Notes under the pieces: model-generated
What the model was told of the DNA's origin: nothing
The model's database searches: none
What the model saw: the letters and a program-made list of their open reading frames with translations, nothing else
Shown: piece after piece, positions 1-64,000 of the stretch
Layout of the letters: every line of letters starts with the position of its first letter
Position numbering within the stretch: position 1 is the stretch's first letter
Assembly (NCBI GenBank): GCA_963836075.1
Contig: CAWIIB010000001.1
Location: 1 to 64,000 of the forward strand
DNA from: an uncultured Acidobacteriota bacterium
GTDB taxonomy: Bacteria > Acidobacteriota > JAQAZP01
Direction: 5' to 3'
DNA: 64,000 nt
Position numbers and translations under genes: made by a program

Positions 1-2
1 GG

Positions 3-2901
<2,899 letters not shown>

Positions 2902-3098
2902 TAACTGAGTCTCCGGAATAACCGGGGCGGTTCATACAGGGGGGGCTCGCGCGTTGGGATACTGCTCCACAGGCTGGGTGATCCATCCCGACCCGGTAAG
3001 CGCGCGATTTTATGGCTGGCCTGTTTCCCGCGAGGGGGAGGAGGATCAGCACCTTATCATTGGTGTTTCACTGTGGGCTGGAGATACTCTGGGCTCTC

Positions 3099-3600
3099 TC
3101 ATGTTCTCATGTGCGACTGGGCTTCGAAGTCTTCGCGTGTGATGTCGAAGTAGATACGATCGACCTGATCGCGTGTCTCGTTTTGTCGCCGATCTGAACC
3201 GGCCCAACTCTGTAAACCCGTTCTTTTCCAGGACTCGGCGAGATGGCTGATTGCCATCGATGATCCAGGCGTAGACATTGCTGAGGCCGTATTCGGTGAA
3301 GGCAATCCGCAGCGCCGCCGAAACGGCCTCGGTGATGATGCCCTTGCTGCCGCGGGACCGTAGTCCGAGAAGATACCAGATCATTGCGAGGCCGTCGACC
3401 TGATCAAGATCGGAAAATCCCACCAGCCCGCAGGCTTCCTCTTCGTCGCGCACCAGCAGCAAGCGGTTGCGCTTGTTGCGGAGCATGACGCTGATCATTC
3501 GGCCGCTCACCGTCTGCCCACGCCATTCGCTGGTCAACCAGCGGTTGATCTCCCCATCGGAGAGCCATTCAGCGGCCAGATCGAAATGCTCCGGTGTCAA
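3099..3600 (-). CDS. RimJ/RimL-type GNAT N-acetyltransferase (frameshift near 3' end)
   Basis: RGSKGIITEAV, and NQPSRRVLEKNGF..G (GNAT motif B). The probable true C-terminus RDQVDRIYFDITREDF lies in another frame. Confidence 0.8.
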
Positions 3601-4814
3601 CAGGTTCGACGGAAATCAACGGTCGGCCTCCCTGTGATCGCTTTGTACGCGCAGAATTCCTCACGGAGTCCAGCCGGCCAACCGGCGGTGTCAAATCCAA
3701 ACTGTGAGAAAATGGCGTAGACGATCCGCTCCAGCCCCCAGCCCACGCATGCACTTGCCGCAGGCCTGCCTCCGACCGTGATATCAAAGGCTTTGCCGAA
3801 GGTGGCGGCATGGAAATTCGAGGAAATCACGGAGATCATCTTCTCTTCCTGCGGGATCAACGCCCGCAGTTCTTTCTTGGCTTCCTGCTGGCGCTGAAAG
3901 GAGGCCTTCACCGCGTAGTCGTCGGTAAAGAACATATCGTTGGCTACCTCGAGGCGACAGTGCAGACCCCAGCGCCTGGCCTGTTCGATGACGAGTTCTT
4001 CAGCCTTTGCCCGGGATTCCAGAACATACTTGGGATGCCCGACCCAGACGACCTCACGCATGGTGAATGCTCGCAAGCGGCTGAGGGTCATCTGGTTGGT
4101 GCCTTCGAAACGGTGGCAGCCGAGGACGGCGGTGATGCAGCGTCCGGGCCGTTCAAGCTCCCAGCCCTCCATGCCCTCGTAGCAATGGTAGCAGCAGGAG
4201 GGACTGATCGCGTAGTCGTGACTCGCCATCCGGCCATCGTGGAGATCTGCCGACCAACGGCCCTCCTCGCAGCCCTTGGAAAACTGCTGCAAGTTGTCGA
4301 CATCCGGTCTGAGGTGAGACACGAAATCGATATGCTCTGGAAATGAAGTGAAATGATTGCACCGGTCCAGGGTTCGACAGAGTATGGTTGCGGATAGAAT
4401 TCCATTTCCGCCTTGAAAGGCCGAGCGAAGTCCCGGATGACCGACTGGTCGATCATGTCCATCAATGCGGCTGCGTCACCACGCAGGATCACATGACCGT
4501 CACCAACCGATGTGGCCCATTTGCGTTCGAGCAGTTCACCCCATGCGTCGTTTCGGGTGATATCGGCGGACTGTTCGAAATAGGTCATGTCCTTGTGGCC
4601 GAACTCACTCTTCTGGTAACGATCAACCAGACGTTGAAGCTTCTGCCGTACGATGTCGGGATCGGCGTCCTTCGGCAAGATCCGCATGCAGCGTTTCGTC
4701 TCCTTATCGATTCGGCACTGCGAGAACATCCTCGGTGAGAAAGGCAAGTGCATACTCGAGCTGGCTCAAATACTGCTCCTCGATGTTCGTCAGCTGCAGG
4801 CTCAGGGTGACCAT
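3597..4814 (-). CDS. Atypical seryl-tRNA-synthetase-like amino acid:[carrier protein] ligase (class II aaRS fold; at least 2 frameshifts)
   Basis: HFISFPEH, SPSCCYHCY (Zn-ligand PxxCY), CHRFE (motif 2), FTMREVV, SSNFH, SACVGWGLER (motif 3). ATG at 4814 directly follows the carrier-protein stop. Confidence 0.82.
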
Positions 4815-4815
4815 C

Positions 4816-5079
4816 TCAGATCTCTCCTCCCCGTCGTTTACAGACGAATTCCGCGATCTCGTGGATTGTGTTGAGAGGGTGGATCACCAGGTCGGAGTTG
4901 GAGACCTTGATACTGAACTTGTCCTCAACAAAAGAGGTCAATTCGACGGCGCCGAATGAATCGATGTAGCCGTAGTCGAAGAGGTGGACGTCCATATCGA
5001 AATCCGGATCGTCGTCTCCGATATTGTAGTTGGTCCGAACAAAAGAGTTGATTTCCTCGGCGATAGATGCCTGGTCCAT
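4816..5079 (-). CDS. Acyl/aminoacyl carrier protein (DltC-like)
   Basis: 87-aa acidic protein with the LFDYGYIDSFGAVEL phosphopantetheine site. Confidence 0.9.
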   Translation of the reverse strand: MDQASIAEEINSFVRTNYNIGDDDPDFDMDVHLFDYGYIDSFGAVELTSFVEDKFSIKVSNSDLVIHPLNTIHEIAEFVCKRRGGEI

Positions 5080-5149
5080 GTGGCGTATCTCCTTGTGGCA
5101 TTGACCTAGCCGTTCGAGGTTGCTCCCAGCGAATTCCAGATCAATCGGG

Positions 5150-6187
5150 CGCAAGCCAAGCTGGTGTCCTTGTTGTAGTGCGGGTCCCCCCGGCAGGAGA
5201 GCGGCTTACCAGCCGCGTGAATGTCTGAAAGAACCGGCCTCAGGTCGAGCAACGGCAGACCCGAGTTCTTCGGTAGACGTCGCGGGTCTGTTGATACGGC
5301 ACATCTGCGTCGAGGCTCAGATTATTTTGGCTCGCCAGTGCCGCGACACCATCGAAATCCAATTCCACAGCCAGTGGCACATAGACGATTTTGAGCGATG
5401 CGCCGATGGATCAGTCCAATGTCTGGATCTCGCTTAAGCGCCTGGAGCAAAGGGTCGCTGCGCGTTTTTGATAGCTCCCCGGTATCGAAAAAACCGAGCA
5501 GCATGCTGTTGTCCGGCTCTACTCCCATGACGTTTCCCACCATGTTCCGCACCCGATGGTAGATTACCATATGAGTTCTGATCCATTCCTTCGTCACGTG
5601 CTTCCGGGTCGGCTCCTGCCGATACAGTTTTCCGTTCGAACTCACCTTGACACGGTTATAGCCGCCGGATGTTGTGATGAGATAAGGCGAGAGCAGAATG
5701 ACGACAGTTTTGATCTCGATGTTTTTTTCTTCATGCAACCAGCGCGCGATTTCAAGCTGGTTGCGAAGATAGTGCCCGCCCACGCTGCAATTGGCCACGT
5801 GCTGGCCATGCTCCGCGGCCAGGGCGGCGAATCTTCCCGACAGGCTGGCCTCGTAGTCGAGACATTGCCCGTACCCCTGCGAATCTCCGAGGACGAGGTA
5901 GTCCACGGTGGAACCCGGTCGCAGTCCTGGTCTCCGGTGAGGATCCGCATCGCAATCCGAGGTCATCGGTGATGACCGTGAATGGTCCGGAGATCCATTC
6001 TTCCGAGGTCACGACGTTCTCCTGGTGCCGATAACCACTATCTCCAAAACTGGTATACAGGCCCGCCAGACTGTCCGGGGCTCGGGCACCCGCCAGGCGA
6101 TACGCGGTTTCGGCCACCGGAAAGGAGAGCACCGCCACCGCGATGGGAATCAAGAACGGTGATCAGGTGACGGCTAGAAATTGACAT
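5150..6187 (-). CDS. Membrane-anchored SGNH-hydrolase-like protein (AlgJ/DltD-like; frameshifted, 3' end approximate)
   Basis: N-terminal hydrophobic segment, DDLGLR, LVLGDSQGYG (GDS block I), NCSVGG. Confidence 0.7.
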
Positions 6188-6199
6188 AGATGAACTCCG

Positions 6200-7538
6200 G
6201 CAGGGATTGAATATCTTCGCCCAGCTGGAAGATCAGCGTCCAGATGATGGCACAGACCATCATGGACCATTTGAACAAAGTCCAGTGTTCAGCGAGAGAT
6301 CCCGAACGGCGGCATCTTTGGATCCGGGTTTCATGGCAGCAACCCCCGAAGAACGAACATCATGTTTTCAGTGTCCGGCAGGAACAGAATCGCTCCGAGT
6401 GCTACGCGAAGGTTGGTCCATCCCACCTTGAGCCAGTACGGTTGGGCCGCCGCGTCTGGAGAGCGGGGTGGGCTTGATGCCCAGTTGGGCCTCGATCAGG
6501 AGATGAAGCCCGTGCCAGAATCCCCAGATGAGAAAGTATATTGTCAATCCGTGCCAAAGACCACAGAGCACCATGACCAGCAGGGCCAGGAGGGATGTGC
6601 GGGTGCGTCCGGACCGCATTCCGCCCAGTGGAATAAAGACATGGTCACGCAACCAGTCCACCAGGGTTATGTGCCAGTTCCGCCAGAATTCCGTCAGAGT
6701 GGAGGCGAGCAGGGGCTGCTTGAAGTTTTCCGGCACCCGAACGCCCATCATGCGTCCGAAGCCGATGGCGATGTCTGAATACCCGGCGAAATCAAAATAA
6801 AAATAGAGGTAGAGGCAGACGAATGATGCCCACACTGCGCAACAGGTTCGGTTCCTCTGTGCCCAACAGTTTCAGGATGGCCTGGTTCAACAGGTAGGCC
6901 AGGCAGAGTTTCCGGAAGAAGCCGCGGCTGATACGGTAGATTCCATCAAGATAGTCACGGCCCTGCGGCATCTTAGGGCTGGCGATTTGCTGCTGAAAGT
7001 CGAGAAACTTGTGGATCGGACCACTCGTCAGGGTCGGGGGAAAGAGGGTGTAGAAGAGGAGTGATGCGGGAGAGGAGAGCCGAACCTCAACCACGTACTG
7101 CATATACAGGAAATTTATGGCACGAAAGAGAAAGTAGGAGAATCCGATCAACTGCTGTAGTTGCTCGTCGAGGATGCTGTTTCCGAGAAATGGAATCGTG
7201 AACTGCTGGTAGCACTTGAATCCCAGCATGAAGCCGACCAGCCCCACCGTTCCCGCGGAAAAAACTGCTCTTGCGCAGCCACTGTCGCTTGGGCTGGTTT
7301 CGCAGCCGATTCATCCAGAGATGGAGGGGATACAGATACAGCAGCGTAACGCCACCGATGACGATGAGTGATTGCGGCGAAGCCAGGCCGATGAGCAGGA
7401 CGCTGCAGGAGGCGCCAAAGAGCGCGAAGCGGCCTGGGAGGAATCAGCCGTCGGACCAGGATAAGCAGTACCAGTAGAGCGAGAAATCGGTAGTCGAGCA
7501 GGCTGGGGCTGATATCTGGCAAGGCATCCTCGCGTCAT
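6200..7538 (-). CDS. MBOAT family O-acyltransferase (AlgI/DltB-like; frameshifted)
   Basis: GFSYFLFRAI, FPPTLTSGPI, YFDFAGYSDIAIG, ENFKQP, FWRNWHITL..WLRDHVF, GLWHG. Confidence 0.92.
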
Positions 7539-8464
7539 TGGTCTGTCCCTCGCCAGAAATCAATCTGACGAAATGACATGCATCACTTTCCTGGTTGCTC
7601 AACGAAAACAGACTGAACAATCTGATTGCGACGCCGCTTGTGTGGCCTGACAGCTGGTCACTTTGGTTCCCAAGCGCTTGTGCGAGTTGAACAGATTTCC
7701 AGCGTGGGTTGCCGACATCGATTAGGACTGCCTATCTTTTGGATACGCGCTGAAGTCCTGCAAACAAAACGATATTATCCAAACCCCACCACGCGAGGGA
7801 AGAGGACACTACCCGCAGTCCGGGCAGGCCCATGCGAACAGTTCTTCTGCTGGATGAATTCTGCCAGGCTCTTCGCGTGTTCAAGGGTCGATGCAATACG
7901 TTGAATATTCCAAGCATAAAATAATTTTATCATAGACCCGATGGCCGATGCCACTCGGATACGGAGTCTTAAGGTACTAGAAAGGGCCTGGTCCCTGCAA
8001 CTGTGGGGAGATGGGAGAAGCCCAGGGGAATACATCCAGACCTGCGACGAAGCATCGACCGAGCGCTCCGAGAACTACGTTAGACCTGGAGCGAACGGAT
8101 GATGCTCGCCCCATTACTGAGGAGTGACGGTGCGGACGCTGTGCAACTGGATCAGGGCATCACAGGAGAAACCGAATCGGAGATTTCTGTCCTCGATCCT
8201 CTTTTTACAACGGTTCGGGACTGATCCGGCAGGTTTGTGGCATGGCGCTTTGAGTAAAAGCTGTATTAAAACCCTCTAAGTGCTAAGGGTACAAGCAAAG
8301 TGGATAAAGTCCATAAACATGATGGGCAAGCGTTCATATCGTATGGCAAGTCTCGGCTTGCTCCCCTAAAACTTTGCAAAAAATTGGGGGGCAGCACCGG
8401 GTTTCAACTTGCCAGCTTTTTAACTTCCAGCTTAGTATAATAAGGATTTGGGGCTGGCCAAGGC

Positions 8465-8820
8465 CAAAAGACGTCCCTAGGCGAATGGAGGCCTGGCACA
8501 GTAGCGGGCGAGCCTTTCGAGGGCCATGCGGTCCCAGGCCTCGACGCACACCGCGGCATCGAGGGAGAAGCCGCCATGGTGATCCCACTCGGCCATGTCG
8601 AGGGCCACGTGGTCGTCGATGAGGTCCCGGCGGACCATGTAGCGCAGGATGCGGTGGCGGAGCGTGTCGGTGAGACGGTCGAGCCGTGCCTCATCGATGC
8701 CGGCGGCTTGGTGGAACTCGGCCCCGCCGTTCTCGGCGGGGGCAAAGAGGCCGTCGGTGACGAGGCAGTGAAAGTGGAGATGCTCGTTAAAGGTTGAGCC
8801 GGCGCGGTGGATGAAGTAAC
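8465..8820 (-). mobile_element. IS91-like HUH transposase internal fragment
   Basis: HRAGSTFNEHLHFHCLVTDG...HGGFSLDA...LERLARYCARPPFA. Confidence 0.8.
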
Positions 8821-9247
8821 ACTGCACCATCCCCTTACGCCGCATCGGCTATCGGGATCCGGAAACGAAAAGCACTATGTCTACATCACCAACGCGATCC
8901 ACCTGGCAGCCAAAACCATCGCTGACATCTACAGGGAACGCTGGCAGATCGAGCTGTTCTTCAAGTGGATCAAACAGAACCTGAAGATCAAGAGCTTCCT
9001 GGGCACCTCGATAAACGCCGTGCTCACCCAGATCTGGGTGGCCATGTGCATCTATCTCATGCTGGCCTATCTTAAATACTCCAGCAAAATCAGAGGAAGC
9101 ATGATCCGCTTGCTACGACTGCTCCAGCTCAACCTGTTTGAAAAACGAAACCTGATCGCGCTCTTGCGCGGAGGGCCACCGGGAAGCCAAAGATCAACCG
9201 CCCAGAGGGAGCTCTGCTTCGCATGAAAAGTTTATGGGACAGCAGTG
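8820..9247 (+). mobile_element. IS4-family transposase 3' fragment with right end
   Basis: IADIYRERWQIELFFKWIKQNLKIKSFLGTS, followed by the terminal-repeat-like TTATGGGACAGCAGTG. Confidence 0.85.
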
Positions 9248-9599
9248 GGCACCTCAGCTGAAAGTGCGAAACCTACTTTACGTTATCCAGCAACTGGACG
9301 CCAACGGTGTAATGTGCTAAGGATGCTGATTGATTAGAGTCGTCCGCAATCCGCCAAAACAGTCGAAGAAAGTGATTGCTTGTACGGAGGCGAATGAACT
9401 ACGCTGATCCAATGACGATATCAGACTGGCAAGGTTCCGTGTCAGCGGATATATTCAGCCAGACTGGGCGGGAGGCAGCACACGTTTGAGATTGGTTAAC
9501 GCCTGCAATTAGATGTTGATTCCAAAATCATCTCTCTTGAAAACTCAATAAAACCGATCACGATTGATCTCCTGATCCAATCAGGAAAATGCACACTCG

Positions 9600-10941
9600 A
9601 TGAACAATACGCTCGGAAAGCTAGTTTTTTCATTGGTCACCGGTTGGAAAAGTTTACCGATTCGTGCCTTGGAGGCAGAATACCCTGGTCCGAAAACAGC
9701 TCTCCAGAGTGGATCCATCGCCGGCAATGGGAGCGATTGAACCAACTGCTCTGCTCAGCCTACCAGCATAGCCCCTATTATAGGAATTTGTTCGAAGAGC
9801 AAGGGATTAATCCAACAGACGGGTTCGATGAACAGTCTTTCCGCAAGATTCCCCTTCTGACCAAGCCCCTCATCCAGCAGCACCACAAGGAGATTTTGGC
9901 CCGCAATGGCAAGACTAGGTTGTTCTTAGCCAAGACTTCCGGTTCCACCGGCAGTCCCCTGCTTATCTACAAGGACAGTTCCTATCTAGCCAGCACGTAC
10001 GCTGCCATGTACCGCGGCCACAGTTGGCATGGTGTAAAAACCGGGAAGGCGTGAAGGCCGCCTATGGGGCATTCCCGTATCTAGCTTATGGAAGAATCAA
10101 AGTCATGTTCCATGACCTGCTACTCAATCGCATTCGTCAGTCGAACATGCACATACAGGAGGATATGTTCACCCGATATTACCGCCGCCTTAGGAAATTC
10201 AAACCGGCTTATTTGATGGGCTACCCCTCATTCGTATATTTCTTTGCCGATTTTCTCTTGAGGACTGGCCTCGACGGTAAAGCACTGCGACTGAAGTTCG
10301 TTAAAACAACAGCCGAAGTGCTACACGATTTTCAGCAGGAGACGATCGAGGCTCGTTTCGGTTGTAGGTGCATCAGCGAGTATGGCGCCGCGGAGACGGG
10401 CGTGATTTCATTCGAGTGCCCGACTGGTGGACAGCACATTATGTCACCTACGGTTTACGTTGAATTCATCGATTCGCCGTATGAACAGCCAGCACCCTAC
10501 AAGCAGATTGTCATCACTGGCCTTCACAGCCACGCCTTTCCGATCATCCGCTATTCCATCGGCGACCTTGGTTATCCACTAGCTGAACCGTGCACGTGTG
10601 GTAACAGTCTGCCTCTGATGTCTAAAGTCTTGGGCCGGGCTTCCGAAATTGTTGTAGGATTCGACCGTAGATACCACAGTTCCGTTTTTTCCTACCTGAT
10701 GAAGCAATTCATCAGTGAGGGGATCAGTTCGAGTCAGTTTCGTTTCTTACAGAATAAGCCGGGAGTAATCAGCGTGGAGATGGTAACGCAACACCAGACC
10801 CAGGTTGCTCACGACGAGGTAAAGGCTCTCAAAGTGTTGCAGAACTACTTCGGGGATGATATGCAATTTCACCTGAAAACCGTTTCGAAAATTCAGAGGA
10901 CAAAAGGCGGAAAACTACGCTACTTCATTTCACATCTCTGA
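9600..10941 (+). CDS. Phenylacetate-CoA-ligase-family (PaaK/CapK-like) adenylate-forming enzyme (frameshifted)
   Basis: SPYYR, IPLLTK, KTSGSTGSP, EYGAAETG, PIIRYSIGD, GKLRYFIS. Confidence 0.85.
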
Positions 10942-11159
10942 ACTTGCAGTATGGAACAAGCCTTTCCCACCATCTCGGCCGATGCTATTTCGTTGACGCC
11001 GCACCAGTTCGGTTATTCCATCGGCAAGAGGCAACTTTGTCGGTGATCACCAACAACACCAGATCATCTGGGCGGGATATGTCGGTAGGGGTGCGGTTGC
11101 TCGGACCTTAACGAAAAACATGTACGGATCGTATGTTTCGGTGTTGTCGTCATCTTGGT

Positions 11160-12300
11160 TCACTCCCTTACGACCTTCGCATAGAGTTCCCGGTAGCGCC
11201 TTGCCATGGCCGTCACGGTGAACCGATTCAGGAACCGTTGCCGGGCCTGCTCGGCCAAACGTCGCCTCATATTTGGATCCCCCAGCAGTCTTCGCATCTC
11301 CCGGAGCAGGGAGGCTTCATCCCTGGGATCCACGAGGAGTGCTTCCTGCTCGTGACGAACCATCTCCGGGACCGAACCCACCGAGGAAACCACGATGGGT
11401 ACGGCGCAGGACATGGCCTCCAGCAGTGCAATGGGCATTCCCTCGGTCTGCGAAGGAAGCACAAAGCAGTCACAACGGCTCAAGAGACCACACACATCTT
11501 CCACATATCCCTTGAACTCCACATGGGCGGACATCCCGAGGCGTTGGACAAGGGCTTCCAAGGTGTTACGGAACGGCCCCTCACCGGCAATCCAGAGCCG
11601 GATCTCCGGAAATGTCTCCCGGAGGTTCGAGACTGCCCGTATGAGGAGGTGGACGTTCTTTTTCTCGATCAAACGTCCCATAAAGAGAATCCTGGGAACC
11701 CCGGACCCGGAAGCGGATTCATCCATTCGCTTGCCTTCCCCTTGGACACAACCGGCAATCCCGTTCGGGATGACATCAATCTTTTCTTCCGGAACCTTCC
11801 GCTCCAGCAATTCCTTACGAATCGGGCCGGAGACGGCCGCCACACGGGCGACATTTTTCAGGAGCAGGGTCTCCAGAAAGATGTATTTCGCAAGGTTCGG
11901 CGTGAACCTTGACTCCGCATGGTAGGTCGCAACAAAAGGAATCCGAACCGCATACGACATCATTCCGGTGAGGATGGTGGCCTTGTACCCGTGGCAGTGA
12001 AGGATGGAGGGCTTCTGACGCCGGCACAGCTTGAAGAGGAAGGAGAGAAGGCCCGGAGCAGATTGTTCCAGGGCACCTTGGGGCCAGAACAGTTCCACCC
12101 CGGATCCCGCGACACACGACTGCATCCCCTCACGAACCTCGGGCCGGCCGTTGAGCAACACCAGGTCCGCAGGGCACCCGCTCGCCCTGAGCTCCGGCAG
12201 GAGAGCCATGAGCATCCGTTCAATGCCATAGAGCCCTCCACTGTCGATGAGGTGGAGGACGCGAACGTCTCAGGGCGCAAAGCCTTCGTCTCCATCCGCA
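11160..12300 (-). CDS. GT4 glycosyltransferase
   Basis: VIPNGI, FMGRLIEKKN, PSQTEGMPIALLEAM. The start probably lies near 12295 with a frameshift. Confidence 0.9.
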
Positions 12301-13385
12301 TGAGTCAGGTGCCAGTTGTCCGCTTCGAAAACCAGAGCCCCCAACTCCGCACTCTCTTTGTTGTAGAGGAGGGCCGGCAGTTCCCACCGCCGGGCCCGCA
12401 AATAGAGATATTTCTTCACAATCCTCCGGATTCCCGGATGGAGGCCCAGGCAGGAAATCACGCCGACCTGCTCCTTGGCGGCTACCTCGAGAGCCCTTCC
12501 TAGAAGGGAGGTGATGACATCTGTTGCTGAGGGCGCGCAGAACAGGTCCATGATTCGAGCGGGTTCCATCCCCCGCAACTCGGATACCCGGACGTCCAAG
12601 TATCCTTGGAGCCTTCCGTCAACATCCCTTGCAGCCAGCAGATGATGCTGGAAGACAGGGTCATGGAAACACCGCCAATCCACGAACCGCCTGTCTCGAA
12701 CGACGACAACGCAAAACTCTCCCCGGACGCGTTGCCAAAGATCGTCGAATTCCTCTCCCGCCTCTGTAACCCTCTCGATTCGCAAGGCAGGGGACACGTG
12801 TGGACGCAGAAACACGTCCTGGAGGCGAAGTCCCTGGGTGGTCAAGCCTCCCAGCAGCTTCATGAACGGCCACATGACCTTATTCCCGAAGAACGAGGGG
12901 ACCTGTCCTGCATCTTCCAGAAAGCCCATCATCTGTTTGATATCCATCGGCCTGATGTGAATCGGTTCGCAGAACACCGGCTTGTAGCCCAATCGTCGGT
13001 AAATCCTCCCTGTGCCTGGAGCATACCCGAATCCCGTGGCAAGCGTCTGGGTACTCTCCAGATAGGCCCGGCTCAACTTCTCGCCGAGCCCCATCCGCCT
13101 TGCTTCCTGGAGGACCATCAGATCTCCGGAGGACGAGGATACGATCTGACGGTCGCCCACCTGCAAGCGAATGGGAAAGGACCCGATAAATCCGAGAATC
13201 TTGCCTTCTTCCGTTTCTGCTACCCACATACTTGACGGCGTCTCGGACGCGGCGGGATTGCTTTGAAACTGCCAGCGCCACCTCATTTTCCAACGCTCCA
13301 GGCGGTCTTCCCCGAAAACGTTCCCGTAGATTCGAAAAATGACATCCATATCTTCGAGCGAAAATTCCCGGACCTGAATACTCAA
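12270..13385 (-). CDS. Tandem-GNAT-fold acyltransferase associated with polysaccharide locus
   Basis: WRWQFQSNP, GDLMVLQEARRMGLG (motif A), RDRRFVDWR. Paralog at 17091-18205. Confidence 0.75.
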   Translation of the reverse strand: MSIQVREFSLEDMDVIFRIYGNVFGEDRLERWKMRWRWQFQSNPAASETPSSMWVAETEEGKILGFIGSFPIRLQVGDRQIVSSSSGDLMVLQEARRMGLGEKLSRAYLESTQTLATGFGYAPGTGRIYRRLGYKPVFCEPIHIRPMDIKQMMGFLEDAGQVPSFFGNKVMWPFMKLLGGLTTQGLRLQDVFLRPHVSPALRIERVTEAGEEFDDLWQRVRGEFCVVVVRDRRFVDWRCFHDPVFQHHLLAARDVDGRLQGYLDVRVSELRGMEPARIMDLFCAPSATDVITSLLGRALEVAAKEQVGVISCLGLHPGIRRIVKKYLYLRARRWELPALLYNKESAELGALVFEADNWHLTHADGDEGFAP

Positions 13386-13402
13386 AAATACCTCCTTGCC
13401 GG

Positions 13403-14239
13403 TTACCTACGGATATGCCCTTTTCGTAAGCAATGAGCTGCCTTCTCTTTGTAGAAGAGCCAGTCGTAACGGCCCTCCAGCTTGGCCGCGAATCGTTCCA
13501 GACTGTCGTCTCTCCAAACCACGATCCGATGCAGTTCATACCGGTCCCTCTCCTCATTCCGCCTGCCGAATCCCGTGCTGAGCCCGGCCATATACCCGAA
13601 GCGTCTTGTGAGACGCACGGCCCGATCATCATAGTCTGAGCGTCCACCAAAGGGATAGGCGATAGAACGGACCGGCATTCCGAAGAGGTCCTCTATGGCC
13701 TTTTTGGAAGCTTCGATTTCCTCCCGCAACGCCTCCTCGTCGAGATCCGAGAGCCGGCGATGTGTCATGGTGTGACTCCCGAACTGGATGTTTGGGGAGG
13801 ATTTCACGATCCCCTTCAAGGCTTCAATGGAGAGGATGGGAAGTGTGGGCTCCGGCCGGTCCCTGTCCCAGGCGTTTTCACCGCCAAGATGCCCAACCGG
13901 CAGATAAAGCGTTGCGTCAAGGTCCAGTTCATGAAGAACCGGCAATGCATGTTCCTGAAGGTTGCAATAGGCGTCGTCAAAGGTAATGGAGACACGGGGT
14001 TGTCCGTCCCGGACATGCAGATTCTGAAGGAGCTGTTCAAGAGGGACCACCCACCCGCGGGAATGGAGGTACATCATGTGGTCACGAAAGGACTGCGCGG
14101 AAATGCAACGCGGGTGAGGCGTATCCTTAACACCGTGATACGCCAGAATCGTATTCGACGGGAGACCGCTGAAGGACGCGCAAAGTGCGCCCACAGGCGA
14201 AAACGCCACACGGCTGAAAAAGGAGTGCGTGGTCATCAT
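13403..14239 (-). CDS. Polysaccharide deacetylase (CE4/NodB)
   Basis: ILAYHGV, ITFDDAY, GSHTMTH, AYPFG. Confidence 0.92.
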   Translation of the reverse strand: MMTTHSFFSRVAFSPVGALCASFSGLPSNTILAYHGVKDTPHPRCISAQSFRDHMMYLHSRGWVVPLEQLLQNLHVRDGQPRVSITFDDAYCNLQEHALPVLHELDLDATLYLPVGHLGGENAWDRDRPEPTLPILSIEALKGIVKSSPNIQFGSHTMTHRRLSDLDEEALREEIEASKKAIEDLFGMPVRSIAYPFGGRSDYDDRAVRLTRRFGYMAGLSTGFGRRNEERDRYELHRIVVWRDDSLERFAAKLEGRYDWLFYKEKAAHCLRKGHIRR

Positions 14240-14287
14240 CTCTTCTTGTTAGCATAAATCGAACATAGGAGACAACAAGATTGTATA

Positions 14288-14665
14288 TCAAGAATCAACA
14301 GAGGCAAGGTCTTGTGGTCCATATGGAAACACGGAGCGTGTCAACGGGATCAGCGCTCGATGCGATCTCTGCCTGGGGCGGTTTACCAACGGCCCCAGGC
14401 GAACCCGGTGACGGTAAAGTGTCGCCCGGGACACCGCCAGTGCATCGCGGGCCGGGGCCGTTCCCACGGTTTTGGACAGCTCTTCTGCGGCGGCCATCAG
14501 TCTTCGTCTTCGATGTCGGGGCTGTTCAGGGGGATCCCCAGCAGCTCCGAGGCTTTTTTTTGGATATCAAGGAGTAGATCCGTCCGCTTCAGACGTTTCC
14601 TCAGCCGGGCGATCTCCCCCTCCAGTTCTTTGATCCGTTTACGCGACGGATTGGCCTTACGACCA
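14288..14665 (-). mobile_element. IS3-family orfA/orfB junction fragment
   Basis: RGRKANP...LLDIQKKASELLGI overlapping MAAAEEL...ALAVSRATLYR. Same type as the remnant at 48850-49548. Confidence 0.7.
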
Positions 14666-14666
14666 C

Positions 14667-14830
14667 GGACGGTCAGCAAGGTCGATCTGGATATGGCCAA
14701 GGACCGCATCCACGTGTGGGTGGAAACCACCAAGGGCGGGACGTGGCGTTGCCCCGAATTCAACGCTATTGGTTCGACCTTGCTGACCGTCCATCCCGGC
14801 CCAAAACTCAAAGGTCTCGCATACAGCTAG
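14667..14830. mobile_element. ISL3-like transposase 5' fragments in inverted arrangement
   Basis: (W)TVSKVDLD...IHVWVE...WRCPE. A perfect 19-bp inverted repeat lies at 14667-14685 and 14774-14792. Confidence 0.5.
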
Positions 14831-14879
14831 GTGTCTTGCATCGCGAACCTCCTCGTCGACGCAAGATACCACAATCTGT

Positions 14880-15110
14880 GACCACAAGATGTAGGGGCTA
14901 CCCACACTTTACCCGGGAGGTTATCACGTTATCAGGACCTCTTTTGTTGGAAGGTCCATTAATAGAAGCTGGTCTCGTAAATCGTGGAGGGCTGAAGTCG
15001 TTGATCCGACGAGTGAAAACAGGTGAGGCCGGCTTCGACCATCTGATCCGGCTAGCCACTCTCGCGATGTGGTTTGAGTTATTTATCGTGAGACGAACGC
15101 CGAACAATGC
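14880..15110 (+). pseudogene. C-terminal remnant of an asparagine-synthetase-like gene
   Basis: LIEAGLVNRGGLKSLI...LATLAMWFELFI resembles AsnB C-termini. Confidence 0.45.
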
Positions 15111-15260
15111 GGGTTGGTTGGATTCTTTACAAGAACCAACGTCTGATAATTCGACGTTGATGTCGGTTTGGGAGGATAGGATTCGACCCCTTTCGAATTC
15201 CTTCTGTTCAGGCACTTGATCCGTTCTATTCCGCCACGGAAAAGAAACAGAGCAGATCCG

Positions 15261-16182
15261 CTACGTTACGGGCTCCGCTTGCACATTCTCAGGGGGGTCT
15301 GGAGGTGGATCACCACCTGACTCGGGCATTCCATCCCAAATCTCAAGATCATCAATCCCGTGATAAAATTGGCCTTCTGGTGTGCCGCCAGAAAAATTGC
15401 CTTGAATTGTGATGTTGACGGCTTCAGTGGCTGATCCTATAGCACCATCGCCCGCGATGTATTCCTGAGTCGCGTTTCCTGACGTTTCTTCATCTACGTC
15501 ATACCATCAACGGATTGTCCCGGTGTTCCAGTTGACATACATAGAATACTTGTGCCAAGTCCCGTCAAATGCGTCAGTGCAGACAACACGGGTTGTCCAG
15601 CCAGGTCGCGCTCTCCAGGGAACACATAATAGCCATTCGTGGGTCTATCGCCAGCGTCCGTGCTCCAGGTGCGTATACACGGCATGAGTTCCATCGTCAT
15701 GCCCCACTTTTATCCACTTGCACCAACCATCATTGGAGATGTCACTATTTTCCACCCTCGCCCAAAAACTAATGAATATTTCGCCGGTAGTGATATCCTG
15801 TCAATTCAAGGTCGCAGGTGCTACACGAAGAACCGTTGTAGACCGATGTTTGCAACGTCGTTGAACCGTGCCAGTGGTAATGCCGGACACGGCGGGGGTT
15901 AGTGCGTAATTCACGCTGTCGTCGCGGAGGAAGAAATATGACCCCGAATGTGGTGTCCACTCCGACTCTCCACTTGGGGTGTAGCCAGTCACCACCTCAG
16001 AACACGTATCATGGCTTGTGCAGTAAGCCGTGTAGCTGCTTGAGAATGGGGTAGTCAGGAGTGGTGTCTCTGTCTCCGGTCCAGTTCTCGAAGCCATAAG
16101 AGTAGATGAGTTCGGCTCCGTGAACCGCCGTCGAAGCAATCGAGCCGAGCAGAACTGCAGCGATGAATAGCGACCTCGTCAT
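15261..16182 (-). CDS. Secreted protein, possibly lectin/polysaccharide-lyase-like beta-sandwich (frameshifted)
   Basis: GGAGG RBS, signal peptide MTRSLFIAAVLLGSIASTAVHGA-ELIYSYGFE, C-terminus IDDLEIWDGMP...PPDPPENVQAEPVT. Confidence 0.55.
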
Positions 16183-17090
16183 TTACTTAATCCTCCATAT
16201 AGTTGACGAATACAGATTATGCAACATCCATGCCATGGATTGGATCAACTAGGTTCCTGTCCATCTCCTCTGATCAGCTTCTCTCATTCCTTTGAAAAAA
16301 TAGATCTTAGATGCCTTTTGGACCCGCGCACCACGACCTCCGGGAAGACCCTAATCGGATGCCGTACAGTCAATCCCTTGGCGCTTGCAACAGGAATGTA
16401 ACTCCAGAAGAACAATGTAATGAGTAAGATAAGTTCAGCATTACGATTCTGATCGACTCGAATTTACTTTCTTGTCCATAGGAGGCCAAGTAGGAGGTCA
16501 AGTGCCTCATGAGCCTGGGATCCTGCATGTGGAACTGCCGTCTGTCCGACGCCATCATCTCCGGGTGATAACGGCCCGTCAGGACCAAACGACGATGATC
16601 GCTCCCTCAATACTTTCGGTACCCCTGGGCGAGTCGACAATTCATTCTATCACGGGATTCCGGAGCATTGGAAACGATGCGCATCGTCTCGATTCTTGCT
16701 CGAAACCCACGCAGACTTCGGAGGACCCGAGCCATCTCCATTTGGACTGGCAGTCTAACTCTGGAGGTGTACAAAAACCGGGGGCAGGTCAATCCAAGCC
16801 CGGACTTCTCATAATTTCTACTGCGAGGCCCCGTCTCCGTGTATGCTGTGGACCGCCCACAAGGCTCCGGCTGCTGCGAGGTCAACCAATCAAAAGCGAT
16901 CTGATGCTGCCCCCGAAATATTGACCATGACAAGGGAAAACGCTATCCTCAGACTTAATAAAGGGGCTGAATTGGCCGAACTCTTATGGGAGCAAGCAAA
17001 GAAAACTACCGGCTTCGCTTGTTGATGAAGCGCTTTCTTGATAAATATGAAACCCCTTCGAGAAAGTAATCCCAGGGGAAAGGGGGATAT

Positions 17091-18205
17091 GTGAAAACGA
17101 AAATTCGTGAATTGCCAATTGATCAGATTGAAAGTATTTTCCCATTATACGAGGAGTCATTCAGTTATGACAGTATGATTTCATATAAAAAGCGATTTAA
17201 ATGGGAATATCTGGATAATCCCGCAACTCAATTTGGTCCATCAAAACTTTGGGTGGCCGTGAATGAGAATGAAGATGTGTTGGGGTGTATAGCTTCATTT
17301 CCCATGCGCCTTAAGATTGATGATACAGAAATTACCACCTCGGCTTCAGGGGATTTAGCCGTATTCAAGCAAGGTAGGCGCCAAGGTTTGGGCAAAAGAC
17401 TATGCCTAGCTTACCGTGACAGCGCTGATCCGCGGCTACCGATGGTTTCGGTTATGGGCCAATCACTGGAAAAATATACCGTAGCCTTGGTTATCAAGAG
17501 GTGTATTGCAAACCGATAAACTGCAGGCCGCTCAAAACATCCGACCTATACCAGTTTCTCGTTGATTCACGGAAGCTGCCCTCCTTCCTTGCGAAACAAC
17601 CTTTTCTTACCTTGAATCGGATGGCTTTTTTTTTATTAGGTCCAGTGGTTTTGATTTCTAATCGATTGCTATCACCGCGAATTTCTAAGGGAATTGAAGT
17701 CCAACAAGAAGAGTATGCTGATGAGCGATTTGACAATCTATGGGATGAGTTATCAAACCAGTTTCCCATTATTTTTCCCAGAACAAGTGGTTTTATTAAC
17801 TGGCGCTTTTTTGATGATCCGACAACTAGACACACTTTGTTCGCGGCATATTCAGAGGGTAAATTGCGAGGATATGCCGCTTGTTGTCAGACAAAACGCA
17901 AAAATATGCTTCTCGGCCGCATAATGGATATCTTCTGCCATCCTGATGATACATCTGTTATCACATCTCTTTTATCAAGGGTGTTCAGTCATCTCAAAGA
18001 AAATGGTGCGGCCATTATTTCATGCATGGGAACCCATCCCAAAATAAGGAAGATTGTTCGTAAGTACATGTATCTCCCCAGCAAGTCTCTGGAACAACCA
18101 GCCCTATTTTATTCTACCTGTCCTGAGGCACTTAAAAAGCGAATACTTGATGTGGATTCCTGGCACCTGACCCATGCCGATGGAGAAGAAGGCTTTGCTC
18201 CCTAA
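17091..18205 (+). CDS. Tandem-GNAT-fold acyltransferase, paralog of 12270-13385 (one frameshift near 17435)
   Basis: FKWEYLDNP, SGDLAV..GRRQGLG, and near-identical tail WHLTHADGEEGFAP. Confidence 0.8.
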
Positions 18206-18451
18206 AAGAAAAAATCTACATATCTTTGTTGGATAGTGGAGGGCTGGTTGTTGGATGAAAAATGGATTCCAGACGTGTCAGAGTGCGTCAGATCGGTTTT
18301 TACGTCCATTTTACTGGACCGAAGCATCGCTAACCCTGCGTAAGATTCAGGAACATCGGCGCTAACCAGGACATCTCACAGTCCATCTGCTGCGAAGGCG
18401 TTGATATTATAGGGACCATCCACTCAATCGAATCCTCTTGCACGTGCTCCT

Positions 18452-19379
18452 TCAGGAGGACGGAGAGGAACGAAAAAGATAAATCAGTGAAAGGCTTCTG
18501 CCCGCCAGATAGAACAGATAGATCGGTACCAGCGGGAAAAAACGGGAACTGTACCGCTCCGGAGGCACCGATGAAAGCTGACAGCTGCCAACAGCAATAG
18601 AAGACCACCTCCGAAAAGCAAAGAGGCCCTGCCATTCAACATCAGCAGGGACGCGACCAGGAACATCACCAAGGAAACGAACAGCACGCTGGACCAGAAA
18701 GGCAGGTAGGTGGGATTCCTTTTTAGAATCGTAAGCGTCTCCATTCCGTACCAAATCTCCTTTTTGAAACGCTGCCAAAGGGTTTTGGGGCCGCGGAGGT
18801 GGATCACGCGAATACGGTCGTCCGAGACAACCCTGAATCCCGCGGCTCGTACTCGACTACAGAATTCGTAGTCCTCTCCGGTCTGTATTTCTTCACAGAA
18901 CATGCCGAATCGATTGAACAGGTTATTACGGACAAACATATTTGCTGTGCCCAGAAAGTGAACGGAGGTGACACCTGAAGGTTTTTGTACCGGTACCAGG
19001 CTCTCTCTACCCAGGTCGTTTCCCTGGGAAGAGAACAATGGCAACCCGTCACCCCAATGTCTTCCTCCTCCAGCCGTTCCACCGCATACCGAATCCACCC
19101 CGGTTCAGGAAGACAGTCCGAGTCGAGAAAGGCCAGGATCTCCCCGGAGGCCACGCCGGCACCCAGGTTTCTCAATCCAGCGATGTTGACTTTGTCGTTC
19201 CGTAGGATTTTGGCCCCCAACTCGCTGGCGATCTGTACGGTCCTGTCCGTGGATCCATTGTCCACAAGGATCACTTCCAGGGGAATAAATTCCTGTTGTT
19301 TCAGGGCCTTGAGGCATCCCCCGATGTAGGCCCCCTCATTGTAAGCCGGAATGATGACCGACACGCGCGGGTGGATCAT
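18452..19379 (-). CDS. GT2 glycosyltransferase with C-terminal TM helices (frameshifted)
   Basis: VSVIIPAYNE, VDNGSTD, RNLGA, FLDSD, GEDYEF. Confidence 0.9.
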
Positions 19380-20605
19380 GATCCAACTCCGATACAAAAT
19401 ATCTGCGTTTTCCACTTTCCATCCGGGGAATGTGCTTCGTGATCTCAAACTTCACATCCATGTCCGGGTGGATCCTCTCCCGGATCATCCCTCGGATGAA
19501 ATCCTGCAACCCCATACTCGTCCCTTCCCGTAGACTCATTTCGACCCGAATGACGTCAAGCCGGATCTGAACAAAGCGAAGCTGTTCAACGGAATCATAT
19601 CGTTTGACCAGTTCTTTCATGATGTATGAGAAAATGTTGCTGTGGACGCGACGTCCTCCCGGGGCTTTCACAATGTCGGACGACCGCCCGATTACATCCT
19701 CCATGACTCGGAATGGGAGGGAGCATGTGCAGATACCCAGCCCGTCTCCCCGAACCAAATCACCGGTATCATAGCGGATCAGGGGGTAGGATTGCGAATG
19801 AAGATTCGTAACGAGGATCCGAAACAATCCACTAGCTTCATCCTTTTCATACTCCACGTAAACACAGTCCTCCATGACATGGTGACTCCCATCCGGGTGC
19901 TGAAAGGAAATTACGCCTGTTTCAGCCGTCCCGTACTCGCTCACCACGGGGCATCCGAAGAAGGTACGGGCAAAATCCCTCTGATGTTCGGGCATCATTT
20001 CCGCCGTGTATTTGATGAGCCGAAGCGGGATGGCTGATGTGGAAAGACCCTCCCTGGCGCAGAAGCGGGCGAACTCGTAGATCAACGTGCCGTAGCCGCT
20101 CAGAAGGTGGGGTTGTCTGCGGACCATGGGACCGATAAAAATCCCGACATATCTCGTCGGATAGGTCAAAGGCCCGTTCCCGAAATCGGTTCAAGACAAA
20201 ATCCCTTGCACGGGCCATGATTGCATCCTTTCTGTCCAACGGGATTCCCCACAAGTAGGCTTCCCGGGCGCAGATATCCAGGCCGTGCCATCGCAAGCCC
20301 CTGTAAAGGGCCGCGTAACTGAGGGCCTTAACCTCCTTGTCACGATAAAACTTCAGCGGCTGCCGGTGGAACCTGAGGTCTTAGCGGAATAGATCCGCCT
20401 TACGTTTTCGGACAGGAGGCAATTCTGATTCTCCCGGATTGCGGCTTTGCTCAGCAAGGGGATCCGTCGAACATCCTCCGGCGTGGAAACCCGTTGTATG
20501 TTAACCCCGGCGCGGTCAAGGGTCTCCCGGTAGTAAGGAACGTTGTCGTAGGCATGTCGGAGGAGTCCAAGAAGTTTGTCAAACTGTTCCTGCTGAAATG
20601 TATAG
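19336..20605 (-). pseudogene. Second PaaK/CapK-like ligase, 5'-truncated and frameshifted
   Basis: HAYDNVPYYR, KTSGST, EYGTAETG, PLIRYDTGD, SGKRRYF. The 5' end is replaced by an IS91-like fragment. Confidence 0.8.
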
Positions 20606-21191
20606 GCATTCCTCTTCCCGGGGCAGCACTGCTCGCTCCTCTTGCTGGTATTTGACAGCCCACTCCGGCGGACCGTGAGCCCGGGGGACGACCGTGCTCA
20701 CCCCCAGGTGCTCGAGGATGCGGCGGATCACCTGGTCTTGAGATGTCCTGATGAACGAGATGATCTTCATCTCCGCCTCACAATTGGGGCAGCGTAGAAC
20801 TTCAATCTCGAACACCTGGCGCAGCAGCTGTGACCAGTTGCGCCTTCGCGTGCTCGCCGGTGGCGGGGGCTGACTCTGAACAGCCGCCGGCCCTTCTCTC
20901 TCCCGCCTCCTCCGCTCGGCCCGACTCCTCACCGAGTAGTATCCGTAGTCGCGAACCATCTGCACTCCTGGCGGCGGCACCTGCAGTGCCAGCAGCGACA
21001 GAAAGGTCAGCGCATTATACTGGGCCACCATCGGACGAACCCCTCCCGACTTCTTTGAGCTGCGCACGGTGACCGTGCCGCCGGCTTTGTCGTATTCCAC
21101 CCTTTCCGCAGACACCGCCGGACGGGCCAAGTAGCGCACTAGCCGCTTGAGACGACCGTAATCCCCCACCTCCACCTTCACCGAGCCGTCC
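20606..21191 (-). mobile_element. IS91-like transposase C-terminal fragment
   Basis: Close paralog of 34222-35106 (VRYLARPAVSAER, YGYYS, CPNC...MKIISFI), truncated at both ends. Confidence 0.85.
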
Positions 21192-21481
21192 GCAAGTTGC
21201 GAAAGGGCGGCTGGCCTTCATCGATCTGCGCGTGGGATCACAGGGCGCCACTGTGACAGCCAGCGACCCTGACACCTCCGTGGTGGTGGTACTACGGTAT
21301 GCGCAGTAGCACCGGTGAATGACCTGATGAGCCGGGCTAGGGGCTGCGACGGAGATGAGTTCCTCATAAGAATTTATGCAATATTTAACTGGAGGTGCCC
21401 ATGCTGATTCGTCTACTTGGATTGTTGGTAGGAGGGTGGTTCATGTTCGGTGCTGCAACACAAGCCTGGGCTGGTGAGTTA

Positions 21482-22149
21482 GTGCTCTGTTAAAGAACTC
21501 GGTTTGAGTTTTGCCGTTCGAAGAGTTTTTCGTCCTTGGCGTTCCTGTTTCGCCATCGGATGTATTCTTGCAACGCTTTTCCTATTTCGTCGTGATTCGC
21601 GTAGTCGCTGTTATTGATCACGAAGTGTCTTATCGGTGTGAAGTGGCATTCGATCCTGTTCATCCATGAAGCATAAGTCGCGGTGAAGACCAGGGTGATG
21701 TTGTTATCGTCGCAGTAGTCAACAACTTCCTCGCGTTTGTGCGGCGAGAAGTTGTCCAGAACGATGAAGATCTTTCGCCCATCGTCATATCGATTTCGGA
21801 TGGACTTGAAGAAGGCAAGTGTTTCATTCCATCGCTTTCGCTTCTTCTGGTGCATCCAGAGTTTATCTGTATGGACATCGTACGCTGCCAAATAGTGACG
21901 GACACCGTGCAGGCGCCTGTAAGTTGCTCGATGACGAATCGGCCTTCGCTGATAAGCCCAGGACGATCCGGCCTGTGGCCGAACCTCGATCGGGCCGAAC
22001 TCGTCAAAGCAGATTACCGATGACCCTTTCGGCGCTTTCCGGTAGAACCACGCAATGCGTTTTTTTTAGCATCGAACTCCGGATCGTTGGAGCGTGTCCA
22101 TGTCCGCGTTCGCTGAAACGAGACCTTCTCTTTCTTGAGAACGGAGCGA
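21482..22149 (-). mobile_element. IS630-family element, 3' half (DDE domain and right IR)
   Basis: DEFGP, IVLDNFSPH, ASWMNRIE. A7 slippery site near 22060-22067. IR GTGCTCTGTT follows a TA. Confidence 0.9.
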
Positions 22150-22233
22150 CTGGTCATCGGGAGTGCTTACAGTCCCCCTCAGGGCCTCGCTGCTGGGTTG
22201 TGATGAGGACGCCCAACCAGCCAACTTTGGTTA

Positions 22234-23139
22234 GAAGTGGTTTCATAACCCTCTGAGCGCTAACAGCGCACAGGCAAAGTGGATAAACGCCAGATACATT
22301 CTTGCTGAGTGTTCATATCGTACGATTAACCGTCTGAAGGATCCGAGCCATGCAATGGTTCTCTCAACGATCCAACGCTTTCGATACCGCCTCAGTTTCC
22401 TGCCGTCCTGCGTTGGCGGCTTCTTACGATTCCTACGATGGGGACAGATGAGCTCGATGCCTCTTTTTCCAAGCGCCTCTCGAAACGGATCACTATCGTA
22501 TGCTTTGTCTGCGATGAGTCGTTTGGGCTTGGTCTTCGGTCGTCCAGGTCCCCCTCTTGGTACTGATATCGTGGCTAACGTTTCCGGCGCGAGCTTGACT
22601 TCCGCTGGTGAGGCCGAGGCAATGGAAATTCCCAGAGGTAAACCCTTGCCGTCGACCACCACCATGCACTTCGAGCCCTTGCCCCGCTTGGTTTTGCCGA
22701 CTTTAGAGCCCCTTTTTTAGCTGGAGAGAAGGTGCCATCAATGAAGCATTCCTCCCAGTCTATTCGGCCGTCAACATCAAGCTCGCTGAGATATGCCCGC
22801 CACATCCTCAGCCATGTTCCGTCTTCTTCCCAAAGGCTTAATCGACGCCAGCAGGTCGAAGGGCTCGGATACTCTCGAGGAAGGTCGCGCCATCGTGCTC
22901 CAGTCTTGAGAACCCAGAGGATCCCATCGATCACATCACGGTTGCTGATCCAAGGGCGCCCTCCTCGCTTCGATTGCGGGAGCGGCGGTAACAACGGTTC
23001 GATCTTATTCCACTGCTCGTCAGTCAGCTTGATGCGTTTTCTGGCCATTCGGTTCACCTCCGAATAGCCTATTACCAGAATTGGATAAAAAGTACAAGTC
23101 CAAAGACTTAAATACGATCAGAGGTTATGAAACCACTTC
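22234..23139 (-). mobile_element. IS5-family (IS427 group) element, complete, two ORFs with probable programmed frameshift
   Basis: IRs GAAGTGGTTTCATAACC / GGTTATGAAACCACTTC with TA duplication. ORFs 22575-23057 (GARWRDLP, IDGT) and 22243-22665 (ADKAYD, RWIVER). Confidence 0.95.
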
Positions 23140-23156
23140 TAGATAGCCGTACAAAG

Positions 23157-23192
23157 CAACACCGGCCCAGGTAGTCCCGAGCCGGTGCTGTG
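23157..23192 (-). terminator. Hairpin just downstream of the 23200 stop (also in copies A and B)
   Basis: CACCGGC...GCCGGTG stem with only a weak U tail. Confidence 0.5.
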
Positions 23193-23199
23193 TTAGCGA

Positions 23200-25307
23200 C
23201 TATGGCGCGATCCCCGTCACCGTGCAGAAGGCAGTGTCAGTGTCGCCCGCCGGTGGATACGGAGGTTGGTTATATGGCGCCGGTGTTACGTCTTCGGCCA
23301 CAAAGGTAATGATGTTGTCCCCCACCAACGTTCCAAGGGCCGGAAGGTTCTGGTTCCAGGCCCATATGTAACTGTCCCCTCGCGATATGTTTGTGTACCC
23401 CGACCGCCAGTTAGCGAAATACCCACCCCCGCCGAGGGTGAGGTGGATCTTCGCCGCCAGCCACCGAATCTGGCCTCTGTATATGTTGGACAGTGTGGCC
23501 GTAATATGGATGGTGAAGGGTAGCGTGCCTGAGGAGGGCATGCAAGTCAGGTCAGCGGCGACCGTAGACGGGCATGGGACAGAAAGCCCATTTCCATGGT
23601 GGTAACCCATATCAACCATGCCGGTGTCGTTCACATGATCGATGCGGGTCGTGAAATCGCCCAGGCAGATTTCTCCGCCGGGCCCGTCGTAGCAGATGTT
23701 CTCCGCGAGGTCGCTGCCGGCGTCGATGCAGAGACTGTCATCTGCCTGCCCGGTGGCGATATGGCTGAGATAGGAACAGCCGTCGGGCCCAACGACAAAA
23801 TGCGGATCAGAATCAATATTGGTTTCTCCGGGATCAGGATATCCCCCATGAACGTCGGAATAGGTGACGAGTCCATCACACCCATCAATCTCATCCGGAT
23901 AATTGTCCCAGACAATGCAGTTCTCGATTACAGCCGATGACGTCTCACAGTAAACACCGCCACCATGCATTGATATATTTCCATCTCCGTAGTTGAGCAT
24001 AATTGTATTGTTTACTATCACAGGCGAGGAGTCCTCCCCACAGAAGATTCCCCCACCGTACCCATGCATCCCAGTAAACCCTATAATCATATTGCCTGAG
24101 ATTCTATTGTTAAATATTGTTGGTCCTGAATAACCTTGACACGCTATTCCGGCCCCACTCCTATTACTAAATTCACGGGGAAGAATCGAATTGTTGTAAA
24201 TGAGGTTGTTGGCGATGATTGGTGATGAATTATAGATATAAATACCACCACCACCTCCACTAGAGCTTTCATCTTCATATTTGAGGTCCAGATCAGACGC
24301 GGTACTCAAATAATTATCGCATATTGTATTATCAATTATTAGAGGTGAAGAGTTTGTCGTGCAGCTTATTCCCCCACCCGGTGCTCCATCGTAAGTGTAG
24401 TTTCCCGCTATTCTATTGTTCGATATTTCTGGAGATGAGTAATAATCGCAACAAATACCTCCACCATTTCCTAGATCAGTCCAATTGTGTTCAATTATAT
24501 TGTTGTGTATCTCAGGTGAAGAGCTGTCGCAGTATATGGCGCCTCCTCCTCCAAATATTCCATAGTTATCATGAATTATATTATCGCGAATAACTACATT
24601 TGAGTTTTCACAATATATGGCACCTCCACGTACCAACGCGAAATTCGAATAAATTATATTATTTTGGATGTTTGCATTGGAATTATCACAATGAATTCCG
24701 CCACCATCTCCCTCTGTACCTATTATCATATATAATGTTTCCCAGAATAATCGGATCTGAATTCAGGCAATGGATACCTCCTCCAGCGTTGTCACTATAA
24801 TCGACGACGAATCCACGAATGATATTGTTTTCGATTGTTGGAGAGGAACCTTCACACCGTATTCCGCTTGACCCATAAAGCGTAGAGCCTGTACTGAATC
24901 GTAAACCCCCTGACAATTGATCCGGGGCCCTCATCAGTGTGGAAGAAAAAGCAGGGAACCGCAGGGTCTTCAACTTCGATCACACAGTTCTCAGACCCAT
25001 TTTCCGATTGCAAGATGATCTCCTTGCCGAAGTAATCCAGATCTCGATTCCCAACTCCGCAGTAGGTGCCATCGGCAACTTGGACATTATCGCCACTCAA
25101 GGCGACGTTAAGCCCCTCCTGGATCGCATCGAAGGGATGTTCGACCGAGCCGTCCTCCAACTGATCGCTAACGCTAGGATCGCCTGGCCCGGGATCATTC
25201 GGGGCATCATCATCCACATACCAAGTGGTCTGTGCGTGTGACGGCATCGCGAGTGCAAGGCTAGCAACCGACAGGACGAGTGCGAGGAAGAGGCATCTGC
25301 TGTTCAT
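23200..25307 (-). CDS. Secreted right-handed parallel beta-helix protein with distinct C-terminal domain (frameshifted)
   Basis: Signal peptide MNSRCLFLAL...SHA, WYVDDDAP, PFDAIQEG, many GGGIxC..SSPxI repeats, tail EDVTPAPYNQPPYPPAGDTDTAFCTVTGIAP. Confidence 0.85.
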
Positions 25308-25525
25308 TGTGTTCCCCTTTAGAAGCATGGGTTCTCCAGGACAGGAGAAAATGGCCGGTACGCCATAAAAAATCTTGGACTGAATATATGTTTCTTGTCT
25401 GAAACAGTCAAGACGACACGCCTGCTCAGAAGGCCCCATAGGCCAATTTCCTGAATAAAATGTGCTTATGGCTCCCTCCTGGAAACGCAGATCCTCTTCC
25501 CCCCATCCACCCCCGTCCCCAAAAC

Positions 25526-25873
25526 CTAAGGGAGTGGTAGCAGCTACCATTTGCCGACTAAGGTGTGCCCCGGACAAAACGTCAGCCGATCGCTAGAGTT
25601 GCTACCTGCCTCGGGAGGGCGGTCGGACAGTCTCGGAGGGGTCAGGTATGGGTTGGCCGTGAGGATGCGTACAGGCCCCCTCAGGGCCTCGCTGCGGGGC
25701 TGTGGTGAGGAATATCAGCCGGCGGGCGCGGAGATGGATGGCCCTACATAGCAACACCGGCCCAGGTAGTCCCAAGCCGGTGCTGTGCTGTCCGTTAGGG
25801 TGCGATCCCCGTCACCGTGCAGGTGGAGTGTCGGTGTTTCCGATCAGTTCGTCATCCGGCGGTATGGCTCCGT
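25526..25873. repeat. Conserved intergenic element, copy A
   Basis: Colinear with 28801-29140. Palindrome TGGTAGCAGCTACCA at 25535-25549. Confidence 0.88.
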
Positions 25874-28374
25874 TCAGAACCTTCCCGCCGCCACGTTGGT
25901 TCCGTGGGTCATGCCAGGGAATGCCTCCAGCGAGAACCACTCGGTCACCTGTGACCCGTCGTATTGGAACACCTTCACCTCGGTGCCGGCGTCAGGATCA
26001 GGGCCACAGCCCACCACCAACTCGTCCCGGCCGTCGCCGTCAAGGTCGGCCCCGGCAAAGACATTCGGCGCCGATACCGAACCTCAGTCGGCGGCCAGGC
26101 AAAGAAACTGAGCCCGGGCAGTGGTGTTACCGAAGATCCGTCATAGTTCCAGCCCCGCACGTGGGCGCCGAAAACAGCGCCCGGCCCGGGACCGGTGACG
26201 ATCTCGTCGATGCCGTCACCGTCCACGTCTCCGCAGGTGACGTTCACCCCATATTTCAGGGTGCCGTAAGCAAAGAAGCTGACACCCGGGCATAGCCGCG
26301 GCCGTGCCACCGTCCACGTTCCAGCCCCGGACGTGTGGTCCGTAAACGGCCCCGGGACCGGCGCCAGTGACGATCTCGTCATAGCCGTCACCGTCGATGT
26401 CACCGGCTGAGACATTCACACCCCACTTGGGTGTGCCGTAGGCGAAGTAGCTCACTCCAGGCACCGGTGTCACCCCGGGCGTGCCATCGTAATTCCAGCC
26501 ACGAACGTGCGGGCCGAACACCGCGCCCGGGCCGGCACCGGTGATGATCTCGTCGAACCCGTCAGCCGTCGATGTCGCCGGCGGCCACATTAACGCCCCA
26601 CTTGTTGTGTGCCATAGGCCATGAAGCTCAAACCGGTCAGCGGCGTCCCGTCCACCTGGAACCCCCGCACGTGGGGCCCGTAGATGTCTCCCGGGCCGGC
26701 GCCGGTGAGGATCACGTCCCCGCTGCCGCCAGTCACCCGTCCGCAGCTCATGTTCACCCCGTAGTGCGGGGCGCCGTACGCGGCGAAGATATAGATCGGT
26801 CCGCTGCCCTGCTCCGGCGGGAAGACGCGCACCTCCGGCGAGTTGGTGTAATCCGGGCCCGGGCCGGCGGCAATGAAGGTATCGGTGTTGGCGACCGTGA
26901 GGCTCACCGGCACGGTTTGCGGCGAATTCACCGCATCGGGGTCGGTAATGGTGATGGTGGCGTTGTAAACGCCCGACTGCAGGCCGGTGGCGTCCACCGC
27001 CACTGTCACCGGGTCATGTTCGCCGGTGGAACTGCCCGAAGCGGGCGAGAGGGAGAGCCAGCCGGAGTTCTCCGAGGCGGCCCAGTTCAGCGTGCCCTTG
27101 CCTTCGCACCAGATCTCCAGGGTTTGCGCCGACGGCGGCGGCCCGTCTTCCAGCGCGCTGAAGGCGAGGCTGTCCGGGGCGAAGGCGATGCTGTATTCAT
27201 CCGGCGCGGTGACAGTGAGACTCACCTGCACGGTTTGCGGAGAGTTCAGAGCCCCGGGATCTTCGATGCTGATTGTGGCCGAGTAGATGTCGGGAGAGAG
27301 ACCGCTGACATCGACACTGACCATCACATTGTCCTGCTCACCCGCGGAACTCCCCGAAAGGGGCTGCAGGGTGAGCCAGGCTGCATCGTCGCTCACCGTC
27401 CACTGGAGCGTCCCCTCACCGCTGCGCCAGATACCCAGGCTCTGATCCGCCGGGTCCGGTCCGCCGAAGGAGGCGGTGAAGGAGAGGCTGGAGGGGGAGA
27501 AGGCAATGGAATATTCGTCAGAGCCGGACCCCCATGCCGGCGATGCGGGCCAGCATCCACCAGAAAGCCCTGCCCTTGAGATTGCAGTTCAGAGGCTGGG
27601 AGTGTGCGCAGGCGCAGTCGGTAGCAGAGCGGGCTGCCGGGGTTTTCGGCGCACCACTCGTCGGCCCAGTTGCCACCATCGTAGTCGCAGCTATCGTTGG
27701 CAAAAAGATCTCGGAAGTAGTCGCCGTCCGGGTCGTAGCTCTCGATGTCGGCAAAATCGAAGAGGACCTTGTTGTTGGCAGCGCAGAAATCGCGGATCTG
27801 GTTGTTGCGTTGGAAGAGGTTTCCTGCTTCGCCGGTGCCGTTGAGATGGCCGGTCATATAAACGAAGGTGATGTCCGGGTAGTCTGCTCAAGGCCATCCA
27901 TCAGTCCGAGGTAATGTCGATGTTCTCTGCTGTGGTGTCGGCCTGGCCGCACCAGGACCAGATGACCACATTGCGGTCGCTCCCCGGGCCGTCGAGGTGG
28001 ATCCGCGTGCGTGTCGCCCAGTAGGTATAGTCCGGGTTTCCCAGGTCACCCTCCGGTGTATTATCGTCAAGAGAGAGTACGCCGGGCTCCACATCCCCGT
28101 TATCATTGAAATCGTAGAGACCTCCGTGGCTCGGATCGTCCATCAGCACTTGCATTCCAGCGATGGGCTGGCTTCCATGTGACGAGTGGCCGTAGCAAAT
28201 CCGAAGCTGGTCTTTTGCCGCCACAATCCATTCTTCGGGAATGTCTTCGAGGATGGTGCAAGTGTGGTCACTGATGATCGGTGCCGAGCGCTCGGTCGCA
28301 GCTAGCGGATAGGCGGCGATGAAAAGGGCCGGGGCGAGGCAGAGAATGAAAAAAACACGACTGGGCATATTCAC
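25874..28374 (-). CDS. Secreted modular protein: hydrolase-like domain, 2 BACON/Ig-like domains and FG-GAP-like repeats (multiple frameshifts)
   Basis: Signal peptide, YGHSSHGSQ, WSWCGQ, MTGHL, LFDFADIES, two WLxLxPxSGSS repeats, repeated GDxDGDGxDEIxTGxGPGAVxGPHVRGWNxDG, end HGTNVAAGRF*. Confidence 0.8.
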
Positions 28375-28800
28375 GAACTGTTCCTCCAGGATATACGGTG
28401 CTTCATCCGGGAACTGTTGCTACGCCGCTAGATGAAGCCGATTCCCTACCCTATTTTGGCTAAAATTAAGATCACCATCCCGAGGACAAAAACCCTTACG
28501 ACCTCTCCGGCTGTGAATATCACAGCACCTGCAGTATGACAGAAGGAGGCAGTATCCAGGCAAGCCGAGAGGGCCTGCACTTGTCATGATGTGAATATAG
28601 GTGCTTACTCGTGAAAGGGCAAGGGGGAGGGAATAAACATGACAAGCCCAAGTCCGCATGCCCCGATGTAACAGCTACTCGCCATGTCGATACCCAACGG
28701 AATATCCCCATAGACAAAATTTTCGCCACAAATGTGTGCAGTGCACCATCCAGAATAAGGAAACCGCATCCCCCTGATCTCCCCCCCCTCCCTGTTCCCG

Positions 28801-29140
28801 AAGGAAGTGGTAGCTGCTACCACCTTGCTGAGCGGGGCCACCCTGGATAGATCGTGAGCCAGTTGGTGGAGTTGATCCCTGCCTCTGGAGGGCGGTTGGA
28901 TGGTCTATGAGGGGTCGAGGCATGGGCTGGTCAATGGGATGCGGACAGGCCCCCTCAGGGCCTCGCTGTACGTCTGCGTAGAAGACTATCACCCGCCGTG
29001 CGTGGCTAAATGGCCGTCCAAAGCAACACCAGCCCAGATAGTCCCGAGCCGGTGCTGTGCTGTCGGTTAAGGTGCGATCCCCGTCACCGTGCAGGTGGCG
29101 GTGGTATCGATCATCTTGTCATCCGGCGGTATGTCTCCGT
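28801..29140. repeat. Conserved intergenic element, copy B
   Basis: Perfect palindrome GTGGTAGCTGCTACCAC at 28807-28823, GGCCCCCTCAGGGCC, the hairpin, and the orphan gene tail. Confidence 0.88.
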
Positions 29141-29476
29141 TCAGAAACTCCCCGCCGCCACGTTCACACCGTGGGTCATGCCCTCGAACGCCTCCAGCGA
29201 GAACCAGAGGGTCTGACCAGAGCCATCGTATTCGTAGACCTTAACCTCAGTGCCAGCATCCAGGTCAGGATCGCAGCCCACCACAATCTCATTCCAGCCA
29301 TCGCCGTCAAGGTCTGCCCCGGGGAAGACTTTGGCGCCATACCGCAGGTCATCCGGGGACCAGGCGAAGAAGTTGATCCCGGAGATCGCCGACAGGTCCG
29401 CTCCATCATAGTTCCAGCCCCGCACATGGGGACCGAAAACTGCACCAGGGCCGGCACCGGTGATGATCTTGTCGAA
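29141..29476 (-). pseudogene. 3' fragment of a second FG-GAP-like repeat gene
   Basis: GPGAVFGPHVRGWNYDG...THGVNVAAGSF*, paralogous to 25874-26220. It is fused abruptly to the first codons of an unrelated ORF starting at 29490. Confidence 0.8.
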
Positions 29477-29490
29477 GGTACGCTGCTCAT

Positions 29491-30622
29491 CTATTCACCC
29501 GCCCCCATAAGGGTGTCGATTTCAGCGGTCTCTCCGCCGCATTTCCGGATCTTCCAAACTCCCCACGTCAGCACCGGAATCACGAATATGATGAGGAAAA
29601 TCCAGGTGAGTTTTCCGTAACCCTGTGCGATGAGTCCGATCAACCCGAATTGCGCTAGCAGCGCTCCAGCTACTAGTAGCACAATTGCAGTGACTGGTCG
29701 GATGAACAAAGGCATCGAGGCATCCCTCTCGGCATACACCTTTGCGATTCGCTCATTCACCGCATGAATCAATCCTGTCCCGGTCTCGACCAAGGTTCCA
29801 AACAGCACAACCTGGAAAACCAACTGGAAACTGCGGGACCCGATCAACTCCAGGAGATAGTTCGCTGGAACGGTACTTGTCAGGATGACCGGATACTGCC
29901 CGACCATCGTCATATAAAACAGGAACCCCGGCACGATCGCGATTGGTCCGGCCAGGAGGCCCGCCGTAATCGCTTCCTTCCGGGATTGCATGTGGCGGGT
30001 GCAGAACAACACGGCCGGTATGACCGCCAGGTTGTAGGCGGCGTACCTCACGCCGCCGATGGGCCATGTGCTGCTGCATTCACCTGATGCGAGCGCGGAG
30101 ATTGTATCCCCGCCAAACTTCGTGAATGCCCATACGAAAAACACGATGTACACACCATACAATAGGAATGACCAACCAGCGAGGAATTTCTCGATCGTTC
30201 CGCTTCCGCGGAACACCAAATATCCAACGCATGCCATCATGCCGATCACACCGACCGCGTAGTGCAGTCCGAATGTCTCCTGTAGGATCGATCCGGCTGC
30301 CGCGGCGATCACGGCAAGAATAATCAGCACCAAAGCGAAGTAGCAGATCTCAAACGACGGCCATGCCCACCCGAGCAGCTGACGGAAGAAATTTCTGTAG
30401 TCGTAAGCCCTGAACACGCGCGCGAACTCGAAGCTGCTGGCACACACCGCACTCCATATCACCGTCGATACCAACAGCATTGCGAGCAGCCCGCCCAGAG
30501 GGCCCTCACTGAGGAAGAACTCTGCAAGTTCGCGGCCTGTTCCGTACCCACCCGCGATCACAACGGACTGAAATACAAATCCGGGCAGGAAGTACCTCTG
30601 GAAAACCGAAGACTTGCTCACG
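29491..30622 (-). CDS. YkvI-like multi-pass membrane protein (putative amino acid permease)
   Basis: VVIAGGYGTGRELAEFF motif and about 10 TM helices. Start codon uncertain. Confidence 0.8.
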
Positions 30623-30780
30623 TTGGTGTTCCTCTCGATATATGAGGGGCAGAGGTCACGTGCCGTGCTTGATCGCACTGCGTGCCCCCTCGGTTGAAAG
30701 TATTTAAAATGCACTCGACGCCTATCGATAACGTATCCTATATTTCGCACTTTTCGTTGAGCCTGGTGAGGTGCCCAAAG

Positions 30781-30890
30781 AGGTGGCCCTCAATCTGGTT
30801 TGAAATGTTGTCGCTGGACAAACATAACAGCCAGAAGGAGAACCACCATGAGCAAGGATGATTTTACATCAAAAGAGCTGGACCGGTTCA
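30781..30890 (+). mobile_element. Probable truncated left end of an IS (IS256-like?)
   Basis: AGAAGGAG RBS and MSKDDFTSKELDRF, cut off at the IS630 junction. Family is a guess. Confidence 0.3.
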
Positions 30891-31389
30891 GAATCGTCGT
30901 ATGGCTGACCGGCGGAATCATCTTGGTGTCTTGCACGAGGAACTTCTGCAGTTTGCGCAGGGACCATTGGTTGAACGGCCGACCAAACGCCTGGGGAGGA
31001 GCGGTCGCAATCTCGGCAATGACGGACCGATCCTCCTCGGTCAGCACTTCCGGCCGGTTGGTCCGCCGACGCGGCTTGATTGCATCGAAACCTTCGTCGT
31101 TGAATCGGCGAATCAGTTCCCTGATGTACTCCTCGTGCATCCTGAGATGAATAGCGATCTCCTGGACGCGCATCCCTTGAGAACTGAACGCAATAATCTG
31201 TCCGCGGCGCATCCTGGTCGCGCTCTTCGAGCGCTTGAGCCATGATGAAAGCGTGTTGGACTCGGAGAATGTAAGATCCCGGACATACAGGCACATGGAA
31301 ATCCCCCTCCTCTGTAGGTTGGCTTAACCATGTGGATGTATGTAACATATTGTTTTTTAAAGTACAAGTCTACTTTTAGAACAGAGCAC
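30891..31389 (-). mobile_element. IS630-family element, 5' half (HTH domains and left IR)
   Basis: RRGQII..S.QG...IRRFNDEG...WSLRKL...VSHTTI. IR AACAGAGCAC followed by TA. Confidence 0.9.
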
Positions 31390-31606
31390 TAGGTGCTGAC
31401 CTGCTCATGGCATCTTTGATGGGAGCATCTTTTATCGTTTACGGGATCGGCGGGCAAGAGCTGCTGGAGCGGGTCGCCCCCCAGCTCTCCGAGGCGTACC
31501 AGGACAAGAAGGAAGAGATGGCGCTGTTTAGCTGTAAAAGCCCATGACAAGGCGGCCACCTGCTGCTGAGCACCGCGAATACAGCCGCCGAGGGATCAGG
31601 TCAGCT

Positions 31607-32076
31607 TCACTCAGGCGCTTCAGGTGCACCCGGAAGTCGGGTCATACAGACGCTCCATTGTGGATCCCAGGCGCCGTCGGGTTGTCGCACCAGGATAGTG
31701 GCGTTGAATGACCGGCGACGACCGAGGAGGGCGCACTCCGGGTCTGGTTTGAACCACGCCTTCAACCCCTCGCTCTGGATCTTGAAGCCATCGGCCAGAG
31801 GGATCACGGGTAGATCCTTGAGCGGCCCTTCGATAAACACCAGCTCACCGCTCTTCCCTCGCGGGATCTCGCACGGCTCACCAGAGTACCATGCCATCAT
31901 CACCACCCCCGCTGCACTCGTACCTGGCCTCGAGAGGATGCGCTGGAACAGCTCGCTGAACCACCGGTGGGGAGTTGGCCACATGCATGGAATCAGCGCA
32001 AGCCGAAACCATGCCCAGGCCAAGCCCCAGCACCAAGGCACGATGAATCGAGTAATCACGGGTCAAGGAGTTCACC
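31607..32076 (-). CDS. Hypothetical exported protein (frameshifted)
   Basis: The N-terminus resembles a lipoprotein signal (LGLGMVSAC) in one frame and continues in ORF 31607-32059. Confidence 0.35.
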
Positions 32077-32296
32077 ATCCTCTCCGCGGCAGTGATGGAA
32101 TGACAGAAGGTCCAGGTCAGCTTATCCCTGATCCCGTTGATGTTTCAGGTTTGCTGTCCCGTGTCTGGATCGATAATCTCGACACCCAACCGTTTGCTCA
32201 AAACTGAAAATGAACTACTATTGCGGCAGGCGCTGGAGAACCTCGCAAGGCACACCACCGGATCTCGAGACATGGTCTGAGGAATAAGGAGGCCCC

Positions 32297-32738
32297 ATGA
32301 AGATTCGGCTCATGAATGTAGACGATTTTGACGCGGTGCTGGAGATCGACAAGAAGGTACTCAACATTTCTCGGCTAGAGTACTATGAAATGAAGTTTGA
32401 TAAGCTGTTCCATTCCAAGGAGTTTGTACCTACATCTCATGGTGGCGGAGTCAGAAGATGGCAAGGTGGTAGGGTTTGTGATGGGAGAGCTCTACGTCGG
32501 AGAATATGGAATATCGCGAGACGGGGCCACCATAGACACCATCGGTGTTGATCCCCAATACCATAAAAAGGGGATTGGCAAGCAGCTGATGAGTGAATTT
32601 ATTGCTCATCTGAGGGATCTCGGTGTCAAACGGATAAATACGCTGGTGGACAGGAATGACGCCGAGCTGATCAAGTTCTTTCAATCGAATGAATTTGATT
32701 CCTCAAAAAGCATGATCAATCTAGAAAGGAGCATTTAA
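32297..32738 (+). CDS. GNAT acetyltransferase (RimI-like; one frameshift)
   Basis: RBS AAGGAGG, MKIRLM, IDTIGVDPQYHKKGIGKQL. Confidence 0.85.
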
Positions 32739-33674
32739 GGCCGCCGCCTGCGCTCCTTGCACGCTCCCTATTGGTACAGGGCGACAACCGGCCGGGCCTC
32801 GATGTACCCGCGGTAGCCCAGGGGGATGAGCTGGAACCGCGGCGCGCTGTCGTCGGCTTAGCAATAGCCCGCTGCGGTTGGATCGTAGCTGGAGATGGCC
32901 TCTCGCACCTGACCGATGGCCTCCTCGAAGTCTTCGTCCTGGAAAGGGTTGCCCCTGGAACACCATCATCTGGCAGGGCGGCAGCTCCACCACCTCATAG
33001 CCCTCCGGAGCGCTCCCGGCGTAATCTGACGGGACTTCCACCCCCTGCACATACTCGGAGCTGTCCGGCGCCCGGAGGAGCTCGGGGAGCCACAAGCCCA
33101 TTGGTTCGTGGATCGAGTCCTTGATCTCCGACAGCACATCCCAGACCTCGCAGCCTACCTCCTCACAATACTCGAGGTAATGGGTGGCCTTGGCGCCCCG
33201 CGTGAGGATCAGCTTCCGCTCGGGTCGCTGGATTATCTGACAAATTCGGTGTTGGGGGACTGGTTCTTGGGTTCCATGTAAATCTCTCCTTTCGTGCGGG
33301 ACAGGGCGAGCTCGCGGGCGCGGGGCGGGAAGAACAGCTTGCTTCGCGGCCGCTGCCGGCGAAACTCTCTCGGCGACATGCCGAATTGCCTGGCAAAGGC
33401 CTTGGTGAAGCCCTCATGTGAGTCGAAGAGCAAATCAAAGGCCACGTCGATGATCCTCCCCTCCCCGGCCGACAGCCGCGAGGCCGCCACCGACTGCCCG
33501 GCGTAGCGGATATACTCGAAGGGGGTCTTGCTGGTCACCTCCTTGAAGATCCGGGCGGTGTACCAGGGGGAGTAGCGGGCGGCGCGGGCCAGTTGCTGGA
33601 GCGTGATGGGCTCGCGGAGGTGCTGCTCGAATTAGGCCTGGGCCCGGTGAACAGCCTCGATCTTGGCTTTGCAT
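32721..33674 (-). CDS. AraC-family transcriptional regulator with C-terminal effector domain (frameshifted)
   Basis: ITLQQLARAARYSPWY...KTPFEYIR...IIDVAFD..FDSHEGFTKAF..QFG, and YVQGVEVP. Confidence 0.85.
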
Positions 33675-34214
33675 GATCTCTTCATCTTGTCTGGAGATTA
33701 GCACCATCCTCGGGGTGGTTCTTGACCGCGGTTGTCAAAGTGACACATTTTTTGGACGAAGACATGGTAGGTGCTGCCCCGGTGACCTGGCGAGGGATCT
33801 GGCACTCTGCTGGGGACCTGCGCTAATACTTGCCGGTAGCCAGCTGCAAATTTCGGCGGATACCTCTATCATGTGGACGATGAGCTACGCGACGGGGCCG
33901 GCCCGCCAGATCATGACCAGCGAGTGGTCGCCCGGGACCAGGGGATCGAGGCCCAGGTCAGCGCGGACACGACGCCTTTGCAGGGCGCAGAGCGGTTCGC
34001 CGGGATCCCGTGGCCCGCAGCAGGATCATAAAAGCAGTAGCGGCTGGACTCGGCGCAGCCGTCGTACTCCACGCAATCGTCAGGCTCGCGGATGAGGGGG
34101 TCGGTGGAGGTCCCGGCGCAGCCGTGTCTGGCGGTCCAGAAGCTCACCTGCTGCTCACCATACTGCCCAGGGTAGTCCTGCCAATCCTGAAAGTTCAGGG
34201 CCCATTTCAGCGGG

Positions 34215-35331
34215 GGTCAGGGTGGGGATGGTTGTGGTGCCCCAGCGCTTCGGTGACCGGGTCAACCCCCACATTCCCCTCCATGCTCTGTCGAGTGGCG
34301 GGGCCTTCGACTCCGCTGGCGTCTTCCACCCGATGCCCTTCGACATGCAGGGGGACATCGAGGTGCTCGAGCGGCTGTTCGCCAAGCGGGTGCTCGACCT
34401 GATGGTGCGGCGAAAGCGCCTGAATACACGACTTCGCGACGAGATGCTGACGTGGGAGCACAGCGGGTTCTCGATGGACGGATCGGTCAAGGTGGTGGTG
34501 GGGGATTACGGGCGCCTAAGAAGGCAGGTCCGCTACCTGGCCCGTCCGGCGGTGTCGGCGGAGCGGGTGGCGTATGACAAGGCCGGCGGCACGGTCACCG
34601 TGCGAAGTTCGAAGAAGGTGCACGGAGTCCGCCCGGTGGTGGCCCAGTATGACGCGCTGACCTTCCTGTCCCTGCTGGCGCTGCAGGTGCCGCCGCCCGG
34701 GGTACACATGGTGCGCTACTACGGCCACTACTCGGTGCGGAGCCGGGCCGAGCGGAGGAGGAGGGCAGGGGAGGGGCCGGCGGCTATGCACAACGAAGCC
34801 CCACCGCCGGCGAGCGAGCGGCGGCGGCGCTGGGCGGAGTTGATCCGCCTGGTGTTCGAGGTTGATCCCTTGCGCTGCCACAAGTGCGGGGGCGAGATGA
34901 AGATCATCTCGTTCATCACCACGGCCCAGGACGAGGTGATCCGCCGCATCCTCGAGCACCTGGGGGTGAGCACGGTCGTTCCCCGGGCCCACGGGCCGCC
35001 CGAGTGGGCGGTGAAAAGCGAGCAGGCGGTTCAGGAGGCGTCGTCCCGGGACGAGGAGGACTTTTCGCAGGCGCCGCCCGGTTGGGACGAGTGGGAGCCC
35101 GCGTGAGACCCGGATCAGGGAGCGAGGACCCTTGGGGGACGACTCCGTTCGAATCACTCTTCGTCGCGGGCGATTCTCGTCATCGGGTCACGATCCCCCT
35201 CGTTGATCAGTCGGGGGCGCACCCACCAGCGGACAACCGGTCGATTTCCGCAGGAAAGCCCCTTCAGGTTCGACCAGCACGCTCTCATCCGGCATGAGCG
35301 GCTTGACGCTCGGAAAGGAAATCCCTTCTAT
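34215..35331 (+). mobile_element. IS91-like (single-Tyr HUH) transposase, 5'-truncated, with downstream end
   Basis: ORF 34222-35106: QRFGDRVNPH..HAL, HSGFSMD, RYLARP, RYYGHYS, CHKCGGEM. The end motif GGAAAGGAAATCCCTTCTAT(C) resembles ori-side ends of this group. Confidence 0.85.
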
Positions 35332-36969
35332 GAGATTCGATGTCAAGACACATCTTCCCTGTACGCTCGAAGCACGTGGCATCGAACGTCTGACCCGCAG
35401 GCCATTGCAGCCGTTACAACAAAGCCGAGATCCTCTTCGCATGGGGTCATCGATCAACTGGAGTGGACCTGATGGTATCAGGATATCGCCACTCCAGATC
35501 TTCCCGGCGGTATCAAAGCGGTGATGTTCTTCAGAATGCGAGAACCACCCTTCTATTCGGGTCTCCGTGGACCATTGCCTTATTCGGTTCTTCGAGGGGG
35601 CATAACCTACCCTAGGGGTCTCCAACTGGTGGGACCAGGAATTCCTTGGATGCTTCCCCTCGAACCTTTTTCGCCTCGGACCGCTTTGTCTGCTCGGATT
35701 GTCTTCAGCTGTTTTGCTGCTACGGCCGGCAAGGCGAGTTATGCCGCTTTCTTTTGATACTTCGCCGGGTCGTATGCCTCCTTGTTTTTCCACATGGCCA
35801 GGGTGATGGCCGCGATCCTGCGGGCGATGGTCAGCTTGGCCAGATTGGGTTTGACCTTCTCCTCGAGAAGCCGGCGGTAGTCGCTGTACAGCGGGTTCTT
35901 CGGCATCTGGGTGATCACCGTTGTGGCCGCACCCTTGAAGACCGCTTTGGCTGTGCGATTGAAGTTGCGATTGAGGCCACGTGTTCTCGTCACCGGTGCT
36001 TTCATCCACTGACTGTTTGGCTGCTGAACCCAGTCCGAAGAGGACCGCATGACGATGGCCAGACCACAGTAGGCCCAGAACTGCCGTGACGTTCTGAAGC
36101 GATGAGGAGAGACCACGATGGCCAGCAGCTGGGCGACACGGACCGGCCCCAGGCCTGGGGCGGTTTCCAGCACTTTGGCAATGGCATGTTTGTGAGCTTC
36201 GGCCACCAAGGCCTGCTGTGCGTCGGCTTTGATCCCCTCCAGGATATCCAGTTCCTGGCAGAGCAGCTGAACGGACTGACGAGTCCCACCGTTGAGCCGT
36301 TTCAGTTCTTCCTCCCTCCTCCCCGCCGAGTAGACCGCTTTGCCCGCACCCGGCTGAACACCGCGGGAACGATAAAAACTCTTGATCCGGTTCTTGGTCC
36401 GCACCACGTCCCCGGTAACCATCCCGTAGGCCCGGGCCAGGTCGCGTAAACTGGTGAAGGCCAGCGGCGCCTTGAAGATCTTCGCTCCCAGTGCACCCGT
36501 TCGCATCCGCTCGGCCAGGGCCATCCGCATCCAGTTCGTCGCTCTTGTTCCCCTGACTCTTTTCCCCGCGAACCACCGCGATCTCGTGACGTATGGGTGC
36601 CAGCAGCTCGAACAGCCACTGACTTTGAGTGCCCTCCTCGAGGCAGAGGTGCAGTCGTCCGGGAATCAGCCGAAGATACTCCACCAACGACTGGCCGTTG
36701 GTTTCCACCACATCCGTCCGGAGCGTTTTGCCCTTCTCGCTGAGCACGGCAAAAGTGCAGCTTGACGAATGGCCGTCCAGTCCGATAAAACGGTTCATGT
36801 GTATCCTCCTTTGATTGTGGATAGAACTTAGTTTTGGGATAACCAAGTTTGCCCCACGGCAAAGGAGGATGCCAACTTTTGTTGCTTGGACGCGTTGGGG
36901 TTGGCTTGCGCATCGGCTTGGTCCCTGGGAAAGCGGTGCGTCAGACGGGATATCTCGTATAATGCCTAT
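35328..36969 (-). mobile_element. IS110/IS1111-family element
   Basis: Transposase about 36798-35739 (FIGLDGH, CLEEG, KSDELDA, PGLGPV, FWAYCGL..RSS; frameshift near 36530). CTAT core at 35328-31 and 36966-69. About 400 nt of 3' non-coding DNA. Confidence 0.88.
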
Positions 36970-37278
36970 CCTTTTGTACCAGTATCAAACCCTACGAGAG
37001 ACTATCAGTGCATTAGGTGGAAAAAATTTGCCACCAGGCTGCCCGCGGATGGCGAAAGTGTAAATAAATTCTTACAGTTGTTTGGCGTCATTGATCACAC
37101 GGCAGGATGAAATCGACGGATACTATTTAATTTGTGGGACTTAGACGGTAGAAACAAACTGACAACACGATGTATCCTCTTATGGCATAGTCGTTGCGAT
37201 ATGGTAGAATGGGTATCGACCAGATTACAGTGCAACTCGAAAAATCGGAGCATAGTTGCGGTTATGCAGATACATCTC

Positions 37279-39346
37279 ATGAAAATCGTTAGCACCCTTA
37301 TCATAATGCTTTCTGTTTCTGGTTCCGGGCACGGCTCTTGCCGTCATTGAAATCGGTGAACTGAGTTTCGACGACCTCGCCTTCCGAGGACCGGATCATG
37401 TCCACCGATTACACCGGGCTGATCGATGCCTGCCCCGGCTACGAGGTGGCCGACTTGGGAGCGACGCTTGTTTGGGATCGGACCTCAATACCTGGATCGA
37501 TTACGGACCCCACGATTTCTTCCCGGGAGAAGATGGGGACTTCAACAGCACTGCGCCGCCGACCCAGTATTTCGAGCTGGCCTTTGTGGACAACCTGGCC
37601 ATAAATGAATCTGGACCTGATATCGCTATTTTTGAGCTTGGCGGGGCCCAATGCCGTGCCAGTTAGTCTGGATATGGACTCGATCCTCAACCCGGGCGCG
37701 CTCACCAGCAACGAGGTAGTGGTGACCACGTCGTTGCTGGCAACTAACATCTGCGGCGAAACAGTCAACGTGGGTTACCTGGAACTGGACGGATCTCGGT
37801 TTGTCACCAAGGTGAGACGATCTACCGGTTGTTTCTCTCCTCTCCGCTGGGGGTTAATGGGGAGATCTGCGCGCCGCCCACCGGCTATGCAAACCTCGGG
37901 GTACCGGAGATCGCTGCCGTTGGCGCTCTTCTACTCAGGCCCGGAAACTCAATGATGCTCCTCTGGTGGACGAGTTGGAGGGTGTGATGGGCCAGCCTGT
38001 CCTGATGCGGACCATCCACCTGCATGCCGTGGCCCGGGATGACGGTTTGCCCGTTGGCGGTCAGCTCAGCTGTCGAGTGGATCGTGGAGCAGGCCATCGG
38101 GCCGGTGGACTTTGACGATCAGAATCAGTTTGAGACAGACGTCCACCTCAGCAGTTGAGGGATATTACCAGTTCCTGGCTGAGGTCAGCTGACGGAGAAC
38201 TGACCACCACGCGGACCATATCGATAATGGTCAGTATCCCCGACAGCACGCCACCAAGCACGCCGGACGGGCTGGATGGCTGGGCCACCTCCGGTTCGAG
38301 GATTGAGTTGGTTTGGAACGATGCCACCGACAATGTTGATGTATCGCATTACGAGATTTACCGTGACGGCTCGCTGGCCGGGACAACCACGGAGACTTCA
38401 TATGTGGACGAGGAGAGCCTCCAACTTCTCACCTCATACGCCTACGAGGTGGTGGCGGTGGATATCTCGGACAATCCCTCGACCGCCAGCGATTCGGTGG
38501 TGGTGTCCACCCTAGGCCAGATCGTCGAAGTGCTGGTGGGCTCGGCCAGTGACGACGCGGAAGAGGAACTGGACGGTACCGTGGTGCTGGGCAGCTCCGA
38601 TCTCGACATGGTGGACAACGGTGCGGCCGGTCTGCAGGTGGTGGGCCTGCGCTTTTCCTCGGTGGCCGTTCCGCAGTTTGTCGAGGTGCTTAGCGCCTGG
38701 ATCACGTTCACCGCCGATGGGACCGAGACAGACCCGGCCTCGCTGGTGATCAGGGCGGAGGACAGCGGAAATGCCGCCCCCTTCACCACGGATCCCATGA
38801 ATCTCTCCACCCGCAGCACAACGACCGCCTTAGTGGCCTGGGACAACCTACCCCAGTGGCCGGCGGAGCATTATTTTCACAGCAGTCCGGATCTGACCCT
38901 GGTGGTTCAGGAACTGTTCAACCATCCGGACTGGGCGGAGGGCAACGCCATGGCCTTCCTGATCAGCGGCACTGGCCTGCGGCGCGTCAAGTCGTTCGAG
39001 GGTGGCTATGTGCCATGGCTCCGATGTCCACGTCGAATACGAGTGGCAGAATACCCTGGCGGACCTACTCAGTTTCGTGGCCAAGCTGAGCAGGCCGGGT
39101 AAGCCTGGAGTGGGAAACCGCCAGCGAAGTGGACAACGCCGGGTTCAATCTCTGGCGCTCGGATTCAAAGAATGGACCATACAAGCAGATCAACAAAGAA
39201 CTGATCCCGGCCGAAGGCGGTGTCAGTTGGGGTGCCCACTATCAGCTCATCGATGACCGCGTGAGCAGCGGGAAGACTTATTACTACAAACTGGAAGACG
39301 TCAATTTCGCTGGGATCAGTACTTCCATGGCCCGGTTGAGGCCATA
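37279..39346 (+). CDS. Large secreted protein with FN3/Ig-like domains (heavily frameshifted or pseudogene)
   Basis: Signal peptide MKIVSTLII..., DSTPPSTP..W..ATDNVDVSHYEIYRDG (FN3), SDDAEE...VGLRF, WETASEVDNAGFNLWR. Confidence 0.65.
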
Positions 39347-39699
39347 GTCCAGGTCCTGGGGGCCGTATTGCCTTCATGACAGCACGCCACCCGGCACGCC
39401 GGCTCCCATATACCGGTGAAGTCTTTCCACTGCCACTCTGCAGCTGATCGGCAGTGAACTTGCTCCTCATGGTCCGTATGGACCAGTGCACTGCGAGCAC
39501 TACCGGCCCCGGCGGCAGGAACGGACCAACCTGCACCTCGCGGCCGCGAGAACCTGCAGCTGTTCTGCGACGCCCGTTTTACCGTAACCGCCAGTTGCTC
39601 ACCGGTCTCTGCCGTTCGGCACCGGCGGCAAGATCGACACCTTGTTGCACAAAGCTGGGGCCGAGGACCTTCTGGCCGCCGCGACATTGATCGGCTGCT

Positions 39700-40263
39700 A
39701 CCATGGCCGAGGCCGTGACGAACTGGTCCACCGCGCATTAAGGACTTCATCGACGAGCAGCTGCCGTTCAAACGGTTCCAGCAGAATCATGCCTTCTACT
39801 ACATGGCGCTGATCGCCTTTGCCCTGTTCGAGGCATTCAAGGTCGATGTCTCCGATCCGGTCGTGTCGGGCACCGCCTATCCCACAACGCTGCTGCGAAC
39901 CATAATCGACGTGGCCGACAAGATCGTCTCTCATAGCGGACAAATCGTTCTGAAGGTGACAAGGCCGGTGTTGAGGCGGCTGCGGTTCGACGAACTCTGG
40001 CGCCGTTGTTCTTGCCGCCACCGATCCCCAGGCTGGCGTAGCCGGCGGTCGGAAAAATCAAAATAAAACACGGATCGCAACCGTTCCAAGGGACCGGTGT
40101 TGTCATCGATGTCGCAATCGGCAGGGAGTCCAGGGGAAACCGCGGGTTTCACGGATTTCGTCCCCACTCACCCGATCCGCCGGGCAGCCGTAGGGATTTG
40201 ACCGAAGGAACCGGAATCTCGGCGTGGAAATCAGAAGGGAGTCAGGGAATCACTCAATTTAGG
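39700..40263 (+). mobile_element. IS1380-family 3' remnant
   Basis: RGRDELVHR, NHAFYYMALIAFALFEAFK...TLLRTIIDVA.KIV.HSGQIVLK. End motif CACTCAATTTAGG. Confidence 0.65.
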
Positions 40264-40321
40264 TTATATTATATGATCCCGAAATCCTGGATCGGGTCGA
40301 TTCGTTAAACGTGGAGTTTCC

Positions 40322-41494
40322 ATGAGAAAAATCCGTATCGCACTGGTGGCTGGCGCAAGGCCTAACTTCATGAAAATCGCACCCGTGCTGGATGCAATGC
40401 GCGAGAGGCCGTGGGCATTACCATCTCTCATCCATACCGGTCAGCACTATGACGATGCCATGTCCCGGGCCTTTTTTCAGGATCTGGGAATTCCCGAGCC
40501 CGACATCAACCTTGGCGTGGGATCGGGGAGTCACGCTTGGCAGACCGGGGAAATCATGAAAAAAATAGAACCGGTTCTGATGAAACTGAAGCCGGACCTG
40601 CTCATTGTGGTTGGCGATGTCAACTCTACGCTTGCCGCATCGATCACAGCAGTAAAAATGGGAATCAAGGTCGCCCATGTAGAGTCTGGGTTAAGAAGCT
40701 TCGATCGTCAAATGCCTGAGGAGATTAACCGCCTGGTCACTGATGCGATAGCCGATTACCTTTTTACAACCGAGCCAAGCGCCAATGAAAATCTGGCCCG
40801 GGAAGGAGTACCTCCTGAAAGAATATTTTATACCGGTAATATCATGATCGATACTCTGGTCCGGCAGATGGGGAAGGCCTCCTCCTCCTCGGTGCTGACT
40901 CGTTTCGATCTTTTACCAAAGAGCTATGCGCTGCTCACACTTCACCGGCCCTCAAATGTTGATGATGAATCGTCTTTCAGGGCAATATTTTCAGCGCTTT
41001 ACCGGCTGCAAAAGCTGTTGCCTATTGTTTTCCCAACCCACCCCCGCACGATGCAGAGAATTCGAGAGATGGGTTTCGCTCAGGTTCTCCAGGAATTGAG
41101 TGACGGTTCCAGATGGCATAATCTCAGCGGCGACCTCAAATCGCCACAGAGGGATAACCTGGGTCTATTCTTCCAGGAACCGTTGGGCTATCACGATTTT
41201 CTCAAGTTGACGATGGAGTCCCGGTTGGTGCTCACCGATTCTGGAGGAATTCAGGAGGAAACGACTTACCTGGGGATTCCCTGCCTTACTCTTCGTGAAA
41301 ATTCAGAAAGACCAATTACCCTGACCATGGGGACCAATGTTCTGGTGGGCAAGGATCCGGAGATGATCGTTCGCGAATCAAAGAAAGTGCTTGGATTCTC
41401 CACTGGCGGAGCGGTGGTCCCTGAATTGTGGGACGGACATACCGCACAACGGATATTGGATGTAATCGCCCGCTTGTTTAACATTCATTCCTAA
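40322..41494 (+). CDS. wecB: UDP-N-acetylglucosamine 2-epimerase (non-hydrolysing)
   Basis: GARPNFMKIAP, HTGQHYD, HVESGLRS, MPEEINR, TDSGGIQEE. Confidence 0.96.
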   Translation: MRKIRIALVAGARPNFMKIAPVLDAMRERPWALPSLIHTGQHYDDAMSRAFFQDLGIPEPDINLGVGSGSHAWQTGEIMKKIEPVLMKLKPDLLIVVGDVNSTLAASITAVKMGIKVAHVESGLRSFDRQMPEEINRLVTDAIADYLFTTEPSANENLAREGVPPERIFYTGNIMIDTLVRQMGKASSSSVLTRFDLLPKSYALLTLHRPSNVDDESSFRAIFSALYRLQKLLPIVFPTHPRTMQRIREMGFAQVLQELSDGSRWHNLSGDLKSPQRDNLGLFFQEPLGYHDFLKLTMESRLVLTDSGGIQEETTYLGIPCLTLRENSERPITLTMGTNVLVGKDPEMIVRESKKVLGFSTGGAVVPELWDGHTAQRILDVIARLFNIHS

Positions 41495-41840
41495 CACCTC
41501 CTCGTTGCGAGGGGGCGGTACCGCCTTTTGCGTCAGAAAGAATAAAGGAGAATGCCGCCAGGGGGCGTTCTCCTTGAGAAGCACAGCAGGTGCGAAGGAA
41601 AATCATAGAGCGGGTCTGCCAGTGATGACAGTGTTTGGCTGTCTCTGACCCTCGTCCGCCGGCATTCAACTCAATATGGACGCGACTATTCTGTATCGAT
41701 CTGCTTCGTTCCGAGCTATGAAAGTAACGATTTGTCAGAATGACTTTCCCCGCTCGTTTGTCTCCGTTTGCGAGATTGTAATATACTGATTTGTAGTGCT
41801 CAATGGGTATGAATTACCAGAGAGAAGAGGGAATCGACAA

Positions 41841-42732
41841 ATGAACAAGATACTGGTGGCGCTCGTCGTCATGTTGTTTTTGGGCTGTCTCTGCGGAGTC
41901 TATGTGCTGAACAAATATTTCGTCGCCAAGCGGCATATCGCCACGTTGAATAGTGATTTGAAGAGATCGGGTGAAGCGGTGGAGGAATTGACGGAGATTC
42001 TGGGTTCGCAATGTCCAACGAAGATGGTCTTCCTCCACCATTCCGTGGGGCAGAATATTCTCTATGCCGGGGGCCTGCAGCGTCTATTGTTGAAGCGGGG
42101 AATTTTTGTCAGCGGTGCGACATACGGCGACGACATCGGCCAGCATACCGACATCCCTGACTGGCTGCCGAAATTCGAGAACGAGATGGAGAAAATCCTG
42201 ACCTTCAAATCGCACCCCAATCGATATCATTCGGATGGAACCAGAAACGACATCGTGATGTTCAAATCGTGCTTATCCGAACAGTGATATCGTGGATGGA
42301 TCTTCGGTCACGGCTGATTCCGACGCCTCCGCAAAAACGCTGGCCAATTCCAGGCCACTTTCAATTCTTTGAAGCGTGAAATGATGAAGCAGGGATGACA
42401 CGCTCTTCGTCTACTTGACCGCTCCTCCCCTGGTCCCCGAGAAAACCACCCTGGAAAATGCTGCGCGTGCCAGACAGTTCAATGACTGGCTACTCAACGA
42501 GTACCTCGTGGAGTACCAGAACGAATCGGTGAGCGACAATCTCGTTGTCTTTGACCTGTTCGGTTTCCTGGTCGGTCCGGACAAGATGTTGAAGGAAGCG
42601 TATCGTGTCGACAAACCGGGTGACGCACACCCTAACGACGAGGCCAGCCGGTTCGCCGCCGAGGCGTTTGTCGAGTTCTTCACTCCGCTTTGGGAAGACT
42701 GGGAGAGGAGAAAGGGAGAGGGGGCTGTTTAA
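41841..42732 (+). CDS. Membrane-anchored SGNH-like protein, copy 1 (frameshifted)
   Basis: N-terminal TM and coiled coil, FLHHSVG, IVMFKSC, TAPPL, ARQFNDWL, DAHPN. Confidence 0.65.
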
Positions 42733-42781
42733 TGCCGCCCACCTGTGTCAAGTCACCGGAATTCCTACCGGCTTCGCCAGG

Positions 42782-44600
42782 CTAGGTTTTTTTTCGCCTA
42801 TACCGTTGCTGGGGATCTCGGTAGTTCTTTGCGGGCACCCCGGAATCCGATGACGCGGGCCGGGTTTCCGGCCAGGATGGAGAAATCCTTGTAGCGTTTC
42901 CGCCCACCATCGCCTCGGCCGAGACCACGCACCCTCGACCCAGGTGAGTGCCGGGCATGATGAACGAGTTGGCTCCCAGCCAGACGTCGTCCTCGATGAT
43001 CACCGGCTTGAACTCCTGCCCCTGGTCTGCGATCAGCACCTCGGGGTCGGCGAATTGGTGGTTTGATGTCCAGATCGACACACCGGGCCCGAGGAGGACA
43101 GCGTTGCCGAAGGTCAGGCCACGCGTAAGCTTCCCCGTCAAGTGGACATTTCTAAAGTAGAGTTTCCGGCGTTCTGGTCTTTCCCTGAAGACCGTCGGTG
43201 GCAGTCCTCCCAGGGCGTCATGGGGACGCTCTTCGTTGTAGGTGATCAGCCACTCCCAGGTGATCTCCCGCACCTGATCAAGATCGTCGAACAGGTAGGT
43301 GCTCAGCACTTCATCCCGATAGGTCCGGTTGAACCGTTCGATGTAAGCGTTCTGGTTCGGCTTGCCCGGCTGGATGTAACGGATCTCGACGTCGTTCTCC
43401 TCGCACCAGTCGACGAAGACCTGGCAGGTCAGCTCAGGCCCATTGTCGCAGCGGATGGCTTCGGGAAGGCCGCTGCCATCCTTCATCCGCTCCAGAACGC
43501 GGACCACCCGCTCGCCCGGGAGCGAGGTATCGATCTCGATGTCCAGGCACTCACGGACGCCCTCGTCGAGCACGTTGAACGTCCGGAACCGCCGGCCAAC
43601 GTAAAGCGTGTCGTGCATGAAGTCGATCGACCAGACAGCATTGGCAACTGCCGGAACATCCAGCGGCTGCCGCTCTCTGGTCGGTATCCGTTTCTTTGTC
43701 CGGCGTTTGTGGTTCAAGCCCAGCTCCTTGTAAACCCGGTACACCCGCTTGTGGTTCCACCGCTGGCCATCGAAGCGAAGCTGCTTGATAGCACTTCCAG
43801 AAGCCCCAGCGACGGTGCTTCTCAGCAAGCTCCTGCAAGAGCCTCGATGACCTCGCCGATCCCGGGCCAGCTTGTCCTGCAGCGGCTTGTACCATGCGGA
43901 CCGGGAGAGCCCGACGAGCCTGACAGGCCCGAGTTACCGATAAGCTTCTTCTCCGCCACCAGATACCTAGCGGCTTCTCTTCGTTCCGGTGGCGTCAGAG
44001 CTTTTTTGAGATCAGATCCTTCAGCGCGTCGTTTTCAAGGCTCAGATCGGCGTACATCCGCTTCAGCTCGGCGTTCTCGAGCCTCAAGCTCCTTGATCCG
44101 CTTCAGCTCGGAGGCCGCCAGGCCACCGTACTTCGACTTCCACTTGTAGTAGGTGGCAGGGCTGATGCCATGCTTGCGACAGACGTCCTGGACGGTGATC
44201 CCGGCATCGGCTTCGTTGAGGATCGATACGATCTGGGTCTCGGTGAATCTGCGACTTCTTCATCTGAACCTCCTGGCTACTATTATGCCAGAAAGCTCTA
44301 CTTGCTCGTGTCTACCATATGGGGGAGCTTACGCCACCACCGGCCTGGATCATCACCCCCAAACCGATGTGGCAGCGGTCGCCCATGGAGAACTTTCCTG
44401 GGTTGCGGATGAAGACTTTGTTGTGGAATTTTGCCTCGGCACCCATCGACTTGAGCCACTTGCGGTAGAAACGGAGCCTCAGCCGCTGACCGATGTAGAA
44501 AGGGACCAGTGAGTAGAGAGGTCTCCAAAACAAAGTTTCTCCGCGACTCCACGGGCGTTTGATAACCGAGCTTTTTGCGTATTCTGCTGTAAGCGAACGC
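42782..44600 (-). pseudogene. Hexapeptide-repeat acyltransferase interrupted by IS3 (5' end also abuts an IS3)
   Basis: Removing the IS gives IQAGGG-LTFGNAVLLGPGVSIWTSNH...IIEDDVWLGAN. Confidence 0.85.
43123..44334 (-). mobile_element. IS3-family (IS407-like) element, complete
   Basis: IRs GCGTAAGCTTCCCC / GGGGAGCTTACGC with a (C)CAC duplication. OrfA RFTETQI...YYKWKSKYGG. OrfB WSIDFMHD, DNGPE, QNAYIERFN. Confidence 0.93.
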
Positions 44601-45749
44601 TGAGGTCACACCCCCAAATTTCGGACAATATGTTAAGGTATGCTAAGGTGGCTCCAGACCCCTGAACGGAGGGAATGGAGCGATGAAAAAGCGACGCAGT
44701 TTTTCGGCCGAGTTCAAGGCCAGGGTGGCGCTGGAGGCGCTGGCCGGGGCGCAGACGCTGGCCGAGCTGGCGGCGAAGCACGACGTCCACCCCAACATGA
44801 TCGCGCAGTGGAAGCGGCAGGCCAAGGAGAGCCTGCCCGAGCTGTTCTCCAAGAAGGACGACCGCAGCGAAGCAGCCCGAGAAGCCGAGATCAAGGAGCT
44901 GCACGCCAAGATCGGCCAGCTGACGGTGGAGAAGGATTTTTTAGCAAAAGCCTTCGGTCGCTGAGCCACGGCCGGAGGGTAGCGATGATCGATCCGAATC
45001 ATCCGCGGCTCAGCATCGTCCGCCAGTGCGAGCTGGTGAGCGATCGCCCGCTCGTCGTTCTACTACACGGGCAAGGGCGAGACGCCCGCTGAACCTCAAG
45101 CTGATGCGTCTGATCGACGAGCAGTTTCTGGAGACGCCGTACTACGGGTCGCGGCAGATGGCTCGGCATCTTCGCCGGCAGGGCTACTGCGTCGGCCGCA
45201 AGCGGGTCCGGCGCTTGATGCGCAAGATGGGCCTCGACGCCGATCTACCAGGAGCCTCGGACATCCGAGCCGCATCCGGAGCATCGGATCTATCCGTATC
45301 TGCTGCGGGACCTGACGATCGACCGGCCGAACCAGGTCTGGTGCGCCGACATCACCTACATCCCGATGCGACGAGGCTTTCTGTACCTGGTGGCGATCAT
45401 GGACTGGGCGACGCCGGGCGGTCTTGGCCTGGCGGCTGTCCAACACGATGGACGCGAGCTTCTGCGTCGAGGCGCTCGAGGAGGCGCTGTCGCGCTACGG
45501 CACGCCGGAGATCTTCAACACCGACCAGGGCAGCCAGTTCACCAGCGACGAGTTCACCGGACGTGCTGAAGGACGCCGGCGTGAGGATCTCGATGGACGG
45601 CAAGGGCCGCTGGATGGACAACGTCTTCATCGAGCGGCTCTGGCGCTCGCTCAAGTACGAGCCCCACCCACTGTTCGATGATGACAAGACGCCCCTGGAG
45701 GCGTACACCCTGAGGATGGCGGCGTGATCAACCACATGGAGGCCACCTC
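44601..45749 (+). mobile_element. IS3-family element with internal deletion near 3' end
   Basis: OrfA 44683-44964 (RRSFSAEFKARVALEA). OrfB WCADITY, FNTDQGSQF, DNVFIERLWRSLKYE, joined directly to PHPLFDD. Confidence 0.9.
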
Positions 45750-45853
45750 TGGTGTCACCGCGTATATGCGGAAGATACAGCGAATTCCGGACCTTTGGGA
45801 AAACTGATTCCGATCAATTGGGAACACCGATTTCGGCATCAAGGATTAGCACC

Positions 45854-47977
45854 ATGCAACGCTCAAAGGGATTTTTTGTTGATGCGTCAAATGATTTTAC
45901 TACGGAGTATCGCTGTCCTTATTGCTTAAATGACCTGGCGATTCCATCGCAAACGTGTATTGAGTGCCTTGGGTGTGAGAAAAAATACGGCGTTTTAAAT
46001 GAGATTATTGATTTTTCAAGGAGTTCCGGTTACTTCTATAGCTGTATCAAATACAATGAGCTGATAAAACATATGCGCGATCAGGAACAGACATCGGAAG
46101 ATCCTTTTTACAAGATCGTCACTGAAACAAGCACACGGCCGGAAAAAATACTACGCAGAAAACTGTCCATGGAAAATCTTCCGTGGCATTTGCTGATTGG
46201 TATCCATGGGAACCACCGGGTTCTCGATATCGGATGTGGCATGGGATTTGCGGCCATCCGTTTGGCACAATACTATGATCAAGTCTATGCGTGTGATCTG
46301 ACATGGGAAAATGTTCAGCTTGTCAAAAAAAGAGCAGAATACCATTCTATCCGGAACATAAAATATATATGCGGTTTTGATTCTCCCTACTTCCCATTCA
46401 GGGACAATTTTTTCGATGTTGTATTTCTAAATGGTGTACTTGAACATGTTTTTGATAATCCGATCCATAAACGGAAGGGCGACTCATCGAAATTCACTAG
46501 GATGGGTTGCCTTCTCCGTTCTCTGGTCGGGAAAAATAATCCAAAGACAGCGCAGTCTGATTTTCTAAAGGAGATCAACCGGGTTCTAGCACATGATGGT
46601 ACCCTATTTATAGGGATTGAGAATCGGCTAAGCAGACAATATCTGGCAGGGGCTCCGGAAGATCATATCCTGATGAAGTACATTACCTTGCTGCCGAGAA
46701 TACCGGCGAATTTATATGCTATGGCGTATAAGCGCAAACCCTATTTGACTTATACTTACAGTCTTTGGGGGTATACAAAATTGTTGAAGGGGGCCGGCTT
46801 CCAGTCGCAACGTTTTTATGGAATGCAACCGAATTATAGTGATGTGGAGACAATTAGCGATACCGCACATTTTTCCAGTCCCGAAACCGGGATTTCGGCA
46901 TCGGGGATTAAACCCGTTGTAAAAGGGTGGATGGAGCACTCAAAAAAAGTGCAGCAGTATCTGCCGCACTGCTTTGGCATTGTCGCCCGAAAAAAAGATC
47001 CCTCAACGAATATAATCGAAGAAATTACGTCGGATCTGAATCGGTCCGTGGGGAACGGACAGTGGAAGATATCGGATCACAACTATTTCGTGACCCAAAA
47101 AGGGACGCTGGTTGCTAAACTATATAACAGCGAACCGGACAGGGACTTTGTAATTAAAATCGGATTGAATCCATCCGCTTCTGCACAACTGACACGTAAC
47201 TATTGTTCGATATCAAAGATTCATACCGCAAAGGCACTCGCCGACGCCGTAATAGCAGTTGTACCGGAGCCGATGGTGAAAGGGCAATACAGTCAATATC
47301 AATATTTTATTGAAGAATATAAGGCTGGTACGCCTTCCGTTCAATTGCGGAAAAAACCGGATGAAATGAAACATGTATTGAAAAATGCTGCTGGTTTCAT
47401 TGAAGCATTGCACGAGTCCACCCGAAATGAAGCTGGGTTCAGCGTGGCTGTCCAGGAATCGATTGTCGACTGGAAGTTAGATCGCCTGGCTGAATTGTTT
47501 GCGGGTGAAGAGCGTAAATATCTGGAAGAAATCAGAAATTACCTGAAAGAGAATATTCTGTCGGATTCGTTGTTTTCAGTTTTTCACAAGGGGGATTGTA
47601 GCGCACATAATGTGCTGGTATCAAAAGAAAATGTTGTTAGTGCCATAATCGACTGGGACCAATCCGATCAGCGGGGGTTTCCGTTTGTGGATTTGTTGAA
47701 TCTGATTGAATCTTTTAAAAGATGTTTGTTAAATGTCGGCATGGGGCAAATATTGCGGGACTATTTTTTCACCGGCGGTTTTGACAGGCTGGAAAGGGAA
47801 ATTATCCGGCACTACTGCGACCGGCTTGGGCTTTCTGAAAAAGCTGTAATGCCGATGACGATATTATATTGGATGGATCATATAAATGCACAGGATTTCG
47901 ACCATATGAAATATGACGACAGGTGGATAGCGAAAAATGTCATGGCGGTTTTGCGCCATCTGAAGGAAAATCTGTAA
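45854..47977 (+). CDS. Class I SAM methyltransferase fused to an APH/choline-kinase-like phosphotransferase
   Basis: N-terminal CPYC..CLGC, VLDIGCGMG, FDVVFLNGVLEH. C-terminal VIKI, FHKGDCSAHNVLV, IIDWD. Start uncertain. Confidence 0.85.
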   Translation: MQRSKGFFVDASNDFTTEYRCPYCLNDLAIPSQTCIECLGCEKKYGVLNEIIDFSRSSGYFYSCIKYNELIKHMRDQEQTSEDPFYKIVTETSTRPEKILRRKLSMENLPWHLLIGIHGNHRVLDIGCGMGFAAIRLAQYYDQVYACDLTWENVQLVKKRAEYHSIRNIKYICGFDSPYFPFRDNFFDVVFLNGVLEHVFDNPIHKRKGDSSKFTRMGCLLRSLVGKNNPKTAQSDFLKEINRVLAHDGTLFIGIENRLSRQYLAGAPEDHILMKYITLLPRIPANLYAMAYKRKPYLTYTYSLWGYTKLLKGAGFQSQRFYGMQPNYSDVETISDTAHFSSPETGISASGIKPVVKGWMEHSKKVQQYLPHCFGIVARKKDPSTNIIEEITSDLNRSVGNGQWKISDHNYFVTQKGTLVAKLYNSEPDRDFVIKIGLNPSASAQLTRNYCSISKIHTAKALADAVIAVVPEPMVKGQYSQYQYFIEEYKAGTPSVQLRKKPDEMKHVLKNAAGFIEALHESTRNEAGFSVAVQESIVDWKLDRLAELFAGEERKYLEEIRNYLKENILSDSLFSVFHKGDCSAHNVLVSKENVVSAIIDWDQSDQRGFPFVDLLNLIESFKRCLLNVGMGQILRDYFFTGGFDRLEREIIRHYCDRLGLSEKAVMPMTILYWMDHINAQDFDHMKYDDRWIAKNVMAVLRHLKENL

Positions 47978-47989
47978 TTCATATTGGAG

Positions 47990-48556
47990 AATGGAAATGT
48001 TTCTTAAATCGCTGTACCTGGGATTTGAGAGATCCGCGGATTCGCAAGGAATGGCTATATGAAATTGTAAGAAACATGCCTGGTAGGCATGGTTTTTTAT
48101 TGCGGAGCCGTGTATTGAAAAGCCGCTTTAAGAAAGCGGGAAACAACCTGAGGATTCACCAGGGATGTAGAATTATCAACATACATAAGCTTGAAGTGGG
48201 GGATAATGTTTAACTTTGGTGTTGACTCTTATATACAGGCCGGCGGCGGCATTAGCATAGGAAACTATACCGAAATGGGCCCCGGGGTCAAGATTTGGTC
48301 GCAAACGCATATCTATGATGATCCTGAAGTTCAGCTCGAGCACGCCGGATATGAATACAACAAGGTTGTCATTGGAAATAATGTCTGGATCGGTGCAAAT
48401 GCGTTTCTTATGCCGGGTGTCGTCATCGAAGATGGCTGTGTGATATCGGCATGTTCCACGGTTGGAAAGAAAACCTGGCCTTCGAATTCAATCATCCAAG
48501 GAAATCCTGCACGGAAAATCGGTGAGCGGGGGCTCTTGCGAAAGCAAAACAAGTAG
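47990..48556 (+). CDS. Hexapeptide-repeat O-acyltransferase (one frameshift)
   Basis: IQAGGGISIG, VVIGNNVWIGAN, GNPARKI. Confidence 0.88.
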
Positions 48557-48577
48557 GAAAAGATAATATTTTATCAA

Positions 48578-48845
48578 ATGGATAAGAAGAATATATTACT
48601 GGTTGCATATACGTTTCCTCCCATCCATTACAGTGGTACATTCAGAAGTCTTCGACTATGCAAAAGACTATCCGGAATGAATATCAATCTGCATGTTTTA
48701 ACAATTGATGTGTATGGCGATATTCCAAATGATTACGGATTGCTTGATCAGGTACCAGCATCCGTTGAGATCCACAGAACGCCAATAGTTGATCCTTACC
48801 GTCGGTATCGGGCCCGGAAATCAGGCAAGGCCCAAAATATATTCG
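48578..48845 (+). pseudogene. N-terminal fragment of a GT4-like glycosyltransferase
   Basis: KNILLVAYTFPP...RSLRLCK.L...VLT. Truncated by an IS remnant. Confidence 0.65.
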
Positions 48846-48849
48846 TAAA

Positions 48850-49548
48850 ACTTAATTTCATCAAGCAGGACGGCATAAAGCTGGGCCGGCGCCTCGTCTT
48901 CGAACCGCTAAGTGTGGAGCGGATCAAGAGCCTGTTGTCTCTCATGCCTTGTGAGCGTATGATCATATTTGGATCTGGGCAGGGTTCGAGCAAGTATTAC
49001 TGGCGATGACGATACAAGGTGTCGCGGGAAACGACAAGCGCTTCATGGGCCGAAACCGGTCCTTCGTTTTTCTCATTTTCTTTCGCTACGGCCAACAGTC
49101 ATCTTCTTCGCTCTCCTGGTTCCTCAGGCGTATCGCCAGCATCTCCGAGGCATTTTATAAGATATCAATGATCAATTCCACCCGTTTCATCTACCTCTTT
49201 TGTAGGGCGTTATCCCGTTCCTGCCCTTTGATTCGAACCTTGCTCTGCTCGGGCTTTCGGCCACGCGCCTTTTCGTCTAATTCTTCTACCCACTACATGC
49301 GCCAGTTCACCAAGTGTGCAGAACACAACCCCTCAAGCCGAAATATTGCTTTGATATCACGGTCGCCTTTGCAAGCATCTTTCTCACGCTGGCTGCACAG
49401 CTTTTTTTCCATCGCATATTTTCTGCGTCTTGTCTTTTCATTTACTTCAGGATCAAGGGCCGGCACTGGAGCGGCGGTTGTTCACAAACCCTCGGTCTCC
49501 CTTTGTTTTCATGCTTTTCATCTACAGGCGTCGAACGCCATCTCATTG
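48850..49548 (-). mobile_element. Degenerate IS3-family remnant
   Basis: RGRKPE...ELIIDI..ASEMLAI and ALVVSRDTLYRHR, with in-frame stops. Confidence 0.6.
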
Positions 49549-49552
49549 CTAG

Positions 49553-50856
49553 CAGGCTGTTGAAAAACTCTTGAAAACGTTGCGTCCATGAACGTCGCGT
49601 ACTACAATGCCGCCATTGACAAAATCCAACAAAACAGGTGGTGCAATGCGCGGTGGTGACGAGCACGAGCAGGACATGTTCTGCTATATCTCCCTTGAAG
49701 AACGAGTGCCCCAGGATCATCCTCTGCGGCCGATGAGGAAAATGGTCGATGAGGCACTGGCCAACCTGACCCATGACTTCCAGGAGATGTATTCCCGGGT
49801 CGGCCGGCCTTCCATTCCTCCGGAGCGACTCTTACGAGCTCTTCTGCTTCAGTATCTTTACACCATCCGCAGTGAACGAATGCTGGTCGAGCAGCTTGAT
49901 TACAACCTCCTGTTCCGCTGGTTCGTCGGCCTCTCGATGAGTGATCCTGTCTGGAACCACGCAACCTTCTCCAAGAACCGTGAGCGGTTGATGGACTCGG
50001 ATATCGCGGTGAAGTTCTTCCTCGAGATCAAGGAGCAAGCTGAAAAGAAGAACCTCCTCTCGAACGAACATTTTACTGTTGACGGCACCCTCATCGAATC
50101 CTTGGCTTCGCTGAAGAGCTTTAAGCCGAAGGATGGTTCTGACGACCCGCCTGCCCCCGGTGCCGGCGGCCGAAACCCAAAGGTCGACTTCCATAACCAG
50201 AAGCGGAAGAACGATACCCATGCCTCCACGACTGATCCCGATGCTCGGCTGATGCGTAAAGGCAAAGGCAAGGAAGCCAAGCTCAACTTCATGGGTCACG
50301 TCCTGATGGAAAACCGCAACGGGCTCGTCGTCAACACCAGCCTGACACTGGCAACGGGAACAGCCGAACGCGATGCTGCCGGGGACATGATCTACGAGGT
50401 CCCAGGCGATCACCGTATTACCGTTGGCGCTGACAAAAACTACGATACAAAAGGCTTCATCAAGAAGCTTCGTTCTTACAACGTGACACCTCACGTGGCC
50501 AGGAAGAAGAACTCGGCCATCGATGACCGAACAACACGCCATGAGGGCTACGATGTCAGCCAGCGAGTCCGCAAGCGAGTGGAAGAGATCTTCGGTTGGA
50601 TGAAAACCATCGCTCCACTCCGTAAGGCTCATCACATCGGTAAAAAGAAAGTCGCTTGGGACTTCACCTTCGCTGCCGCAGCCTTCAACCTGATCCGAAT
50701 GAGAAACATCAACGCACTATCACCGCCATGAGGCGATAAATATGAAGCCGGAACGAGTCTTGATCACGATCATCTCGAAATAATCGAAGCAGCAGGCCGG
50801 CATCAACAGCAAGAACAGGTAGTCGGAAGCGAAATCACAGTTTTTTCAACAGCCTG
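49553..50856 (+). mobile_element. IS5-family element, complete with intact transposase (ORF 49607/49646-50731)
   Basis: IRs CAGGCTGTTGAAAAA / TTTTTCAACAGCCTG with CTAG duplication. GRPSIPPE, VDGTLI, GADKNYD, RKRVEEIFGWMK. Confidence 0.96.
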
Positions 50857-50901
50857 CTAGGTTTTTCAACTTTAACCTTCCACTAATGTAAGGTGATAAT
50901 A

Positions 50902-52830
50902 ATGCCCGGTATTTATGGTTTTTTAGACAATAATCACAGCGTCAAACTATTAAAAACTGAAGGTAAAGCTAAACGATACCTGAATCATCTCAGTCATTAT
51001 CATCAGAACTCTGTTTTTGTTGATAACTATATATCAGGAATATCTGTACCCTATGAAATCATTCCAATTGGCCCACATCATGATAAAAAGAATGGTTTAG
51101 TAATTAATTTAGATGGCAGAATCGACTATTATATTGATGATAATGGATACAAACATACACCAATTAATGATGATGTTTATAAAATTATTGCGAATCTATT
51201 TATTAAACATGGAAATAATATACCATCTTATTTATCCGGTTCATATAACATCACAATTTATAGCCAAAGCAATAAAGAGTTGATAATATTCAACGATATT
51301 ATCGGTAACAGATTTCTTTATTACTATTTCTGCGAAGATTATTTCATTTATGGGCCTGAATTAAAAACATTTCTTGCCCATCCATATTTTAAGCCGCGAC
51401 CAAATATGTATGCACTAGCAGATATATGCAATTTTCAAAAGATATGGGGATATAAAACATTATTAGAAGATGTATATCTATTGCCTGCAGCCAGTATTTT
51501 AATTCTTTCAAAAAAACATATTGACGTCAACTCATATTTCATTCCAAGTCACACTGGAAACAAGGCACTTGATACTGATGAAGAATTAATTGATGAAGGT
51601 TGGAAACTTATCAATCAGAGTGTTGACCGCTGTCTCGCAGACAAAGTATCCGTAGCCTTGCCTATAACAGCGGGGCTTGATTCTAGACTTCTACTGGCCG
51701 CAGTGAAGATGCGTGGGGTGGATTACACATGTTACACACATGCGGATAGTAAATCTTGTGTTGAATACAAGATTGCGCGAATAGTAACCCAAAGAATGCA
51801 AGTTCCAAAACATATATTTATATTGATATCTCCAGATACTGTTGGGCAATACTTGCATTATGCCGCTTGGCTAAATGATTGTACGGAATTAGCTAGTGCT
51901 TCATATCATGTAGATATAGCACATCAAATGACTTCCGGCAGTGACGGTTTAATGAACGGTATATTTGGTGGTCATATGAGCTTTTCTGATGGATTTTATA
52001 TTCCTGAACACGACCGAACCGATCTTGATTTCGATAATCGTTATTCCCTATTTACCGATATTGTAAAAGCAAGGGGCCGATCTATTACTGACCCACCTCC
52101 CCCTGCAGGAATATATTCTGATCCATATTCAGAATTTTTATATAGCACTGCAAAATCAACTATTATAAAGGGACTAAAGCAGTTTGAACGAATAAGCGAT
52201 AATTTCTCTGAACAGATCGTCGCTTACGTAAGAGACACATTATTACGTAACATGATGAATCGAAAAGATATTAATCGAATATTCCAGAAAGATGAACTTG
52301 TTTTCAGCGATCCTGACCTTTTTCGTTATTTTCTCGATATTCCATTTCGTAAGAAACATAATAATAAAATATATTATGGTATTTTCAAAAAATATTTACC
52401 CCATTTAATAGATATGCCGACAATTCATACTGGAGAGAATGCAAGAAGGAAAAACCTTATTGACGAAAGCAGGAGTATTGCAAGAAAAGATATGAATTAC
52501 CTAAAATATATTCTTTCTCATTACATAGGAAGAGCTAGCGGAGGCATAATAAATATTCGAAATAATATGCAATATAAACATTATAATCAATGGTATAGAA
52601 CTTCAAAGATACTGCGATTAAATATAGAAAAGATACTATTGGATGATAGAACGCTGGGACGTAAACATATCAATCCGGATATTGTCAGGCAGAGAATTAA
52701 GAAACAGAGAAGAGGTGGTGAGGAATATGGCAAGCTGCTGATCTTAACTCAAATCGAGTTGTTTTATCGTTTATTTATTGAACATGATGAGCAACCTCAA
52801 GGGATTGAGATTCTCAACAGGCATCAATAG
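50902..52830 (+). CDS. Asparagine-synthetase-like amidoligase lacking the N-terminal catalytic Cys
   Basis: Starts MPGIYG. NDIIGNRFLYY, ITAGLDSRLL (PP-loop), C-terminal ELFYRLF. AT-rich. Confidence 0.85.
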   Translation: MPGIYGFLDNNHSVKLLKTEGKAKRYLNHLSHYHQNSVFVDNYISGISVPYEIIPIGPHHDKKNGLVINLDGRIDYYIDDNGYKHTPINDDVYKIIANLFIKHGNNIPSYLSGSYNITIYSQSNKELIIFNDIIGNRFLYYYFCEDYFIYGPELKTFLAHPYFKPRPNMYALADICNFQKIWGYKTLLEDVYLLPAASILILSKKHIDVNSYFIPSHTGNKALDTDEELIDEGWKLINQSVDRCLADKVSVALPITAGLDSRLLLAAVKMRGVDYTCYTHADSKSCVEYKIARIVTQRMQVPKHIFILISPDTVGQYLHYAAWLNDCTELASASYHVDIAHQMTSGSDGLMNGIFGGHMSFSDGFYIPEHDRTDLDFDNRYSLFTDIVKARGRSITDPPPPAGIYSDPYSEFLYSTAKSTIIKGLKQFERISDNFSEQIVAYVRDTLLRNMMNRKDINRIFQKDELVFSDPDLFRYFLDIPFRKKHNNKIYYGIFKKYLPHLIDMPTIHTGENARRKNLIDESRSIARKDMNYLKYILSHYIGRASGGIINIRNNMQYKHYNQWYRTSKILRLNIEKILLDDRTLGRKHINPDIVRQRIKKQRRGGEEYGKLLILTQIELFYRLFIEHDEQPQGIEILNRHQ

Positions 52831-52929
52831 CCAACGTCCGGCTCTCATTTGTAATGCTCTATGCTACAAGAAATAAAAGCGGACATGATTACTGGAAATG
52901 GCAATCAATCAGCCCAAGGAGAATGACAT

Positions 52930-54225
52930 ATGGCCAGGGATATATATATGCAGTATAAGCAATATATTGCAAATAATATGAATTTGCGCCTTTATGACAT
53001 CGCTTTTACCAGAGGCAATCAACAGTATTTATTCGATATTAATAACATCAAATATCTTGATATGTTCTCCGGTGCAACAACTGCCATACTCGGGTACAAC
53101 AACGATGAAATCATAAATGAGTATGTGAAGACTTGTAAAAAGTTGCACCATACATGCAGTGTCTATACTCCTACAGAAGAAGTTATACATCTTGCGAGTA
53201 AATTAGTAGGAATCGTACCATCTTCTGGTTCAAATAAAGTAATATTTGGTCTTTCTGGGTCAGATGCCATTGAATGTTCGATTAAGGCGGCAAGAAAATA
53301 TACAAACCGAAGTGTTGTAATCTGCTTTGATAAAGCCTACCATGGCTCATGCGGGTTATCCATCAGCGCAACACAATGGGACTCGTTGCAAGAAGGGCTT
53401 CTACTTGATAACCATTTCATAACGTTTCCATACCCAAAGAGTTGTGACGAAGGAGAGAACGTTCTGTCGGAAATTGTTAAGTATGTAAACCAGGATCTGC
53501 CTGCTGCTGTGATTATGGAGTCTATACAAGGTGATGGAGGTATGTATCCTGGAAATAAAGCATTCATGAAAACCTTAACTGATTTATGCAATCAAAAAGA
53601 GATACTTGTAATTATAGATGAAATCCAGTCCGGAATGTCCAGAACCGGTAAATGGTGGGGATATGAACACGTCGATATTAAACCTGATATAGTCGTTATT
53701 GGGAAGTCTACAAGCGCTGGTTACGGTGTGCTAAGTGCTGTAATAGGAAGGGGTGATGTGCTGGATTCATTACGTAAGGGGCAACATGTCTTTACATATT
53801 CTGCAAGTCCATATTCTTGTTCTGTCTGCTCCAAAGTCATTGATATTATAAAAAGGGATAATCTTCTTACAAATAATGAGCAACTCGGTGCGTATTATTT
53901 AAATAAGTTGAAAAAAATATCTTCTCCACTAATTGCAGGGGTCAGAGGAATAGGTTTAATGATAGGAGTCGAGATTCGTAATCAAGATAATATTAATGCG
54001 GGTCTTGTTGGATTGCGTTGTGCAGAAAAAGGTATTTATTTTGGGTATTATGGACAAAACAATGAAGTATTACGAATACATCCACCATACATTATTAACA
54101 AAAATAATATTGACGTTGCATGTGAAGCAATCGAAGAGACCCTACAAGAGATCACCCTAGGTTTAATACCAAAAGAAACATATTCAAAATTCAATAACGT
54201 ATGTGTTGGATTAGGAGAGCCATGA
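52930..54225 (+). CDS. Class III PLP-dependent aminotransferase
   Basis: YLDMFSG, SGSDAIE, AYHG, ESIQGDGG, IDEIQSGMSRTG, PDIVVIGKS. Confidence 0.93.
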   Translation: MARDIYMQYKQYIANNMNLRLYDIAFTRGNQQYLFDINNIKYLDMFSGATTAILGYNNDEIINEYVKTCKKLHHTCSVYTPTEEVIHLASKLVGIVPSSGSNKVIFGLSGSDAIECSIKAARKYTNRSVVICFDKAYHGSCGLSISATQWDSLQEGLLLDNHFITFPYPKSCDEGENVLSEIVKYVNQDLPAAVIMESIQGDGGMYPGNKAFMKTLTDLCNQKEILVIIDEIQSGMSRTGKWWGYEHVDIKPDIVVIGKSTSAGYGVLSAVIGRGDVLDSLRKGQHVFTYSASPYSCSVCSKVIDIIKRDNLLTNNEQLGAYYLNKLKKISSPLIAGVRGIGLMIGVEIRNQDNINAGLVGLRCAEKGIYFGYYGQNNEVLRIHPPYIINKNNIDVACEAIEETLQEITLGLIPKETYSKFNNVCVGLGEP

Positions 54226-54262
54226 AATCTGGGGTCCACATCTCTTTTACCTGCTGAGTAAT

Positions 54263-54822
54263 TTGAAGATCGACCGGCCAAACCAGGTCTGGTGCGCTGA
54301 TATCACCTACATCCCGATGCGGCGCGGCTTCCTCTACCTGGTGGCGATCATGGACTGGTCGACCCGGCCGTGCTCTCCTGGCGGCTGTCCAACACGATGG
54401 ACTCGGGTTTTTGCATCGACGCGCTCAAGGAGGCGCTGCGCGTTACGGGACGCCGGAGATCTTCAATACCGACCAGGGCAGCCAGTTTACCGACGATGGC
54501 TTTACCGACGTGCTGAAGACCGCCAACGTCCGGATCTCGATGGACGGCAAGGGCCGGTGGATGGACAACGTGTTCATCGAACGGCTCTGGCGCTCTCTCA
54601 AATACGAATGCGTTTATCTGCATGGTTTCGAGAACGGCATCTAGGCCCTGAAGAAGATCGGGACCTGGATCAAGCATTACAATGAGGACCGCCCCCACCC
54701 ACTGTTCGATGATGACAAGACGCCCATGGAGGCTTACACCGAGAGGATGGCGGCGTGATCAACAACGTGGAGTCCACCTTAAACTGGCCTGAGGGCTGTC
54801 CAAAGAATGGGGTCCACCTCTA
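54263..54822 (+). mobile_element. IS3-family 3' fragment with right end (relative of 44601-45749)
   Basis: IDRPNQVWCADITY...SLKYECVYL with an in-frame stop. End TGTCCAAAGAATGGGGTCCACCTC. Confidence 0.88.
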
Positions 54823-54980
54823 CCTGTTAACCGGAGAGGGCGGAGGATACCGTATATTTGTATCATTTGAGAACACTTAAGTGCTCGTTCAAAAGATAGC
54901 CAGACCGCAGTATAATTTTAGTAGTTGAATGTGCGATACTTATTTGGATTTGTTAACCGGACAAAAGAGGAAACCGAAAA

Positions 54981-55877
54981 ATGAACAAGATTCTGATGGT
55001 GCTCACCCTCATTTTGTTTCTGGGCTGTCTTTGCGGAGTCTATTCATTGAGCAAGTATTTTCTCCGCCAAACGGCATATCACTTCTTTGAATCGAGAATT
55101 GGAGAAATCTAGCCAGGCGGTGGAGGAGCTGACCAGTCTACTGGGCGCGAAGTGTCCAACGAAGATGGTCTTTCTGCATCATTCCGTGGGGCGGAACATT
55201 CTAAATGCTGGGGGCTTGCGGCGCCAATTGCTCGATCTCGGTATTTTCGTCAGCGGTGCGACATATGGTGACGATATTGGCCAGCACACCGATATTCGTG
55301 GACTGGCTGCCGAAGTTCGAGAACGAGATGGAGAAAATACTCACGTTCAAGTCGCACCCAAACCAATACTATTCGGATGGAACCAGAAACGAAATCGTGA
55401 TGTTCAAATCTTGCTATCCAAACAGTGATATCGTGGATGTATCCTCTGTTACAGTCGGACTCCGCTGCTTTCGCCTAAAACAATGGTCAACTTACCAGTC
55501 CGCCTTCATTTCTCTGAAGCATGAAATGATGAAGAGGGGGGACACGTTTTTCGTCTATCTGACGGCCCCTCCCCTGATTCCGGAAAAGACCACCCCTGAG
55601 AATGCGGCCCGGGCCCGACAGTTCAATGACTGGCTGATCAACGAATACCTCGCGGAGTACCGGAGATGAATCGTCTAGCGATAATTTCATCGTCTTTGAC
55701 CTGTTCGGTTTCCTTGCCGGTCCGGACAATATGCTGAAGGAAGCGTATCGTGTCGACAAGCCGGCTGACGCACATCCGAACGACGAGGCCAGCAAACTCG
55801 CAGCCGAGGCGTTTGTCGAATTCTTCACTCCACTGTGGGAAGAATGGGAGAGGAGAAAGGGGGAGGGGGCTGTCTGA
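54981..55877 (+). CDS. Membrane-anchored SGNH-like protein, copy 2 (frameshifted)
   Basis: Colinear nucleotide similarity with 41841-42732 from start to stop. Confidence 0.7.
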
Positions 55878-55926
55878 GGCCGCCCAATCGACACGGTATT
55901 TCAACTCTTTCAAATCGGAGACCGAA

Positions 55927-57247
55927 ATGCTCGAACAGTTGCTGGAGAAGATCGAATCCCGCAAGGCCGTGATCGGCATTGTCGGGCTGGGCTATGTTGG
56001 CCTGCCGCTGGTGCGGGAATTTGCCGGTGGCGGCGCGAAGGTGCTTGGATTTGACGTGGATGCCAAAAAGGTCAAGTCCCTTCTGGCGGGCAAGAGCTAC
56101 ATCGACCACATCCCCTCCCGAACGGTCAAGGAAATTGTCCAGCAGCGGGCGTTTCGATGCCACCACCGATTTCACCCGGCTCGGGGAAGCCGACTGCATC
56201 CTGATCTGCGTTCCCACCCCGTTGACCAGGATGCGCGAACCTGACATGACCTATGTCGAGGCCACGGCACGGACCATTGCCGAGAACCTTCGGCGCGGGC
56301 AGCTGGTCGTCCTGGAATCCACCACCTATCCCGGCACCACCCGGGAGGTGATGCTGCCGCTGCTCGAGGAATCCGGGCTGAAGGTGGGGAAGGATTTCTT
56401 CCTCGGCTTTTCACCCGAGCGGGAGGACCCGGGCCGCAAGGATTTCAGCACCCGGACGATCCCCAAGGTGGTCGGGGGGTATGATCGGAACTCGCTCAAG
56501 GCGGCGGTGGCCTGTTACCAGATCGCCATCGACACGGTGGTCCCGGTGTCCAGCTGCGAAGCGGCCGAGGCCTGCAAGATCCTCGAGAACACCTACCGCT
56601 GTGTCAACATCGCCCTGGTCAACGAGCTGAAGGTGCTCTTCGACCGGATGGGCATCGATGTCTGGGAGGTCATCGCCGGCTCGGCCACCAAGCCCTTCGG
56701 CTTCACGCCGTTCTACCCCGGGCCGGGTCTGGGGGGGCACTGCATCCCCATCGATCCCTTCTACCTCTCCTGGAAGGCCAAGCAGTTCGGGATGACCACG
56801 CGGTTCATCGAGCTGGCCGGCGAGATCAACGTCTCCATGCCGGAGTTCGTGATCCACAAGTTGATGGATGCCCTCAATGACCGCGTAAGAAGGCCCTTAG
56901 GGGGTCGCGGATACTGGTGCTCGGCCTGGCCTACAAGAAGGACATCGACGACGTGCGCGAGAGCCCGTCCCTCGAGCTGATCAAGCTGCTGCGGGAGAAG
57001 GGCGCCCGGGTCGACTACAACGACCCCTATCTGCCCGAAAACGCACAAGATGCGCGAATACAACCTGCAGATGACGTCGAAGAAGCTGACGGCGGCGATG
57101 CTCAAGCGCTACGATGCCGTGCTGATCAGCACCGATCACTCGGTATACGACTACCAGTTCATCGTCGACAACGCGCAGCTGGTTATCGATACCCGCAACG
57201 CCACCGGGAATGTCAAACGCGGCCGCAGGAAGATCGTCAGTGCCTGA
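55927..57247 (+). CDS. UDP-N-acetyl-D-hexosamine 6-dehydrogenase (WbpA/WecC family; frameshifted)
   Basis: [59 protein letters not shown]. Confidence 0.93.
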
Positions 57248-57280
57248 CCGGTGCGACCGGAGCAAAGGAAACCTGATGCC

Positions 57281-58225
57281 ATGGCAAAATATCTGATCAC
57301 CGGCGGAGCCGGATTTATCGGCAGCAACCTGGCCCGTTACATCCTCGACAAGGGTGGGGAAGTGGTGGTGCTCGACAACTTCGCCACCGGCAAGAGAGAG
57401 AACCTCGCCGGGATCGAAGGGCAATATGTGCTGGTTGAAGGCGATATCCGCGACCGGAGCGCCGTGGATCGCGCCATGGACGGCTGTTCGGCGGTATTCC
57501 ATCAGGCGGCGCTGGGATCCGTGCCGCGGAGCATGGAAGATCCGGGGACCAGCCACGATGTGAACGTCAACGGAACGGTCAACATCCTTGAATCCGCTCG
57601 CGCGGCCGGGGTCAGGCGGGTGGTCTTTGCCGCCTCCTCGAGCGCGTACGGCGACCAGGTCGAGTCACCGAAGCACGAAGGCATGGTGCCGTTGCCGATC
57701 AGCCCCTATGCGGCGGGCAAGGTGAGCTGTGAGTCGTATATGCGGGCCTACGCCAAGGGCTTCGGTATGGAAACGGTCAGTCTGCGCTACTTCAATGTCT
57801 TCGGTCCCCGCCAGGACCCGGAAGGCGCCTATGCGGCGGTGATCCCGGCCTTTGTCAGCCGGTTGCTGCGTGACCAGCGGCCAACCGTCTACGGTGACGG
57901 CGAGCAGTCGCGGGATTTCTGCTACATTGAAAATGTCTGCAATGCCAACTGGCTGGCCGCCCACGCACCAGCCGCTGAATGCAGTGGCGCAGTGGTCAAC
58001 ATCGCCTGTGGAGAACGGGTCAGCCTCAACGAGATCCTCTCGCTGCTGCGGCAATTGCTGGATAGCGATCTTCAAGCCGAGTACCAGGATGTCCGTCCGG
58101 GCGACGTCAAACACTCCCTGGCCGACGTCTCTCTGGCCAAAAAGGTGATCGGCTACGAACCGTCGATCATGTTCAAGGAAGGCCTGGAGAAGGCGATCGG
58201 CTGGTATCGCGAGAACCTGGGCTGA
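57281..58225 (+). CDS. NAD-dependent epimerase (WbpP/TviC-like UDP-GlcNAc(A) 4-epimerase)
   Basis: TGGAGFIG, HQAALGSVPRS, YAAGK, LRYFNVFGPRQDP..AYAAVIP. Confidence 0.93.
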   Translation: MAKYLITGGAGFIGSNLARYILDKGGEVVVLDNFATGKRENLAGIEGQYVLVEGDIRDRSAVDRAMDGCSAVFHQAALGSVPRSMEDPGTSHDVNVNGTVNILESARAAGVRRVVFAASSSAYGDQVESPKHEGMVPLPISPYAAGKVSCESYMRAYAKGFGMETVSLRYFNVFGPRQDPEGAYAAVIPAFVSRLLRDQRPTVYGDGEQSRDFCYIENVCNANWLAAHAPAAECSGAVVNIACGERVSLNEILSLLRQLLDSDLQAEYQDVRPGDVKHSLADVSLAKKVIGYEPSIMFKEGLEKAIGWYRENLG

Positions 58226-58272
58226 TCAGCAGAAGACCGGGGGCATCCGGAATCTGCCTGACCGTCGACCGT

Positions 58273-58840
58273 TCAGTTGACCTGCGGGCTATCAATGGGG
58301 ATCAGTCGGCCGTGATCCAGGTAGAGATCCACCTTCCTCTCGGGCGATACCATGAAAATCACCACCGCCTGAATCGACCCGGTATCCAGCTTTCGGTGCT
58401 TTCCGGAAACCATCAGTCCGTCCAGCGGGATGGTCACCGTGTTGTGCCCCGGTGTGAGGGGGACGCGACGGTTGACGCGGTCCCGGTATTCCGGCTTGTC
58501 CTCACGGTCATCGATCCGGACCACCAGTTCCAGGTTGTCTTTGCCCGGGTTGAATACGTCGAAGGTGAAGGCACTGAATCCCCGCCAGTCGGAGTGTCGG
58601 ATACGAGGGGTTGAAACCGGGATATGCGTGAGGGGAAGAGTTCGAGGTGCAGCGCTTTCTCGCCGTGAGTGACATGCTCATTCGACAGGCTGAAAAGAGT
58701 AGTGGCACTTCCAAGACATTCGATCCAGTTCCTCCTCGGTTTCGAAGTCGAAGAGGATCTCTTCCCTCGATGGCGGGTTCTGCCCGCAGGTACGCACAAG
58801 AACAGAACGATGAAACAGCAGCGATAACCGGCCTGTCATG
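58273..58840 (-). CDS. Hypothetical exported/lipoprotein with carbohydrate-binding-like domain (frameshifted)
   Basis: Signal-like N-terminus, ILFDFE, DWRGF, VRIDD...LYLD. Confidence 0.5.
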
Positions 58841-58850
58841 TTTCCATCGT

Positions 58851-59715
58851 TCATAATGCTATCGTCACCGTGATGAAGACCTGCGGTCTGACCGGCGGTC
58901 GAAATGCAACACCACCAACTCCGGCCTCCGTCCAATCCTCACCGGGAACTGGCTGGTGCCCACCCCCCGGCTGACATACATCTGTTTCCTCTCCGTCCGA
59001 AAGTGGCCTTGATCGTATACGGCGCATTTCTCGTAGCCCAGCAGGCTCCAGACCCGGGAGGGCAGTGGCACCTGGCCGCCGTGGGTGTCCCCGGAGAGCA
59101 CCAGCAGATCCCGGTTTCCCGGGCAGCGCGTCGAAAGCGAGGGGGCTGTGGCTGAGCAGGATGTGGGGTCTGGGCCCTGTTGGCTGTTCCAGATCCTTTT
59201 CATCCAGCCCGCCGATCACGATCTCTCCCTCCGGGAGGCGGACCAGTTCGGCGGAGTTTCGCAGAAACCGGACAGCGTGGCTGTTTGACGGCTTGCCCGT
59301 TCCCGACTCGTGACAGAAGAGGCAGCTTTTTCGGGAGTTGCTGTAATCGTAATCACCCATCACCGCCCAGATTCCGATCCGGGCCTGAAGCCGGCTCAGA
59401 AACTCGAGGGCGGCCTCGTAGTCGCCGTCCCACTGCACATAATCCCCGGTGAGGAAGATGACGTCGGGGTCGAGATCGTCCAGCAGATCGAGGATCTTTT
59501 TCTCCCGCCGGCCGATGCTGCTCATGTGCAGGTCGGAGATCTGGACCACCACCAGATCGCGCAAGACTGCGCCGGGGGTGAAATCCTCGATCTGCACATG
59601 GTGCACCTCGAGGAGATACGGCTCGATGAGTGTTCCGTAGAGTGTCAGTACAGGTGATCACTCCGATGAGTAGCAGAGCAAGAATCTTGAGTGGTTTCGA
59701 CGGGTGCTGCCTCAA
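58851..59715 (-). CDS. YkuE-like metallophosphoesterase (frameshifted)
   Basis: QISDLH, LTGDYV, MGDYD, LLSHSP, LSGDTHGGQ, YVSRGVG. Confidence 0.85.
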
Positions 59716-61946
59716 ATCTGGTGCCTGATGATCTGCGGCATGACCGCGGTGATCTCCGGGTCGAGGTGCGAACCGGCCATGGTGGAGATCTCCTGCAGGG
59801 CTTCGGCAGGGGTCATGGCCGGGCGGTGCGGCCGGTGGGAGGTCAGGGCGTCGAAGATGTCGGCCGCGGCCACGATGCGGGCGGTGACCGGGATGTGGGT
59901 GCCCTTGAGCCCGTCGGGGTACCCCGAGCCGTCGAGCTTTTCGTGGTGGTGCAGCACCACGTCCCGCTCGGTGCGGCCGAAGGGCAGGGCCTGGAGCAGC
60001 TTCCAGCCCAGCGAGGTGTGGCTCTTGATGATTTCCAGGTCAAAGCGGTTGAAGCGGTGCTCCTGGGCCAGCACCTGGGGGTGGATGCCGATCATGCCGA
60101 TGTCGTGCAGCATGGCCGATTGCTCAAGTGCGGTGAGTTCCCTCTCCGGCAGACCGAGGTGCCGGCCGATCTCCAGCGAGTAGGTGGAGACCCGCTGGGC
60201 GTGGCCGTCCCTCCAGGGCAGCTGGACCTCGGCCATCCGGACCAGGGAGAGTGAGGCGAGGCTGATGAAGTCCTGCTGCAGGCTGTCGAAGCGCAGGCCT
60301 TCGGAGATGATCGCCGCGGCGGAATCGATCAGCGGCTTGACCCGGTCCAGGTCGGCCTTGCCAAAGGGATCCAGGCCGTGTTTGCGGTTGGTGTAGTTGA
60401 ACACCCCCAGGACCTGTCCCCGGTTGACCACCGGTACGCAGAGGCATGAGCGGTTGGTGTAGTTGCGGTTGCCCTGCCCGGTGAGCCTGGGGAAATCCCG
60501 CCGCACGTCTTCGGTGAACAGTGGGAGTTTTTCTTCGAGAATGTGGCCCAGCAATCCCTCGTTGGGATCGAGATCCACCTCCGACGGATCCTCGGTCATC
60601 TGCATGCCCCGCGATGCCTGCAGTTTGAGCAGGTTTCTCCGCGGCCCCTGCCGGGTCTGCAGGACCAGCGATCCGCGTTCGGCGCCCAGGCTCTCCATGC
60701 CCACCAGCAGCAGGAGATCGAGCAGCCGGTCGACCTTGAAGGAAGCGTTGGCGGCCAGTTCCATCTTCTCCAGGTCCGGGCGGAAGAGATGCCGCTGCTC
60801 CCGGTGCAGGCGGGATGGCGGCTCGGCAGGACGGGGCGGCAGGGACCCGGAATGAATGCTCCAGAGCCGGCGCTGCTGCTCCAGCAGGGGGGGGCGGAGG
60901 TGTTCCACCACCGAGAGATCCGGCTGCTGGCCGTTGGCCGGCAACGGCATGCTCACCGAGGTGAGCAGGGGCCGGACCGGGGGATCCCCGATCCCCAGTT
61001 CGTGGCGGATGGTCCGGCGCAGCCGGCGGGCCACGCGGCGGGCGTGAGTCCCGCTGGTTTCGGGAAGCAGCACCACCATCTCACCCGTGTCGTAGCGGGC
61101 CACCAGGTCACCGGGACGAAGCCTGCCGGTGAGCTGCTGGTTGAACTGGCGCATCAGGTTCTCGATATCCATGGAGGTATAGGAGAGGACCGCATCGTCG
61201 GGGGGCATCAGCGAGGCCAGCAGCAGCGACACCGGGCTGCCGGAGCGCCGGGCCCGCCCGTGTTCGCGCTTCAGCTCACGGGTCAGGTAGTCGTGCTCGA
61301 TCCGCTTCCACGGGCGGACATCGGCGTCGTCAACCGCCTCGTGGTCGCGCAGCAGCGCGGTGACCGCTTTTTCCGCCTGCTGGCTGAGAATCAGGAAGAG
61401 CCGTACGTCATCGGGGTGGAAAAAATCGGCCTGGCGGCTGAACAGCTGGAGCGCCCCGGCCAGTCTGGTGTCGGTGAAACAAGGTACGGAGAGGAAGGAA
61501 CGGGAGCCGTACTGTTTCAGCGTACCGGAGGTGGCTTCGTCACCGTCGCGGGAGGGCACCAGAAACGAGGCCTCATGGTCCAGGGTCCACTGGAGAAAGT
61601 GATTGCCCGCGGACAGTGCGTCCTCGGGCAACGGCAGATCCTCGAACCCCCGGCTGAAGGCGGCGAGGATCCCCTTGCGGTCGGGGTCCACCAGGTAGAG
61701 CAGGGCTCCGTCGAACCAGCGGATTTCCCGGGCCATATCGAGGAGGATGTTGATCGCCGATTCCGGATCGACGGCCAGACCCGTGATCCGGCTGGTGCGC
61801 AGCAGGACATTGATCTCCTCCAGACGACCGGCGGCGATCTGGGCGGTCACCTCGGGGGGGCTGTCGACGATGTAGCGCTTGATCGAATCGGCGGACAAGG
61901 TCACCTCGATAGGTAGTCTCCCCAGGTACGGAATGACCTCATTCAT
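59712..61946 (-). CDS. GAF / degenerate GGDEF / GAF / HD-GYP c-di-GMP phosphodiesterase
   Basis: LHDIG, HHEKLDGSGYP, ADIFDALTS.RP.R. The GGDEF position reads RYDTGEM. Confidence 0.9.
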   Translation of the reverse strand: MNEVIPYLGRLPIEVTLSADSIKRYIVDSPPEVTAQIAAGRLEEINVLLRTSRITGLAVDPESAINILLDMAREIRWFDGALLYLVDPDRKGILAAFSRGFEDLPLPEDALSAGNHFLQWTLDHEASFLVPSRDGDEATSGTLKQYGSRSFLSVPCFTDTRLAGALQLFSRQADFFHPDDVRLFLILSQQAEKAVTALLRDHEAVDDADVRPWKRIEHDYLTRELKREHGRARRSGSPVSLLLASLMPPDDAVLSYTSMDIENLMRQFNQQLTGRLRPGDLVARYDTGEMVVLLPETSGTHARRVARRLRRTIRHELGIGDPPVRPLLTSVSMPLPANGQQPDLSVVEHLRPPLLEQQRRLWSIHSGSLPPRPAEPPSRLHREQRHLFRPDLEKMELAANASFKVDRLLDLLLLVGMESLGAERGSLVLQTRQGPRRNLLKLQASRGMQMTEDPSEVDLDPNEGLLGHILEEKLPLFTEDVRRDFPRLTGQGNRNYTNRSCLCVPVVNRGQVLGVFNYTNRKHGLDPFGKADLDRVKPLIDSAAAIISEGLRFDSLQQDFISLASLSLVRMAEVQLPWRDGHAQRVSTYSLEIGRHLGLPERELTALEQSAMLHDIGMIGIHPQVLAQEHRFNRFDLEIIKSHTSLGWKLLQALPFGRTERDVVLHHHEKLDGSGYPDGLKGTHIPVTARIVAAADIFDALTSHRPHRPAMTPAEALQEISTMAGSHLDPEITAVMPQIIRHQI

Positions 61947-62095
61947 ACCGAAGAGGGTTCTTCGAAAATCTGTTCGGGGCGGGGCGATTAGAGCGACTCA
62001 CCAATAATATAAGGACTGGGCCGGTGAGTCGTCAAGCCCGCAGGAGTAAGACAGCACCATCACCGACTGGACTGGAGGCGCCGGAAACAGGGGAA

Positions 62096-62335
62096 TCAGC
62101 CGGAGAGCCGCCGGAGGAAGGAGGCCGAGATGAGCATGATCAGACCGCTGGTGAGCAGGGCCAGGGAATCGGAGATCGAACGGCCATTGGAGGCCACGCC
62201 ATCCAGGGCCGGGTCCGGAGTGGAAAAATGACCAAGATCGGTGTTGTAGTTGGGGCCCACCGCTTGCGTACTGAAAAACAGGATCATTAACAAGGCCAAA
62301 AGTGCCAAGATTGTCAGGTGATGTAGCTTATGCAT
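62096..62335 (-). CDS. Small exported protein with C-terminal TM and basic tail
   Basis: 79 aa: signal peptide, about 28-aa linker, ISDSLALLTSGLIMLISASFLRR. Confidence 0.6.
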   Translation of the reverse strand: MHKLHHLTILALLALLMILFFSTQAVGPNYNTDLGHFSTPDPALDGVASNGRSISDSLALLTSGLIMLISASFLRRLSG

Positions 62336-62405
62336 GAAATATTTACCGTTTCAAGAAACCTGTAGGCGAACTCCATAAACGCTTCAAAAATCGAAATGTT
62401 AATTA

Positions 62406-62421
62406 AGCAAATTTTATGCCA
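62406..62421 (-). promoter_or_regulatory. Sigma-54 -24/-12 promoter
   Basis: TGGCATAAAATTTGCT matches TGGCAY-N5-TTGCW, about 70 bp upstream of the 62335 start. Confidence 0.7.
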
Positions 62422-62652
62422 GGTTCTGGGCCATTGAAAATCGCAGGGCCGGTTTTTCGACGGATTCGATCGTGCGTTGCAAATGGCTTACATCGCAGGG
62501 CATAGCGTCTTTCTGGTGTGGCGGATCCGTGCCCCAGGTTGGTCCGGATGGTAACGACGATCGCGATGATGTGAAAGGAGTTTCTTCTAGTGAGAAATAA
62601 GTTTCCGCTGGACGTTTTTTCCAGGGAATCACTACTGAGCGAGTAGACATGT

Positions 62653-63870
62653 TCATTCCCCATCCAGCGGAATACGCACCGTAAAGGCCGTTCCCTCTCC
62701 CGGTTTACTCTCCAGGTCGATGGTGCCGCCGTGGAGCTCCACCAGCTGTTTGACCAGGGACAGGCCGATGCCGATGCCACCGTGCCGGCGCCGGGTGGAG
62801 CCGTCGATCTGGTGAAATATGTCAAAAACGTATTGCTGATTTTCCGCGGGGATGCCGATCCCCGAATCGCAGACTTTGAGGCAGACCATGTCCTCCTGCC
62901 GGAAACTGGCCAGGGTCACCGCCCCGCCCTCCCTGGAAAACTTGATCGCGTTGGCCAGCAGGTTGGTGATGATCTGTTCGATCTTCGACGGGTCGGCGAT
63001 AACCGGCGGCAGGTCCGGATCAAGATCCAGGGAGAGCGAGAGGCCCTTGTGGGAAGCGCTCTCCCGTCCCGCTTCAATCGCCTGCTCGATGCACCCGTTG
63101 AGGTCCGTGGGCATGCGCAATACCTCGGCCTTGCCGGCCACCAGCTGCGAGAGGTCGATCAGGCCCTCCAGCACCCCCTGGAGGCGGGTGGCCTCCTGCC
63201 CGGCCGCGTCAAGACTTTCCATCACCGTCTCCCGGTCCTCGAGGTTCTGGCGAATGATTGACAGGTAGCCCTTCAGCGGCGCCAGGGGAGTGAGGATTTC
63301 ATGGCTCAGGTGGGAAAGGAAGTCGTCCTTCAAACGCATGGAGCGGACCAGCTCCTCGGTCCGCTCCCTGACCCGCTGCTCCAGGCGCTGGTTGCTCTCC
63401 TGGAGCTGGCGCTGATATTCCTGGTTGGACTGGACCAGCCGGCGGTTTCGCACCGCGCGGTTCAGAACGATCCAGAGCTCCCCCAGATTGAGCGGCTTGC
63501 GAATGTAGTCGTAGGCCCCGATCCTGATCGATTCGATGGCGTCTTCCAGGGTGCCGGCGCCGGTGATGATGATCTTCGGCACGTCGGGGTGTTCCTCGTT
63601 GGTCTGACGGATCAGTTCCAGGCCGCTCATTCCGGGCATGGAGAGGTCGGTGATGATGACGTCGAACTGGCTGGTTTTCAGGATCCGAACGGCTTCCTCG
63701 CCGCTCTTGACGGTGGTTGGCCGGTAGCCCTCCATGGTCAACGCCTCGTTGAGCAGCTGGCGGATCACCTCGTCATCGTCCACCACCAGGATCCGGGTTC
63801 CCGACCGTTCCTCGGCGGAGAGGTCCCGCAATGCCGGGGGGCGAGAACCAGGGCTGTCGTCCATTGTCAT
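62653..63870 (-). CDS. Hybrid receiver-histidine kinase
   Basis: ILVVDDD, ITDLSMPG, YIRKP, LSHEILTPL, NLLANAIKF, DSGIGI, GIGIGL. Confidence 0.95.
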   Translation of the reverse strand: MTMDDSPGSRPPALRDLSAEERSGTRILVVDDDEVIRQLLNEALTMEGYRPTTVKSGEEAVRILKTSQFDVIITDLSMPGMSGLELIRQTNEEHPDVPKIIITGAGTLEDAIESIRIGAYDYIRKPLNLGELWIVLNRAVRNRRLVQSNQEYQRQLQESNQRLEQRVRERTEELVRSMRLKDDFLSHLSHEILTPLAPLKGYLSIIRQNLEDRETVMESLDAAGQEATRLQGVLEGLIDLSQLVAGKAEVLRMPTDLNGCIEQAIEAGRESASHKGLSLSLDLDPDLPPVIADPSKIEQIITNLLANAIKFSREGGAVTLASFRQEDMVCLKVCDSGIGIPAENQQYVFDIFHQIDGSTRRRHGGIGIGLSLVKQLVELHGGTIDLESKPGEGTAFTVRIPLDGE

Positions 63871-64000
63871 TTCGATTCCCGTGAACAGTGCGGAATATGA
63901 AGCGGCCAGGGTCAACGGAACCACTCTGCTGAATATAGCGAATCATCCGTAGCGGCGTCAAACCGCCGGCGCCTCTTTTGCTCCGCAAGGGCGCTGGGGC

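Follow-up and report, generated by a model that had tools for sequence, protein, structure and literature searches.

What loads the carrier protein of a Dlt-like operon that holds no gene for the adenylation enzyme DltA, and what would such an operon be used for? The question is raised by a locus in the window analysed here, a stretch of 64,000 nucleotides from an uncultured Acidobacteriota bacterium. Six genes form a Dlt-like operon on the minus strand (positions 3099-7522), with a tRNA-synthetase-like ligase as the putative carrier-protein loader, in the order MBOAT, microprotein, SGNH-like protein, carrier protein, ligase and GNAT (Table 1). A preliminary description made from the sequence had listed five of these genes; their order, their common strand and the motifs quoted for the carrier protein (DYGYIDSFG) and the ligase (SPSCCYHCY, CHRFE, FTMRE and SACVGWGLER) all agree with the translations of the window, while the sixth gene, the microprotein at 6174-6334, had been overlooked. 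Its interpretation is borne out in part, namely in the likeness to Dlt and in the replacement of DltA. We found no prior description of such an aminoacyl-tRNA synthetase (aaRS)-ligase Dlt-like operon in the literature.

Table 1. Genes of the operon in the window, with their positions and main features
Feature	Position	Strand	Remarks
Short DltB-like MBOAT	6331..7522	-	~395 aa read through, 4 one-base frame breaks
DltX-like microprotein	6174..6334	-	One hydrophobic helix, then C-terminal ...LPEFIYVNF and stop (motif scan)
Membrane-anchored SGNH-like protein	5106..6153	-	DltD position; at least 4 frame breaks
Carrier protein	4816..5082	-	~88 aa, frame intact, phosphopantetheine site DYGYIDSFG
Amino acid:carrier-protein ligase, methanogen-SerRS type	3597..4814	-	~398 aa read through, 2 frame breaks
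GNAT, Acetyltransf_3 (RimJ/RimL/MccE-like)	3099..3600	-	One frame break near 3185

Does the window carry a working copy? The frameshifts suspected earlier are real and numerous, with at least 12 one-base frame breaks in about 4.4 kb, including probably one in the microprotein near 6290. As located by tblastn with intact homologues, the MBOAT is broken near 7433-7440, 7262-7303, 6795-6829 and 6438-6468, and its start is most likely the TTG at 7522 rather than 7538. The SGNH-like gene is broken near 5914-5954 and runs out of frame at about 5260-5440 (tblastn), the ligase is broken near 4668-4711 and 4391-4418, and the C-terminus of the GNAT (...VDRIYFDI) continues in the ORF 3099-3305. We regard errors of the long-read consensus, rather than decay, as a probable source of these breaks. 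All of them are shifts of plus or minus one, no stop occurs inside the correctly framed HSPs, and the framed segments are 72-85% identical to their nearest homologues and retain every catalytic motif, all of which speaks against decay. In independent short-read contigs from sediment (95-99% identity) one base is missing at each of 7439 and 7268, both of them MBOAT frame changes, and at each of 5259 and 5279, within the out-of-frame SGNH stretch, i.e. at 4/4 covered break sites; these contigs cover only 4 of the at least 12 breaks, are short, have a depth of 2-4 and stem from related strains, not from this very strain. A contig end is 3-7.5 kb away in an assembly of 10 contigs, a setting typical of long-read MAGs, and the same defect is seen in further loci from such MAGs (L007, L018, L023). 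It is rather unlikely in our view that the cassette is instead what remains, decaying and without function, of an island gained by horizontal transfer and the breaks are real mutations, although several observations are in line with it: the breaks are dense while serS elsewhere in the genome is intact, and the window copy sits on a low-GC, IS-rich island at the contig end, with a GC content of 0.42-0.60 in the first 20 kb versus 0.64 for the genome and with flanks that contain an IS3 copy harbouring a group II intron, as well as IS91-type and DDE fragments. Moreover, the cassette was not found in 2/2 same-genus genomes.

Taking the genes as encoding functional proteins, the operon differs from the Dlt pathway in its putative loader: an ANL enzyme there, a class II aaRS-type ligase here. 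The best PDB match of the ligase is an amino acid:carrier-protein ligase (aa:CP ligase), Bll0957 (3mey and others; E 7.5e-25, or 1.3e-40 with a profile), and methanogen-type SerRS (mSerRS) trails it (E 6.6e-14, or 7.6e-30 with a profile). A ligase fragment scores 118-119 bits on NF005479 (amino acid--[ACP] ligase), below the cut-off of 357. The ligase is distinct from the housekeeping SerRS, since an intact serS (527.8 bits) is present elsewhere in the genome. Its homologues are 396-398 aa long with identities up to 84-85%, and the Cys/Glu/Cys zinc triad and the arginines of class II motifs 2 and 3 are invariant in 21 sequences (alignment A5). With the Bll0957/NF005479 ligases it has in common a class II core homologous to methanogen-type SerRS, the zinc triad, a dedicated adjacent carrier-protein gene and, as far as the available part of the source describes it, the missing tRNA-binding arm of SerRS; it is about 50 aa longer than Bll0957, in which its N-terminal ~115 aa are unmatched. 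It makes up a large family of its own, for which 50%-identity clusters yield 715 representatives at E <=1e-30; a weak fusion of a PP-binding domain to the ligase (P0258) and one of a BtrH_N domain (P0133) also occur. Characterised relatives use Gly or Ala. The proposal that the aaRS paralogue replaces DltA is supported, in that the cassette contains no ANL gene and none genome-wide passes the dltA cut-off (best match 92.8 bits versus 559.85). The carrier protein passes PF00550 (31.6 bits, cut-off 20.8) and its D40 and S41 are invariant (alignment A4), which gives it the D-S phosphopantetheine site of the Dlt pathway; on the DltC models it scores 33.4 and 26.7 bits, under their cut-offs, the best DltC scores being 33-34 bits versus a cut-off of 68.

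The membrane part of the operon resembles Dlt more closely than the preliminary description could tell. According to the accessible part of PMC12148441, DltB moves D-Ala from DltC to the tyrosine of the FXYXXF motif of DltX and from there to DltD, whereas other MBOATs have the motif fused to them on two additional helices and take acyl-CoA as donor. Following the motif definition given there, the FIYVNF end of the microprotein is an FxYxxF acyl-shuttle motif. The ATG of the microprotein and the stop of the MBOAT overlap (ATGA), and a small ORF ending in FxYxxF was found in 22/22 loci with short MBOAT and SGNH-like genes; the Pfam DltX model gave no match to this diderm-type microprotein. The MBOAT itself has no fused C-terminal FxYxxF, in contrast to the long MBOATs of loci L006, L009, L020 and L021, and its WHITL and LWHG histidines are conserved (alignment A6). 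Its fragments score 69.9 bits on PF03062 and 112.4 bits on TIGR04091; the best TIGR04091 score, 161 bits versus a cut-off of 375, is below equivalog level, and the model is not specific, since 177 and 165 bits are reached by two long AlgI/PatA-like MBOATs encoded elsewhere in the genome. For the protein in the DltD position the SGNH label is a putative one, drawn from weaker lines: conserved GDSQ, GGH and D-x-H-Y motifs behind an N-terminal hydrophobic anchor (alignments A1, A2), the resemblance of the homologue P0125 to SGNH/GDSL/AlgX clusters in the ESM Atlas (features 0.97, TM 0.70), a precomputed PF16822 match on one homologue and weak PDB profile matches (E 0.019 and 0.044). It matched no Pfam or NCBIfam model, Pfam DltD included.

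Like the Dlt pathway (DltA, DltC, DltB, DltX, DltD), the operon thus combines in one unit a short MBOAT of this size with both conserved histidines and an N-terminally anchored Ser/Asp/His SGNH-like protein, together with a separate one-helix microprotein ending in FxYxxF (for Dlt, as stated in the available text of PMC12148441). It departs from Dlt in the loader, in an extra, translationally coupled GNAT, in its gene order (Table 1) and in its hosts, which are mostly diderms without teichoic acids, and it misses all Dlt equivalog and Pfam cut-offs. PatA/PatB and AlgI/AlgJ/AlgX likewise pair an MBOAT with an extracytoplasmic SGNH-like transferase in an FxYxxF acyl-tyrosine relay, and the SGNH-like protein here looks closer to the AlgX/AlgJ/GDSL families than to Pfam DltD; the MBOATs of those pairs, in contrast, are longer, bear the motif as a fusion on two additional helices, and work with acyl-CoA and without carrier protein or microprotein, as far as the portion of PMC12148441 at hand describes them.

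Based on these likenesses, we lean towards a Dlt-type system that acylates an envelope polymer and has a class II aaRS-derived aa:CP ligase in the place of the ANL enzyme DltA. The ligase would activate an amino acid with ATP, holding its amino group at the Cys/Glu/Cys zinc site, and, judging from homology and gene linkage, would attach it as a thioester to the phosphopantetheine arm of the carrier protein encoded next to it. The coupled GNAT may then acetylate the tethered residue at its free alpha-amino group, which is the weakest step. By analogy with DltB/DltX/DltD, the MBOAT would pass the acyl group through the membrane to the tyrosine of FIYVNF, and the microprotein would hand it to the serine of the anchored SGNH-like protein, which in turn could esterify a polymer outside the cytoplasm, a Wzx/Wzy-type exopolysaccharide or an O-antigen-like glycan being the most likely one. 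In this scheme the identity of the loaded amino acid, the action of the GNAT and the receiving polymer are inferred.

The role of the GNAT is accordingly the most tentative. It passes PF13302 Acetyltransf_3 (71.8 bits, cut-off 25.4), as RimJ/RimL/MccE-type enzymes do, and its PDB profile matches are YdaF (1nsl), MccE (3r95), SpeG, RimL (1s7k) and PseH (4xpk), while its equivalog scores stay under the cut-offs for RimL (20.7 bits versus 184) and PseH (24.6 versus 93.1). MccE and RimL carry out N-alpha-acetylation on aminoacyl-adenylate analogues or on the N-termini of proteins; the family is not known to act on a carrier-protein-bound aminoacyl thioester, the substrate proposed here. N-acylation of the tethered amino acid, as first suggested in the preliminary description, is possible but slightly doubtful, being proposed from the adjacency, the family resemblance to RimL/MccE and the overlap of the GNAT start with the ligase stop (TTGA in the window; in 9/12 loci the GNAT begins at -3 relative to the ligase stop). 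N-acetylation would also cancel the positive charge behind the known benefit of D-alanylation, which counts against our preferred explanation.

Is this arrangement a common one? In a survey of 103 related loci the gene just upstream of the ligase codes for a carrier protein in 86 of the 88 testable ones, and the gene just downstream for the GNAT in 65 of 85; the GNAT is absent from the other 20, with a hexapeptide (LbH) enzyme in its place in several. Where the flanks reach >=3 kb upstream and >=0.9 kb downstream (50 loci), the short MBOAT and SGNH-like set is present in 22, a long MBOAT with fused motif in 5, an MBOAT with a ...FIYEGF microprotein in 3 (Paenibacillaceae), and an LbH acyltransferase with no MBOAT match in 18; in all, 18-20 gave no MBOAT match. 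No homology to the SGNH-like protein was detectable for the 299-aa Paenibacillaceae counterpart. The hosts belong mostly to Gemmatimonadota, Verrucomicrobiota, Acidobacteriota and Planctomycetota, and since the arrangement recurs in many phyla, it is far beyond chance. The neighbourhood survey called for earlier therefore upholds a conserved association, yet the conserved core is the carrier protein-ligase-GNAT trio and not the whole five-gene set, which had not been foreseen. The trio is best read as a portable aminoacyl-donor module that is plugged here into a Dlt-type export and transfer machine and that, in other bacteria, would be coupled to a cytoplasmic hexapeptide acyltransferase instead.

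Because the trio occurs without an MBOAT match in these 18-20 loci (18 LbH-type and 2 others), the GNAT might itself be the transferase. The trio could N-aminoacylate a cytoplasmic amine, for instance an amino-sugar nucleotide, the GNAT taking its acyl group from the aminoacyl-carrier protein, while the MBOAT set would serve a separate acetyl-CoA-dependent O-acetylation of the same glycan. Such a division into two functions finds some backing in the weak GNAT match to PseH, a sugar-nucleotide N-acetyltransferase, in the BtrH_N-ligase fusion, which points to carrier-protein-to-amine transfer in some relatives, in the failure of TIGR04091 to separate the short MBOAT from AlgI/PatA-like ones, and in the long MBOATs of 5/50 loci with a fused motif typical of acetyl-CoA users (PMC12148441, in the part available). 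We nevertheless consider it improbable: a short MBOAT with a separate FxYxxF microprotein is the published hallmark of the carrier-protein Dlt route, and the other pathways are described without a microprotein in that same part of PMC12148441. Moreover, the MBOAT/microprotein/SGNH architecture is tied to carrier protein and ligase in 22/22 loci, in one packed operon, and the cassette holds no other consumer of the carrier protein.

What would the acceptor be? The nearby polysaccharide locus of the preliminary description is indeed there, with GT4, polysaccharide deacetylase, GT2 and UDP-GlcNAc 2-epimerase genes close to the cassette. Intact cassettes elsewhere are accompanied by GT2, Wzx, Wzy_C, sulfotransferase and PEP-CTERM genes, and polysaccharide-lyase-like and beta-helix proteins are also encoded in the flanks examined; in L001 (alpha/beta hydrolases) and L014 (M14 peptidase) the flanking genes are non-glycan. 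Since glycan genes make up most of the flanks examined and genes for lipid A or phospholipids were not encountered there, we hold it improbable that the same machinery acylates a lipid or glycolipid (lipid A, LPS core, phospholipid, LTA-like), peptidoglycan or a protein, even though two flanks lack glycan genes and the carrier protein weakly matches an ornithine-lipid ACP model (33.8 bits versus a cut-off of 130). AlmEFG, which adds glycine to Vibrio lipid A in a carrier-protein-dependent manner, is a precedent for such an acceptor; like BtrI/BtrH of butirosin it places an aminoacyl group on a small carrier protein and then on a sugar or lipid, and both systems load by ATP-grasp or ANL enzymes, transfer in the cytoplasm and have no MBOAT/microprotein/SGNH relay. 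DltD's own acceptor, too, is a lipid-anchored polymer (PMC12148441, available part). Supply of a small-molecule, nonribosomal-peptide-like natural product by carrier protein and ligase is very improbable: the title of the founding aa:CP ligase paper (a reference entry in the accessible part of PMC9437257) ties these ligases to nonribosomal peptide synthesis and the P0133 fusion recalls aminoglycoside tailoring, but no condensation, thioesterase, PKS or NRPS domain was found in the ~60 flanking proteins scanned, and carrier protein and ligase have membrane acyltransferases and glycan genes for partners.

The biological role of the characterised aa:CP ligases was given as unknown in the available part of a 2022 review (PMC9437257), and the partners found in this operon suggest one. 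A Dlt-like operon with an aaRS-type loader would be the first likely job for this orphan ligase family. If the preferred reading is true, the likely job of the aaRS-like ligases is to decorate surface polysaccharides with amino acids.

Six tightly packed, co-oriented genes on the minus strand make up the cassette (window 3099-7522), and together they resemble a Dlt-type acylation system in which a synthetase-derived ligase would take the loading step. The preliminary description had proposed a five-gene Dlt-like operon from the sequence alone. All five genes were recovered in the translations and family searches, every motif quoted for them was located in the window translations, and we add a sixth gene, which encodes a microprotein. 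The MBOAT stop and the microprotein start overlap (ATGA), the ligase ATG lies two bases past the carrier-protein stop, and the ligase stop overlaps the GNAT start (TTGA); the latter overlap amounts to 4 nt in 9 of the 12 loci examined.

Features of the cassette and its surroundings in the window, and comparison genes elsewhere in the same genome (C1 coordinates)
Feature	Position	Strand	Match or remark
Upstream piece of IS3-family transposase (57 aa)	3-176	+	no Pfam match; link to downstream piece read from translation
Group II intron reverse transcriptase/maturase	800-2347	+	RVT_1 126.8 bits; GIIM 32 bits
Downstream piece of IS3-family transposase	2461-2904	+	rve domains
GNAT	3099-3600	-	PF13302 (Acetyltransf_3) 71.8 bits, cut-off 25.4
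Class II aaRS-like ligase	3597-4814	-	NF005479 'amino acid--[ACP] ligase' 118.9 bits; TIGR00415 66.4 bits
Carrier protein	4816-5082	-	PF00550 31.6 bits, cut-off 20.8; DYGYIDSFG
SGNH-like protein	5106-6153	-	no Pfam or NCBIfam match
Microprotein (small ORF)	6174-6334	-	terminal LPEFIYVNF
MBOAT	6331-7522	-	PF03062 69.9 bits
Transposase piece or copy	8477-8845	-	
Transposase piece or copy	8807-9226	+	
ORF	9644-10054	+	no Pfam match at E <=0.1
ORF	10024-10941	+	no Pfam match at E <=0.1
GT4	11160-12215		past the IS patch beside the cassette
371-aa protein with N-terminal GNAT domain	12270-13385	-	intact; Acetyltransf_9 39.1 bits; between GT4 and polysaccharide deacetylase
Polysaccharide deacetylase	13403-14239		past the IS patch
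GT2 fragment			past the IS patch
Beta-helix protein			past the IS patch
UDP-GlcNAc 2-epimerase			past the IS patch
Transposase piece or copy	20579-21181	-	
Transposase piece or copy	34222-35106	+	
serS	C1:1163279-1164535		intact, bacterial; 527.8 bits
Long MBOAT	C1:1954579-1955613		open frame 539 aa
Long MBOAT	C1:791686-792432		open frame 512 aa

Ligases that attach amino acids to carrier proteins (aa:CP ligases) have been structurally solved and their activity has been shown in vitro. The characterised enzymes use Gly or Ala, as stated in excerpts of PMC5370406, and their biological role was given as unknown in the excerpted text of a 2022 review (PMC9437257). Our comparison places the cassette ligase with these enzymes, as the preliminary description had anticipated: its best match among solved structures is the aa:CP ligase Bll0957 (E 7.5e-25 with the single sequence, 1.3e-40 with the profile), ahead of the methanogen-type SerRS (mSerRS; 3w3s, E 6.6e-14 / 7.6e-30; 2cim, E 2.5e-17 with the profile). 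The homologues are 396-398 aa long, the nearest (P0002) being 84-85% identical. In 21 ligase sequences we found invariant the Cys of PSCCYHCY (C208), the Glu of CHR(Y/F)E (E237) and the Cys of (S/G)C(V/L)GWG (C356), together with the arginines of motifs 2 and 3, R235 and R363; in Bll0957 these residues fall on the matching stretches, which we take to be those holding its zinc ligands. The ligase carries no tRNA-binding domain, the alignment to the 527-aa mSerRS 3w3s begins at residue 167-195 of the latter, and about 115 N-terminal ligase residues are without counterpart in Bll0957.

The ligase misses the cut-off of the equivalog model NF005479 (118.1-118.9 bits against 357) as well as those of the serS models TIGR00415 (66-74 against 489.55) and NF002120 (73-92 against 611). 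That it serves as the SerRS of the cell is ruled out by the intact serS elsewhere in the genome. Neither the translations nor the Pfam/NCBIfam searches revealed an ANL gene in the cassette, and the best dltA candidate in the whole genome reached 92.8 bits on TIGR01734 against a cut-off of 559.85, far from the window. Owing to the missed equivalog cut-offs, the separate intact serS and the lack of a dltA, we consider the ligase, judged by its sequence, a distinct subfamily of aa:CP ligases and not a SerRS. The earlier suggestion that an aaRS paralogue stands in for DltA agrees with a cassette devoid of ANL genes and a genome with no dltA above cut-off. Among representatives at 50% identity, the ligase family comprises 2190 matches at E <=0.001 and 715 at E <=1e-30; each of the 150 matches listed scores at least 217 bits, the majority near full profile length. 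Two fusions were found, one (P0133, 738 aa) with an N-terminal BtrH_N domain (43.8 bits) and one (P0258, 417 aa) in which an N-terminal PP-binding match (19.3 bits, under the 20.8 cut-off) replaces the usual N-terminal stretch.

How closely does the remainder of the cassette follow Dlt? According to the retrieved sections of PMC12148441, DltB takes D-Ala from DltC and hands it to the Tyr of the C-terminal FXYXXF of DltX and on to the Ser of DltD, while other bacterial MBOATs carry FXYXXF fused on two extra helices and use acyl-CoA. The cassette MBOAT resembles DltB in being short (387-402 aa in intact loci), in keeping both histidines and in having no terminal FxYxxF, but differs in its score on the DltB model TIGR04091 (161.2 bits against a cut-off of 375). 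We dropped this score as proof of DltB, since it is nonspecific: 177 and 165 bits are obtained for the two long MBOATs elsewhere in the genome, presumably parts of acetyl-type systems. The motif is found instead on the microprotein, which like DltX consists of one hydrophobic helix ending in FxYxxF and is encoded beside the MBOAT; this holds for the window and for all 22 related loci with a short MBOAT and an SGNH-like gene. No related short-MBOAT locus lacks this ORF, whose product terminates in [ED]F[VI]YVNF or something very similar, and we reject a chance ORF in view of its conservation across phyla. The Pfam DltX model (PF12459) gave no match for the diderm-type microprotein, and the copy of a Paenibacillaceae locus (L017) reached 16.2 bits against a cut-off of 25. 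Acetyl-CoA-type pairs such as PatAB and AlgIJ, in contrast, have the motif fused and no carrier protein, whereas the window type has a separate motif ORF and a carrier protein.

In the SGNH-like protein, an N-terminal anchor is combined with three motifs that are invariant in the alignment, GDSQ, GGH and D-x-H-Y, and these follow the order of the catalytic elements of SGNH enzymes. The ESM Atlas likens the homologue P0125 to SGNH/GDSL/AlgX clusters (features 0.97, TM 0.70), and PF16822 was found on one homologue. Neither Pfam DltD nor any other significant family match was obtained for the protein itself in Pfam and NCBIfam, and the family profile gave weak matches to PDB sequences (E 0.019-0.94, the best being 0.019 and 0.044). 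The carrier protein passes the PP-binding model and has an invariant D-S site; the DltC models NF003464 (33.4 bits against 68) and TIGR01688 (26.7 against 52.35) were both missed. Judged by its architecture, the system would work like Dlt, and it falls outside the Dlt equivalog families. The MBOAT/SGNH relay proposed in the preliminary description is thus upheld as far as the architecture is concerned, now including a microprotein, but not by the formal Dlt family tests, most of which were missed.

Is this arrangement common beyond the window? We scanned 23 loci from species-representative genomes and the best 80 of 236 confirmed metagenome loci with profiles built from our own alignments, window rows excluded; the sample is biased towards the ligase subfamily, since a match to the profiles is built into the 23, and the 80 were those nearest the query. 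Directly upstream of the ligase we found the carrier protein in 86 of the 88 loci that offer 300 bp or more on that side (misses: L048, L090); directly downstream, 65 of the 85 loci that offer 600 bp or more there have a GNAT of the same type. Several of the 20 misses have a hexapeptide acyltransferase (LbH) gene in that position, and L016 has a GNAT from another Pfam family. Contexts were tallied for the fifty loci whose flanks extend 3 kb or more upstream and 0.9 kb or more downstream. The pair of short MBOAT and SGNH-like protein, whose recurrence beside the ligase had been an expectation of the earlier five-gene proposal, was found in 22 of the 50, in all 22 with a small FxYxxF ORF. Three loci are of a Paenibacillaceae type, with an MBOAT, a microprotein ending in FIYEGF and a different, 299-aa protein with GNSS...DLGH; we do not claim homology of the latter with the SGNH-like family, because their hhalign probability is 1.2% and not significant. 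A long MBOAT with fused motif occurs in 5/50 (one also with LbH); 18/50 show an LbH gene adjoining that of the carrier protein or of the ligase and gave no MBOAT match, and 2/50 show neither an MBOAT nor an LbH context.

The LbH context is the second and an equally common one (L002, L004, L009, L018 and 14 metagenome loci, e.g. L055, L064 and L072). There, LbH adjoins the carrier protein-ligase(-GNAT) genes inside GT2/Wzx loci with no MBOAT match, L009 additionally having a long MBOAT, and the LbH gene replaces the GNAT in L002, L073, L090, L095 and L098. In a quick tree of 48 ligases, from which L018 and L023 were excluded as broken, MBOAT and LbH contexts are clustered yet interleaved, and well-supported branches force at least 3 and 2 changes. 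From this interleaving it follows that the donor module of carrier protein, ligase and GNAT appears to have swapped partners repeatedly.

Some loci deviate from the common layout, among them L058 (9566-13184) and L046 (7183-7371; 339-932). Downstream of the GNAT, some have SGNH-like protein, microprotein (ending EIPQFIYVNF) and MBOAT a second time, and in L046 the usual position of the GNAT, directly after the ligase, is taken by a microprotein ORF. In two Paenibacillaceae loci (L016 9880-12993, L022 9991-13086), the cassette is followed by an FG-GAP-repeat protein of about 1030 aa, which could be a candidate acceptor or partner. Hosts of the loci from species-representative genomes include Gemmatimonadota, Verrucomicrobiota, Acidobacteriota, Planctomycetota, a contig labelled 'delta proteobacterium', Paenibacillaceae and Ferrovibrio, and one host MAG is labelled Bifidobacteriaceae. 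The acceptor in Dlt is teichoic acid, whereas the majority of the named hosts come from diderm phyla, which to our knowledge are without teichoic acids. Experiments are feasible, since one carrier is in culture, Cohnella yongneupensis KACC 11768 (L016).

The neighbours of intact cassettes are GT2, Wzx-type flippases, Wzy_C, a sulfotransferase, a PEP-CTERM protein and GH9, and further a UbiA-HAD prenyltransferase and beta-helix/lyase-like secreted proteins. On this background, we propose that the ligase loads an amino acid onto the carrier protein, that the GNAT N-alpha-acetylates the tethered residue, and that the residue would then be relayed from the MBOAT via the Tyr of the microprotein and the Ser of the SGNH-like protein to an extracytoplasmic glycan, in analogy with Dlt. 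The acetylation, suggested by the coupling of the GNAT gene and by family resemblance, is the weakest step. A PDB profile search relates the GNAT to YdaF, MccE, RimL and PseH, the GNAT of L005 also passes Acetyltransf_3 (52.9 bits against 25.4), and none of the RimL, RimJ and PseH equivalog cut-offs is reached. The role of the GNAT, the loaded amino acid and the acceptor are the parts that we infer. The main rival holds that an amino sugar receives the group from the GNAT itself, or from LbH in other loci, as the true transferase, the MBOAT set performing ordinary O-acetylation. We judge this less likely, because the microprotein-type MBOAT is linked exclusively to this carrier protein and ligase. 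An NRPS-like pathway we reject, as no NRPS or PKS domains occur in the flanking proteins scanned around the window cassette and the intact ones.

Extending the proposed loading and relay to the whole family, we entertain a wider reading, to which we give slightly less than an even chance: a portable module of carrier protein, aaRS-derived ligase and GNAT makes an (N-acetyl)aminoacyl-carrier protein, interchangeable transferases deliver it to surface glycans, and the pathway is widespread across phyla. One such transferase would be the Dlt-like MBOAT/microprotein/SGNH relay, as in the window, leading to periplasmic O-esterification; the other would be LbH or a BtrH-like enzyme, leading to cytoplasmic N-acylation of amino sugars.

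The window copy itself is interrupted by frame breaks, which we mapped by tblastn of intact homologues against the unchanged window. The MBOAT gene has four frame changes (near 7433-7440, 7262-7303, 6795-6829 and 6438-6468), the ligase gene two (near 4668-4711 and 4391-4418), and the SGNH-like gene one near 5914-5954, with an out-of-frame stretch at about 5260-5440 that requires at least three further. The conserved C-terminus of the GNAT, VDRIYFDI, runs on in a different frame, and the N-terminus of the microprotein, as read from the sequence, also seems frame-shifted. Every break is of +/-1 base, and no stop codons occur inside the HSPs in the correct frame. In four public marine sediment or sediment metagenome runs, which share just 6-7% of sampled words with the region, short low-depth contigs are 95-99% identical to parts of it; they stem from related strains and cover 6-9 of 30 bins, the remaining breaks lying outside this coverage. 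These contigs have one base fewer at 7439 and 7268, the exact sites of two MBOAT frame changes, and at 5259 and 5279, within the out-of-frame SGNH stretch. No RNA run matching the cassette region was found among the public runs listed. The cassette lies 3-7.5 kb from a contig end of an assembly of 6.2 Mb in 10 contigs, which is sound elsewhere in the genome (serS is a 428-aa open frame), and similar frame damage is seen in loci of other long-read MAGs (L007, L018, L023).

On the strength of the +/-1 breaks without stops, the sediment contigs, the contig-end position and the damage in other long-read MAGs, we find it reasonably probable, at around two chances in three, that the breaks are consensus errors of the assembly and that the window copy is intact in reality. 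ORF-coverage statistics were left aside here because the lower GC of the island confounds them. The main alternative is real decay, for which speak the GC of the island (0.42-0.60, compared with 0.64 for the genome), an IS3 copy that contains a group II intron, together with IS91-type and DDE fragments, flanking the cassette, and the absence of the cassette from both of two same-genus genomes.

The GC of window 1-20000, set against 0.62-0.67 across all ten contigs, points to an island gained by horizontal transfer at the end of the contig. Mobile elements riddle this polysaccharide island: the intron splits an apparent single IS3-family transposase, and the four further transposase pieces or copies are three IS91-type Y2_Tnp and one C-terminal DDE_Tnp_1 fragment. 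The two overlapping ORFs at 9644-10941, in different frames, resemble one gene split by a frame break.

In summary, what is new here is a candidate Dlt-type MBOAT/microprotein/SGNH acylation system with an aaRS-derived loader and a GNAT; Dlt-type acylation itself is known. In the freely available full-text literature searched, we found no prior description joining an aaRS-type carrier-protein ligase with an MBOAT/DltB-type system. N-acetyl-aminoacyl decorations occur in bacterial polysaccharides, and the proposed pathway, if true, could explain their genetic origin. The retrieved sections of PMC12148441 (2025) state that MBOAT/SGNH pathways besides Dlt have no comparable carrier protein and no microprotein of the DltX kind, which would leave both to Dlt only, whereas the cassette family has both; the Dlt mechanism, with the acyl-tyrosine shuttle of DltX, would then extend past teichoic acids and Gram-positive bacteria. 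The cassette would likewise provide the first physiological role for aa:CP ligases, the operon naming concrete partners and a testable product. Since the ligase family is large (715 representatives) and common in metagenome contigs (236 confirmed loci), amino-acid decoration of exopolysaccharides could affect surface charge, recognition by phages and predators, and matrix properties in abundant, little-cultured phyla.

Follow-up and report, generated by a model that had tools for sequence, protein, structure and literature searches.

An IS630-family element split by an 8.7-kb mosaic of broken pieces in an uncultured Acidobacteriota genome

The interrupted element and its surroundings

Within a stretch of 64,000 nucleotides from an uncultured Acidobacteriota bacterium (the window, from whose first letter all positions are counted), we analysed an IS630-family element that spans 21482-31389 on the minus strand and is interrupted by 8,741 bp of other DNA. 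The locus lies 21 kb from the contig start, in a 45-kb stretch that is poor in ORFs and rich in IS, where the coverage by long ORFs in the first nine 5-kb bins is 0.15-0.90 against a genome median of 0.97. The region also holds pieces of IS91, IS3 and group II introns, and its neighbour outside the element is a 5'-truncated IS91-family (Y2_Tnp) transposase fragment (20579-21191, minus strand) with a fuller inverted copy at 34222-35106 (plus strand). Besides flanking the region, IS91-family genes occur often in this genome, which has six or more IS91-like copies; elsewhere, one IS110-family gene (on contig C9) and three Y1 transposase genes are present. The assembly consists of 10 contigs with an estimated contamination of 4.6%, and the identity of its small contigs C3-C5 to parts of C9 (82-86%) points to a second strain in the bin.

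Both ends of the element and its TA duplication are intact, as the preliminary description had claimed. On the left, TA (21480-21481) precedes GTGCTCTGTT (21482-21491), and on the right AACAGAGCAC (31380-31389) is followed by TA (31390-31391); these 10-nt terminal repeats are perfect, and the longer 27-nt arms are 74% complementary. TA likewise stands on both sides of the two intact copies known, one on C9 and one in a same-genus genome (G001:C60). The 5' part (30891-31389, minus strand) comprises the terminal repeat, a 92-nt leader and the HTH DNA-binding part of the transposase, and the 3' part (21482-22149, minus strand) comprises the end of orfA, an A8 frameshift site, the DDE_3 catalytic part and a stop codon that overlaps the terminal repeat. 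Pfam models HTH_32, HTH_23 and HTH_28 match the N-half and DDE_3 the C-half (1.8e-11), and the NCBIfam profile NF033545 (IS630) is covered at positions 1-92 by the N-half (56.9 bits) and at 137-299 by the C-half (92.6 bits), either half on its own scoring under the cut-off of 100 bits. Judged by sequence, the combination of HTH and DDE_3 domains, TA duplication and short terminal inverted repeats makes the split element an IS630-family member, and a new one, no full-length relative having been found closer than 89-95%. It shares these features, together with a length of about 1.17 kb, with IS630/Tc1-mariner elements such as ISY100 of Synechocystis, whose insertions fall nearly always at TA and duplicate this dinucleotide (PMC2170065). 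Unlike those elements, the copy here is interrupted by 8.7 kb at a GA dinucleotide and is consequently unable to make transposase.

The break points, as assembled, fall at 22149/22150 and 30890/30891. The N-terminal half of the transposase (30891-31296, minus strand) ends ...VSHTTI, and the C-terminal half resumes as RSVLKKEKVSFQR from 22148 downward. The earlier statement that the halves rejoin perfectly holds in that the rejoining is gapless and needs correcting in that the ORF shifts frame at the A8 run; this frame change is shared by all three known copies (split, C9 and G001), which indicates a programmed shift rather than damage. The IS630 family uses frameshifting or transcriptional realignment, as stated in PMC5009743.

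Both halves map onto the intact C9 copy with a 2-nt overlap and zero gaps, and they also align gaplessly to the intact copy in G001. Therefore the intact element has one GA where the split copy has one at each junction (22148-22149 on the left), so that the proposed splitting without loss of a base, with GA common to both junctions, is borne out. As about 16% of blunt insertions would be expected to show such a 2-nt identity by chance, GA alone proves neither target duplication nor microhomology. By eye, neither the reconstructed joint nor the target shows dyad symmetry about GA. The outer flanks, which had been described as rejoining into one open small gene, do form 78 open codons; their status as a gene is unsupported, the only homologue found among 5.8 billion proteins, also for its right part, being the ORF itself.

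A mosaic of broken pieces

The insert (22150-30890) is a mosaic of broken pieces rather than a gene set or, on the reading preferred below, a mobile element, and sequence comparison finds no terminal repeats in it, in agreement with what had been noted before. Its ends cut through other elements, again as described. The left-terminal 82 bp (22150-22231) are a truncated local repeat unit with fuller copies at 25510-25733 and 28783-29005; homology to these two copies starts exactly at the junction, and in the alignment the two stay alike further left. The right junction cuts an ORF 14 codons after its start (MSKDDFTSKELDRF; 30848-30890, plus strand), which is preceded by GGAG as a ribosome-binding site. 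The ends thus appear arbitrary, a reading that these comparisons support. On folding of both strands, the left end formed no terminal hairpin (z +0.7 and +0.7), and the right end folds only modestly better than shuffled sequences (z -1.3 and -2.47 for the two strands); the terminal sequences of the insert have no other match in the genome. A Pfam search of 100 six-frame segments of the insert detected no recombinase remnant, and nothing beyond beta-helix and FG-GAP domains. The description of the insert as lacking a recombinase of its own accordingly stands apart from one nested IS5-family transposase. Separately, a group II intron as the insert is argued against by Rfam, which gave no match in 15000-37000 at E up to 0.1.

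Among the pieces are two genes for secreted proteins, both predicted to be pseudogenes. That for a right-handed beta-helix protein (23200-25240, minus strand) is spread over three frames (ORFs 24852-25577, 24686-24973 and 23200-24729). The other (25883-28374, minus strand; Pfam FG-GAP and BACON_2) was delimited by tblastn with an intact 742-aa paralogue (C1:1235443-1237668), which matches it in frames -3, -1, -2, -3 and -2, i.e., with at least four frame changes. The positions of the cargo frame changes that were inspected lie outside homopolymer runs, which speaks against sequencing error as their source, although error may still play a part. A partial duplicate (77%) of 25525-26210, made up of the repeat unit and a C-terminal FG-GAP fragment, occupies 28798-29476 (minus strand) and is truncated at about 29476. 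Filler follows at this internal breakpoint (29479-29542) and contains, at 29513-29539, a 27-nt inverted copy (24/27) of 27291-27317; apart from the filler itself, no sequence in the genome matches it better than that source, 2.2 kb away (E = 0.004 genome-wide for the patch). An ORF of 419 aa (29491-30750, minus strand) would encode a multi-pass membrane protein with no Pfam family. Its DNA homology to relatives is confined to 29543-30614, the native 3' end of the gene having been replaced and lost at 29543.

The nested element (22232-23141, minus strand) has two overlapping ORFs and a perfect 19-nt terminal inverted repeat that includes the TA duplication. With matches to Pfam DUF4096 and DDE_Tnp_1 and to NF033580 (127.7 and 117 bits, cut-off 110), it is assigned by prediction to the IS5 family. 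It is a single copy in the genome, its pieces occur in contigs of other metagenomes with 0 differences (X1 and X6) or, for one piece in X2, with 1 difference, and it is very recent. This element, with its TA duplication, is a true example of nested or 'intercalated' IS, in which a later insertion interrupts an element that keeps all of its own sequence. The main insert resembles that class in this respect and differs from it in lacking transposase-defined ends, terminal repeats and a family-typical target duplication.

Relatives of the element and of its cargo

The genome holds one intact IS630 copy (C9:1420855-1422020, 1,165 bp), which has the same two-frame ORF layout as the split copy and one mismatch in its terminal repeats. 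Identity to this copy is 94% for the N-half (5' part) and 89% for the C-half (3' part), that is, a divergence of 5.6% vs 11.1% (Fisher p = 0.001). The three copies have the same topology for each half, the split copy lying outside the pair formed by C9 and G001; substitutions in the N- and C-half number 18 and 46 unique to the split copy, 9 and 26 unique to C9, and 8 and 9 unique to G001. The N-half is also the less diverged one in the comparison of C9 with G001 and on each branch, a skew explained by unequal rates along the element. An origin of the halves from distinguishable IS630 copies had been named as what would refute the description; the shared topology, together with the skew on every branch, speaks against it and for a single source. 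On the branch of the split copy, 36 substitutions are synonymous and 23 non-synonymous (22% synonymous would be expected under random change), and no additional stops have arisen in the split ORFs. From this ratio and the lack of extra stops we infer that the interruption is probably young compared with the 6-11% by which the copies diverge. Relatives occupy differing sites in this genome, G001 and sediment metagenomes, an indirect sign that members of this group may have transposed.

Each end of the IS was found exactly twice in the genome (24 nt, at most 4 mismatches), in this element and in the C9 copy, and no second copy of the cargo is present there. A genome-wide scan for sequences intact at one place and split at another returned 10 candidates, of which the only IS630 case is this locus. 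Four metagenomes in which uninterrupted relatives of the IS occur yielded no part of the unique cargo. The membrane-protein gene is absent from both same-genus genomes (G001 and G002), where a search with 23142-25900 and 27200-30890 gave only paralogue-level matches of 64-91%. Recurrence of the unit at further sites with target duplications of their own was thus not found in the genome, in G001 and G002 with these parts of the insert, or in the four metagenomes. In none of the public sequencing runs does the share of the locus's sampled words exceed 9%, and in the four runs examined that share is made up of the IS5-family element and of relatives of the FG-GAP and IS630 genes; it does not come from this organism.

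A search of the two same-genus genomes for the empty site gave no match to the right flank, and for the left flank a match to the IS91-like part only. For a donor locus, relatives of the membrane-protein gene occur in 7 of 40 same-phylum genomes, with no common context; its two closest metagenome relatives (84% aa) have differing upstream neighbours and a common downstream neighbour that is missing here. A degenerate back-translated pattern of the 14-codon ORF had no match in GTDB species genomes.

Origin of the split and its significance

We favour, with confidence a little above even, the view that a one-off illegitimate (non-homologous) insertion of a block of chromosomal DNA inactivated an IS630 element in a decaying region. 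An IS630-family IS would have inserted at TA, and a single precise non-homologous insertion of chromosomal DNA would later have separated the DNA-binding half of its transposase gene from the catalytic half. The block would have comprised secreted-protein genes that are broken and paralogous, together with short filler and a fragment of a gene from another place, and the very young IS5-family element would have landed in it afterwards. The most likely route would be repair- or replication-associated illegitimate recombination, by template switching or by joining at a 2-nt staggered break, and the same process appears to have scrambled both the 45 kb around the block and its interior. The internal junctions that speak for this view are the end of the FG-GAP fragment at about 29476, the inverted patch that follows it and the loss of the membrane-gene 3' end at 29543; the templated patch lends it weak support. 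Filler-DNA and other templated repair insertions share with the locus arbitrary ends, a junction identity of 0-2 nt and an inverted patch from nearby at an internal junction. In such insertions target bases are usually lost and the length is far below 8.7 kb, and the locus further differs from them in that no donor copy is left in this genome. More generally, illegitimate insertions usually lose or add target bases, and the cleanness of the join therefore counts against this explanation, a loss-free join with a 2-nt duplication being what a transposase or a serine recombinase leaves. As no Ku gene was found in the genome (0 matches, the control in B. subtilis being positive), capture by classical end-joining is unlikely and a less well-defined route must be assumed; as the genome has no second copy of the block, a template switch of the copying type needs a lost or foreign donor.

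The join is what would be expected if the block were the remnant of an integrative element that entered by the 2-bp crossover of a serine recombinase, loss-free insertion with the same dinucleotide at both junctions being the signature of a 2-nt staggered exchange. Elements of the Tn4451/Tn5397 type presumably use GA, and the recombinase gene could have been lost, the interior of the block having been rearranged since insertion. We nevertheless hold this origin to be unlikely: the six-frame segments of the insert contain no Resolvase-domain match, PF00239 has 0 matches in the entire genome (the control was positive in 12 of 14 genomes), the block begins on the left inside a repeat unit whose two other copies run further leftward, and GA is flanked by no dyad visible by eye and would match by chance at the rate given above. 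Delivery by IS91/ISCR (HUH) rolling-circle one-ended transposition or by IS110-type core recombination is disfavoured, and its probability is very small. These families leave no or very short target duplications, and genes of the IS91, IS110 and Y1 kinds are at hand in the genome, those of IS91 also around the region; yet the block contains no Y2, Y1 or DEDD transposase or remnant, its ends resemble neither any IS91-like copy nor anything else in the genome, and the left end has no hairpin (z = +0.7) and the right only a modest one (z = -2.5). IS91 moreover targets a specific tetranucleotide, which by eye adjoins neither junction. Of the suggestion that an arbitrary block was captured into the IS, the loss-free split and the arbitrary-looking ends stand, and the HUH and IS110 routes lack their defining enzyme in the block. 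That the 8.7 kb was misplaced inside the IS during assembly we regard as highly improbable. The proximity to the contig start, the ORF-poor stretch, the number of contigs, the contamination estimate and the suspected second strain would fit such an artefact, and the structure is known from the assembly alone; misjoins through repeats, however, fall at repeat boundaries and not at one internal point with exactly complementary junctions and a 2-nt overlap, and a collapse of two copies is unlikely because the other IS630 copy is only 89-94% identical.

The locus is shaped like an IS-bounded cassette and gives no sign of movement as a unit. A working non-autonomous IS630 cassette of 9.9 kb, moved in trans by the C9 transposase and perhaps already loaded on arrival, seems improbable to us. 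Its ends are complete, flanked by TA and better preserved than those of C9, an intact copy of the same layout could supply the enzyme, an IS630-family transposase alone moves end-defined mini-elements in vitro according to PMC2170065, and IS derivatives of this kind form a recognised class (PMC3129680). Against this stand the restriction of the IS ends to two copies, the single copy of the cargo, its absence from metagenomes with uninterrupted relatives, and the missing membrane-protein gene and merely paralogous matches in the same-genus genomes; moreover, nothing selects for a cassette whose cargo is pseudogenes. Tc1/mariner-type transposition also drops steeply with element length. The idea that a 9.9-kb transposon could move secreted-protein genes is thus unsupported, those genes being predicted pseudogenes and the unit single. 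Still more doubtful is a nascent IS-bounded cargo cassette, in which DNA was copied or joined into IS630, the ends stayed undamaged and the sister copy could still mobilise the whole. As in MICs and transporter IS, the class with passenger genes described in PMC3129680, IS ends bracket DNA unrelated to transposition and an intact cognate IS in the genome could act in trans; in contrast to them, the unit here keeps both transposase halves, its passengers are pseudogene fragments, and it is single, where such elements are recognised by their recurrence as units.

Under the illegitimate insertion that we prefer, the locus documents a clean and datable IS inactivation in an uncultured sediment bacterium, within a plasticity zone of polysaccharide genes, and its value is mostly that of genome archaeology. 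The wider interest lies in the origin of IS derivatives with passenger DNA, for which loss-free capture inside an IS is one possible start; with a single copy, a broken cargo and a structure taken from an assembly, this locus cannot tell process from accident. If a cassette origin were true, it would be a prokaryotic counterpart of gene capture by eukaryotic non-autonomous DNA transposons, and would open a way to MICs and transporter IS for which a second, flanking IS is not required.

The split IS630 element and its intact relatives

In the source genome (6.2 Mb in 10 contigs, the window being the first 64 kb of C1), an IS630-family element runs on the minus strand from 31389 to 21482, with ends GTGCTCTGTT and AACAGAGCAC and a TA beside each. 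Its 5' part (30891-31389, minus strand; N-half) encodes HTH domains and its 3' part (21482-22149, minus strand; C-half) a DDE_3 domain. Both halves map onto the one intact IS630 copy of this genome, at C9:1420855-1422020, with an overlap of 2 nt, and once joined they align with it without a gap. The structure proposed in the preliminary description, an IS630 split without loss of bases, was thereby borne out in full. The search for intact copies also yielded a third, TA-flanked one in a same-genus genome (G001:C60). In all three, orfA is followed by an A8 run and then by orfB, which lies in the -1 frame, and because of this shared layout the frame change in the C-half is attributed to the programmed shift described as an IS630-family trait (PMC5009743); its reading as damage was ruled out. 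The split element adds a new member to the IS630 family.

The interrupting block and its setting

The insert (22150-30890, 8,741 bp) is a mosaic of pieces, and its GC content per 500-nt window varies between 0.41 and 0.68. At its left edge stands a truncated repeat (22150-22231, 82 bp), the right-hand part of a unit of roughly 225 bp with fuller copies at 25510-25733 and 28783-29005; homology of the 82-bp piece to these begins exactly at the junction, and the fuller copies remain alike for at least 60 columns further left. At the unit's far end, downstream of the secreted-protein genes, there is a perfect hairpin with an 8-bp stem (GTGGTAGC / GCTACCAC; 25534-25552 and 28805-28823), a possible terminator or hotspot of recombination. 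Beyond an IS5-family element (22232-23141) lie a beta-helix secreted-protein gene (23200-25240) spread over three frames and an FG-GAP/BACON gene (25883-28374) that passes through frames -3, -1, -2, -3 and -2 when compared with an intact 742-aa paralogue. Because the latter family has about 129 loci in the genome, this portion of the cargo is native to the lineage. A stretch of ~130 nt (28395-28524), lying on the upstream side of this FG-GAP gene, may be a small repeat element. It has no second copy in its own genome, and in G002, another same-genus genome, five or more places match it (77-91%), of which three share a contig and one is ~2 kb away from an IS91-like gene.

Further right, a partial duplicate (28798-29476), 77% identical to 25525-26210, stops abruptly and is followed by a filler (29479-29542) containing a 27-nt inverted copy (24/27) of 27291-27317, the filler's best genome-wide match besides itself (E = 0.004). 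DNA-level homology of the membrane-protein gene (29543-30614) to its closest relatives, 84% identical in amino acids and located on two metagenome contigs, is limited to this range, and their downstream neighbour is missing at this locus; the gene is absent from G001 and G002. The right junction cuts through a plus-strand gene start (30848-30890) comprising a ribosome-binding site and 14 ORF codons.

The surrounding region, 1-45000, is poor in long ORFs, with a cover of 0.15-0.90 in the first nine 5-kb bins of C1 against a genome median of 0.97 (5th percentile, 0.76), and contains frameshifted polysaccharide-synthesis genes together with IS3-family pieces; glycosyltransferase, MBOAT, AraC and other genes are among those frameshifted. 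Either this is a decaying plasticity zone, or island of polysaccharide genes, or the region is poorly polished. Two IS91-family (Y2_Tnp) pieces, at 20579-21191 (minus strand, cut at 21191) and 34222-35106 (plus strand, 80% identical to the former), are inverted with their 5' ends inward and bracket 13 kb that includes the split IS630. At the extreme start of C1, an ORF (800-2347, plus strand; RVT_1, GIIM) encodes a group II intron reverse transcriptase/maturase and probably accounts for the contig's end at that point, and the minus-strand ORF at 42782-43828, combining an IS3-type integrase core (rve, rve_3) with hexapeptide-transferase repeats, is probably an IS within, or fused to, an acetyltransferase gene. 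Elsewhere, stretches of 4-8 kb in C3, C4 and C5 show 82-86% identity to C9 regions, some differing by ~850-930 bp insertions, and may mean that the bin contains a second strain, or a second species.

Origin of the insertion and mobility of the unit

What the locus shows is a single insertion, without loss of bases, of a DNA block whose ends are arbitrary. We infer that a repair- or replication-linked illegitimate event placed the block in the IS630, because similar junctions occur inside the block itself, and one of them carries a templated inverted patch. Simple end-joining is disfavoured by the clean join and the lack of any Ku match in the genome. Most of the remaining probability is held together by four rivals. 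A decayed element with a 2-bp crossover would account for the GA common to both junctions; this GA may stem from the filling-in of a 2-nt stagger, from microhomology or from chance (16% of blunt insertions). The insert has no terminal direct or inverted repeats, none of its 100 six-frame segments matched a recombinase or transposase family (100 of 111 segments of at least 45 aa, the other 11 being ORFs scanned separately), and no Resolvase domain was matched in the genome. For HUH or IS110 routes, one IS110-family gene and three Y1 transposase genes exist in the genome, all away from the locus; the insert's two terminal stretches have no genome matches, six or more IS91-like copies included, and its ends carry no convincing hairpins. 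No Rfam family falls within 15000-37000. The third rival is misassembly. Uninterrupted IS630 relatives occur in metagenome contigs (joint 22147 to 30891 in X2 and X4; one 1,371-nt contig in X6), and the flanks find little in the same-genus genomes (left, the IS91-like part only; right, no match). When the whole genome was scanned for sequence that runs uninterrupted at one site and is divided at another, 10 candidates came up, and this locus was the sole IS630 case; three were insertions of 848-931 bp, and the other two with inserts >10 kb joined paralogous stretches just 80-82% identical.

The fourth rival is a cassette mobilisable in trans. End-defined mini-elements can, according to PMC2170065, be moved by an IS630-family transposase, and the 9.9-kb unit (IS630 plus insert) is shaped like the mobile insertion cassette or transporter IS of PMC3129680; both classes are defined by recurrence as a unit, and here the unit does not recur. 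Each IS630 end (24 nt, up to 4 mismatches) was found only at the split locus and the intact C9 copy, so that the genome holds no MITEs or sister cassettes, and unique cargo was absent from contigs of the four metagenomes compared (e.g., bin 29808-30174, depth 0 in all). The earlier idea of a transposon moving secreted-protein genes is unsupported.

Age of the interruption

The nested IS5-family element (perfect 19-nt ends, TA duplication included) is a single copy in the genome. Pieces with 0 differences occur in contigs of a salt-marsh (X1) and a sediment (X6) metagenome from separate studies, and a marine-sediment metagenome (X2) has a 414-nt piece with 1 difference, the remainder of that contig lying off the compared stretch. 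It is a very recent arrival in the insert and looks like an IS currently spreading.

The split copy differs from C9 at 28/499 sites in the N-half and 74/667 in the C-half (Fisher p = 0.001), a skew also present against G001 (27/499 and 57/667) and between C9 and G001 (18/499 and 37/667). Copy-unique sites in the two halves number 18 and 46 for the split copy, 9 and 26 for C9, and 8 and 9 for G001, making the split copy the outlier in both; the three-copy comparison, which addressed the concern that the halves derive from distinguishable copies, thus gave no sign of this. Substitutions on the split branch comprise 36 synonymous and 23 non-synonymous changes (random expectation, 22% synonymous), and neither half carries extra stop codons, which argues that the split copy was probably a working, selected IS for most of its branch and that the interruption would be young relative to the 6-11% divergence between copies.
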